From NCBI GenBank assembly GCA_903878265.1, contig CAIRHD010000293.1, positions 1-43,602 of the forward strand: a stretch of 43,602 nucleotides of DNA. The letters are read 5' to 3'. Position numbers and translations under genes: made by a program. Each line of letters begins with the position of its first letter. The stretch's first letter is position 1. Source of the stretch: an uncultured Bacteroidales bacterium (GTDB lineage: Bacteria; Bacteroidota; Bacteroidia; Bacteroidales; UBA4417). The notes below the pieces were generated by a model, which worked only from the letters and a program-made list of their open reading frames with translations, did no database searches and was not told the origin of the DNA. This document shows, piece by piece, positions 1 through 43,602 of the stretch.

Positions 1-1
1 A

Positions 2-1369
2 ATAAATACTTACCGAGCCAACCTGGCTTATGTTTTAGTAAACAGGGATAAAGCAGGAATACAACCGGGTTCAAGATCGTATGAAAGAAGCTGGATCCGC
101 GATGGTGCCTTGACATCTTCCGCCCTTTTAAAATCGGGTATTGTTACCGAGGTTAGGGACTTTATTGATTGGTACGCAGCACACCAATACGAAAATGGGA
201 AAGTCCCTTGTGTTGTTGATCATCGTGGTCCCGATCCGGTTCCCGAAAACGACAGCCATGGCCAATTAATTTACCTGCTCAGGGAATATTTTAATTTTAC
301 CCACGACACCATTTTCCTGAAATCGAAAAATAGCTATGTACTTAAAGCTGTTGAATATATTGAAACCCTGGTTGCCCAACGTTCGACAGATTATTTCAAA
401 TATGGCAACGACAGTTTGCGTTCATTATATGGTTTAATGCCCGAATCCATTAGCCACGAAGGCTATTCTGCCAAGCCTATGCACTCCTATTGGGATAATT
501 TCTTTACAATTAAAGGTTTAAAAGATGCTGTCGAAATCCAAAAAATATTGGGCGAAACTGAGAATTACGAAAGGATAAAAAAACTTCGTGACACATTTAC
601 TGAAAACCTTTACAACTCCTTGCAACTCGCCATGAAGAACAGGAAAATTGATTACATTCCCGGATGTGCCGAACTTGGCGATTTTGACGCAACATCCACT
701 ACCATTGCCCTAACCCCTTGCAACGAACTGAAAAATCTGCCTAAACCACAGGTTTACAATACTTTCGACAAATATTACGAATTTTTCAAAAACAGGCGCG
801 ATAGCAAAACCGAATGGGTAAATTACACCCCTTACGAAAACCGTTTAATCGGTTCATTCATCATGCTTGATCAACCGGAAAAAGCCCATGAACTGATTTC
901 CTTCTTTCTGAATGATCAACGGCCACAAGGCTGGAACCATTGGGCCGAAGTGGTTTGGAAAGATTACCGCACCCCTCGCTACATTGGCGACATGCCACAT
1001 ACCTGGTGCGGCAGCGATTTTATCAATGCAATTCGGTCTATGTTTGTTTATGAAAATGAGTATGATCAGTCGCTGGTTTTGGCTTCGGCACTATATCAGG
1101 ATTGGATTGATACACCCAAAGGTATGTCTGTCGAAAACCTACCAACTTACTACGGTGAAATTTCATACTCCATACAAAAGGAAAACTTCAACTATAAGTT
1201 TTCAATTTCGGGAAATGTCAAGCTTCCGGATAACGGAATAAAAATCAAGAATTTCAACCATTCGGAACTTCCAAAAAAAGTTCTGGTAAATGGAAAAGAT
1301 ATAAAAGATTTTTCGGAAAAAGAAATAAGCGTAAAAGAAATCCCGGCGGAAGTGGTAATATTTTACTAA
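2..1369 (+). CDS. Six-hairpin (alpha/alpha)6 glycosidase-like protein, 5'-truncated by the window edge
   Basis: The frame is open from base 2 (INTYRANLAYVLVNRDKAGIQPGSRSYERSWIRDGAL...), upstream of the TTG at 110. SWIRDG, PENDSHG, PESISHEGY and GDMPHTW motifs fit six-hairpin glycosidase/phosphorylase-like proteins. It is co-oriented with sugar genes. Confidence 0.7.
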   Translation: MNTYRANLAYVLVNRDKAGIQPGSRSYERSWIRDGALTSSALLKSGIVTEVRDFIDWYAAHQYENGKVPCVVDHRGPDPVPENDSHGQLIYLLREYFNFTHDTIFLKSKNSYVLKAVEYIETLVAQRSTDYFKYGNDSLRSLYGLMPESISHEGYSAKPMHSYWDNFFTIKGLKDAVEIQKILGETENYERIKKLRDTFTENLYNSLQLAMKNRKIDYIPGCAELGDFDATSTTIALTPCNELKNLPKPQVYNTFDKYYEFFKNRRDSKTEWVNYTPYENRLIGSFIMLDQPEKAHELISFFLNDQRPQGWNHWAEVVWKDYRTPRYIGDMPHTWCGSDFINAIRSMFVYENEYDQSLVLASALYQDWIDTPKGMSVENLPTYYGEISYSIQKENFNYKFSISGNVKLPDNGIKIKNFNHSELPKKVLVNGKDIKDFSEKEISVKEIPAEVVIFY

Positions 1370-1390
1370 TGTCAACAAATTAAATTCAAG

Positions 1391-3475
1391 ATGAAAGAAG
1401 AAACTACGGTTGATCGGAATACAAGGACAGAAGACAAGATTCATTTTTCGCAATTGGCTGCTTACGGTGCTGGAGGGATTATTCCTATCGCCTTGTTCAA
1501 TGTTGCGGGGATATTAGTTGGCTTGATGGGAAATATCAGCCTGGGATTAAGTGCTTTCTGGCTTGGCGCAATTTTAATCGTCCCGCGTTTGTGGGATGCG
1601 CTTTCTGATCCAATTATAGGCCATCTTTCGGATAATACGCGCAGCCGTTGGGGACGCCGCAGGCCTTACCTGCTCTTAGGTGGCATTGCAGTTGCCCTCT
1701 CATTTGTTGTTATTTGGTGGATTCCAAAAGGGGATTTGGTGCATAGCTGGTTCCCAACCGATTCTGGTTATCAGGCGTTTCAACTTGTTTATATCCTCAT
1801 TTCACTTCTGATTTTTTTCACCGCCGTAAACATATTCGAGATACCTCACGGAGCTTTAGGCATGGAAATGACTACTGATTACCATGAACGCACCCGTCTT
1901 TTCAGCGCCAAGAGTTTTGTGGGCAACTTATTCGCTATGAGCACTCCCTGGCTTTTTGCCCTTGCCAGCATGGAAATATTCAAAGGCCCGGGCGGAAACG
2001 AAGTTGACGGAATGCGTTATGTTTCCATCCTGATTGCCGCCATATTGATTCCACTTTCGTTTTGGATGTTTCTAAAATTGCGCGAACCTGGATTTAAAAA
2101 AGTTGCGGAACAGGAAAAAACCCCGTTTTGGACGGATATGAAACGCACTGCCAGCAACCGGAATTTTATCATGCTAACCCTTACCATATTTACTTTGGCA
2201 ATGGGTTTCAATTTTGTGAGCCTGCTCGGGTCGTACATACCAATTTTTTACATTTATGGCGGCGACAAAGTTGCAGGTGCCACGCTGTTAGGCATCAATG
2301 GAACGGTTTGGGCAGTAACAGGTGTGCTGGCGGTCTTCCCACTTAACTGGATAAGCCCAAGGTTGGGTAAACGGAAAACCCTCACCATTGCTATTCTGCT
2401 GATGGTTTTAGCGCAAGCTTCAAAAATTGTTTGCTACAATCCTACCTATCCTTACCTGGTTCTTATCCCAACCGTGCTGCTTTCAGCCGGAATGTTGTTT
2501 TTCTTTACGCTTGGTTCTTCCATGGTTGGCGATATTTGCGATGAGGACGAACTCAAAACTGGCCATCGTTCCGAAGGAAGTTTCTATTCCGTATTCTGGT
2601 GGTTTATTAAAATGGGGACAGCACTCGCAAGCCTTATTGCAGGTGCGTTGATTGTTTTCACGCTTTTCGACGAAACTCAGGTAACAAAAGTGGATAGTTT
2701 ACAGGGAAATATCAGGGAACTGAGGAGTGATATAAAAAACTGGGAAGGAAGTGATGGCCTTGCCGGAACAAGTACGGCTTTGCTCGCAAACATGAACAAA
2801 CAAGTTACAAAAGCTATTGACGAATCCAATCAGTATATTAGAGTACTTAAAAAAGAATCAGTTAAAAAGCAAAGCGAAACCTACCAACAAGTAGCCAAAT
2901 ACCAAAGCCAAAGGAAATCCATGTTGCAGCAAGCTTTATCCAACACAAAAGCAACGGTCGGAAGTTTAGAACTTCTTCAATCAGATATTAAATCACTTGG
3001 TCCAAACCCAGCAGATTCTGTCGTTTCCAATCTTTCTAAAAACGCCATTGCCCTCACTTTGGATACCAAACTCGAAAAAGCCAGATTAAATTCATTTGAA
3101 TTGTTGGCCCATTTGGAAGGCAAATCCATCGAAACAAACAAGAGCAAAGAACACTTCGATATAATCATAAAAAAGAGTTCGGGAATTGACGACAGGCTAA
3201 CAAACATCAACTCCAATATGCCTTTAGACCAATTGGATAAAGAACTAGCCTCCATCGAAACAGAAACTGTACAACTCACTATACAATCGCCTTACACACT
3301 GTTGATGATGCGCGTTGTGGAGATTGGGCTGCCTATTTTACTGAGTATATTTTCAATTTTCTTTGTTCTCAAATATAGCCTTACCGAGAAACGAAGCCAT
3401 GAAATTAAAGAACTGCTCAAACGAAGAAATTTAGAAGAACCGAAAAAAGACAATGTGTCGAGTCCGTTTAGTTAA
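1391..3475 (+). CDS. MFS transporter, glycoside-pentoside-hexuronide (MelB/GPH) family, with a large helical insert before the last TM helix
   Basis: WDALSDPIIGHLSDNTRSRWGRRRPY GPH signature, EMTTDYHERT and DICDEDELKTGHRSEG motifs, and about 12 hydrophobic segments. Confidence 0.9.
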   Translation: MKEETTVDRNTRTEDKIHFSQLAAYGAGGIIPIALFNVAGILVGLMGNISLGLSAFWLGAILIVPRLWDALSDPIIGHLSDNTRSRWGRRRPYLLLGGIAVALSFVVIWWIPKGDLVHSWFPTDSGYQAFQLVYILISLLIFFTAVNIFEIPHGALGMEMTTDYHERTRLFSAKSFVGNLFAMSTPWLFALASMEIFKGPGGNEVDGMRYVSILIAAILIPLSFWMFLKLREPGFKKVAEQEKTPFWTDMKRTASNRNFIMLTLTIFTLAMGFNFVSLLGSYIPIFYIYGGDKVAGATLLGINGTVWAVTGVLAVFPLNWISPRLGKRKTLTIAILLMVLAQASKIVCYNPTYPYLVLIPTVLLSAGMLFFFTLGSSMVGDICDEDELKTGHRSEGSFYSVFWWFIKMGTALASLIAGALIVFTLFDETQVTKVDSLQGNIRELRSDIKNWEGSDGLAGTSTALLANMNKQVTKAIDESNQYIRVLKKESVKKQSETYQQVAKYQSQRKSMLQQALSNTKATVGSLELLQSDIKSLGPNPADSVVSNLSKNAIALTLDTKLEKARLNSFELLAHLEGKSIETNKSKEHFDIIIKKSSGIDDRLTNINSNMPLDQLDKELASIETETVQLTIQSPYTLLMMRVVEIGLPILLSIFSIFFVLKYSLTEKRSHEIKELLKRRNLEEPKKDNVSSPFS

Positions 3476-3514
3476 GAAGTGCCGGGTGCCAAGTGCCGGG
3501 TTATGAAACCTGGA

Positions 3515-3578
3515 ACCAATAACCATCCACCAATAACAGATAACCATTCACCAATAACCATTCACCAATAACCACCCC
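3515..3578 (+). repeat. Heptamer tandem repeat tract (ACCAATA/ACCATTC) just before the GH35 start
   Basis: accaataaccatccaccaataacagataaccattcaccaataaccattcaccaataaccacccc, preceded by a duplicated aagtgccggg at ~3477-3500. Confidence 0.8.
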
Positions 3579-3579
3579 A

Positions 3580-6012
3580 ATGACCTTCACCATCAAAGAA
3601 AACAACTTCTACCTCAACGATAAAAAAGTATTCCTCAATTCAGGCGAAATCCATTATTTCCGTATCAAACGCGAATTGTGGGACAAGCACCTGGCAGCAG
3701 CCAAGGAAGCTGGTTTGACCACCATCAGCACGTATGTTCCCTGGGCATGGCACGAGTATGAAGAAAATTGTTTTGATTTTAATGGCACTTCAATTCCCGA
3801 ACGCGATTTAAATGGGTGGATCGAAAAATGTCAGTTATACGGTTTGAATTGCATTGTTAAGCCAGGTCCGTTTATCCTCGCCGAATATCGTGGTGCTGGT
3901 TTGCCCGATTGGTTTATGGATCAATACCGGGAGGAAGCCAAAATGCGCAACAGCAAAGGTGAAATTTTTCCCAGCGACGGCATTAGTCTGTTTAACCAAA
4001 AATATTTGGAAAAAGTAACGCTGTGGTATGATAAAATTATGCCTTTTATAGCTAAACGGCAGATATCGGAAGGTGGGCCTATCATTATGATGCAGATTTG
4101 CAACGAAATAGGTGTCTTTTCATGGCTCGCTCATCAGGCCGATTATTGCGAAGCTGTGAAAACCCGTTTCAGTTTATATCTGTCTAAAAAGTTTAAAAGT
4201 GTTGCTGAATTGAATATTCTGTGGGAAACAAGCTATAAAAACTTCGCCGATGTGGAACTTCCGCCGGATGGCAGGCTTCCTTATGCATCTAAAGCTGACC
4301 GTGGCCGCGATTACGAATGGCATAATTTCTGGCGCACCTATTACGGCGATTACTTGCGAATGCTAACAGGCATGGCAAGGGACAGAGGCGTTTCAGTCCC
4401 TTTGTATCATAACCTTCCGGGGTGGATTTACGGGAATGGATACGAATTCCCGGTAAATATAACCATGTATGAGGATTTATTCGAAAATAAGAGCGAAATC
4501 CTATTTGGTGTTGATCACATCCCCGAATTTTTCTCCTACCGCAACCTGCATGACGACCGCATTATCAATGATATTACAATGGCCATGCAGGGCAACAAAC
4601 CCTTGTTCGCAGCCGAATTCCAATGTGGTTCGCGCGAACACCACGTAGAAACAAATCCACGCGAAATGGAACTTTTCTACAAAGCCAGCATTGCCAATGG
4701 ATTGGTTGGATGGAACTATTACATGTTTTCGCAAGGGCGCAACCCGGGCAGGAAGGGATATTCAGGCGATACATTTTACTGGTTTAATCCGCTAACGCCT
4801 GAAGGTGAACGGACTACCGCATTTCCATTGGTAAAACGGATGAATCAAATCATTAATATTTCGGAGGAGCTAATCATAAACGCAAAACGCAAGGCCGAAG
4901 TTTGTGTTCTTTTTTATCCACCATATTACGCCACTGAGTTGGAACGTCCCGAAATTGGAGCTTCCGAACTCATTTTCAACGCTTCGGCCATACGCAGGCC
5001 AGCCTATTTCGATGGCTTGCTAAAAGTGTTGCAAATCCTCAATGTGGATTATGATATGGCGGATTTGAACAAAGCAACTGCTGAAACTTTGAGCAATTAC
5101 AAACAGGTTTGGGCCTTTTGCACCGACGAAATGAATGCCCGCGAACAACAAACTATTGTGGATTACACCATCGCTGGCGGCAACCTCGTGCTTTTCCCTT
5201 ATATGCCCGATCGCGAAATGTCCCAGAAACCCTGTACCATCATCCGAGATGCGATTTCGATATCGCCATCGGCTATTGAAACCATTGATTCTCCGTTAAT
5301 TGATGTATATAACTTTAAGGACATTAAGTGCGCCAATCCGCAGAGTGTTTTTTCAGAAAAATTATTGCCTGGTGCAGTTATTATTGCCCGAACTATCCGT
5401 GGTTCAGTTTGTGGCTTCTCAAAACCACTTGGAAAAGGCACTTTCATTCATCTGGGAACTTGGATTGGATTTGATACCGAAGGGCAAAAACCTGTTTATG
5501 AGGCGCTTCTTTCGAAATCAACTGCAAAATTAAGGCAGGCAAATTCCAACAATTACCATATAAATGTTCGAGAACGCTTTACCGACGACCATTGCGCTAT
5601 GCTTTTTGTTGGCAATTACTACAACGAAGAACACAAAGGATCAGTAACTTACACCCATCCCAAATCGGGCGAAACCATTTCAATCCCTTATTCACAAAAT
5701 GAAACAGAATGGCCGGCAGTTTACGGCATTCTTAGTCCTATTTGTCTAAAAGTTTCTGAAGATTTATATATTTTGCACACCACTTCCGATATACTCAGTA
5801 TTCAAAGCACTGATAGTGAACTTAATATAACCCTGTATGGTGATCGTGACCTTGCAGGGGAAATTGTATTTGAAGGACCTGTTGCAGCGAAACTAAATTC
5901 TGCATCAATAGATGGGAAAGCGGTAAGACTGGACCACGAAAGTAAACGTATCGTTTTGGTTTATAGCCACAAACATAAATCTGAGATGAATCTGAAAATA
6001 AAATTCAACTAA
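3580..6012 (+). CDS. GH35 enzyme (beta-galactosidase-like fold), probably a beta-1,2-glucooligosaccharide glucosyltransferase or glycosidase
   Basis: SGEIHYFR, TYVPWAWHE, KPGPFILAE (E102), MQICNEIG (acid/base E176) and FAAEFQ (nucleophile E346). It abuts a GH94 SOGP-like gene. Confidence 0.8.
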   Translation: MTFTIKENNFYLNDKKVFLNSGEIHYFRIKRELWDKHLAAAKEAGLTTISTYVPWAWHEYEENCFDFNGTSIPERDLNGWIEKCQLYGLNCIVKPGPFILAEYRGAGLPDWFMDQYREEAKMRNSKGEIFPSDGISLFNQKYLEKVTLWYDKIMPFIAKRQISEGGPIIMMQICNEIGVFSWLAHQADYCEAVKTRFSLYLSKKFKSVAELNILWETSYKNFADVELPPDGRLPYASKADRGRDYEWHNFWRTYYGDYLRMLTGMARDRGVSVPLYHNLPGWIYGNGYEFPVNITMYEDLFENKSEILFGVDHIPEFFSYRNLHDDRIINDITMAMQGNKPLFAAEFQCGSREHHVETNPREMELFYKASIANGLVGWNYYMFSQGRNPGRKGYSGDTFYWFNPLTPEGERTTAFPLVKRMNQIINISEELIINAKRKAEVCVLFYPPYYATELERPEIGASELIFNASAIRRPAYFDGLLKVLQILNVDYDMADLNKATAETLSNYKQVWAFCTDEMNAREQQTIVDYTIAGGNLVLFPYMPDREMSQKPCTIIRDAISISPSAIETIDSPLIDVYNFKDIKCANPQSVFSEKLLPGAVIIARTIRGSVCGFSKPLGKGTFIHLGTWIGFDTEGQKPVYEALLSKSTAKLRQANSNNYHINVRERFTDDHCAMLFVGNYYNEEHKGSVTYTHPKSGETISIPYSQNETEWPAVYGILSPICLKVSEDLYILHTTSDILSIQSTDSELNITLYGDRDLAGEIVFEGPVAAKLNSASIDGKAVRLDHESKRIVLVYSHKHKSEMNLKIKFN

Positions 6013-9000
6013 ATGGAAATCAGAAATTCTGCCGGTCTTTCCTTTACATTCCTTGAGAATGGCTCAGTCCAGTTCATCGAAGCTGATCCCATTCGGATAA
6101 GCCTTAAACCAACTACACTCTATTCCAGATCCGGAACCAATATTTATCTGCGAAAAAGATCAGAACCTTTTGCCTTTACTTCGCTCCTGGGACCCGAAAG
6201 CAATAGCCAATTCCTTATAGAAAACAATACATTTTTTGCCAAGGGCAGTTGGGAAGGCATTGATTACCAATGCATTTTGCAACTTTCGCCGAAAAGTCTG
6301 AGTTGGCAATGGAGCATTGAATTGGTAAATAATTCTGCCAATCCAGCGGAGCTTGATTTGATTTATGTACAGGATGTGGGTTTAAAACAAATTTCCGACA
6401 ACCTGGTGAACGAGTACTATGTTAGTCAATATCTTGAACGACTGGTATTCGATGACCAAAACCATTGTTCGGTAATTTGCTGCCGTCAGAACATGAAGGA
6501 ATCGGTGGGTAATCCATGGATGATGACTGCTTCCAAAAACAAAGCCATTGCCGGAAGTGTGGATGGCATGCAGTTTTATGGCAAAACCTACCGAGAAACC
6601 GCAATTCCGGAAGCCTTACTTACCGATACACTTGGAGGAAATTATGCAGGTGAATCGTCGATAATTGCCTTACAGGAAAAACCTTTTGAATTGAATATTA
6701 GCTCCCATCATACAAGTTCTTTTGTTGGCACTTATCTGCCTGATCATCCAAAAGCCTCGTCCATGGATGATTTGAATCAGCTAAGCAGGGTATTCCTTGA
6801 ATTTGACAAGAAGGTTACTCTTCCGGCTCTGGAAAAAATGATTTCGCCATATAAAAATCTCTTTAATACTTCGCCCTTCCTGCCTGTCAGCGATTTGACC
6901 AATGCAGAACTTGATTTGTTTTTTGGGAACGATAAACGCCATTGCGAAATGGAGAATGGCAGGTTGTTGTCATTTTTCTGCGATAAGAATAACCATGTAA
7001 TGCTTCGTGCAAAAGAAATTATGGCCGACCGGCCTCACGGGCACATTATGCAAGCCCAGTCAGGCTACGCTCCCGACGAAAGCATTGTTTCCACCACAGC
7101 ATTTGCGTTCGGGGTTTTCAATTCGCACCTTACGCAAGGCAATACCAATTTTAATGTGCTGCTTTCTGTTTGCACAAGCCAGTTCAATCTTACACCTGAA
7201 GCGGGACAGCGGATTTTTGTGGAGGTGGACGGCAAACAATATTTATTGGGAGTTCCTTCAGCTTTCGAAATGGGTTTAAACCATTGCCGTTGGATTTATA
7301 AACATGGGAATTCAGTTTTTCAGGTACGAACATGGACATCCAAATCGGAACCCATGGTACACATTGACTTTAAAGTTATTAGCGGGAAAAATGTTAAATT
7401 ACTGATTACATGCGATTTTGATAAACTTAACGGTTGGGAAATAAAACCTGAAATACTTTTATTTAATTATTTGGCCAGGCCAAAAACGGATAGTATGATT
7501 GCAGGCAAATTTCCGGGCGCACAGTTCAGGATACTTGTAAACAGTATTGAAGTTGATTACAAAGCATCCAGGGATATGGCACTTTACCCTGGAAATTTTG
7601 CCATGGACGACGGCTCTTTATTTATTATTAAAACAGAAGAAACTTCTGATTTCTCCATGAGTTTTATTGGGGAAGTTTGCTCAAATACCAACCATTACAA
7701 ACCGCAGGACACTGACAAACATTGGTTTACTGATTGCCGGGATGCGCAAGCACAATGGCAGGAACTTAGCCTGAACCTATCACTGATGGGTAAACAAGAG
7801 GATACAACCGCCATTAGCGAAATCCTTCCATGGTATGGAATGAACGCCATTACCCATTTCCTTACACCTTACGGGTTGGAACAATTCAGCGGTGCTGCCT
7901 GGGGCACGCGCGATGTGTCGCAAGGCCCTGTTGATTTGTTGCTTACCCTGGAAAAGTACAGTGAAGCGAAGCAGGTTCTGTGTACCATATTCGTGAACCA
8001 GAATACCGATGGCGGGTGGCCGCAATGGTGGATGTTCGATAGTTATTCGGCTATACGTGCCGGCGACTCGCATGGCGATGTTTTTTATTGGGTACTTATC
8101 GCTTTGAGCGACTATATAAAAGTTACCGGCGATTTGAAAATCCTTGACGAAGTTTTGCCATTTTATCAGGGAAACAAGCCTGGCAGTGTTGAGAAAAAGT
8201 CAATGGGAGAACATGTTGACAGGCTCATTCAAATGATTATAAATTCGTTTATCCCCGAAACAGCATTGGTACCATTTGGTGGTGGCGATTGGAACGATTC
8301 CCTGCAACCTGTTAGCGAAGAACTGGCAAAAAGGTTGATTTCGAGCTGGACAGTTGAAATGAACTACCAGGCTTTTAATCAATATCAGGTAGTTTATCAA
8401 CAGATTGGAAACACTGCGAAAGCGGAAGAACTGAATGGGATTTGCGAAAGAATAAGGGCTGATTTCAACAAATACCTGATAAAAGACAGAATTGTTGCCG
8501 GATATGGTTTGCTGGAGGACGATGGCAATATAAGTGTATTGCTTCATCCAAGCGACACCAAAACCGGGATTAAATACAGCATATTGCCCATGAACAGGGG
8601 CATCATAAGCGAAATTTTCACTGTGGAACAAGCCCAATTCCATCAGCATATTATTGATGAGCACCTGAAAGGTCCCGATGGTGCAAGATTGATGGACCGA
8701 CCGCTAAAATACAAAGGTGGAATCCAGGAAATTTTCCAGCGGGCAGAAAGCAGCACATTTTTTGGCCGCGAAATCGGGCTTATGTATGTTCACGAGCATA
8801 TCCGTTATGCCGAATCGCAGGCCCGTATTGGCAATGCCGATGCTTTTGTGAAAGCTTTGCGACAGGCAATTCCGGTGGCATACAGGGATATAGTTCCTTG
8901 TGGCGATATACGACAGGCAAATTGTTATTACAGTAGCTCGGACGTAACTTTTGAAAGCCGTTACGAAGCTGACGAGCGTTACGATGAGATTAAAACCGGA

Positions 9001-9360
9001 AACATAACGCTAAAAGGCGGTTGGCGGGTTTATTCAAGTGGGCCTGGAATTTATGTGAGCATGATTGTTTCGCGATTGCTTGGTTTACGCCTGGAGTTCG
9101 GGAATGTGGTCATTGACCCCGTTATCCCAGATTCTATGGATGGAATGTCGGCTTCATTTGATTTGCTGGGTCGTCATTTAACATTAAAATATAAAGTTTC
9201 GGGAAGCAATTTCAGTCCTAAAACTATTGCAGTTAATGGTAACATAATCACATTCGCACTACAGGAAAACAAATACCGCAAAGGTGGCGCAGTTATTCCG
9301 GTTGAACAGTTTTTAGCCTTGTTGAACCAAACGGAAAATGTTGTTGGGATTTCGCTTTAA
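6013..9360 (+). CDS. GH94 phosphorylase, 1,2-beta-oligoglucan phosphorylase (SOGP)-like
   Basis: 1115 aa with NEYYVSQY, GLEQFSGAAWGTRDVSQGP, GDWNDSLQP (catalytic Asp), REIGLMYVHEHIRY and GGWRVYSSGPG. Size and motifs match the SOGP branch rather than ~810-aa cellobiose phosphorylases. Confidence 0.85.
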   Translation: MEIRNSAGLSFTFLENGSVQFIEADPIRISLKPTTLYSRSGTNIYLRKRSEPFAFTSLLGPESNSQFLIENNTFFAKGSWEGIDYQCILQLSPKSLSWQWSIELVNNSANPAELDLIYVQDVGLKQISDNLVNEYYVSQYLERLVFDDQNHCSVICCRQNMKESVGNPWMMTASKNKAIAGSVDGMQFYGKTYRETAIPEALLTDTLGGNYAGESSIIALQEKPFELNISSHHTSSFVGTYLPDHPKASSMDDLNQLSRVFLEFDKKVTLPALEKMISPYKNLFNTSPFLPVSDLTNAELDLFFGNDKRHCEMENGRLLSFFCDKNNHVMLRAKEIMADRPHGHIMQAQSGYAPDESIVSTTAFAFGVFNSHLTQGNTNFNVLLSVCTSQFNLTPEAGQRIFVEVDGKQYLLGVPSAFEMGLNHCRWIYKHGNSVFQVRTWTSKSEPMVHIDFKVISGKNVKLLITCDFDKLNGWEIKPEILLFNYLARPKTDSMIAGKFPGAQFRILVNSIEVDYKASRDMALYPGNFAMDDGSLFIIKTEETSDFSMSFIGEVCSNTNHYKPQDTDKHWFTDCRDAQAQWQELSLNLSLMGKQEDTTAISEILPWYGMNAITHFLTPYGLEQFSGAAWGTRDVSQGPVDLLLTLEKYSEAKQVLCTIFVNQNTDGGWPQWWMFDSYSAIRAGDSHGDVFYWVLIALSDYIKVTGDLKILDEVLPFYQGNKPGSVEKKSMGEHVDRLIQMIINSFIPETALVPFGGGDWNDSLQPVSEELAKRLISSWTVEMNYQAFNQYQVVYQQIGNTAKAEELNGICERIRADFNKYLIKDRIVAGYGLLEDDGNISVLLHPSDTKTGIKYSILPMNRGIISEIFTVEQAQFHQHIIDEHLKGPDGARLMDRPLKYKGGIQEIFQRAESSTFFGREIGLMYVHEHIRYAESQARIGNADAFVKALRQAIPVAYRDIVPCGDIRQANCYYSSSDVTFESRYEADERYDEIKTGNITLKGGWRVYSSGPGIYVSMIVSRLLGLRLEFGNVVIDPVIPDSMDGMSASFDLLGRHLTLKYKVSGSNFSPKTIAVNGNIITFALQENKYRKGGAVIPVEQFLALLNQTENVVGISL

Positions 9361-9572
9361 TGCCAATATCCCAGGCATTTTGGCGATAAAGTCAATAAAG
9401 AGGTTGTTTTTTTTGTTGATATATATTTCCTTTGTGGGAAATACTTTTTCGTGGAGTCACAGCAATCGACCTACCAACAATAAATGAAACCGCAGCAAAG
9501 ACTTTCGTTAACATATTAACGTTATTAACTTTTTAAGCACTTGATAACTAAACCATAAACCAGATTTCTGTT

Positions 9573-9875
9573 ATGATACGCCATATTGTAATGTTCAAAC
9601 TTAAGGAATTCCCGGACGAAGCCTCTAAACAGTCTGCTGCCTTGGTCTTGAAAAAACGTTTGGATGAGCTACCTTTAAAAATTGGCCTTATCCGAAAATG
9701 CGAAACTGGTATTGATATCCGCAACCTGTGGTGGTCGTACGATATTGTGCTTGTGATGGATTTCGACAGCATGGCCGACCTTGAATCATACACCATACAT
9801 CCAGCGCATCAGGATTTTGTAAATTTCAATAAAGATTTTTCTATTGCTAAAGTATGTGCCGATTACGAACTATAA
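9573..9875 (+). CDS. Dabb family stress-responsive alpha/beta-barrel protein
   Basis: MIRHIVMFKLK start, YDIVLVMDF and Y..HPAHQ motifs, DY at the C-terminus, 100 aa. Confidence 0.9.
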   Translation: MIRHIVMFKLKEFPDEASKQSAALVLKKRLDELPLKIGLIRKCETGIDIRNLWWSYDIVLVMDFDSMADLESYTIHPAHQDFVNFNKDFSIAKVCADYEL

Positions 9876-10044
9876 TAGGGAGTTTGAGTACTGCAAGTTT
9901 ATATAAGGAAATAGAAATTAGGTAAGTCCAATGTATAGCTAAGGGAATTTCACTCTTCAGTAAATTCAATCAATCCTCTTTTATTTTAACACAATCACAA
10001 GCGAAAACATACGTTACGAATCCTTTAACCCAAACTACCCATAA

Positions 10045-11064
10045 ATGATAGATTTTAGAAGCGATACCGTTACCCGCCCAACGCCTGCAATGTTGGAAGC
10101 AATATTTTCGGCACAAGTTGGCGACGATGTTTTTGGCGACGACCCCACTGTAAATGCCCTTGAGCAAAAGGTTGCCGCCATGTTTGGCATGGAAGCCGCC
10201 CTGTTTTGTGCTTCGGGTACCATGGCCAACCAAATCGCGATCAAGGCGAACACCCAGCCTGGCGATGAGGTGATTTGCCACAAACTGTCGCATGTATATT
10301 ACTACGAAGGCGGAGGTATTGCCATGAATTCCGGTGCATCGGTTTGTTTGCTCGATGGCGATAAAGGAAGGATTACCGCCGCTGATGTAGCAGAACACAT
10401 AAACCCGCCTGCTGACCCACATCGACCGCTTACCCGGCTGGTATCGGTCGAAAATACCATGAACAAAGGTGGTGGTTCTATTTATGATTTCAACGAACTA
10501 AAGATTATTGGCGAAGTTTGTGCGAAAAACGGGCTTAAATACCACCTCGATGGGGCAAGGCTTTTTAATGCTTTGGCAGAAACAAACGAAACGCCGCTTG
10601 ATTATGGAAATATTTTCGACAGCATTTCAATTTGCATCTCCAAAGGGCTTGGCGCACCGGTTGGTTCGGTTTTAATTGGGAGCAAGGAATTTATTGGCCG
10701 TTCGCGGCGCATACGAAAAGTGTTCGGTGGTGGGATGCGGCAAGCAGGATACCTCGCTGCCGCTTGTATTTATGCCCTCGACAACCATGTAGGACGCCTT
10801 AGCGAAGATCACCGTAAGGCAAAGCAACTCGAAAGCACATTACTTTCATTGCCTTATGTGCAAACTGTTGTACCTGTACAGACCAACCTCGTGTTTTTTA
10901 GCCTAAAACCTGAGATGCCAGCATCTGTTTTTTTGAAAAGCTTGCGGCAAAACGATATTTTCGCCATGGCTTTGGCCCCGCAAGAAATCCGCTTTGTAAC
11001 CCATCTCGATATCACCGATGGCATGATGGAAAAAGTTGGATCGGTCCTAAAAGCGATGAGTTAG
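10045..11064 (+). CDS. ltaE: Low-specificity L-threonine aldolase (PLP-dependent)
   Basis: DFRSDTVTRPT, GDDVFGDDPTVNALE, SGTMANQ, HLDGARLFNA, SKGLGAPVGS (PLP lysine) and GGGMRQAG. Confidence 0.95.
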   Translation: MIDFRSDTVTRPTPAMLEAIFSAQVGDDVFGDDPTVNALEQKVAAMFGMEAALFCASGTMANQIAIKANTQPGDEVICHKLSHVYYYEGGGIAMNSGASVCLLDGDKGRITAADVAEHINPPADPHRPLTRLVSVENTMNKGGGSIYDFNELKIIGEVCAKNGLKYHLDGARLFNALAETNETPLDYGNIFDSISICISKGLGAPVGSVLIGSKEFIGRSRRIRKVFGGGMRQAGYLAAACIYALDNHVGRLSEDHRKAKQLESTLLSLPYVQTVVPVQTNLVFFSLKPEMPASVFLKSLRQNDIFAMALAPQEIRFVTHLDITDGMMEKVGSVLKAMS

Positions 11065-11204
11065 TAGTTTCGGCCTTTGTTAATTCTATTTTATCTGGTT
11101 AGCATAACTTGACCGGTTTTGCAGTTTTCTTATAAATTGGTGTCGATTTTGCTTAAAACCCGGCAAAATGGATTTGACTTTTAGCTTTGTCTGAGCTTTT
11201 TGCT

Positions 11205-11212
11205 TAAATTTG
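11205..11212 (+). promoter_or_regulatory. Bacteroidota -7 promoter element (TAnnTTTG)
   Basis: TAAATTTG 19 bp upstream of the ATG at 11232. No TTTG at canonical -33 spacing. Confidence 0.5.
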
Positions 11213-11231
11213 TCCAACAAATACAATTTCC

Positions 11232-13907
11232 ATGAAATGCTTCCTCCATCTTTTTATCACCACTTTTTTATGTGCTGTTTCAAATCTGGTTTTCAGCCAG
11301 GTACATACCAGTTACTTATGGCATTTGGAACAACCTATATACTGGCCCGAGGAGAGTGTTTGGAACCCCTTTGAGCACCAAAGTGTTTGGGAATCGCAAT
11401 ATCTGAAGTCGAATAACGGCAACTGGTACCCTGACGGGCTGCAACATCCGTTGAACAATTTGCCTGATATTTTCGGCAACGACGACCGTAAAGCGGTTTA
11501 CCAATACCGTACAAAAGATGCGGTTCAATCCCTGTTAAGCCTAGCTGAAGCCGGTGCCCAGGTAAACTATTCGGGATGCCTGATGGAAAACGTTAACAGC
11601 CTTGCCAATGCAGGCCAATGGGGCTATTCCACAGGTTGGCAAAACAATTTTGTAACCGCACGTAACTGGACAACCTCTGGCGGCAAACCCAGGATGGATG
11701 TGGTTGGTTTTACAAAGGATCATGCGCTATCGCCTTTATTGAGCGATAAAATGCTCCGCAGGCAAATACAGGCACACCGTTTTTTATACGCTGAGCAATT
11801 TGGTTCGTCGCCCAATTATTCGAAGGGATATTGGCCTGCAGAATGTTCCTTTAGCATCAGGAACATTAAAGCCCTGAAAGAGGAAGGTTTTGATTGGGTT
11901 GTGATTGCCAACAGCCACCTGGCCCGCACGCTACAGGATTATCCGTTGCAATATGGGACTTCGGTATGCAATATTGATCCGCCAAATCGGGCAGATATAA
12001 TTCCCATAAATGGCACACATTGGTGGAGCGGGCAAATAGATGGCAGGGGCGGTACTTTTGCCGCGCCTTATTGCTACCAGGCACACAAAGCAAAGTATGT
12101 AGATCCCGAAACCGGCGCAGAATTTAAAATTACGGTTGTGCCCATGGATGATGTGTTGAGTTATCAAAATGGATATTCAACCATGGGGACAGGTACCATT
12201 GATGCAAATATTGCCCCTTACGAAAACCCTGCGCAGCCTTCGATGGTGCTGCTTGCCCACGATGGCGACAATGCCTGGGGTGGTGGGTACGATTATTATA
12301 CCAATTCGGTGCCCAATTTTGCCAACGAAGCTGCATCAAAGGGGTATGTACCCTCAACCGTTGAACAGTTCCTGAGCAGCCACCCGGTGCCCGAAAGCGA
12401 TGTGGTACATGTGGAAGATGGTTCGTGGGTGAATGCCGCCAACGATTGGGGGCATCCTCAATTTATTAACTGGTTGTGGCCAATGTACACATCCAATTAT
12501 GAATTTAACCTCGATGGTTGGACCGAAGATGTGCGTAACTGGGCTGTGCTGGTAGCTGCCGAAAACCGTGTTCAGATGGCTGAGGATTTGCAGGGGACAC
12601 TCAACATTGCCAACATAGTGCATCCTTCGGCGGCAGCCAATGCAGCCGAAAGGGCATGGCATTTCCTGCTTCCGGCCTACAATAGCGGATATATGTATTA
12701 CGGTACTTCGCTGGATATGGAAGTAAAGCAATCGCTGGCCTGTAACCGCGCAGGTACTTTTGCCGACCAGGTTATCAATGCACATGCAGGTACCGACAAC
12801 ACCCCACCAACTATTTTTGTCCCGCAAAGATATCCGTATAACCCGGGCGGGACAGGCTTTGGCCCCACGTATGGGTACCAGCAGCACCAGAATTCGTCCG
12901 ATTTCCATGTGTGGACCTTTGCGTATGATGTTTCGGGAATACAATCGGTTACCCTAAAATACAGGCTCGATAACGATGGGCTGAACCCTATTGCCAACAA
13001 CGACAACGAAACCTATTCGGGCGGGAGCAGCGTTCAGGCATGGCAAAACCTGACGATGGCATACCGCAATTTCCCTACAGGCAATGTTACCAATAATCCA
13101 GAAGTAAATTTCTTCATCCTTCCCGACCATATTGCCGGGCAGTATTCGGCTGAAATAACCGGTGTGGCTGAATCATTGGTTGATTATTATGTGGAAACGG
13201 TGGACTCCAAAGGCAATGTTTCAAAATCGGCCATACAACATGTGTATGTTGGGCCATCCAACCCCGGAGGCGGCGGACAGAGCGGGGTTTATTGGACTCC
13301 CGAAAACCCAACAGCCGACGATGTAATTACCATAACCGAAACGGATGTTACGGTTGGGGCCAAACTGCATTGGGGCGTAAAAGTGGGTGGGGTAACCTGG
13401 CAGAAACCCAATCAGGTCTATTGGCCGGCAGGTTCGGCCCTTTTTAACGGGGTTGGGCCGGCTGTTGAATCGGCTATGGTTGGACCCGATACCCAGGGCA
13501 ATAACAGCATAAGCATTGGCCCATTCAATAATGCGGCACAAAAAGTGGATGCGGTTGATTTTGTGATCCATTACAACAACAACACCTGGAACAACAACGG
13601 CGGTGCCGATTTTCATATTCCTATCAGTATTTCGAATACTTCTATCGGCAATAATGAACTTAGCAGAAAATTCAGCCTGTGGCCGGTTCCTGCCGATGAA
13701 ATGGTATTTGTTGGCGTACCGCTCCAATTTGTTGGGCAGCACAGTTTGGTCTTGTTTTCATCTATGGGTCAGAAAGTTTTTGAACAGCAAATTGTAACCG
13801 AAAACTTCAGACTCGATGTAAGTTCGTTGCCTGTTGGGTTTTACATGGCCTGCGTTTTGGACAAGTCCGATAAAATAGTTGCGATAAGGAAGATTGTAAC
13901 AAAGTAG
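11232..13907 (+). CDS. Secreted GH57/GH119-like alpha-glucan-active enzyme with a starch-binding-type module and a T9SS C-terminal domain
   Basis: Signal peptide, LWHLEQPIYW (region 1), GYWPAECSF (nucleophile Glu) and LAHDGDNAW (acid/base Asp, GH119-type). DFVIHYNNNTWNNNGGADF is CBM25-like. The C-terminal LWPVPA...SMGQKV...LDVSSLPVGFY...KIVTK is a T9SS type A signal. Confidence 0.75.
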   Translation: MKCFLHLFITTFLCAVSNLVFSQVHTSYLWHLEQPIYWPEESVWNPFEHQSVWESQYLKSNNGNWYPDGLQHPLNNLPDIFGNDDRKAVYQYRTKDAVQSLLSLAEAGAQVNYSGCLMENVNSLANAGQWGYSTGWQNNFVTARNWTTSGGKPRMDVVGFTKDHALSPLLSDKMLRRQIQAHRFLYAEQFGSSPNYSKGYWPAECSFSIRNIKALKEEGFDWVVIANSHLARTLQDYPLQYGTSVCNIDPPNRADIIPINGTHWWSGQIDGRGGTFAAPYCYQAHKAKYVDPETGAEFKITVVPMDDVLSYQNGYSTMGTGTIDANIAPYENPAQPSMVLLAHDGDNAWGGGYDYYTNSVPNFANEAASKGYVPSTVEQFLSSHPVPESDVVHVEDGSWVNAANDWGHPQFINWLWPMYTSNYEFNLDGWTEDVRNWAVLVAAENRVQMAEDLQGTLNIANIVHPSAAANAAERAWHFLLPAYNSGYMYYGTSLDMEVKQSLACNRAGTFADQVINAHAGTDNTPPTIFVPQRYPYNPGGTGFGPTYGYQQHQNSSDFHVWTFAYDVSGIQSVTLKYRLDNDGLNPIANNDNETYSGGSSVQAWQNLTMAYRNFPTGNVTNNPEVNFFILPDHIAGQYSAEITGVAESLVDYYVETVDSKGNVSKSAIQHVYVGPSNPGGGGQSGVYWTPENPTADDVITITETDVTVGAKLHWGVKVGGVTWQKPNQVYWPAGSALFNGVGPAVESAMVGPDTQGNNSISIGPFNNAAQKVDAVDFVIHYNNNTWNNNGGADFHIPISISNTSIGNNELSRKFSLWPVPADEMVFVGVPLQFVGQHSLVLFSSMGQKVFEQQIVTENFRLDVSSLPVGFYMACVLDKSDKIVAIRKIVTK

Positions 13908-14443
13908 CCGTTTTGTTGCTCTAAAAGCGGGACATAATAAAAGTGCAATCTTGGAGGGTATGCTTTTGAACCCCTTTTATCTGTAAAGTTTCATGATATT
14001 TGCAGTAGTTTTGGGGTAGTTTTAAATTGCTCCGAGATTTGCATTTTGAGGTAGGAGAATAGTTGAAATAGATATGCCGGGTTGAATATTTGGGATAGTA
14101 AATTTTATATTTTAAAACAGCGAATCATTAATGACCTAAATTCAACTAATAAATGCAACATGATTTATGATTGCGCAGGAAATGAATTGGGAAAAATTTA
14201 CTGCTTGGTTTTTTAGTGTAAGAGTGGCTTGGAGTAATCCGATACTTGTTGCCAACAATCCGGTTCTAACCCATCATAGATAGAGGCTAAATTCGATTCC
14301 ATTAATCGCTTTCTTACCTGCACATTTTCCTTTGTCAATATATCGTATAGGAAAACAATGTTTCGCCCTGGTAATTTCTGATTTTAACACATTTTGTTTT
14401 GCTCAGACAGGCAATTTAAAATAAATTCCATAATTTTCTATCT

Positions 14444-14457
14444 TGCAAACGATTGCA
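14444..14457. promoter_or_regulatory. Probable LacI/GalR-family operator
   Basis: TGCAAACGATTGCA is a near-perfect palindrome with a central CG. It lies 35 bp upstream of the -7 element of the maltodextrin operon. Confidence 0.65.
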
Positions 14458-14492
14458 CTAAGAGCTTATGTTTTAGATGGATAGTTTTCTCA

Positions 14493-14500
14493 TATCTTTG
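14493..14500 (+). promoter_or_regulatory. Bacteroidota -7 promoter element
   Basis: TATCTTTG is a consensus match. It supports translation from ATG 14519 rather than 14477. Confidence 0.65.
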
Positions 14501-14518
14501 CGAAAAAAATATCCAAAC

Positions 14519-16360
14519 ATGAAGAAGACAACAATTTTACTGATTAGTATTTTACTTATAAAATCTGCATTCTCCCAGGTTACCATCGATCATGTGGAAC
14601 CGCCTTGCTGGTGGGCTGGGATGAAGAACAATTCCCTGCAATTGATGATACATGGCAACAATATCGGCAAAACCAAACCATCGCTCGACTACAATGGGGT
14701 GAAAATTAAGGATGTTACTAATGCCGGCGACGATTATTTATTCGTTGACCTTGTGATTGGCAACAGCGCAAAGCCTGGTTTCTTCACAATTTCGTTCAAA
14801 GAAAAGGAACTTGAAGTGGCAAGCAGCCAATATGAGCTTAAAGCCAGGCTCGAAGGTTCGGCAAAACGCGCGGGGTTCAACACTTCGGATATGATGTACC
14901 TCATTATGCCCGACCGCTTTGCCAATGGCGACCCTACCAACGACGATATGCCCGGAATGTTGGAAAAAGCTGACAGAAGCAATCCAAACGGGCGGCACGG
15001 CGGCGACATAAAAGGGATTGTTGATCATTTGGACTACCTGCAAAACTTAGGCGTTACCACAATCTGGTGTACCCCTCTGCTCGAAAACAATATGCCAGCC
15101 TACACCTACCATGGTTACGCCGTTACCGATTTATATAAAATTGACCCACGCTTCGGCACAAACCAAAGCTACCGCGAAATGGTTGATGCTGCCCACTCTA
15201 AAGGGATGAAAGTGGTTATGGACATGGTTTTCAATCATTTCGGTACAAATTCGTACTGGATGAAAGACCTGCCGCAAAACGACTGGGTGAACCAATGGCC
15301 TGAATATACCCGTTCCAATTATCGCGGCGGCGTGCTTTCCGATCCTTACCGTTCGCAATACGACGAAAAGAAAATGGCTACCGGTTGGTTCGATACCACT
15401 ATGGCCGATTTTAACCAGAAAAACCCTTATGTGGCCAAATACCTGATCCAAAACAGCATTTGGTGGGTTGAATTTGCAGGTTTGGATGGCATACGCCAGG
15501 ATACTTACCCGTATTCCGACAAAGATTTTATGGCGGATTGGATGAAAACCCTCCGCGACGAATATCCCAACCTGAATACTGTTGGCGAGGCCTGGATCAA
15601 TTACCCGCCACAGGTTGCTTATTGGATGGACAATAAAGATAATAAAGATGGCTACCGTTCCTATTTATCACATGTTTTCGATTTCCCATTGATGGGTGCA
15701 ATCCAAAAAGCATTCAACGAGGGCGATGGCTGGGATACAGGTTTGGCGCGTTTGTACGAATTGCTTTCGCAGGATTTCCTTTACAGCGACCCATCGAAGC
15801 TCATTACTTTTGCCGACAACCACGATATTGAACGCATGTACCCTGTGTTGAAAAGTGTTGAAAACGTTAAAATGGCCTTGGCTTTCCTTGCCACAACACG
15901 CGGTATGCCAATGCTTTATTATGGAACGGAAGCTCTAAGCGACCGAGGTACTTTAGAAGGCGATCCAGGAAAGCGAAAAGATTTCCCTGGTGGATGGAAG
16001 GGTGACAAAACCAATATGTTCACCGGCGATAACCTCAGCAATGAGCAAAAAGATGTGCTCGATTATACATCAAAATTGTTCACTTGGCGCAAAAGCAACA
16101 AAGTGGTGCAGCAAGGGAAACTTACCCATTTTATCCCTGAAAACGGCATTTATGTCTATTTCCGCACCCTTGAAAAAGAATCCGTAATGATAATTGTGAA
16201 CAACAATACTGAAGTCAAAACATTGGAAACCAAACGTTTTGATGAAAACTTAAAGGGGTTCAGGCGAGGTAAGGATGTTATGGATGGAAACAAGCTTAAA
16301 GACCTCAGCAACATTGAAGTTCAAGGTAAAAGCGTTAAAATTATCGAACTTTCGAAATGA
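14519..16360 (+). CDS. GH13 cyclomaltodextrinase/neopullulanase (SusA-like), exported
   Basis: Signal peptide MKKTTILLISILLIKSAFSQ, then IDHVEPPCWWAGM N-domain, YLIMPDRFANGD, GGDIKG, YHGYAVTD, DMVFNH, GIRQDTYPY, VGEAW and FADNHD. Confidence 0.92.
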   Translation: MKKTTILLISILLIKSAFSQVTIDHVEPPCWWAGMKNNSLQLMIHGNNIGKTKPSLDYNGVKIKDVTNAGDDYLFVDLVIGNSAKPGFFTISFKEKELEVASSQYELKARLEGSAKRAGFNTSDMMYLIMPDRFANGDPTNDDMPGMLEKADRSNPNGRHGGDIKGIVDHLDYLQNLGVTTIWCTPLLENNMPAYTYHGYAVTDLYKIDPRFGTNQSYREMVDAAHSKGMKVVMDMVFNHFGTNSYWMKDLPQNDWVNQWPEYTRSNYRGGVLSDPYRSQYDEKKMATGWFDTTMADFNQKNPYVAKYLIQNSIWWVEFAGLDGIRQDTYPYSDKDFMADWMKTLRDEYPNLNTVGEAWINYPPQVAYWMDNKDNKDGYRSYLSHVFDFPLMGAIQKAFNEGDGWDTGLARLYELLSQDFLYSDPSKLITFADNHDIERMYPVLKSVENVKMALAFLATTRGMPMLYYGTEALSDRGTLEGDPGKRKDFPGGWKGDKTNMFTGDNLSNEQKDVLDYTSKLFTWRKSNKVVQQGKLTHFIPENGIYVYFRTLEKESVMIIVNNNTEVKTLETKRFDENLKGFRRGKDVMDGNKLKDLSNIEVQGKSVKIIELSK

Positions 16361-19185
16361 AAAACCTGACCCGCTTCCTGGCAATCTTCACATTCCTTTT
16401 CGTTTACCAGGTTTCGTTTGCCCAGCTAATCTGGCTGAAGCCCGAAAACCCTTCGCTTACCGATTCGGCAACTTTGTTTTTCAACGCCGCCGAAGGCAAC
16501 AAAGCATTGATTGACCTGCAAGGTGATGTTTACCTGCACACCGGGGTGATAACCAACCGAAGCCTTGATGGCCACGACTGGAAATACGTTGTTGGAAATT
16601 GGGGAACGGACGACAAAAGCGTGCTGATGAAACGGGAGGGCAAAAACCTCTACTCTTTCCGTTTTGTGATAAAATCATATTACAAACTGCTACCCGAAGA
16701 TGTTGCCAATCAATTGGCTTTTGTTTTCCGCAACCAGGATGGGACTGTTGTGGGCAAAACCAAGGAAAACGAGGATATTGTAATCCCGGTAAACGGGTAC
16801 AAGCCTAAAATACAAGAAAGTGCCAATTCAAATAAAGAATTGCATAAGCTCAACAAAGTTGAGCAGCTTGCGGCCTCATGGAATATTTATCTTGAAAAAG
16901 GCATGGTTACGGTTCGCCCATTTAGCGAAAGCGTGGTGGAAGTTGTTTTTTTGCCCGACGGCTTAACAAAACCTGATCCTTCACATTCTGTTGTTATGCA
17001 GCCTGCTAAGACAACACTTACCTCGGAGAAAACCAGTACGGGATATACTTTGCACAACGGCGCAATGACAATAACTGCTAATGCCGATCCTTTTTATCTG
17101 ACCTATATTTACAAAGGCGACACTTTGTTAGCTGAGGAAAGCGGATTTTTTAACAAACCGGGCAACAGTGGCGTACGCTTCGCGCTCAAAACCAACGAAA
17201 AAGTATATGGCACCGGCGAACGTGCCATGCCCATGGACAGGCGCGGTAAAAAACTCCAATTGTACAACCGTCCATTTTATGCGTACGAATATGGGGCTGC
17301 CATGCTCAATTATTCAGTGCCCATGACCATTTCGTCGCGCAAGTATGCCTTGCTTTTCGATAATCCCCAAAAAGGATATATTGATATTGGTCTTGCCGAA
17401 CCTTCCGTTACCGAATGGAGTGCCTTGGGCGGAACCGCGAGATATTACCTGATAGCCGGAAGCACATTTGCCGAAATTTCAGGCACATACACCCAACTTA
17501 CCGGAAAGCAGCCTTTGCCTCCACGTTGGGCTTTAGGAAATTTGCAGAGCCGCATGGCCTACCGCAACCAGCGCGAAACCGATAGCATTGTTACACTGAT
17601 GCAGAAAAAAGATTTTCCGATGGATGCCATAATCCTTGATTTTTACTGGTTTGGCGATAGCATCCAAGGCCATTTGGGGAAACTAGATTGGTTCAAAAAA
17701 GCCTGGCCCGATCCTGCCGGGATGGTTGCAAAGTTCAAAAAGCAAGGAGTTAAAACCATACTTATTACCGAACCTTATGTGATCGATACGGTTGCCAACC
17801 ATGCCGACGCCGCCGCAAAAGGGGTTTTTGTAACCGATAGCCTTGGCAAAACATACATAGATAAACAGTTTTATTTTGGTGCCGGAAGTTTGATCGATAT
17901 TTTTAAACCCGAAGCCCGCGACTGGTTTTGGCTAAAGTATAAAAAGCAGATTGATATGGGCATTGCTGCCTGGTGGGGCGATTTGGGCGAACCCGAAAGC
18001 CATCCGGCCGACATAAGGCATGTTAACGGAAAAGCAGATGAGGTGCATAATATTTTCGGGCATTATTGGGATAAAATGCTGTTCGAGAAATATGCCGAAA
18101 ACTACCCAAACACCCGATTGTTCCACCTTCAACGTTCCGGTTTTGCCGGTTCGCAACGCTACGCGGCCTATCCATGGACCGGCGATGTTTCGCGCAGTTG
18201 GGGCGGGTTGCAGGCACAGCTACCACTGCTATTAACCATGGGGATGAACGGTTTGGGCTACATACATTCCGATGCCGGTGGGTTTGCGCAGGGAGTGCGC
18301 GACGATGAACTTTATACGCGCTGGCTTCAATTCGCCGTTTTTACGCCTATTCTCAGGCCTCATGGTTCGGGAATCCCGAGCGAACCTGTTTTCTGGAACG
18401 AAAAAACACAGGATATTGTCCGCAATTACATGAAGTTGCGCTATGCAATGCTGCCATACAACTATACGCTTGCATGGCAAAATGCAACTGCCGGTTTGCC
18501 CCTGATGCGGCCTTTATTTTACAATTACCCAAACGATACGGCAGCTTGCCGGGTTGAGGACCAGTATTTGTGGGGTGAAAACCTGATGGTTGCGCCAGTT
18601 ATCCAAAAAGGCTTGAAAAGCCGTAGCATTTATCTTCCCGAAGGCAAATGGTACGATTTCCATACTGGGATTGAATATAATGGAAATAAGCGAATGGATT
18701 TCCCTCTCGAAAGCGAAAATATCCCTGTTTTTGCAAAAGCAGGCAGTTTTATCCCAATGGCAAGACCTGTTACATCTACCGATTATTACAATGCCGGCGA
18801 ATATTTTGTAAAATACTATCCGGCAGCCGAATCGGAGTTTGTTCAATACGAGGATAATGGCCTCGACAGCCAATCGCTTAACGATGGAAACTATGAGTTG
18901 CTTGCCTATTTAGGGATGAGTAAAGAGGGTACAACAGTTGTATCAATATCAAAATCAGGTAATTGGCAAGGAATGCCAACAAGCCGCCTCATGCATTTGC
19001 AAGTCAGGTTTGATGCACAACCTGCCCATATAAAACTGAATGGGAAAACCATAAAAATAAAACCCGAAAAAGGCGAATCCGGCAGCACCAAATCCACTGC
19101 CACCTTTGATGGAAAATGGATGAGCCTGAATTTCAATTGGGATGGGAAACCCGTTCAAATCGAAATTAATGATCCCAAAAAATAA
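16357..19185 (+). CDS. GH31 alpha-glucosidase or oligosaccharide 4-alpha-glucosyltransferase with an extra N-terminal domain
   Basis: Signal peptide, QPLPPRWALG, ILDFYWFG, WWGDLGEPE (nucleophile), WTGDVSRSW (acid/base), SDAGGF and ELYTRWLQF. ATGA overlap with the upstream gene. Confidence 0.92.
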   Translation: MKNLTRFLAIFTFLFVYQVSFAQLIWLKPENPSLTDSATLFFNAAEGNKALIDLQGDVYLHTGVITNRSLDGHDWKYVVGNWGTDDKSVLMKREGKNLYSFRFVIKSYYKLLPEDVANQLAFVFRNQDGTVVGKTKENEDIVIPVNGYKPKIQESANSNKELHKLNKVEQLAASWNIYLEKGMVTVRPFSESVVEVVFLPDGLTKPDPSHSVVMQPAKTTLTSEKTSTGYTLHNGAMTITANADPFYLTYIYKGDTLLAEESGFFNKPGNSGVRFALKTNEKVYGTGERAMPMDRRGKKLQLYNRPFYAYEYGAAMLNYSVPMTISSRKYALLFDNPQKGYIDIGLAEPSVTEWSALGGTARYYLIAGSTFAEISGTYTQLTGKQPLPPRWALGNLQSRMAYRNQRETDSIVTLMQKKDFPMDAIILDFYWFGDSIQGHLGKLDWFKKAWPDPAGMVAKFKKQGVKTILITEPYVIDTVANHADAAAKGVFVTDSLGKTYIDKQFYFGAGSLIDIFKPEARDWFWLKYKKQIDMGIAAWWGDLGEPESHPADIRHVNGKADEVHNIFGHYWDKMLFEKYAENYPNTRLFHLQRSGFAGSQRYAAYPWTGDVSRSWGGLQAQLPLLLTMGMNGLGYIHSDAGGFAQGVRDDELYTRWLQFAVFTPILRPHGSGIPSEPVFWNEKTQDIVRNYMKLRYAMLPYNYTLAWQNATAGLPLMRPLFYNYPNDTAACRVEDQYLWGENLMVAPVIQKGLKSRSIYLPEGKWYDFHTGIEYNGNKRMDFPLESENIPVFAKAGSFIPMARPVTSTDYYNAGEYFVKYYPAAESEFVQYEDNGLDSQSLNDGNYELLAYLGMSKEGTTVVSISKSGNWQGMPTSRLMHLQVRFDAQPAHIKLNGKTIKIKPEKGESGSTKSTATFDGKWMSLNFNWDGKPVQIEINDPKK

Positions 19186-19198
19186 TATCCCCGCCAGC

Positions 19199-19310
19199 GT
19201 ACAGACGCGATGCTTCGCGTCTCCTTTTATAACCAGAGATGCTTCGCGTCTCATAACAAAAAAGGGATATTTCGCGACTCATATCAAAGACCAGATGCAT
19301 CGCATCTCCA
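19199..19310. repeat. Cluster of four degenerate REP-like palindromes (GAGACGCGATGCTTCGCGTCTC type)
   Basis: gtacagacgcgatgcttcgcgtctc, agagatgcttcgcgtctc, gggatatttcgcgactc and agatgcatcgcatctc lie in the GH31-GH13 intergenic region. Confidence 0.7.
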
Positions 19311-19371
19311 TTTATCCACAATAAACCCAAAGCACTTTTTCAAACACATAAATCCCAATAAAACAAATCCC

Positions 19372-20751
19372 ATGAAAAAACTAACCAAATCAATTCTTAT
19401 GCTGAGCTTCATTGCTTTTCTGTTCCCGGCATGTAAAACAAAACCCGTTGGCCCCGAAGTAAAAGCCAACTATCCCGATTGGGCCAAAAATTCTGTTATT
19501 TACGAAGTTAACGTAAGGCAGTACACCCCCGAAGGTACTTTTAAAGCATTTGAAGCCAACCTTCCACGCCTAAAAGAACTTGGTATTGATATCCTTTGGT
19601 TTATGCCAATCCACCCAATTGGAATCGTTGACCGCAAAGTTCCTGATGGGATGAAGGAAAGTCTTGGCAGCTACTATTCGGTGCGCGATTACAAAGGCGT
19701 GAACCCCGAATTTGGTACCGAAGCCGATTTCAAGGCACTCGTTACCAAAGCCCACGAAATGGGGTTTAAGGTACTTATTGATTGGGTGGCAAACCACTCT
19801 TCGAGGGATATTAGCTGGATTGCCGAACATCCGGATTGGTTTGTGCAGGATAGCACCGGCAAAATACTTGCTCCTTTCGACTGGACCGATGTAGCCAAGC
19901 TCAATTACCAAAACAAGGATATGCGCGCTGCTATGATTGATGCCATGAAATACTGGGTAAGCAATTGCGATATTGATGGTTTCCGTTGCGATGTGGCCGG
20001 CGAAGTGCCTGTTGATTTCTGGGAAGATGCCCGCCTCGAACTCGAAAAAACCAAACCCATGTTTATGTTGGCCGAAAACGAGGACAAAGCCGAACTGTGC
20101 AACAAAGCTTTCGATGCCAATTATGGCTGGGGCATGCACCACGTTATGCACCAGGTTGCACAAGGCAAGGATTCGGTAAATAAAATTTCGCAGCAGGTAA
20201 TTAAGATGGATTCAATTATGCCAAAACATTCGATGCAAATGAATTTCATCACCAACCACGACGAAAACTCATGGAATGGAACTGTTAAGGAAAAATTTGG
20301 CGATGGCGGCAAAGCATACGCCGTGCTGACTTATACCCTGCCGGGGATGCCACTTATTTATGGTGGGCAGGAAGCCGGTCTGGACAAAAGGCTCAAATTC
20401 TTCACCAAAGACACCATCAGTTGGGACAATATGGAGCTTGTGCCATTTTATCAAACGCTCAACAAACTAAAACACGGCAACGAAGCTTTGTTTAACCCAC
20501 CATTTGGCGGAACTTTCGAGAAAGTGAAAAACAGCGAAACCTCCAAGGTAATTACCTTCATTCGTGCAAAAGGCAGTTCTAAAGTGTTGGTGATGGCAAA
20601 CCTTACAAATGCACCGGTTTCGTTTACGGTTAATGATGCTGTAGCCGAAGGAACCTTTGCCGATGTTTTCACAAACCAGGCCCTCACCGTTAAAAAAGGC
20701 GAAGCTGTTGCTCTCGAAGCATTTGGATACAAAGTGCTGGAGGTAAAGTAG
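19372..20751 (+). CDS. GH13 alpha-amylase family lipoprotein
   Basis: MKKLTKSILMLSFIAFLFPA-C lipoprotein signal (start moved from 19210), IYEVNVRQYT, GSYYSVRDY, DWVANH, DGFRCDVA, MLAE and TNHDENSW. Confidence 0.92.
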   Translation: MKKLTKSILMLSFIAFLFPACKTKPVGPEVKANYPDWAKNSVIYEVNVRQYTPEGTFKAFEANLPRLKELGIDILWFMPIHPIGIVDRKVPDGMKESLGSYYSVRDYKGVNPEFGTEADFKALVTKAHEMGFKVLIDWVANHSSRDISWIAEHPDWFVQDSTGKILAPFDWTDVAKLNYQNKDMRAAMIDAMKYWVSNCDIDGFRCDVAGEVPVDFWEDARLELEKTKPMFMLAENEDKAELCNKAFDANYGWGMHHVMHQVAQGKDSVNKISQQVIKMDSIMPKHSMQMNFITNHDENSWNGTVKEKFGDGGKAYAVLTYTLPGMPLIYGGQEAGLDKRLKFFTKDTISWDNMELVPFYQTLNKLKHGNEALFNPPFGGTFEKVKNSETSKVITFIRAKGSSKVLVMANLTNAPVSFTVNDAVAEGTFADVFTNQALTVKKGEAVALEAFGYKVLEVK

Positions 20752-20791
20752 TTGCAACTCTTACTCTTGGCGAGGTTTTTACTGTTTTTGA

Positions 20792-21011
20792 GAGTACTTA
20801 AATTACTTAAAGTGCCTTGAGTGCCTAAAGTTACCGCCAAGGGATTTAGATTCCTGATTTAGTTTAAATTTGACACCAATAATCAACAAAGCCTGATGAA
20901 TTCTACTAAACTATTTGTGCCTAAATACTTGCAAAATTCAGAAATTCAAGTTAGTACCGCACTCAAGGCACTTTAGGCACTCCAGGCATTTTAGGCACTC
21001 CAAACTTTAGG
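20792..21011. repeat. Two 9-mer tandem tracts in inverted orientation (AGTGCCTAA.. and ..TTAGGCACT)
   Basis: agtacttaaattacttaaagtgccttgagtgcctaaagt (~20792-20831) and gcactcaaggcactttaggcactccaggcattttaggcactccaaactttagg (~20958-21011) are reverse complements at the unit level. Confidence 0.75.
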
Positions 21012-21038
21012 TATAAATAGTTTTATTATCCATAACAC

Positions 21039-21080
21039 AAAGCCCCTTTTGCGCAATTACTGCCGAAGGGGCTTTTTGTT
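21039..21080 (+). terminator. Rho-independent terminator after the maltodextrin operon, probably bidirectional
   Basis: Stem aaagcccctt...aaggggcttt followed by a T-tract, with an A-rich run on the other side. Confidence 0.8.
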
Positions 21081-21259
21081 TTGTAAAACAATGATAACAT
21101 TTACGGATACAGCTTTTTGTAAGAAAGTGACAGTTAAAAAATGTATTTTTGCCTTAACCCAATACGCATCTGTTAATTGCAGGATATGATGAGTTTTCTT
21201 AGTTTTTTAGGCTATCTGTACCGGCATGTGGCTGAAAAGAAGATGCACGGCAATGGAAG

Positions 21260-21445
21260 GTCATTATAAAACTTGCATATATAAATTGGCAATTAAAGGC
21301 GATTAGTTCTATTGTGAATTGTTCATAATAATAAATTTCTGTTTTTAAAGTAATCGCTGACTTTCACTTTCACACCTAGCTCTTCATTAAGTTCACGTGT
21401 AGGTGAGTCATTATGTCGTTCTCCTTTTTCTTTTTCTATTTACTT
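21260..21445 (-). pseudogene. Frameshifted remnant of a MutT/NudG-like NUDIX hydrolase
   Basis: The minus strand reads IEKEKGERHNDSPTRELNEELGVKVKVSDYF (NUDIX box, REUxEExGU). After a frameshift it reads TEIYYYEQFTIELIAFNCQFIYASFIMT. No intact start is present. Confidence 0.7.
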
Positions 21446-21476
21446 TGTTCTGTATGCTTGGGCGAATTAGCCTTTG

Positions 21477-22100
21477 TTATTTTTCCCTTTTAAGATATTT
21501 TTGGATTACTTCATATTCATAATCTTCATAAAACAGTGGATTCTTAGTGCCAGTTGTATTAGCATATTTGGCGCCCTCTTTTTTGGTGTAATCTTCAATT
21601 ACTTCATTTTCCATGCGATGAAAACTAATTTGACCGATTCGAATGCCAGGAAACAATGGAAGAGGTAATTTACCCATGTTATGCAATTCATAAGTCAAAC
21701 TTCCCTCAAAACCTGGGTCAATAAATCCAGCTGTTGAATGTACTTGTAATCCTGTCCGTCCCCAAGTACTTCGTCCCTCTAATCTTCCAGTTATACCCTT
21801 TGATAATTTTATATATTCTAGTGTAGAAGCAAGTACAAAATCATCTGGATGTAATATGAAAGGTTGCATTGGCTGAACATGAACCACTTCAGAATAATTT
21901 GCAACCTGTTCTTGAAACTCCTCTTTGGTAAGCGAAAGATCAAAATGAGATTGTTTGGCAGTTTTAATATATCTAAATTCTGTTCCGAGCCTTACATCAA
22001 CTGAAGAACTGCCTATTTGTTTCTTAACCCTCATTAATGGAGTAATAATTATCGTCCCTTTTAATAATTCACGAACTATGTCTCTGTCTGAAAGCACCAT
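21477..22100 (-). CDS. dcd: dCTP deaminase (trimeric dUTPase-like fold)
   Basis: LSDRDI, QIGSSSVDVRLG, FVLASTLEYI, GRLEGRSTWGRTGL, STAGFIDPGFEGSLTYEL, PGIRIGQISF and the GAKY tail. Confidence 0.93.
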   Translation of the reverse strand: MVLSDRDIVRELLKGTIIITPLMRVKKQIGSSSVDVRLGTEFRYIKTAKQSHFDLSLTKEEFQEQVANYSEVVHVQPMQPFILHPDDFVLASTLEYIKLSKGITGRLEGRSTWGRTGLQVHSTAGFIDPGFEGSLTYELHNMGKLPLPLFPGIRIGQISFHRMENEVIEDYTKKEGAKYANTTGTKNPLFYEDYEYEVIQKYLKREK

Positions 22101-22104
22101 ATAG

Positions 22105-23523
22105 TTATCCTTCCATTATTTTAAAAATTTCTGATGACTCAATTGACTTTAATAAAATGTTGTCGCTTTTCTCTAAGATATTTCCAAATATTTTCATCTT
22201 TTCAATAAAAGAATACTCACCATTATCAAAAAATAATTCAATCGATATTGGTAAAATATTTTCAATTTTATTAATCCAACCTGTATTAATTATTTCCCAA
22301 AGCTTGGTTCGTGTTTCTTGTAAAGCTTCTTTTGCTTCATTTAGCTCTTTCAATTCAATTTTTGATGTTGGTATGTCAAGATATTTATTTTTAATAAGTT
22401 CAAGCTTTTCAATGTCATTATATGAAGCAATAGGAATCCCAACAGAAAGGCGTTTCTTTAAAGAGTTTATTCGTTTAAAGTCTTCTATTGAAAGAGTGAA
22501 ACTCAAATTAATTAATTCATCTACTTCTTCACTTATCACATCAAGCAATAATGTCATATCAATTGAGGGAGAAGCTTGAGAAGTATTGGGATTGAGAAAT
22601 TTACGACTTGTTTCATTATAATTCTCTAGCATAAAATAATAGAAGGAACTCAAATCTGAATTGCCAAGATAAGATGTTGTTAATGGGATTATTATTTTTT
22701 TTGATTCTAAATACTCTTGAATTATATTAATTCTTAAAACATTTGAAGGATGAGTCTCACTGCTTCTTTCGTTCCCTTCAATTCCAGAAAGTAAAAGAAC
22801 AAAAGTAGCAAAAGAAGCAAGATAGGCAGGCCCTAATATTTTAGTAGCTATTAAGTCGCAATAAATCTCTTCAATCCAATTCTCTATTAGCATTCTGTCT
22901 CTCCCAGTAATTTCATCCGGAATTAACTTTGGGTTAGAAAGTAATTTTTCAATTCCTTTTAAATCAGTATGGCCACATTCATGTGCAAGTATTGTCCAGT
23001 TCAAGGGGTTGTCATAATCAATTTTTGGCAGGAACACGGTTGGATTTTCTTCCAAAAACTCTGATGAAATATTTTTATTATTTAAAATATCTGAGAATAA
23101 CCAAGCTAAATTGCTTTCAAAAAACATATAATCATTTGTGAGAACAATATTTATTTTTTCGTTTTTTCTGTCCGCAGGAAAAAAATCAACAACCTCTTTA
23201 ATGAAAATATGTGTTTCTGGTCGGACCCATTCACCATAAATTAATTGTAGCTGTTCATGTAATTTGATAATTGTAAAAAAAGCATTGGATATTCTTCTTG
23301 ATACTGTTGCTTTTTCAAAAGGATTTAATTCACCTGAGATTTTAAGATATCCTATTAAATTTTCAAGATTAAGTTGAGTTGAGTCCAACGCTTTGCAGAA
23401 TAAGCTAACAACCTCTTTCCCTTCGGTTTTAGAAGACGAATAATGAGAAAATAAATATCTCTTCATTCTTGAAATTTTTTCCAAGACTTCAATACAAAGA
23501 ATTTTTTCAATTTGATTTTCCAT
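22105..23523 (-). CDS. Uncharacterised mostly helical protein with a zincin-like HEXXH...E motif
   Basis: WTILAHECGH, then WIEEIYCDLIATKILGPAY about 30 aa later, and a later THPS..R motif. Confidence 0.75.
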   Translation of the reverse strand: MENQIEKILCIEVLEKISRMKRYLFSHYSSSKTEGKEVVSLFCKALDSTQLNLENLIGYLKISGELNPFEKATVSRRISNAFFTIIKLHEQLQLIYGEWVRPETHIFIKEVVDFFPADRKNEKINIVLTNDYMFFESNLAWLFSDILNNKNISSEFLEENPTVFLPKIDYDNPLNWTILAHECGHTDLKGIEKLLSNPKLIPDEITGRDRMLIENWIEEIYCDLIATKILGPAYLASFATFVLLLSGIEGNERSSETHPSNVLRINIIQEYLESKKIIIPLTTSYLGNSDLSSFYYFMLENYNETSRKFLNPNTSQASPSIDMTLLLDVISEEVDELINLSFTLSIEDFKRINSLKKRLSVGIPIASYNDIEKLELIKNKYLDIPTSKIELKELNEAKEALQETRTKLWEIINTGWINKIENILPISIELFFDNGEYSFIEKMKIFGNILEKSDNILLKSIESSEIFKIMEG

Positions 23524-23955
23524 TTATAATGCAATACTTTTATATTGTTTAGGTTTTAGAATCGAAATTTCTTCTTTCCAAATAGGGACTGAAATTTGTA
23601 AAAGCAACTCCTGTATTTTCTCTATATCGTTTTTGTCAGAAGCAGCGGGGATTTGCATATACTTTTTAATGCTCTCTTTAGCTTTCTCTAATTCGTCCTT
23701 GTGCTCCCCTACTTGGAGTTTTCCGGAGTAAAGATACTGTCTGTCGTGAAAAGGGTTGATTCCTAATTTTTCTTCAATTTCTTCTTTTTCTTTTGAATTT
23801 TCTGAAACTGAAATAATAAGTTCAATTATTTCCACACCTTTTTTTAGCTTATCAATGGAAGCCGTGATACCATTTTTAATTAAGGTTAATTCCATAATTA
23901 ATGCATCAATTTCAGCTACAACATTGAGTTTATTGGCTATTTTTCTTATTCTCAT
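23524..23955 (-). CDS. Hypothetical alpha-helical protein (143 aa)
   Basis: Gaps to both neighbours are 0-1 bp. The protein is Glu/Lys/Ile-rich with amphipathic patterning. Confidence 0.8.
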   Translation of the reverse strand: MRIRKIANKLNVVAEIDALIMELTLIKNGITASIDKLKKGVEIIELIISVSENSKEKEEIEEKLGINPFHDRQYLYSGKLQVGEHKDELEKAKESIKKYMQIPAASDKNDIEKIQELLLQISVPIWKEEISILKPKQYKSIAL

Positions 23956-23956
23956 C

Positions 23957-24577
23957 TCAATTAGATTTTAAGATTTCATACACGGAACAATAATTATCAC
24001 TGCCATTTTTCGGATTAATAATAAATCCCTTTTTATTGAGAGAACTTAGAGATTCAATTATTTTGTTTGGTTGAAATTCCTCAATTGCATCTATAATATC
24101 CCTTTCAGTTACGGAGTGTGATTCATTGATAAATTTTAGAATTGATTTATCAATAGAATTTAAATTGCCGATAAATTCTATATTCTCCATACCACCAGTT
24201 TCAATCATTGTTGATAAGCCTGTACCTAAGAATATTTTTTCTGTTTCCTCAATGGTTGTATTCCTTGGTAAAGTTCTATCAACATGTTTTAGAATCCCTC
24301 TATAAAAACATCTTTTGTGAATTAGTTTCATCTTGAAAATAGTAGGCTTATTATTTTCTTGAATTGCGTGTATAATCGGGCCAAAAGCATACTGACAAAA
24401 AACATAGTCGAGTGGATTTGCTTTTTGAAAATCAATAAGTAATAATGAACTAGGTGTTAAATTTGTAATTATACCAATAAGTAGTTTATAAACCTCTTCT
24501 CCTTTATAGCGACCGCCTGTATAAGAAGCCTTGATAATATCCTCGACAATATCTATTGAAATAATATTTTCTTTCAT
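23957..24577 (-). CDS. STAS-like (DUF4325-like) domain fused to a C-terminal winged HTH
   Basis: GRYKGEEVY...LLIDFQKANPLDYVFCQYAFG is STAS-like. LNSIDKSILKFI..SVTERDI...IIESLSSLNKKGFII follows the wHTH pattern. Confidence 0.65.
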   Translation of the reverse strand: MKENIISIDIVEDIIKASYTGGRYKGEEVYKLLIGIITNLTPSSLLLIDFQKANPLDYVFCQYAFGPIIHAIQENNKPTIFKMKLIHKRCFYRGILKHVDRTLPRNTTIEETEKIFLGTGLSTMIETGGMENIEFIGNLNSIDKSILKFINESHSVTERDIIDAIEEFQPNKIIESLSSLNKKGFIINPKNGSDNYCSVYEILKSN

Positions 24578-24592
24578 GTCTATGTGTTCAAA

Positions 24593-25516
24593 TTAAACAG
24601 GTATGAAAAAACTTATTTGAGCACCCGGAAAACTAGATACTTTGGTTTTCTTTCTGGATGATAAAGAAATTAATTGCATCTCACAATCACCACTTCTAAT
24701 TTTTATATTGCCATTTCTACTGAAGACGAATTCCTCCACTATTATTAAGCCATACCCATCATTATCATCGTTTGACATGCTTGTGTTTCCATCAACTAAA
24801 GCCCATTCGATTGATTCAGCTTCTGTATCAAACTTTTTTATACTAGCTTTAAAACCAACACCAATGTCATAGTAACAAACAGTTGTGCCATAATTTGGTC
24901 TTGCGTGAATTGATGCGATACCCCATGAATTGCTATGATCGAAAATGTTTTTAAACAGTTCAATGTTTGATTGACGGAATAGATAATAATCATCCCCGCT
25001 AAAATTATAAAATGGTGATGTTTGAAGAATATCAAAAACATCAATAGCGTGGTTAGCAAATTCTCCAACCATATTTTCAAAGTCAGCACCACTGGTCGTG
25101 TTCATTTTCTTAGGAATAGTTTCAATAGGCAAAACAACAGACTTTGAGTCAAATTTATTTGACTTTGCTTTTTGTCTCATTCTTCTTTCATTTTCAATAT
25201 GCACAATGTCCTGACCTTCTATAACTCCGACCCTATTACTCATTTGCCCGAAAAACCCAAGAGTTATTAAATAACTAAGAACGCTATCATCTGGATAAAT
25301 ATACCCAAAATTTGCAGTTGAATTTTTCCTTTTTACCGCAGCGCAAAAACAAATAATTGATAATGCTCCTTCAATATCAATGTATTTCACTTTTGAAAAG
25401 TCAAGAAACACATTATTGAATATGCTTCTATTATTTCTATATGATGCGCTTGTGGATTCGATTAAAAAATCCAAAACACTTGAAGTCACTTTCTCTGGTA
25501 TGTGAATGACAGTCAT
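24593..25516 (-). CDS. STAS-like domain fused to a GHKL (HATPase_c) ATPase/kinase domain
   Basis: FLDFSKVKYIDIEG (STAS-like), IELFKNIFDHS (N box), YDIGVGF (G1), DGYGL (G2) and FPGAQI. Start set at ATG 25516, downstream of a TAAATTTG -7 element (25556-25563, minus strand). Confidence 0.8.
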   Translation of the reverse strand: MTVIHIPEKVTSSVLDFLIESTSASYRNNRSIFNNVFLDFSKVKYIDIEGALSIICFCAAVKRKNSTANFGYIYPDDSVLSYLITLGFFGQMSNRVGVIEGQDIVHIENERRMRQKAKSNKFDSKSVVLPIETIPKKMNTTSGADFENMVGEFANHAIDVFDILQTSPFYNFSGDDYYLFRQSNIELFKNIFDHSNSWGIASIHARPNYGTTVCYYDIGVGFKASIKKFDTEAESIEWALVDGNTSMSNDDNDGYGLIIVEEFVFSRNGNIKIRSGDCEMQLISLSSRKKTKVSSFPGAQISFFIPV

Positions 25517-25887
25517 TTTATCAATAAAACATGAATCACATTTAGCATAAAAATACAAATTTAATACCTTTTTGTCTGTTTTTAAGACATCACACTCTTT
25601 TTTTTGATATAGAGTCGTAAAAACCAAAAATGGTTCCCAAAAAACATTTCATTGAATTGTCAGACTTTTTCCGGAAGTATTACTTTAACAGAATTTGAAT
25701 TCTTAGAATATGTATTTAAAGGAATTTTCTGTTTTATCATGTAAATGGCCTAATGTTATCAGTCTGAAATAAGCTATTTCATGTGAAACATCATATTTTT
25801 CAAATATTTCGTCAAAAACATTACAACCAAGACCCATTTAATTTGTAGACTATCACGCCAAAAGTAAACTATAATGTTGGTAGATTG

Positions 25888-26085
25888 TTATTTTTTCCCT
25901 GATCCACCACAAACTCCACAAACCCTTTCACCTGTACCATGGCACCCAGCACAACTAACAATCCTTTTTTCTTTCTTACCAAATCCTTCATTAAATTGTT
26001 CGGATTTACCAGCGCCTGAGCAAGCTGGGCAGGGAATTCTTCCTGTTGCAGAACATCTTGAGCATGGTTGTTTTTCATTGTTCAT
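25888..26085 (-). CDS. Small stand-alone DnaJ-type zinc-finger protein
   Basis: Four CxxCx(G/A)xG repeats (CSRCSATG, CPACSGAG, CAGCHGTG, CGVCGGSG). ATGA overlap with the upstream gene. Confidence 0.8.
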   Translation of the reverse strand: MNNEKQPCSRCSATGRIPCPACSGAGKSEQFNEGFGKKEKRIVSCAGCHGTGERVCGVCGGSGKK

Positions 26086-26903
26086 TTAACCCTCCTTTTT
26101 GAAAATTTAACATTATTCTTATTTAAAATATTATCTAATTGTTGTTTCAGGATGGTTGATCCTCTGAGATCAGCATTTGATAAATCACAACCTTCGAAAT
26201 TAGCTGTTGTTAAATCCATATGTCTTAATTTGGCCTTTAAAAAAATAGAGTAAGAGAAATCTGCATTCTTTACCAAAGTTTTCGAAAGATTTGCGCCTGT
26301 AAAATCGCAGGCAATCATATGAACACCATTCAAATTGGCATTCTGAATAGATGAATTGTTGAAGTATGCTCCTCTGATTTCTGATTCACCTAATTTAATT
26401 TCATCTATCAAAATATTTTTGAGGTTGGAACCGACTAATGATAATTTAGGGGGATTCTTTTCAATCAAATTTGCCTCATAAAGAAATTGGAGAACCTGAC
26501 CCTTTCTTTCCCCATCTAAGTTGCTCAAAGCTATATTTATTCTTGCTCTGGAAATGGCAATCGTTTGTGGAGTTGGACCATTATGTAAATTATTTGTGAT
26601 AATTAGTTCGGTCATTACTTTTAGGAAAGATTCTAGAGTTTCATTCTTTGACCTCTCATCCTCCGATTTCATTGTTTTTGCTTTCTCAATTTGGCCCCAA
26701 AGCCATCCAATTAATGCTAGAGCAATAGGAATTATCATTAAATCTAACCAGTCCCACAAAGTTTTAGCTGCTTCTTTTGCATCATCCTTTTCACTTTCAC
26801 CGAAGCCTGTCCAAGATGGAGGGTTGGTTTGAATTGCTAAAAAAAAGATTAATCCAATTAGACTTACAATTATAACAATTAATAGTATACGAATGAATTT
26901 CAT
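26082..26903 (-). CDS. Membrane-anchored pentapeptide-repeat protein
   Basis: Two N-terminal TM segments (including KTLWDWLDLMIIPIALALIGWLW), RKGQVLQFLYEA, and C-terminal A(N/D)Lxx repeats. Confidence 0.88.
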   Translation of the reverse strand: MKFIRILLIVIIVSLIGLIFFLAIQTNPPSWTGFGESEKDDAKEAAKTLWDWLDLMIIPIALALIGWLWGQIEKAKTMKSEDERSKNETLESFLKVMTELIITNNLHNGPTPQTIAISRARINIALSNLDGERKGQVLQFLYEANLIEKNPPKLSLVGSNLKNILIDEIKLGESEIRGAYFNNSSIQNANLNGVHMIACDFTGANLSKTLVKNADFSYSIFLKAKLRHMDLTTANFEGCDLSNADLRGSTILKQQLDNILNKNNVKFSKRRVK

Positions 26904-27218
26904 ATTCTATAATTTTTAGATGCTATTTACTTTCAGATGCATGAACTTCAAAATCGCACTATTGCTATCTAAAACAGCTATAAATGCTTAAATTTGTTCT
27001 TAATTATTTTTTACAAAAATAACTTATTTTAATTGTAAACCAGCAAAAATGATTATATTTTTTTTGTTGGTAATTTATGCTTACCTATGTGCATATTTCA
27101 ATTGTCTTAATGCTCTAATGCCATTGAAATTCCTTGCATAACATCTCCGTTCAGGCGCATCTTATTTTCAGACACGTCCGGCCAAGATTCACCACTCTTA
27201 TGTGCTTAAATCAAAACC

Positions 27219-27475
27219 ACCCCACAAAAAAATCCCTACCACACCGTGGCAGGGATTTTTTATTTCTATAATTCTCGCTTAACCACATCTTCACATCCTC
27301 AAATCTTCACATCCCCAAATCTTCAAATCTTCAAATCCTCAAATCTTCACATCCCCAAATCTTCACATCCCCAAATCTTCAAATCCTCAAATCTTCAAAT
27401 CTTCACATCCCCAAATCCCCACATTTTCAAATAATCGTATTTTCAAATTAGCACATTATCGCATTAACTCATTAA
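27219..27475. repeat. Direct repeat copy 1: terminator hairpin, octamer tract (CAAATCTT/CACATCCC) and TTCAAATTAGCACATTATCGCAT tail
   Basis: Aligns with 28306-28478. The hairpin is aaaaaaatccctac...gcagggatttttt. Confidence 0.8.
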
Positions 27476-27787
27476 TATCAATTTTTAATTTTGGCAAATG
27501 CCTTACAATTGTGCCCCAAATAATTTCATCGTCAATCTTATCATACCCGTGGATTACACGGTTGCGCATACTGATAATCTGTTTTTTACTGGCTATCACA
27601 ATATTGGGATCAAGTTTATCAATCCGGTTCATGGCTTCCCCAATAATTTCAGATTCCGCTCAATAGCCCGCCGTAGCATTTTATCCGCTTTTTAAATGTT
27701 GAAATCACGTTTATCCCCCAAGTACATTTCAATGGTTTCAATAGATTCGTTAATATCGAACAAATATTTTTTGATCTCAATTTCCAT
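27456..27787 (-). pseudogene. HepT/DUF86-type HEPN RNase toxin, inactivated
   Basis: MEIEIKKYLFDINESIETI... has an in-frame TAA at 27692-27694. It continues KADKMLRRAIERNL, then after a 1-nt frameshift IIGEAMNRI...SMRNRVIHGYDKIDDEIIW (Rx4HxY HEPN motif). Confidence 0.88.
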
Positions 27788-28082
27788 AAAGCAAGGTTTT
27801 ATTTTTGTTGATCGATTCGATAAAATAAGGGTTCGAGAGTGATTTGTCAGTTACCAGATCAACAGGTCGTTTTAGTAGTCCTTCAAACTTTTCGGCCAAT
27901 TCAAAGTAAGTATCAGCATAGCTGCCATAGTCAAGCTGTGATATTGAAATCAACAGATCAATGTCGCTATCTTCGTTAAATTCAGGGGTACATACGGAAC
28001 CAAAAGCAAACAACGACTTCACTTCATACTGTTCACACAATTCCTTTATTTGATTAAGGTTTTCAGTTAAAATGGGGTTCAT
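27777..28082 (-). CDS. Minimal nucleotidyltransferase (MNT/MntA-type) antitoxin
   Basis: LFAFGSV...SDIDLLI...RPVDLV, 101 aa from ATG 28082. It overlaps the HEPN gene start. Confidence 0.92.
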   Translation of the reverse strand: MNPILTENLNQIKELCEQYEVKSLFAFGSVCTPEFNEDSDIDLLISISQLDYGSYADTYFELAEKFEGLLKRPVDLVTDKSLSNPYFIESINKNKTLLYGN

Positions 28083-28305
28083 GGTTTTGTAATTAGCTGT
28101 AATCGAATATAATAAGCAAAGATACTTATTTCTGGCAAACAAAAGTCTATAAATATGATTAAAAAATCTATTCTGCGGCCACCGCACAAATCCCCGTTAC
28201 CGTGCGAATCCTTTCGCGTGGTTTCCATAATACAAAGCCCTTCTTACAATTTCACTTTTTTATATGCACTTTGCCAATCCCAACCACTTACCCGTTTTAC
28301 CACCA

Positions 28306-28478
28306 ACCCCACAAAAAAAATCCCTGCCAAACCGTAGCTGGGATTTTTTTTATTCCCATAATACTTGCTTAATCACATCCCCAAATCTTCACATCCCCAA
28401 ATCCCCACATTTTTAAAATTATCGTATTTTCAAATTATCGTATTTTCAAATTAGCACATTATCGCATCAACCCATTAA
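28306..28478. repeat. Direct repeat copy 2 (hairpin, shorter octamer tract and tail)
   Basis: accccacaaaaaaaatccctgcc...gggattttttt...cacatccccaaatcttcacatcccc...ttcaaattagcacattatcgcatcaacccattaa. Confidence 0.8.
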
Positions 28479-28537
28479 CTCATAAGCCGTAAAGTGTTTA
28501 CCCATAACTTGGCCGATAGTTTAAAGTCCACAAAAGC

Positions 28538-28627
28538 CGTTCATCGACAAATTTCCTGCATTCAACCGATACTTACCGCCATCGGTAGATTAGTGTTTTC
28601 GCACCCCAAAAAGTGCTTGTATCTTTG
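28538..28627 (+). promoter_or_regulatory. Putative LytTR-type direct repeats plus a -7 promoter element
   Basis: CGTTCATC (28538), CATTCAAC (28559) and CATCGGTA (28580) occur at 21-bp periodicity, followed by TATCTTTG at 28620-28627. Confidence 0.55.
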
Positions 28628-28785
28628 TATCGTTTTAATCACATAAAGCATTGAAACAAGCCCCGCAAAATGAAAAATAAAAAATTAATTGTCCCTGATT
28701 TGTAACTTTCACTAAATAAAGCCGTCTTTAATACACAAACCAATAAATATAAAACCCCTCGAAAGAGCTAAAAAAAATAAACAAA

Positions 28786-29241
28786 ATGAAAACAACCACA
28801 TTTACCTCCGCCCTTGCAACACTCAGTCTGGTGATATTTATGTCAACCGGCTCCATAGCCAATTCAAACAAGATTTGCTCCGGCAATTTGCTGAAATCGG
28901 GCGATATAAGCATGTCCGCAACCAATTCTATCGAAAAAGATTTCAGCTACCTGCGTTTCGATGTATCCAAATTCGCCAACGAAAACGTGGAAACCTTTTT
29001 GGCCAGCACTTCCTTCGATTACCTGCGTTTCGATGTAAATAATTTTATTGCTGAAACCGAAATGAGTGAGTTGCCTGTAAACACCGAATTTGAATACCTG
29101 CGTTTCGATGCAAACAACTTTACCGCTACCGGTAGCCTTATTGAATTGCCAGCATCGGATTTTGAATATCTCCGCTTCGATGTCAACAACTTTGCCAATG
29201 CCGCAAGCAATGTAATCAACGATTTGCCAGAAGCCGAATAA
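28786..29241 (+). CDS. Small exported protein with four (D/E)FxYLRFD(V/A)xxF repeats
   Basis: Hydrophobic signal peptide and four repeats: DFSYLRFDVSKF, SFDYLRFDVNNF, EFEYLRFDANNF, DFEYLRFDVNNF. It has its own promoter and terminator. Confidence 0.85.
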   Translation: MKTTTFTSALATLSLVIFMSTGSIANSNKICSGNLLKSGDISMSATNSIEKDFSYLRFDVSKFANENVETFLASTSFDYLRFDVNNFIAETEMSELPVNTEFEYLRFDANNFTATGSLIELPASDFEYLRFDVNNFANAASNVINDLPEAE

Positions 29242-29282
29242 TGTTACAGGCAATTTGCCCGGAAACATTTCCTTATATCCCC

Positions 29283-29308
29283 AGCCCTGTTAACAGCAGG
29301 GCTTTTTT
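29283..29308 (+). terminator. Rho-independent terminator
   Basis: agccctg-ttaacag-cagggct followed by a T-tract. Confidence 0.85.
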
Positions 29309-29540
29309 ATTGCTCTTATACAAGCGGCTATTTACGTAGGGAATTGTAATTTTAAAAAATAGATTTCGTATGGTATAAATAGAGTCGGTCTATACTATCA
29401 GGTTTATTTTTTGAGTAGCCCAAACAACAAAAATTGTAATTTTGTAACGTTCAGGCATTACGAATGGAGATAGTATTCCTCTTTACCATTTGCACCATGC
29501 TAATATTCAGATGGAAGTAATAAGTTTAAAATTCAATAAA

Positions 29541-30590
29541 ATGAAAAACCATTTTTACTTGATTATTGCCTTTTCGATGTTGATACTACTATCGAAAAGT
29601 ACTTTAGCACAACCAAAATCCTTGTTTGTAAACGACAACGGGCTATTCAGCAGCAACACCGATACGGTTTTGGCCGCCATTGATGCTGCCGGTATTGAGT
29701 ACGATATATTCAGCGCACGCGACAGCCTCCGTTCGCCAACAGCAGCCGAAATGTTTTCGCACCCGCTTGTGATTTGGTATTGCTCCACCGACGGTGTGGG
29801 GAATTACCTTTGGAATGCCGACAATACCGACAATACCGAATTGTTGACGTACCTCGAAAATGGGGGCAAGCTTTGGTTGATGGGTTCCGATTTCCTTTAC
29901 GACCGGTATGGCAGCGCTCCCGATGTATTTGTACCAGGCGATTTCCCTTATGATTTTCTTGGCATTGAGGCCTACAATGCCCAATCCTATGGCGACGATG
30001 GCAACCTTGGAGTGCCACAACTTGATCCAATAAATTTGCCAATGATGGGAATGGAACTCGATACTATCCATTGGGTTTACACTACCGCATGGTGGGTTGA
30101 TGGCTGCACACCAACGCCCGATGCTACTTCTTTTTATGAAATGGGGCCTGCAACCTACCCACTGCAAGGTTTAAGTTCAGCGGTTTATAGGAATTACGAA
30201 CAATTTTTCGGTGATCGCGAATTGACACTTTTCTTCGATCCGGCAATTATGGATACTTACCAAAACAGGGTTAACCTTTTCAAATGGGCATACTCAAGTT
30301 TCTTCCTGCTGGGACCTGGCTTCGACGAGTTGGGGAAATCGGAAGCAAAACTCATTGAAAGTGAAAACCCCGCTTTTAACAAAATTCAATGCAGAGTGCC
30401 TGAAACCTTGGCTGGCAATAAATTCTCAGTCAGCATTTTCGACCCAGCCGGCAAACAGCTTATGAGCCAACAACACGAAAATTGCAGTAATTTTTCAGTT
30501 GATGTTTCTAAGTTGGAATCAGGGATGTATTTGATTTCCATTTCAGACAAAAGGAAAACATATTATCAGAAATTCATTATTGGCAGATAG
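29541..30590 (+). CDS. T9SS type A sorting domain-containing secreted protein of unknown function
   Basis: Signal peptide from ATG 29541, LFVNDNG...YLENGGKLWLMGSD alpha/beta module, and C-terminal ENPA...IFDPAGK...VDVSKLESGMYLI...QKFII. Confidence 0.85.
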   Translation: MKNHFYLIIAFSMLILLSKSTLAQPKSLFVNDNGLFSSNTDTVLAAIDAAGIEYDIFSARDSLRSPTAAEMFSHPLVIWYCSTDGVGNYLWNADNTDNTELLTYLENGGKLWLMGSDFLYDRYGSAPDVFVPGDFPYDFLGIEAYNAQSYGDDGNLGVPQLDPINLPMMGMELDTIHWVYTTAWWVDGCTPTPDATSFYEMGPATYPLQGLSSAVYRNYEQFFGDRELTLFFDPAIMDTYQNRVNLFKWAYSSFFLLGPGFDELGKSEAKLIESENPAFNKIQCRVPETLAGNKFSVSIFDPAGKQLMSQQHENCSNFSVDVSKLESGMYLISISDKRKTYYQKFIIGR

Positions 30591-30632
30591 TTCAAAGCAA
30601 TTTTTGATTTCTAAACCCATTCGACCTATCGC

Positions 30633-31412
30633 CTATACAGCTTCCCCATTCATCCATGCTTTGAAAGCGGCAGTTTTAACCCTGCTCACTATTATTTCAA
30701 GTTTCGGATCGGTTGTAATTTCAACCTTAAGCTTGAAATTGAAGTAGTTGTGTACTTTATGTATGGCATCGCCCGAAATAATATACTGCCTGTTTACCCT
30801 GAAAAAGAGTTTAGGGTCGAGTTTTGACGATAATTCTTCGATGGAATGAGGTATGATATAACGTTTTTTATCGTTTGTGAGCAGTAAAACCTCCTTGTCC
30901 TCGGCGTAAAAACAAGCAATTTCCGAAACTTTTATAGGAATCATCGCATCTCCTTTATTGATCAGGAAACGATCCTTAAATGCAACTTTTCCAGGCTGTT
31001 GCAAGTTCCGGAGCATTTTGTAAAGTTGGTTGTTTGGGTTTCCTTCGCTGTAATATTCTTTCAGTTTATGGAATTTTTCCAACGACGATCTTAGTTTTTC
31101 CCTGTTCACTGGTTTCAACAGGTAATCGATGCTGTTTAGCTCAAATGCCTGTAAAGCGTATTCGTCGTAAGCAGTTGTAAATACTACCGGTGTAATAACT
31201 TCGTATTGGTCGAAAATGCTAAAGCTTTTGCCATCGGCCAATTGTATATCGAGCAGGATAAGATCATAAACCGGTTTCAGTTTCAAGAGCTTTACAGTTG
31301 CCGAAACAGTATCAATGGGGCCATGGATTTCAGCTTCCGGCTCTATTTCCAAAACCAACTGCGCAAGCCGTTTGGCAGCAAGTTCTTCGTCTTCAACTAT
31401 CAGGATTTTCAT
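30633..31412 (-). CDS. LytR/AlgR-family response regulator (REC + LytTR)
   Basis: ILIVEDE, LLDIQLADG, FTTAYDEYAL, DYLLKP, FFRVNRQYII and IVSR. Confidence 0.96.
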   Translation of the reverse strand: MKILIVEDEELAAKRLAQLVLEIEPEAEIHGPIDTVSATVKLLKLKPVYDLILLDIQLADGKSFSIFDQYEVITPVVFTTAYDEYALQAFELNSIDYLLKPVNREKLRSSLEKFHKLKEYYSEGNPNNQLYKMLRNLQQPGKVAFKDRFLINKGDAMIPIKVSEIACFYAEDKEVLLLTNDKKRYIIPHSIEELSSKLDPKLFFRVNRQYIISGDAIHKVHNYFNFKLKVEITTDPKLEIIVSRVKTAAFKAWMNGEAV

Positions 31413-31429
31413 TGAGGGTTGGGCGTTCT

Positions 31430-31705
31430 AGGTTAAAGGGTTCAATGCTTTGCGTTTAAGGGTTCAATGCTTCGCGTTCAATGTTCAAAATGTTGGCCAC
31501 TGAGCTTGACGAAGTGCGCGTTCTATTGTTCAATTGTTCGCTTGTTCTATTGTTCTATTGCTAAAATGTTCAATTGTTTGCTTGTTCAATTATTACAACT
31601 ACCGCTTCAAATCCCTAAATCCCCAAATCCTCAAATCCCACATTTTCAAATTTTTAAATTCCCACATCCTTCAAATTTTCAAATCATCTCATTTTCAAAT
31701 TCAAA
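31430..31705. repeat. Mixed heptamer/octamer tandem tracts between the response regulator and the kinase
   Basis: GGTTCAA units, TTCTATTG/TTCAATTG units and CAAATCCC/CAAATTTT units. It includes TGAGCTTGACGAA (31501), which recurs at 43162. Confidence 0.75.
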
Positions 31706-32768
31706 TTGATTTCTCAAAAAGCGGCAGCATAACCACAAATTTATCATTTTCAAGTTTAACAACAATATTTTTCCCTGTAAGATGCAGATAGCGGTTACGG
31801 ATATTATCGAGGCCAACTCCTGTAGAAGGATCCTTGTCTATTTTGGCTTTCACAGTATTTTCCACAACAACAAAACTGTTTTCATGGACATAAATTTTTA
31901 CATATAGCGGATCTTCTTTAGAAACCACATTGTGTTTCAGTGCATTTTCGAGCAGCATCTGCAAGGCTAGAGGCGGTATGGCATAATGGTAAAACATTTC
32001 GGGCACATCAAACACAACCTGCAATTTATCCCCAAAGCGGCTTTGCTGGATAAAAACATAATCGCGGGCAATTTTAAGTTCGTCGCGGAGCAAAACGGCA
32101 TCTTTGTCGCGCGATTGCAGCATGTAGCGCATGATTTCCGAAATGCTTTCGACATATTTGGATGCAACAGGGTTGTCGTTCACAAGCATCAGCAAAGTAT
32201 TCAGGCTATTGAACAGAAAATGCGGGTTTACCTGGTTGCGGAGTGTGTCGTAACGTGCCTCCAGGCTAGCTTTTTCCAACGCCTGGGTACGCAGGAGGTT
32301 TTCTTTCCATTGAATAAAAAACGCCACCGATGCATAAATGGAACTGATCATGAAAGTAATGAGCAAGGATCCAATTATTAGTGCGGTTTTATCAGATTTG
32401 GGAATTGAAACTTTCAGAAAATGTTCGGCGGCATAAATTTCGCCAAGTTCGACCAGCATTACAAAAATACTAAGCGAAACAACCTGAAATACAATAAGTT
32501 TAGTGGTTTCTTTAAATACCGGATATCGGCCTAACGCATATTGTATTATCACCATGCTCCCATTCCAGATCAAGGCAGTCCGGATAAACGAAATCAGGAA
32601 CACCTTCAAAAAACCGGAATTACCTTGGGGATAACCAAAATCGAGGAATACCGAAACCGCCGATATCAGGGTTATCCCCACCACGCGAATGGTAATTTCG
32701 CGCCAATGGCTTTGAGGCTGGTTAATTACAGGTATGCAATCAATTGTATCTTTGGGTGAAGTTTTCAT
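31701..32768 (-). CDS. LytS/YehU-type membrane sensor histidine kinase
   Basis: Four TM segments, LRNQVNPHFLFNSLN (H box), QMLLENALKHN and STGVGLDNI. Start moved to ATG 32768 to avoid overlap with the upstream gene. Confidence 0.95.
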   Translation of the reverse strand: MKTSPKDTIDCIPVINQPQSHWREITIRVVGITLISAVSVFLDFGYPQGNSGFLKVFLISFIRTALIWNGSMVIIQYALGRYPVFKETTKLIVFQVVSLSIFVMLVELGEIYAAEHFLKVSIPKSDKTALIIGSLLITFMISSIYASVAFFIQWKENLLRTQALEKASLEARYDTLRNQVNPHFLFNSLNTLLMLVNDNPVASKYVESISEIMRYMLQSRDKDAVLLRDELKIARDYVFIQQSRFGDKLQVVFDVPEMFYHYAIPPLALQMLLENALKHNVVSKEDPLYVKIYVHENSFVVVENTVKAKIDKDPSTGVGLDNIRNRYLHLTGKNIVVKLENDKFVVMLPLFEKSI

Positions 32769-32812
32769 TAAAGGAGCATTTGGTTTTTGGGATAAATGTA
32801 CTGATTTTGGAA

Positions 32813-33391
32813 TTATTTCAACTCTTTGCCCAATAATTCCACTTTTTGTATCCACTCTTTCCGCTTGTTTTCTGGCGAGTTCCTCACTGGCCCAAACGAT
32901 GTGATTTTTACTGGTTTTATCCCACAAAACCACAATATCCCTTTTTTCATTGTAGTGTGCCCCGGACTTTTCAAAAAGAGGGCATAATACCAACCTGGCG
33001 AATCCATAGTAACAATAAGCCTTGCTGTTTTCCCCGAAAGCAGTTTGTTTAACAGGATGCTGTTTTCACGATAACTGAAAGCAAAACCGGGAAGCAAAAC
33101 CCTGTCGAGGAATCCTTTTAACAGTGCCGGATAAGTTCCCCACCAATTGGGGTAAACCAATACAATATGTTCTGCTTTAAGGATTTCCTGTTGCATCATC
33201 AGCAAATCGGGTTCCAGTTCGGTGCGTTTCCTATAGCCGTTGCTTAAACTGGGATTAAACTCCAAATCGGCAAGGTTTACCAATTTACATTCTGCTCCGG
33301 CTAAATCGGCGCCTTTTTTATATCTGAAAGCCAATTCGCTGCATAAACTTTGTTTGTCAGGGTGTCCGTTAATTATTAGGATCTTTTTCAT
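32813..33391 (-). CDS. NAD(P)H-dependent oxidoreductase, flavodoxin-like fold (quinone reductase type)
   Basis: ILIINGHPDKQS and YPNWWGTYPALLKGFLDRV..PGFAF. Confidence 0.92.
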   Translation of the reverse strand: MKKILIINGHPDKQSLCSELAFRYKKGADLAGAECKLVNLADLEFNPSLSNGYRKRTELEPDLLMMQQEILKAEHIVLVYPNWWGTYPALLKGFLDRVLLPGFAFSYRENSILLNKLLSGKTARLIVTMDSPGWYYALFLKSPGHTTMKKGILWFCGIKPVKITSFGPVRNSPENKRKEWIQKVELLGKELK

Positions 33392-33459
33392 TGTTTCAAT
33401 AATCTGGTTTTATTAAATGTCTTTTTTTTATTTATGGATATGTTCTTCTGGAACAGGCC

Positions 33460-33577
33460 AAAAAGCAAAGGTCAAAAGTATAGAACTGTTAACAATTGTA
33501 TTTCAAAACAATTTTCCAATCAACCTCACCTACCAAACCTTCGACTTTTGACCTTTGCCTTTTAACCTTTGACTTAA
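33460..33577. repeat. Inverted pair of heptamer tracts (CAAAAGG / CCTTTGA)
   Basis: caaaaagcaaaggtcaaaagt and gacttttgacctttgccttttaacctttgactt. Confidence 0.6.
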
Positions 33578-33578
33578 A

Positions 33579-35939
33579 CTAAAAATGAATCCTATACTGC
33601 ATCATCGGGAAGAAACCTAACTGGTTTACATTGGTAACTTCGTTTTTCGATGGGCTGTAGGTTTGCATCAGTATGTTGTTGTGGTCGGTAAAATTTTCGA
33701 TATAAAACACCCATTCCTGTGAAACTCTGCGCCAGTTGAGCCTATATCCGAATTTTATATCTGCTTTAAAAAACGCATCAAACTGTTGGCTATACGCCTT
33801 TGTTTCATCATATTTTGTTGTGCCTGCATTCTGCGAAGCTACCAAATCAATCGGGGTATAGCGTTTTCCACCGGCGTAAGTCATTTTAAAATCGATATTG
33901 AATGTGGATTTGCTATTAATCGTAAACTCTTTGCCAAACAACACGTTAGCAACATAATTTCCGTTAAATGCTGTATTCCTTTCTATACTGTCGCTGCCTT
34001 TGTATTTTGATTCAAACAATGATAACGTTGCCAGATAATAGTAGTTTTTATGAAAGAACCGTTCAACTGTGAGTTCCATTCCATAATTTTTTCCTGTACC
34101 GGTATTTTCCAAACTATCCTGCGCTCCAACGCCCCATCCAGCTCCTGTATTCAACATGCTGAACGAAGTGCTATTTTGCTCAACAGGCACATCGTAAAGA
34201 GTTTGATAATAAACTTCAGCTTTCAATCGGGTGTTTTGGGTTATGGAATTGTTATACCCTAAAACAAATTGGTGCGATTTAATGAAACCAAGGTCGTTGT
34301 TGGTTTGAATCAGTGAACCATCATCCATTTGCGTGCCAAGGAAGTAGGTGGACAATGCCTGAGTCCGCGAATGCAGGCCATATCCAAAACTAAGTTTCTG
34401 CTTTGTGTTTAACTGCCAGTTTGCACCGAACCGTGGTTCCACACTTGATGTCCCGTTGAGATCGAAGTAACTGAAATGGATGCCCGGCACAATGCTAAAC
34501 TTTTCGCTAAAACGATAGGTTGCCTGTAAATAAGGCTGATATAAAGTAACCCCATTAGCTAAATTTTTGCTGTCGTCAATCAAAGGGCGTAATGTATTGG
34601 TTTCGCTGTCATAAATTTTCGACAGAAGATCAAACCCCATTCGATCTACGAGGAATCCTGCCCTGCCTGAAAACCGGCTGTTGTATTTTTTGTGGAGGAA
34701 ACCACTAAGCGAAGTGCGGAATTCGGCATAGTTGTGGTCGAGGAATGGGTGCGGGACACCAGTTATATCAAGCGTATCAATAGTTGTACCCCCTTTTTGG
34801 TAAATCCCCGAAAGGATGATTTTGTAATAGGTATGTTCATTCATGAAACGGGTGTACGATATTCCCGTTGCTCCCATCCTCGAACTGTTTACCAAATCCT
34901 GCCCTTCGCCAGAATACATGTCCTGAACATTGCCGCTTTTGCTGTCGAGCATGGCTATTTCGCTGTCGCCACCCAATCCGAAAAACGTAATCTTTCCTTT
35001 TTTAACCGGGAAATTGAGTTTGAACGAAAGGTCTTTGTATTTCGGAATTCCGGTGGTACCCAAGTCTATTATTCCATCCATAAGTTCAAGAGTGGAATAG
35101 CGGAAATTGGCTAAATAGGAAGCCTCGTGTTTTTTGCTGAAAGGGCCTTCGGCACCCACTTCAAAACCATTGAACCCAACCTGGAAAAGCTGTTCGTGTT
35201 TCTGGTTGTTGCCATTGCGCATGTTCAGGTCGAATACACCGCTTAGTGCATTGCCATATTCGGCGGGGAAAGCACCTGTGAAGAAATCGCTGTTTTCGAG
35301 CAGGTTATTGTTAAGCATACCAACTGGTCCGCCGGTTGTGCCGCCTTCGGCAAAATGGTTTGGGTTGGGTATATCGATATCTTCGAGCCTCCATAGCAAA
35401 CCGCTGGGCGAATTGCCCCGGATAATAATATCGTTGCGCTGGTCGTTGGCCGAGGACACGCCAGCATAGTTCATAGCCATACGGGCCACATCACCACGGC
35501 TTCCCGCATATTTTTCGGTTTCCTCTACAGAAAAGGTGCGGGCGCTTACAGTTGCCATTTGGTTTCGGGTCTGATCCTTGCGTGCCGAACCGGTAATTAC
35601 AACACCACTGCTCATGGTTACATTTTCCTCAAGTTCTACCTCAAGTACAACTTCTTTCACCGAATTAACAATTATCCCCTGAAAGGTGGCTGGTTTGTAC
35701 CCGATATAGCTAACCTGAATGCTTTGACGGCCAATTGCCACCTTTTCGAGACGGAAATTCCCATCGTTGTCGGTAACAGTTCCGGTTAAAGGTTGAACGT
35801 CGAGCAACACTACGTTTGCACCTGGTAAAGATGTTTTCGAATCCTTGTCGATAACATGGCCGCGGATGGTTTGAACCTGTTGCGCCCATCCATAAGTTGC
35901 AACAAGTATGATCAATGTAAAAATAAATAGTCGTTTCAT
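33579..35939 (-). CDS. TonB-dependent outer-membrane receptor with a carboxypeptidase-regulatory-like N-domain
   Basis: Signal peptide, IRGHVIDKDSKTSLPGANV, NDIIIRGNSP plug, TGAFPAEYGNALSGV and a C-terminal Phe. Confidence 0.93.
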   Translation of the reverse strand: MKRLFIFTLIILVATYGWAQQVQTIRGHVIDKDSKTSLPGANVVLLDVQPLTGTVTDNDGNFRLEKVAIGRQSIQVSYIGYKPATFQGIIVNSVKEVVLEVELEENVTMSSGVVITGSARKDQTRNQMATVSARTFSVEETEKYAGSRGDVARMAMNYAGVSSANDQRNDIIIRGNSPSGLLWRLEDIDIPNPNHFAEGGTTGGPVGMLNNNLLENSDFFTGAFPAEYGNALSGVFDLNMRNGNNQKHEQLFQVGFNGFEVGAEGPFSKKHEASYLANFRYSTLELMDGIIDLGTTGIPKYKDLSFKLNFPVKKGKITFFGLGGDSEIAMLDSKSGNVQDMYSGEGQDLVNSSRMGATGISYTRFMNEHTYYKIILSGIYQKGGTTIDTLDITGVPHPFLDHNYAEFRTSLSGFLHKKYNSRFSGRAGFLVDRMGFDLLSKIYDSETNTLRPLIDDSKNLANGVTLYQPYLQATYRFSEKFSIVPGIHFSYFDLNGTSSVEPRFGANWQLNTKQKLSFGYGLHSRTQALSTYFLGTQMDDGSLIQTNNDLGFIKSHQFVLGYNNSITQNTRLKAEVYYQTLYDVPVEQNSTSFSMLNTGAGWGVGAQDSLENTGTGKNYGMELTVERFFHKNYYYLATLSLFESKYKGSDSIERNTAFNGNYVANVLFGKEFTINSKSTFNIDFKMTYAGGKRYTPIDLVASQNAGTTKYDETKAYSQQFDAFFKADIKFGYRLNWRRVSQEWVFYIENFTDHNNILMQTYSPSKNEVTNVNQLGFFPMMQYRIHF

Positions 35940-35964
35940 TTGTTTATGTTTTTTGTTTGATGTT

Positions 35965-36056
35965 GCAAAAATGAAACAGTATTAGAAAGTACGAAATTCT
36001 TTTCCGACGAAATGAAGAAAAACGAGGATGAAAGTAACAAAATTTGGGGATGAAAT
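35965..36056 (-). promoter_or_regulatory. Putative LytTR binding repeats and a -7-like element upstream of the TonB operon
   Basis: Plus-strand GACGAAA (36006), GATGAAA (36027) and GATGAAA (36049) read TTTC(A/G)TC on the minus strand at 21/22-bp spacing. A CATTTTTG -7-like element lies near 35966-35973. Confidence 0.6.
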
Positions 36057-36560
36057 AAAAAAATATTTGTTTGGTAAAGGTCGATGGCGGACTTGGAGAA
36101 GATAGCCATGGAGAAAAGAGAAAAGCGGATGGGAACTTTTAGTTGGGAAATGTTTTTCAAGAGCTTTTTGTCCTTGAACAAACCCATTTGTTGTGAACCG
36201 TTTTTTTTAGCCCGAAAAGCAATATAACATTACTACAATGGGTTTGAAAGTATTGATATTAATATCAATGGGCATGAACTATGTTGAACAATATGTAACC
36301 GTAAAGAAGGCTAACCCTGCCAGAACGATATTTTTGAGCCGCACTTTTCATAAAAATATATGTTTGCGAATGGGGGTTGGCCATCTTTGTTATTTTATAA
36401 TGGTTCATTATAATTAATTGTATATCAAGTAATATGATTAGCTCGTTGCGGATATTTTTGGCGGATGTGATCTTGGTTTGTAACTTTAATCAGCGTATTA
36501 GCGTCAGATAGTTTTGTGCATTTTCGGAGTCAAAACTTATAACAAAATTCAGTCAGCAGC

Positions 36561-37433
36561 ATGGATTTACAGATCAAAAATCTTAACAAGCAATACAGCA
36601 ATGGAGTTGTAGCGCTCAATAATGTGAGCTTAACCATCAGCAAAGGAATGTTCGGTCTGCTTGGGCCAAACGGAGCCGGAAAATCATCGCTTATGCGCAC
36701 ACTTGCCACCTTGCAGGATGCTGACAGCGGAACAGTAACCCTGGGCGATATTGATGTATTAAACGATAAGGAGTCATTGCGAAAGGTGTTAGGTTATCTG
36801 CCGCAGGAATTCGGGGTTTATCCTCGTACATCGGCTGCCGAACTTCTCGACCATCTTGCCTTATTAAAAGGATTTGACAACCGCAGTGAGCGGAAAGAAA
36901 TAGTAAACCAGTTACTTATCAAAACCAACCTTTACGAACTCCGGAAAAAATCAGTAAGCAGTTTCAGTGGAGGTATGAAACAGCGTTTCGGGATTGCACA
37001 ATCCCTCATCGGAAATCCAAAACTGGTTATCGTTGACGAACCTACCGCTGGCCTCGACCCGGGCGAGCGAAACCGTTTTTACAATATACTTAGCGAAATA
37101 GGCGAAAATATTATCATTCTGCTTTCGACTCATATAGTTCAGGATGTACGAGAGCTTTGCACGCAAATGGCGATTATGGACAACGGCAAAGTGCTGTTCA
37201 GCGGCAATACTGATGATGCGTTACAACTGGTTAAAGGCAAGGTGTGGGAGAGAAAAGTCGAGAAATCGGAACTCCCAACCTACCAGATGGGGTACAAAAT
37301 AGTTTCTAATAAGCTCGTTGGTGGTAAACCTCTAATTCATGTTTTTTCAGAAACAGATCTGGACGAAGGCTTTGTACTTGCTGAGGAAACCCTTGAGGAT
37401 GTGTTCTTTGCCAAATTGAACGAATTGATTTAA
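36561..37433 (+). CDS. ABC transporter ATP-binding protein
   Basis: GPNGAGKSS Walker A, FSGGMKQR signature, IVDEPTAGLD Walker B and STHIV. Confidence 0.96.
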   Translation: MDLQIKNLNKQYSNGVVALNNVSLTISKGMFGLLGPNGAGKSSLMRTLATLQDADSGTVTLGDIDVLNDKESLRKVLGYLPQEFGVYPRTSAAELLDHLALLKGFDNRSERKEIVNQLLIKTNLYELRKKSVSSFSGGMKQRFGIAQSLIGNPKLVIVDEPTAGLDPGERNRFYNILSEIGENIIILLSTHIVQDVRELCTQMAIMDNGKVLFSGNTDDALQLVKGKVWERKVEKSELPTYQMGYKIVSNKLVGGKPLIHVFSETDLDEGFVLAEETLEDVFFAKLNELI

Positions 37434-37451
37434 CCTTTATTCCTTGAAATT

Positions 37452-40400
37452 ATGTGGATATTTATAAAACACGAGTGGAAATGCTGGTTAAGCTCACCCA
37501 TGGTGTGGATTTTCCTGATCATTAACACGCTTATGGTTTTCGGGGCAGTATCATCCGACAATGTAAATATAGGCGGAAGTGTTGGGAGCGTGCATAAAAA
37601 TGCTCCTTACGTTATCCAGACTTATTACGGCGTTATGTCGCTTGTAAGCCTCCTGATGACAACCGCCTTTATGAATGCAAGTGCCAACCGCGACTTTCAT
37701 TACGGGATGTACCAGTTTGTATTTTCGTCACCAATACGGAAACGCGATTATTACTATGGAAAGTTTATAGGTGCAGCAAGCATTTCGGTAATTCCTTTGC
37801 TTGGTGTTTCGCTTGGAAGCCTTATCGGACCTTTTATGCCATGGGTTCAACCCGAAAGATATAGCCAGGTAATATGGTCAGGACATATACAGGGATTACT
37901 CACTTTCGGCATACCAAACACCATTATTGCGGGTGTGATGCTTTATGCACTCGCAATTCTTTTCCGCAATAATATTGTTTCATTTGTGGGAGCCATGTTC
38001 ATATTGGTTTTCTATGTGGTTTCGTCAGGATTTACTGCTGATATCGAAAAGGAATGGCTGGCAAATATCCTGGATCCTTTTGGATTCAGACCTGAAAGTA
38101 TTATTGCAAAATACATGACTATTGATGAGAAAAACCTACATCCAGTGCCACTGGTCGGTGCTCTGTTATTAAACAGGATACTCTGGCTTGGTATTAGTTC
38201 TGCTATATTGATAGGTGCTTATTTCAGGTTCTCATTCAATACCCGGAAAGAAAGGGTCAAAAAGGATAAGGTTGTTTTGAAGGAAGAAGCACCAACCGTA
38301 ACCTCTTTAAAAGCTCACGACCCGCATAATGCAGGTAGATATTTCTTTGGCACTTTATGGTACCTTGTTCGTTTCGAAACAAAAGCAATTATTAAAAATC
38401 CTGTGTTTATCATTATTGTGATGCTCGGGCTATTAAACCTTACCGGCAGCATTACCAGTTTCACTGGTCGCTATGGAGTAGATCAGTTCCCGGTTACTTA
38501 CGATGTAATCGACAGTATTCGTGGCTCGTTTTATCTTTTCATCATCGCTATCATTACTTTTTATACCGGTGTGCTGATTTGGAAGGAGCGCGATTCGAAA
38601 ATTGATGAAATCCAGGATGCTACACCTGTAAAAGCAGGTTTGTTGTTTACCTCCAAGCTTGTTGCCATGGTGGCAGCCACAGCACTTGTAATTGTACTTT
38701 CAATCCTTGCAGGTATTACGGCCCAGACTCTTTTCGGCTACCATCGCTACCAAATTGATGTGTATGTAAAGTCGTTGCTGGTAATGGATATGCTATCATT
38801 CGCTTACCTTATCGTGATTGCCCTGTTTTTCCATTATATCATCAACAACCGGTACATTGCCTATTTCGCTTTTGTAGCATTTGTAATATTGAACCAATTT
38901 ATCTGGGGCCTGTTTGAGATTAATACCAATATGCTGAAGTTCGGTGGTTCGCCATCGGTTACTTATTCAGATATGAATGGGTTCGGACCTTTTGTGAGTT
39001 CAGTTGCCTGGTTCAATATTTATTGGACACTCGCAAGCATCTTCATTGCGCTTATAGCCTTTACTTTCTTTATCCGGGGAAAGGAATACGATTTCAGTAA
39101 CCGATTAAAAACTTCCGGTAAACTGCTGCTGAAGAATAAACTGGCAGCAATTGCCATTCTTTTAGTATTTATTGTTTGCGGAGGGTTCGTCTACTACAAC
39201 ACTAAAATACTGAATTCGTATGATTCGCCTAAGGAAAGCGAAAACAAACAGGCCGAGTATGAGAAAACCTATAAAAAGTTTGAACCCATTATTCAGCCAC
39301 GATTCTATAAACTCAACTACACTATCGACCTGTTGCCTTACCAGCGCAGCATGGCTGCAAGTGTTGACGCCTGGGCACGAAATATTTCCGGTTCGCCAAT
39401 AAAGGAACTGCATTTTACTATGTCTCAGTTGACGGACAGTGTGCAAATCACGATTAAGGGCAGCAAACTTAAACTTTGCGACAACCGACTGAAATACAGG
39501 ATTTATACACTTAATAAACCCTTGCTTCCCAACGATTCGGTTTTAATAAAGGTTGATTTGTGGAGTATCACCAAAGGTTTTGAGAATGAAGTCAGTTTCA
39601 AACAGCTTACGCAGAATGGCACTTTTTTCAACAACACTGATATAATGCCAACACTTGGATACAGCAACGGACTTGAGATCAACGATAAAAACAAACGGGT
39701 AAAACTGAAACTTTCAAAACGGATACGAATGCCAAAACTGGATGAAAATAATATGCTTGCCCGTGCCAATACTTATATCAGTACTGATGCTGATTGGGTT
39801 GAAGTAAACACGGTTATTAGTACTTCTCCAGACCAGATAGCCGTTGCTCCTGGAAGCCTTATAAAAACCTGGGAATCCAATGGCCATAAGTATTTTAACT
39901 ACCACCTCGACAAGAAATCACTGAATTTCTACTCCTTTATATCGGCCCGTTACGAAGTTGCCTGTAAAAAGTGGAAAGAGGTTGACCTCGAAGTTTATTA
40001 CACCAAAGAGCATGCTTACAATGTTCCTAATATGCTCCTTAGCCTTGAGAAATCACTCGAATATTACACTACTAATTTCGGGCCTTATTACCACAAACAA
40101 TGCCGGATTGTTGAGTTTCCCAGGTATTCCAGTTTTGCCCAGTCGTTTCCTGGAACCATGCCTTACAGCGAAGGTATCGGGTTTATAATTGATCTGCGTA
40201 AAGTTACTAACGATGACATTGATCAGGTTTTCTACATAGTTGCTCACGAAATGGCACATCAGTACTGGGCACATCAGTTTTGCGGTGCCGGTATGCAGGG
40301 CAGTGAGATGATGAGTGAAAGTTTTGCCCAGTATTCTGCTCTTATGGTTATGGAACATGAATATGGCAAGGACAAGATGAAGAAATTCCTTGAATACGAA

Positions 40401-41027
40401 ATGGATGGATACCTCCGGGGAAGAAGCACGGAACCGGAAGCCGAGCGCCCACTTATGAAAACTGAAAACCAGGGATATATCCATTATCAAAAGGGCAGCG
40501 TAGTAATGTACTACCTTAAGGAAATGATTGGAGAGGATAAAGTAAATTCAGCCTTACATTCTCTGATAGATTCCTTTGCTTACAAAAATCCTCCTTATGC
40601 TACTTCGTGGTCAGCGGTGAGGGCTTTCCAAAAGGTAACGCCCGATAGTTTGCAGTATCTTGTATCCGACCTGTTGGAAAATATCACACTTTTCTCAAAC
40701 AGTGTAACGGAGGCTAAATACAGGAAAATAGGGGAGGGGTATGAAGTTACCCTAAAAACCAGTTCCGAAAAATTCAGGGCTGATACGCTGGGAAAAGAGA
40801 CTGCCCTTCCTATTGCCGATTATATTGACATAGGTGTGTTTGCCAAACCCACAAACAAGAAAAATCTTGGAAAAGCCCTTGTTTATAAGCGCTTGAAGAT
40901 AAACCGCAAAGAAAACACTTTCACTTTTCGCACACTTGAAAAACCGTACCAAGTTGGTATTGATCCATACAACTATATGGTTGACAGGTTGCCGGACGAT
41001 AACCTGCGAAAACCGGACGAATTATAA
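37452..41027 (+). CDS. ABC-2 type permease fused to an M1 (gluzincin) aminopeptidase domain
   Basis: Two multi-TM permease halves followed by a soluble domain with AHEMAHQYW-x-SESFAQY (HEXXH-x18-E), YQKG and IDPY motifs. Confidence 0.92.
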   Translation: MWIFIKHEWKCWLSSPMVWIFLIINTLMVFGAVSSDNVNIGGSVGSVHKNAPYVIQTYYGVMSLVSLLMTTAFMNASANRDFHYGMYQFVFSSPIRKRDYYYGKFIGAASISVIPLLGVSLGSLIGPFMPWVQPERYSQVIWSGHIQGLLTFGIPNTIIAGVMLYALAILFRNNIVSFVGAMFILVFYVVSSGFTADIEKEWLANILDPFGFRPESIIAKYMTIDEKNLHPVPLVGALLLNRILWLGISSAILIGAYFRFSFNTRKERVKKDKVVLKEEAPTVTSLKAHDPHNAGRYFFGTLWYLVRFETKAIIKNPVFIIIVMLGLLNLTGSITSFTGRYGVDQFPVTYDVIDSIRGSFYLFIIAIITFYTGVLIWKERDSKIDEIQDATPVKAGLLFTSKLVAMVAATALVIVLSILAGITAQTLFGYHRYQIDVYVKSLLVMDMLSFAYLIVIALFFHYIINNRYIAYFAFVAFVILNQFIWGLFEINTNMLKFGGSPSVTYSDMNGFGPFVSSVAWFNIYWTLASIFIALIAFTFFIRGKEYDFSNRLKTSGKLLLKNKLAAIAILLVFIVCGGFVYYNTKILNSYDSPKESENKQAEYEKTYKKFEPIIQPRFYKLNYTIDLLPYQRSMAASVDAWARNISGSPIKELHFTMSQLTDSVQITIKGSKLKLCDNRLKYRIYTLNKPLLPNDSVLIKVDLWSITKGFENEVSFKQLTQNGTFFNNTDIMPTLGYSNGLEINDKNKRVKLKLSKRIRMPKLDENNMLARANTYISTDADWVEVNTVISTSPDQIAVAPGSLIKTWESNGHKYFNYHLDKKSLNFYSFISARYEVACKKWKEVDLEVYYTKEHAYNVPNMLLSLEKSLEYYTTNFGPYYHKQCRIVEFPRYSSFAQSFPGTMPYSEGIGFIIDLRKVTNDDIDQVFYIVAHEMAHQYWAHQFCGAGMQGSEMMSESFAQYSALMVMEHEYGKDKMKKFLEYEMDGYLRGRSTEPEAERPLMKTENQGYIHYQKGSVVMYYLKEMIGEDKVNSALHSLIDSFAYKNPPYATSWSAVRAFQKVTPDSLQYLVSDLLENITLFSNSVTEAKYRKIGEGYEVTLKTSSEKFRADTLGKETALPIADYIDIGVFAKPTNKKNLGKALVYKRLKINRKENTFTFRTLEKPYQVGIDPYNYMVDRLPDDNLRKPDEL

Positions 41028-41139
41028 CTGATACGCTTGTAATGGATTATCCGCATACTGTAACCAAAAAAGTTTTACCTTTAGTAAACAAGGTTGAGCC
41101 CACAACGCAGTTGATAGAATCTGTACCTTTTATTCCGGC

Positions 41140-41349
41140 ACCAACGGTCTTCTACACATCGTTGAAGTGCTATTCCGCAACGTTGACGGTCTATTCCACA
41201 TCGTTGACGGTCTATTCCATATCGTTGACGGTCTATTCCGCACCGTTAACGGTCTATTCCGCACTGTTGACGGTCTATTCCGGATAGTTGACGGTCTGTT
41301 CCGGATCGTTGATGGTCTATTCCGGATAGTTGACGGTCTTTTTCGCCCT
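41140..41349 (+). repeat. 21-bp tandem repeat, about 10 units (GTTGACGGTCTATTCCGNATC)
   Basis: Units start at 41140, 41161, 41182, 41203, 41224, 41245, 41266, 41287, 41308 and 41329, with no spacers. Confidence 0.95.
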
Positions 41350-41363
41350 CATCTACATCAATA

Positions 41364-41505
41364 AACCGCTTCGAGGGATGGTGATAACCCTCGAAGGGGT
41401 TTCATTTCCAAATTCACACATTTCCAAATTATCAAATTATTCAATCAACCACTTCGAGGCTTGGTAAAAACCACTCGAAAGGTTTCATTTTCAAATTCAC
41501 ACATT
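41364..41505. repeat. Two direct copies of a ~59-bp hairpin element between convergent genes (REP-like or terminator)
   Basis: aaccgcttcgagggatggtgataaccctcgaaggggtttcatttccaaattcacacatt (41364) and aaccacttcgaggcttggtaaaaaccactcgaaaggtttcattttcaaattcacacatt (41447). Confidence 0.8.
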
Positions 41506-43115
41506 ATCGCATTATCAACCCAATCCCCTCCTTGCTTTATAAGCTCCACCAACTTCTGAATGGCCTCGTCGGGAAGCACATTTTTACATGCAATTTCTTT
41601 TCCTTTATAAAGCGTTACCTGATCTTTGCCTGTCCCAACATACCCATAATCTGCATCGGCCATTTCGCCCGGTCCGTTTACGATACAACCCATAACGGCA
41701 ATCTTCAAGCCTTTCAGGTGTTGGGTGGCGGTCTTTACCTGATGAAGTGTTTTTTCGATGTCAAAAAGTGTCCTTCCGCACGATGGGCACGAAATAAATT
41801 CGGTGCGTGTAATGCGTGCACGGGTAGCCTGAAGTATGGCAAAGGCTGTATTGTTAACTGTTTCAGGGCTTATATTTGGGGCAGTCGGTCTTATGGCATC
41901 ACCAATCCCATCAATTAGCAAACTGCTAAAATCAATGGCACTATGTATTTGAAATTGAAGGATATTGTCGGTTGAATAATTGTTTTTCAGCACGATAGGT
42001 TGCTTGTTTTCAAGAATTCTTTTATCAAGTGATTGTCTCATTTCCGAAGCATTTCCTTCCAAAACAGCCAGAAAATGGAGATGGTGATCGGACAAATTGC
42101 CCACTTTGTGAAAATGTTCATCCAACAAACAAGTTTCACCATCCTTTTCGGCAATAACTGCGACCGGGTAATTGCCGCCAATGCCCGAAACAGCTATGGT
42201 TTCGCGATGCTGATATTGGATTGGGTTAGAGGAGTTTTTACTAATAAGGTTCTGTTGGTCAAGCTTTCTATGAATGTTGTAACGTTCTGTGATTGCCAAG
42301 GCCACAGGAATTTCAATTTCGGGTGAGCCTGTAAGCGAAACTCGTATGGTATCGCCGATTCCGTTTTCGAGCAAGGAGCCAATGCCAGCTGCCGATTTAA
42401 CAATGCCATCCTCACCATCGCCTGCTTCGGTAACGCCAAGATGTATTGGGAAATTCATGTTTTCGGCCAACATTTTTTCCACCAACAACCGGGTAGCTTG
42501 CACCATCACGCGTACATTGCTCGACTTCATCGAAAAAACCAGGTTGCTGAAACTCTCATCCAAACAAATCCTGCCAAATTCCATTGCACTTTCCACCATT
42601 CCTTCGGCTGTGTCACCATACTTGTCCATGATGCGGGCACTAAGCGAACCGTGGTTGGTGCCAATCCGTATTGCTGTGCCATTTTGCTTGCAAATATTCA
42701 ATAACGGCCTCAAGCGCACAGCAATCCTTTCAAGTTCTTCATCGTAATCCTGCAAGGATGATTTGCTGTTCGTTGTGCGCTTATCGCAATAATTTCCGGG
42801 ATTTATCCGTACTTTTTCAACAATACCGGCAGCTATTTCGGCAGCGTTTGGATTGAAATGGATGTCTGCAATTAGCGGAACTTTTATGCTTTTTTGCAGT
42901 AAACCTTTTTTGATCAAAGCCAGATTGTTGGCTTCTGTAATTCCCTGAGCTGTAATGCGTACCATCTCGCAACCGGCATTTACTAAACGGACACACTGCT
43001 TGATAGTTGCCCCAATATCATTGGTATCTGTGTTGGTCATGGATTGCACCCTGATTGGAAAATACCCGCCGAGAGGCAGGTCGCCAATGCTTATAATTTC
43101 GGATTGGAAGGACAT
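41445..43115 (-). CDS. ispG: (E)-4-hydroxy-3-methylbut-2-enyl-diphosphate synthase (GcpE), long type
   Basis: IRVQSMTNTDT, PLIADIHF, RINPGN, RIGTNHGSLS, HLGVTEAG, GDTIRVSLT, ISCPSCGR and MGCIVNGPGE. ATG 43115 is preferred over TTG 43136. Confidence 0.97.
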   Translation of the reverse strand: MSFQSEIISIGDLPLGGYFPIRVQSMTNTDTNDIGATIKQCVRLVNAGCEMVRITAQGITEANNLALIKKGLLQKSIKVPLIADIHFNPNAAEIAAGIVEKVRINPGNYCDKRTTNSKSSLQDYDEELERIAVRLRPLLNICKQNGTAIRIGTNHGSLSARIMDKYGDTAEGMVESAMEFGRICLDESFSNLVFSMKSSNVRVMVQATRLLVEKMLAENMNFPIHLGVTEAGDGEDGIVKSAAGIGSLLENGIGDTIRVSLTGSPEIEIPVALAITERYNIHRKLDQQNLISKNSSNPIQYQHRETIAVSGIGGNYPVAVIAEKDGETCLLDEHFHKVGNLSDHHLHFLAVLEGNASEMRQSLDKRILENKQPIVLKNNYSTDNILQFQIHSAIDFSSLLIDGIGDAIRPTAPNISPETVNNTAFAILQATRARITRTEFISCPSCGRTLFDIEKTLHQVKTATQHLKGLKIAVMGCIVNGPGEMADADYGYVGTGKDQVTLYKGKEIACKNVLPDEAIQKLVELIKQGGDWVDNAIMCEFENETFRVVFTKPRSG

Positions 43116-43381
43116 CTTATAAAGGTAAAAGTTCAAAAGGAAAAGTTTAAAAGCTATGAGTTGAGCTTGTCGAAACTACAAAAGCGATGAGCCGGGCTTG
43201 TTGAAACTTCAAAGTGGAAAAGTGAAATTAGAACATTTTTCTTTCAAAAGCACCTTTTAATATCAAGCAACAAATTAATTTCTGACAAAGATTGATGACA
43301 AAAAACGGAAATATTGGCTTTAACATTGATCTCGTAATTTTGACCTTTGACCTAAATTATTTTGGCATTTGACTTTGCCAG

Positions 43382-43602
43382 CTAAAACCTCCATTTCACG
43401 CCAGCGGTTACTGATGAGTAATTGCAATCAGGGTTTGTAACTGTAGTGGTTGTTTCGGTGGTTGATTGTGTTGGGGATACTGTTGTTAAAAACAGGCCCA
43501 TTTTTTGGTATCGGTACATAAGCATCAATTCAAGATGTTGGCCGATGTATGGATAAATTGTTGCGCCAAGCCGCATACTAACAGGATATATCAGGTTGTA
43601 AA
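43382..43602 (-). CDS. 3' end of a probable outer-membrane beta-barrel protein (partial)
   Basis: The frame is open to the window edge, shows alternating beta-strand patterning and ends GVKWRF. Confidence 0.6.
   Translation of the reverse strand, partial: YNLIYPVSMRLGATIYPYIGQHLELMLMYRYQKMGLFLTTVSPTQSTTETTTTVTNPDCNYSSVTAGVKWRF

Follow-up and report, generated by a model that had tools for sequence, protein, structure and literature searches.

Layout and upstream region of the locus

The window analysed here, a 43,602-nt stretch of DNA from an uncultured Bacteroidales bacterium (contig CAIRHD010000293.1), carries according to its ORF list a cassette of five minus-strand genes, g1 to g5, at 21477–25516 (Table 1). 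The initial annotation had described these genes as tightly packed in an AT-rich block, and both points held: the gaps recomputed from the ORF coordinates are 15, 1, 0 and 4 bp, and the cassette has about 30% GC against 42–49% in the flanks. In 1-kb windows, GC is 0.29–0.34 over the cassette, 0.42–0.49 in the left flank (16–20.5 kb) and about 0.39–0.46 in the right flank (past 29.5 kb), with the low-GC stretch exceeding the cassette at roughly 20.5–29 kb. The packing is not due to chance, because order and overlaps repeat in unrelated genomes, where g3 and g4 mostly overlap by 8 nt and g2 and g3 by 4 nt, while g4 and g5 are 3–5 nt apart. The g1 ORF stays open past its ATG, up to a TTG at 25627.

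Table 1. Genes and candidate regulatory features of the cassette (window coordinates)
Feature	Position	Strand	Description
g5	21477..22100	-	207 aa; Dcd-fold dCTP deaminase (dUTPase-like, trimeric family)
g4	22105..23523	-	472 aa; gluzincin-like
g3	23524..23955	-	143 aa; small helical protein
g2	23957..24577	-	206 aa; STAS-like (DUF4325-type) N-terminal domain and C-terminal wHTH
g1	24593..25516	-	307 aa from ATG; STAS and SpoIIAB/RsbW-like GHKL protein kinase
Candidate -7 element TAAATTTG (TAnnTTTG)	25556..25563	-	47 nt upstream of g1 ATG
Inverted repeat	25578..25624		arms 25578–25588 and 25614–25624; 62–108 nt upstream of g1 ATG

The promoter proposed before g1 fared less well: a match to TAnnTTTG, which we take to be the Bacteroidota -7 consensus, is indeed present, but the pattern is no commoner in the window than chance predicts (51 copies versus 51.9 ± 6.6 in shuffles), and the presence of the element is therefore in itself no evidence. 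The inverted repeat, with 11-nt arms that are 91% complementary and a 25-nt spacer, is a candidate operator for a dimer of the g2 wHTH. Among RNA sequencing runs, none was found to contain the stretch. Repeats of like geometry were seen 5’ of g1 in 4 of 21 loci (the window, L025, L026 and L027) versus 0.68 ± 0.84 loci in shuffles, 2 of 200 of which attained four, a statistic that is a lead only, because the geometry was picked post hoc with the data already seen.

Proteins encoded by the cassette

All five domain calls of the initial annotation stood up to closer comparison. For g1, motifs, an AF2 model (pLDDT 88, pTM 0.90) and structure matches agree on an N-terminal STAS domain (about residues 1–101) and a C-terminal GHKL Ser/Thr-kinase fold (about 125–307), with E186, N190 and H194 (N-box), D217xG219xG221 and G254xG256 invariant in 19 sequences. 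In VIA-align, residues 125–307 matched SpoIIAB 1th8_A (Z 14.2, rmsd 2.3, 126 aligned), RsbW 6m37 (Z 11.5) and histidine kinases (about Z 9), and residues 1–101 matched the STAS protein TM1442 1vc1 (Z 8.9, 92 aligned); phrog_3364 also matches g1 (E 5.9e-15). g1 is thus a VapK/CapK-like kinase without the N-terminal HTH. In the systems of these names, CapK/CapS ("controller of associated pathways") pairs a kinase with a STAS-wHTH repressor, and VapKSC consists of the VapK kinase, the VapS STAS antitoxin and the VapC PIN toxin (main text of Chambers et al., EMBO J 2026, PMC13373217).

PDB profile, Pfam and Atlas matches likewise agree that g2 joins a STAS-like domain to a wHTH. Its profile found the XylR wHTH (4ija, E 4e-5) and several MarR-type wHTH in the PDB, individual members matched TrmB (5/16), HTH_27 (4/16) and DUF4325 (2/16) in Pfam, and the nearest Atlas clusters are DUF4325 with or without HTH_24/MarR_2 (0.92–0.93). 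The sole PDB match below E 0.1 for the N-terminal domain (E 0.016) is VapS 9z7o, at E 0.016–0.04 in the PDB profile search, and in direct sequence comparison g2 is only weakly linked to CapS and VapS (E 0.009–0.04). g2 is CapS-like in architecture, with Tyr58 as a candidate phospho-acceptor: of 16 g2 proteins, 13 have Tyr and 3 Thr in this column, hence all a hydroxyl residue, and in alignment the column corresponds to the Ser/Thr conserved in 12 of 13 VapS-like proteins. Tyr would be an unusual target of a SpoIIAB-type kinase, which counts against a CapK/CapS-type switch.

The third protein, g3, is a small, fast-evolving helical protein and had no family match of meaningful E in Pfam, PADLOC, NCBIfam or PHROGs; of 29 loci with room, 27 have an ORF of 122–185 aa terminating at the g4 start, as does L042 by eye. 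The predicted binding site of g3 is on g4, in the N-terminal helical bundle. The modelled complex scored ipSAE 0.75 versus 0.01 for the best of three controls (among solved complexes 58 of 80 attain the mark for this score, among mismatched pairs 2 of 110), with partner pLDDT at least 68 and at least 56% of contacts common to runs, and its predicted interface sets g4 59–87 against g3 13–30 and 112–133.

In g4, the columns invariant in 23 sequences comprise H181-E-C-G-H185, E219xxxD223, GPAYL231–235 and H258-P259, and this core is flanked by an N-terminal three-helix bundle (1–99) and a C-terminal helical domain (AF2 model pLDDT 86.7, pTM 0.89). Gluzincins of the thermolysin/neprilysin type, which have HExxH plus ExxxD, belong to MEROPS clan MA(E). 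Like these and like M48/U49 peptidases, g4 has an invariant HExxH followed first by ExxxD and then by a further invariant His, and its best structural neighbours, mostly M13, M48, M4 and M1 zinc metallopeptidases in the top rows of a VIA wide search, point the same way. Unlike gluzincins, g4 falls in no sequence family (no match in Pfam, PADLOC, NCBIfam or PHROGs, no PDB sequence match, and nothing at E<=1e-3 for its model in Foldseek), reaches fold scores of just Z 4–6.8, all below the caution line of Z 8, carries additional helical domains at both ends and is obligatorily associated with Dcd. The g4 family comprises 1,752 clusters, and the nearest named Atlas clusters, Peptidase_U49 and M48, are at just 0.78, rated as a lead.

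The last gene, g5, scored 171 bits with TIGR02274 (cut-off 92.8) and 137.8 bits with PF22769. It resembles ordinary Dcd enzymes over its full length, the best solved relatives being M. tuberculosis 2qxx (E 4.9e-37) and E. coli 1xs1 (E 4.5e-34), with which GRS111..R115 and E138 align. Ser111, Arg115 and Glu138, which we take to be the catalytic residues of Dcd, are invariant in 29 aligned copies, fused and plasmid copies included, and the protein ends in a cassette-specific acidic/aromatic tail, FYEDYEYxxIQK (conserved form FY[ED][DE]YEYxxIQK). As the initial annotation held, g5 is not of the zinc-deaminase type: it matched no PADLOC model, and NF041025 was absent among its NCBIfam matches.

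Recurrence and accessory status

The genes also co-occur elsewhere. The cassette order repeats across at least five phyla in the 31 loci that a g4-family search gave, five from genomes (Thermodesulfobacteriota, Ignavibacteria, Thermodesulfovibrionales, Cyclobacteriaceae and Rhizobiaceae) and 26 metagenomic, with duplicates among them (at least L036 and L037, equal to L020, and L043, equal to L042). Where there was room downstream, g5 followed g4 in 25/25 loci; where there was room upstream, g1 was found in 23/23 and g2, by tblastn, in 19/23. The other four have an ORF of 208–216 aa in the g2 position, and the two of these tested by hhalign gave probabilities of 95.7 and 97.4.

Payload genes occur in other arrangements too. 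A C-terminal Dcd domain is present on all four long g4-family representatives, which together with P0265 makes at least five fusions. Two plasmid lineages have a g4-like gene next to dcd: Bradyrhizobium plasmids carry MerR (in place of g1 and g2), 146-aa, 463-aa and dcd genes in a row, and Rhizobium plasmids 139-aa, 417-aa and dcd genes, with hhalign probabilities of 96.9 and 92.7 for the respective g4-like proteins. Strong g4-profile matches were seen in only 2 of 401 Bacteroidota genomes and, among 401 genomes of a second phylum, in the seed genome only. Viral contigs yielded no g4 relative and plasmids none by tblastn with the window’s g4, so the case for mobility comes from phyletic patchiness and GC alone; these suggest that the rare five-gene operon moves horizontally.

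The HExxH, ExxxD and His-Pro motifs, invariant in 23/23 g4 proteins, are kept in the Dcd fusions and plasmid relatives, so g4 catalysis is under selection. The zinc peptidase g4 could then be the real effector, cleaving a host or phage protein (Lit, for one, cleaves EF-Tu), with Dcd as a nucleotide sensor or signal generator that, for example, senses dCTP, dTTP or modified dNTPs or makes dUTP as the trigger. A g4-Dcd fusion is as compatible with such a sensor-effector pair as with a regulator-effector one, the Atlas lead is to peptidases, and base-modified nucleotides have been reported as immune signals (bioRxiv 10.1101/2024.12.20.629578). We nevertheless find this improbable: the matches of g4 to peptidase folds are weak, and Dcd is the most conserved protein across cassettes (53–94% identity versus 30–83% for g4) with its catalytic residues all kept, as expected of an enzyme that turns over substrate.

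TIGR02274 scored above cut-off in none of 24 other genomes of the same genus, and the g5 copy is therefore accessory rather than a vertically inherited housekeeping gene; nor is the cassette present beside the conserved GH31-amylase pair in 3/3 relatives examined. The genome has dut and a ComEB-type dCMP deaminase candidate. The pooled 69 ORFs flanking ten long loci include Mrr_cat (2), TIR_2 (2), one integrase, type I R-M methylase and specificity subunits, AIPR, patatin, and DrmC, PDC-S02 and PDC-S66 matches, figures that are raw counts over the ten loci without a background rate.

That the host genus lacks dcd also fits a role outside immunity, in which a DNA-damage-inducible nucleotide-pool module supplies dUMP/dTTP for repair or pool balance in organisms without dcd, and g4 may not be a protease but a nucleotide pyrophosphatase (E. 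coli YgjP is among the HExxH proteins that hydrolyse UTP). g5 is similar to ordinary Dcd enzymes, dUMP-forming ones included, and the CapK/CapS switch family responds to DNA damage, with some of its cargo, according to the authors, possibly serving general stress responses (main text of PMC13373217). We regard this role as quite improbable, given that dut and the dCMP deaminase candidate are already there, that the cassette is very rare, phyletically scattered and AT-rich relative to its host, that restriction, TIR, Mrr and other defence-type genes are often nearby in the pooled counts, and that a pool-balancing enzyme has no need of a kinase switch and three unknown partner proteins.

Proposed mechanism and comparison with known systems

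We give about an even chance to the reading that this is a horizontally acquired conflict/stress cassette, in which a CapK/VapK-type switch (g1 and g2) controls a dCTP-depleting payload (g3-g4-g5); most likely, it drains dCTP upon attack on or damage to the cell. What the analysis shows is the domain identities, a gene order kept in different phyla, a dcd that is accessory, the g4-Dcd fusions and the occurrence of the payload with a different regulator; the signal, the phospho-site, repression at the inverted repeat, the g4 activity and the anti-phage outcome are what we infer, as follows. By analogy with CapK/CapS, the first module would be a phospho-switch in which g2 dimers, bound to an operator next to the sole promoter upstream of g1, keep the operon repressed until DNA damage or phage-derived single-stranded DNA activates g1, which would phosphorylate g2 (candidate Tyr58; Thr in some relatives) and so release it. 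In the second module, g3 would bind the N-terminal bundle of g4, g4 would work physically with g5, and g5 would convert dCTP to dUTP or dUMP, depriving replicating phage DNA of dCTP.

The initial annotation had recognised no named system. This stands for the g3-g4-g5 trio, for which we found no matching paper and, Dcd excepted, no family in the databases searched, and which we consider undescribed; it does not stand for g1 and g2, which match CapK/CapS-VapK switches, a type recently described (2026). The main text of PMC13373217 names CBASS, Bub, Bil, MBL, Thoeris IV, DUF4747/CarolAnn and YegP as CapK/CapS cargo; the trio is not among these types there (Datasets EV1–EV3 may list such loci), and neither "deaminase" nor "dCTP" occurs in that main text.

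Like a CapK/CapS locus, the cassette is an accessory operon that opens with a STAS-bearing GHKL kinase and, directly after it, a STAS and wHTH protein, and g1, like CapK, is nearest in fold to SpoIIAB/RsbW and keeps the catalytic Asn. Unlike CapK, g1 lacks an N-terminal HTH, and unlike CapS, with its "absolutely conserved serine" (main text of PMC13373217), g2 has Tyr or Thr at that position. Also unlike CapK/CapS, the payload has no promoter region of its own after g2 (the g2-g3 spacing is 1 bp in the window, and the two genes overlap in most loci), and transcriptional control would therefore need to act on the whole operon, regulators included.

With VapK, g1 shares the HTH-less STAS-GHKL layout and homology (profile E 1e-12 to 1e-26) to kinases of kinase/small-STAS/PIN operons in 23 other Bacteroidota genomes; in all, its profile matches 25/401 Bacteroidota genomes. 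The kinase is followed by an ORF of 98–127 aa in 13 of 18 non-cassette loci inspected, six matching the g2 profile, and ORFs further downstream are PIN proteins in 8 of 10 tested (five above the Pfam cut-off), which is the VapKSC layout. Unlike VapS, g2 bears a wHTH in place of the short inhibitory tail, and instead of the PIN nuclease VapC the cassette carries a zincin-like protein and a Dcd. These nearest relatives, whose STAS partner is an antitoxin (PMC13373217, main text), argue for a VapKSC-like post-translational partner switch, in which g2, by its STAS-like domain, or g1 binds and so silences a g3-g4-g5 complex and phosphorylated g2 frees the pre-made effector, the wHTH only autoregulating or having another role. 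This g1/g2 subfamily was found only with g3-g5 (36 close g1 homologues; every locus with room), and translational coupling of all five genes without internal promoter space is more in keeping with a stoichiometric complex than with a regulator-plus-cargo layout. We rate this switch as rather unlikely all the same, as the g2 wHTH is well conserved while VapS has none, and as the plasmid payload occurs with a MerR regulator or none evident, which suggests that transcriptional control is an interchangeable part.

From housekeeping Dcd (TIGR02274), g5 differs in that it is accessory, is spread horizontally, has a g4-family protein as neighbour or fusion partner at every locus seen, and has a conserved additional C-terminal tail, while full-length similarity (E 1e-34 to 1e-37) and catalytic residues remain those of the housekeeping enzymes. 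The dCTP deaminase of Tal et al. and AvcD/DcdV are reportedly anti-phage enzymes with the zinc cytidine-deaminase fold. Unlike these (NF041025; PADLOC dCTPdeaminase), g5 has the unrelated, dUTPase-like catalytic fold of Dcd; like them, the cassette combines a regulatory part with a deaminase part, here as separate genes or a g4-Dcd fusion, and its proposed output is the removal of dCTP during infection.

Operon layout and upstream region

The five minus-strand genes reported in the initial annotation are the same in the ORF listing, where they are separated by 15, 1, 0 and 4 bp (g1/g2, g2/g3, g3/g4 and g4/g5, respectively). As had been claimed, they lie in a block more AT-rich than its flanks: GC content is 0.29–0.34 in the cassette, 0.42–0.49 in the left flank and about 0.39–0.46 beyond 29.5 kb, with the AT-rich stretch spanning about 20.5 to 29 kb. 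The domain calls for all five proteins (STAS-GHKL kinase, g1; STAS-wHTH protein, g2; helical protein, g3; HExxH protein, g4; dCTP deaminase or Dcd, g5) stand in the light of profiles, structural models and motif alignments, and the operon as a whole is real and was well described in its ORFs, gaps, base composition and domains.

Coordinates of the cassette genes and of features around or related to them
Feature	Position	Strand	Details
g1	24593-25516	minus	307 aa counted from ATG
g2	23957-24577	minus	206 aa
g3	23524-23955	minus	143 aa
g4	22105-23523	minus	472 aa
g5	21477-22100	minus	207 aa
Candidate operator	62-108 nt upstream of g1		Inverted repeat with 11-nt arms and a 25-nt spacer
Interrupted frame	about 21290-21440	minus	Just downstream of g5; reads ...RELNEELG...
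Two-gene unit	25888-26903	minus	Separate from the cassette
MNT-type nucleotidyltransferase	27777-28187	minus	PADLOC PDC-S09, E 1.7e-28
Tandem arrays	27284-27432, 28373-28453, 31520-31701		Related 8/16-nt units such as CACATCCCCAAATCTT
Sixth gene, in other loci	L019:5789-6172, L021:9997-10380, L022:6890-7282; also in genome G060 (L050:498-884)

A -7 promoter element had been proposed before g1. The element itself, TAAATTTG, is present 47 nt ahead of the g1 ATG, but the pattern TAnnTTTG occurs in the window at chance frequency (51 found, 51.9 expected). TAAATTTG is overlapped by an alternative TTG start that gene callers use to give a 321-aa form of g1, and the longest possible upstream extension of g1 is 37 residues more. 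The region upstream of g1 is the sole intergenic region of the operon (the 1-bp gap between g2 and g3 is an overlap in most loci), and it holds an inverted repeat that, going by its sequence, is a possible operator. Upstream of g1, 4 of 21 loci have repeats of this geometry, which was picked post hoc; shuffles gave 0.68 +/- 0.84, and 2 of 200 reached 4. A scan for a terminator after g5 found none, a sigma-70 promoter scan is not meaningful for such an organism, and the window has no tRNA genes. Four DNA sequencing runs from one study hold the stretch, with no RNA run among the listed holders.

A Dcd-fold deaminase and its zincin-like neighbour

The last gene, g5, encodes a Dcd-fold protein. 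It scores above the curated cut-offs of PF22769 (137.8 bits, cut-off 27) and TIGR02274 (171 bits, cut-off 92.8), aligns end to end with solved Dcd structures (2qxx, E 4.9e-37; E. coli 1xs1, E 4.5e-34) and has in place S111, R115 and E138, which align with 1xs1, are invariant in 29 copies and which we take to be the catalytic residues. It is also the best-conserved protein of the cassette (53–94% identity), and carries a family-specific tail, FY[ED][DE]YEYxxIQK. Depriving viruses of nucleotides is an established defence in organisms from bacteria to humans (SAMHD1), and the bacterial dCTP deaminase defences known to us have the zinc cytidine-deaminase fold. From these zinc-fold anti-phage enzymes (NF041025, PADLOC) g5 differs, as the initial annotation had stated: it matches 0 PADLOC families, and its NCBIfam matches are dCTP_deam and dut models only.

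The analysis also addressed whether g5 might be the housekeeping copy. The only other Dcd-like match in the window's assembly (95% complete) is dut, and a dCMP deaminase candidate of the genome is of the ComEB type and falls below its equivalog cut-off (102.8 bits). The TIGR02274 cut-off was exceeded in none of the 24 other genomes of the genus and in 2 of 41 relatives overall, and in three relatives the conserved GH31-amylase pair that lies left of the AT-rich island is not followed by the cassette. Because these other genomes of the genus have no TIGR02274 match above cut-off, the island is AT-rich and the cassette is missing beside this pair, g5 is an acquired, accessory dcd copy and, unlike a housekeeping Dcd, not vertically inherited. 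Another genome of the genus, G016, has two adjacent sub-threshold Dcd-like ORFs (G016:C18:31575-32544; TIGR02274 77 and 50 bits; open frames of 189 and 218 aa), beside which tblastn found no g4 relative. Among plasmids, a tblastn search with g5 gave 90 records, many of the listed ones megabase-sized and probably chromosomes filed as plasmids; two further copies, one from a Priestia plasmid and one from Streptomyces pSAM1, have no g4 relative nearby, their surroundings being those of ordinary nucleotide metabolism or phage-like.

In contrast to g5, none of the other four proteins received a name from Pfam, PADLOC, NCBIfam or PHROGs, and PADLOC matched none of the five. The g4 protein is invariant in 23 sequences at H181-E-x-G-H185 (with E182), E219xxxD223, GPAYL and H258-P259. 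In gluzincins, HExxH is joined by a Glu ligand further on, within an ExxxD motif, and the g4 pattern is one that we take to be of the thermolysin/neprilysin type; a DPP III-type enzyme (HExxGH) was considered and dropped, the motif being HExxH. The g4 model (pLDDT 86.7) gave nothing at E<=1e-3 in a Foldseek search of the PDB, and the g4 profile matched no PDB sequence, even at E 10. Its best VIA matches are weak, all beneath the caution line of Z 8 (6row, Z 6.8; ZMPSTE24, 6.7; PepO, 6.6), and are mostly zinc metallopeptidases of M13, M48, M4 and M1. An Atlas search returned unnamed neighbours only.

The g3 protein is helical and poorly conserved, with a single invariant column in 19 sequences. 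A predicted complex of g3 and g4 reached an ipSAE of 0.75 (best control 0.01), passing a mark that 58 of 80 solved complexes attain, against 2 of 110 mismatched pairs, and had partner pLDDT of at least 68 and at least 56% of contacts common to runs. The modelled interface places g3 helices 13–30 and 112–133 on g4 residues 59–87, away from the HExxH site, and this prediction supports, rather than proves, binding of g3 to g4.

Searches for g4 homologues showed that it belongs to a large unnamed family without a Pfam entry. Its close relatives number 82 proteins in a set of 5.8 billion clusters and are all devoid of a Pfam domain and of a functional name, and a profile search of 1.84 billion representatives extended it to 1,752 clusters (defined at 50% identity) at E<=1e-3, 136 of them at E<=1e-30. 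Pfam had no match on six distant representatives of normal length, while all four long ones (690–740 aa) consist of a full-length g4 homologue followed by a C-terminal Dcd domain, with the invariant residues of both kept; a fifth such fusion was also found. A similar association is seen on plasmids: a conjugative Bradyrhizobium plasmid has the order MerR, 146 aa, 463 aa, dcd, and a Rhizobium phaseoli plasmid the order 139 aa, 417 aa, dcd (10 records, at least 99% identical across the g4-like protein). Across the HExxH...ExxxD...GPAY...HP core, both the 463- and the 417-aa protein align with the g4 profile (hhalign probability 96.9 and 92.7), and the gluzincin pattern is kept in fusions and plasmid relatives alike; the small proteins 5' of them are not detectably like g3 (hhalign probability 0.3). 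The conserved core thus consists of small protein, g4-like protein and Dcd, with exchangeable regulators. The openly accessible main texts searched hold no description of a zincin–Dcd module, and the payload g3-g4-g5 is the new part of the operon, with no match as a unit in the libraries or literature searched.

With respect to g5, g4 could act by proteolytic activation, as a scaffold or in a second enzymatic step. The conserved zincin motif might also belong to the true effector, with Dcd, its own active-site residues intact, as the sensor or signal maker; we consider this reversal of roles distinctly unlikely.

Some further loci were noted. On R. phaseoli pRetR611c (12059-24565) the zincin-like and dcd pair has a Fic protein before it and, after it, two peptidases (an S8 serine peptidase and a trypsin-like one) and an AAA ATPase, and the Bradyrhizobium locus has a patatin and an S8/S53 peptidase nearby. 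In four genomes (G299, G108, G399 and G411; L051–L054), there are proteins of ~380 aa whose similarity to the g4 profile is confined to ExxxD...GPAY (E 3e-9 to 8e-7). One or two ORFs of 120–150 aa precede each of them, and none of these has a Pfam match; this may be another unnamed zincin-like operon.

Spread and genomic setting of the cassette

Co-occurrence of the genes elsewhere was checked across 31 g4-family loci, 26 of them metagenomic and five genomic, the latter from Thermodesulfobacteriota, Ignavibacteria, Thermodesulfovibrionales, Cyclobacteriaceae and Rhizobiaceae MAGs (L036 and L037 duplicate L020, and L043 duplicates L042). The same gene order was found, with start/stop overlaps between genes in most loci: in every one of the 25 loci long enough to show it, g4 is followed by g5, and g1 is present in all 23 with room upstream. 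For g2, tblastn detected a homologue in 19 of the 23 g1-bearing loci and the other four have an ORF of 208–216 aa in its place; two of these were compared with the g2 profile and matched it (hhalign probability 95.7 and 97.4). For g3, detection by tblastn succeeded in just 9 of 31 loci; 27 of the 29 loci with room, plus L042 by eye, have an ORF of 122–185 aa whose end meets the start of g4. Frameshifts in g2 or g4 were seen in L030 and L042/L043. In the most divergent branch a sixth gene, absent from the window, overlaps the end of g5 and encodes a product of 127–130 aa with a hydrophobic C-terminal stretch (29–40% identity among three loci).

The cassette is rare among genomes. Strong matches to the g4 profile occur in 2 of 401 Bacteroidota genomes, the window's own included, and in a second phylum in the seed genome only, the 400 further genomes giving no match. 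By tblastn, g4 had no plasmid match, and 59 pattern matches in IMG/VR viral contigs yielded 0 confirmed members.

The flank survey covered 69 ORFs of 10 long, non-duplicate loci. Pfam identified Mrr_cat (2), TIR_2 (2), N6_Mtase, HsdM_N, Methylase_S, AIPR, patatin, Roc-COR-LRR and one phage integrase, and PADLOC type I methylase and specificity models, mREase_IV, DrmC, TmtA, PDC-S02 (2), PDC-S66 (2) and SAVED-TIR (2). Since these are pooled counts with no background rate, they suggest, short of proof, a defence-island setting. The same flanks carry ordinary metabolic and two-component genes. A further reading of the cassette, to which we give very little weight, is that DNA damage induces it to serve the nucleotide pool and not immunity.

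Around the cassette itself, the regions downstream of the conserved amylase in three relatives have no gene in common with the downstream part of the window, so the borders of the island are approximate. The stop-interrupted frame at the island edge contains a stretch resembling a NUDIX box and is possibly, by this motif, the remnant of a NUDIX hydrolase gene. On the other side, the larger product of the two-gene unit (273 aa) combines a membrane segment at its N-terminus with pentapeptide repeats (Pentapeptide, E 1.5e-15; a weak HalA match, E 1.8e-4). Its gene overlaps by 4 nt that of a zinc-finger protein of 65 aa with the motif CXXCXGXG (DnaJ central domain, E 9e-4, below cut-off). This pair lies beside the cassette in 0 of 31 related loci, and the pentapeptide, zinc-ribbon and MNT genes, all absent from these loci, were rejected as cassette members. 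The MNT nucleotidyltransferase scores below the cut-off of the MntA model (43.9 bits, cut-off 60) and has no adjoining HEPN-sized partner (at least 60 aa) in the ORF listing; the tandem arrays flank its gene on both sides and recur 3 kb further.

The kinase–STAS switch and comparison with known systems

The GHKL boxes of g1 (E186/N190/H194, D217xG219xG221 and G254xG256) are invariant in 19 aligned members, including the active-site Asn, N190, within the ExxxNxxxH box. In its AF2 model (pLDDT 88, pTM 0.90), residues 125–307 match SpoIIAB (1th8_A; Z 14.2, rmsd 2.3, 126 aligned) and RsbW (Z 11.5) with scores that clearly exceed those of histidine kinases (about Z 9), and residues 1–101 match the STAS protein TM1442 (Z 8.9, 92 aligned). 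The STAS domain begins at residue 1 of the model, with no N-terminal HTH, and no equivalent of CapK W68 or VapK F54 was located in the g1 alignment; F88 is the only nearly invariant aromatic of the STAS region. A PHROGs search matched g1 to one unnamed PHROG, and tblastn against phages and plasmids gave no match.

In g2, the wHTH forms the C-terminal third (XylR 4ija, E 4e-5, and MarR-type matches in the PDB). The N-terminal domain is STAS-like, with DUF4325 in 2 of 16 members (Pfam) and Atlas neighbours at 0.92–0.93 that carry DUF4325 with or without HTH_24/MarR_2. It has no invariant Ser or Thr. In an alignment of 13 small STAS proteins and 16 g2 N-terminal domains, Tyr58 falls on the conserved Ser/Thr (12 of 13) of the VapS-like proteins, and this position is Tyr in 13 of 16 and Thr in 3 of 16, so the hydroxyl is kept and the serine is not. 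The g2 profile also matches PDB 9z72 ('MarR family transcriptional regulator', 185 aa; E 0.0088, wHTH only); from the entry numbers we guess 9z71-9z73 to be CapS, and we know of no solved structure of CapK.

A weak PDB match of the g2 N-terminal domain to 'Escherichia VapS' (9z7o, E 0.016) pointed to the kinase–STAS switches of Chambers et al. (EMBO J 2026, PMC13373217). According to that paper, single-stranded DNA activates the CapK kinase, whose N-terminal HTH is dispensable; CapS, a STAS-wHTH repressor in which the second helix of the STAS domain bears an absolutely conserved serine, is phosphorylated at Ser54, and the dimer then comes off DNA, which lifts repression of the immune operon behind it. 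The VapKSC kinase, as described there, has no HTH, and its phosphorylation of a small STAS antitoxin sets a PIN toxin free; datasets EV1–EV3 list 443 capKS and 289 vapKSC loci, which may already include some like the present one.

The most likely mechanism, to which we give about an even chance, would have DNA damage or single-stranded DNA trigger g1 to phosphorylate g2, which would de-repress the whole operon from its single promoter; the g3-g4-g5 complex, once made, would deaminate dCTP. A broader proposal, which we regard as rather unlikely, is that the trio is a widespread immune effector family, previously unrecognised and comprising the 1,752 clusters, in which a weaponised Dcd is gated by a zinc peptidase. 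The g4 peptidase might, for example, clip the acidic/aromatic C-terminal tail of Dcd, or the two enzymes might act in sequence with dUTP as the signal. Sensors would be interchangeable, CapK/CapS-like here and MerR elsewhere, and in the cassette branch the SpoIIAB-type kinase would phosphorylate a tyrosine on its STAS partner. Should the cassette deaminate dCTP in defence as outlined above, a dCTP-depletion strategy would have evolved independently from the dUTPase-like Dcd fold, the damage-sensing CapK/CapS-VapK switches would have a third class of cargo logic, and the unannotated g4 family would gain its first functional handle. Given the g4-Dcd fusions and the predicted g3-g4 complex, a few point mutants would suffice for a direct test of the system, and the Tyr at the acceptor position raises the biochemical question of which substrates SpoIIAB-type kinases can act on.

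The g1 profile matches 25 of 401 Bacteroidota genomes, and g1-like kinases of 290–350 aa occur in 23 other genomes of 400 sampled. An ORF of 98–127 aa comes next after the kinase in 13 of 18 inspected non-cassette loci (six match the g2 profile), and 8 of 10 tested further-downstream ORFs encode PIN proteins (five exceed the Pfam cut-off; of the other two, one is RadC and one has no match). Going by the layout given in PMC13373217, these loci appear to be VapKSC. Such kinase/small STAS/PIN operons (L074–L091) are fairly common, and in L091 a RadC-like JAB protein replaces PIN in third place.

The homology of g1 to VapK-type kinases invites a mechanism of VapKSC-like post-translational release. 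At the same time, g2 is a 206-aa protein with a wHTH, whereas VapKSC is described as having a small STAS antitoxin, and Pfam finds no PIN domain in g3–g5. We consider release of this kind fairly unlikely and prefer de-repression of the operon through g2. CapK/CapS is resembled in that g1 joins STAS to a GHKL kinase with a conserved active-site Asn, and in that a STAS-wHTH gene begins 15 bp after it. It differs in that g1 has no N-terminal HTH, that the g2 acceptor position holds Tyr/Thr where CapS is described with serine, and that capS is described as followed by a separate promoter/operator, whereas g2 and g3 leave no space for a promoter. The earlier statement that this operon matches no named system thus holds for g3-g4-g5, which as a unit matched no library or paper searched, but not for g1/g2: these reproduce a VapK-type kinase with a CapS-type substrate, and the operon head belongs to a kind published in 2026.
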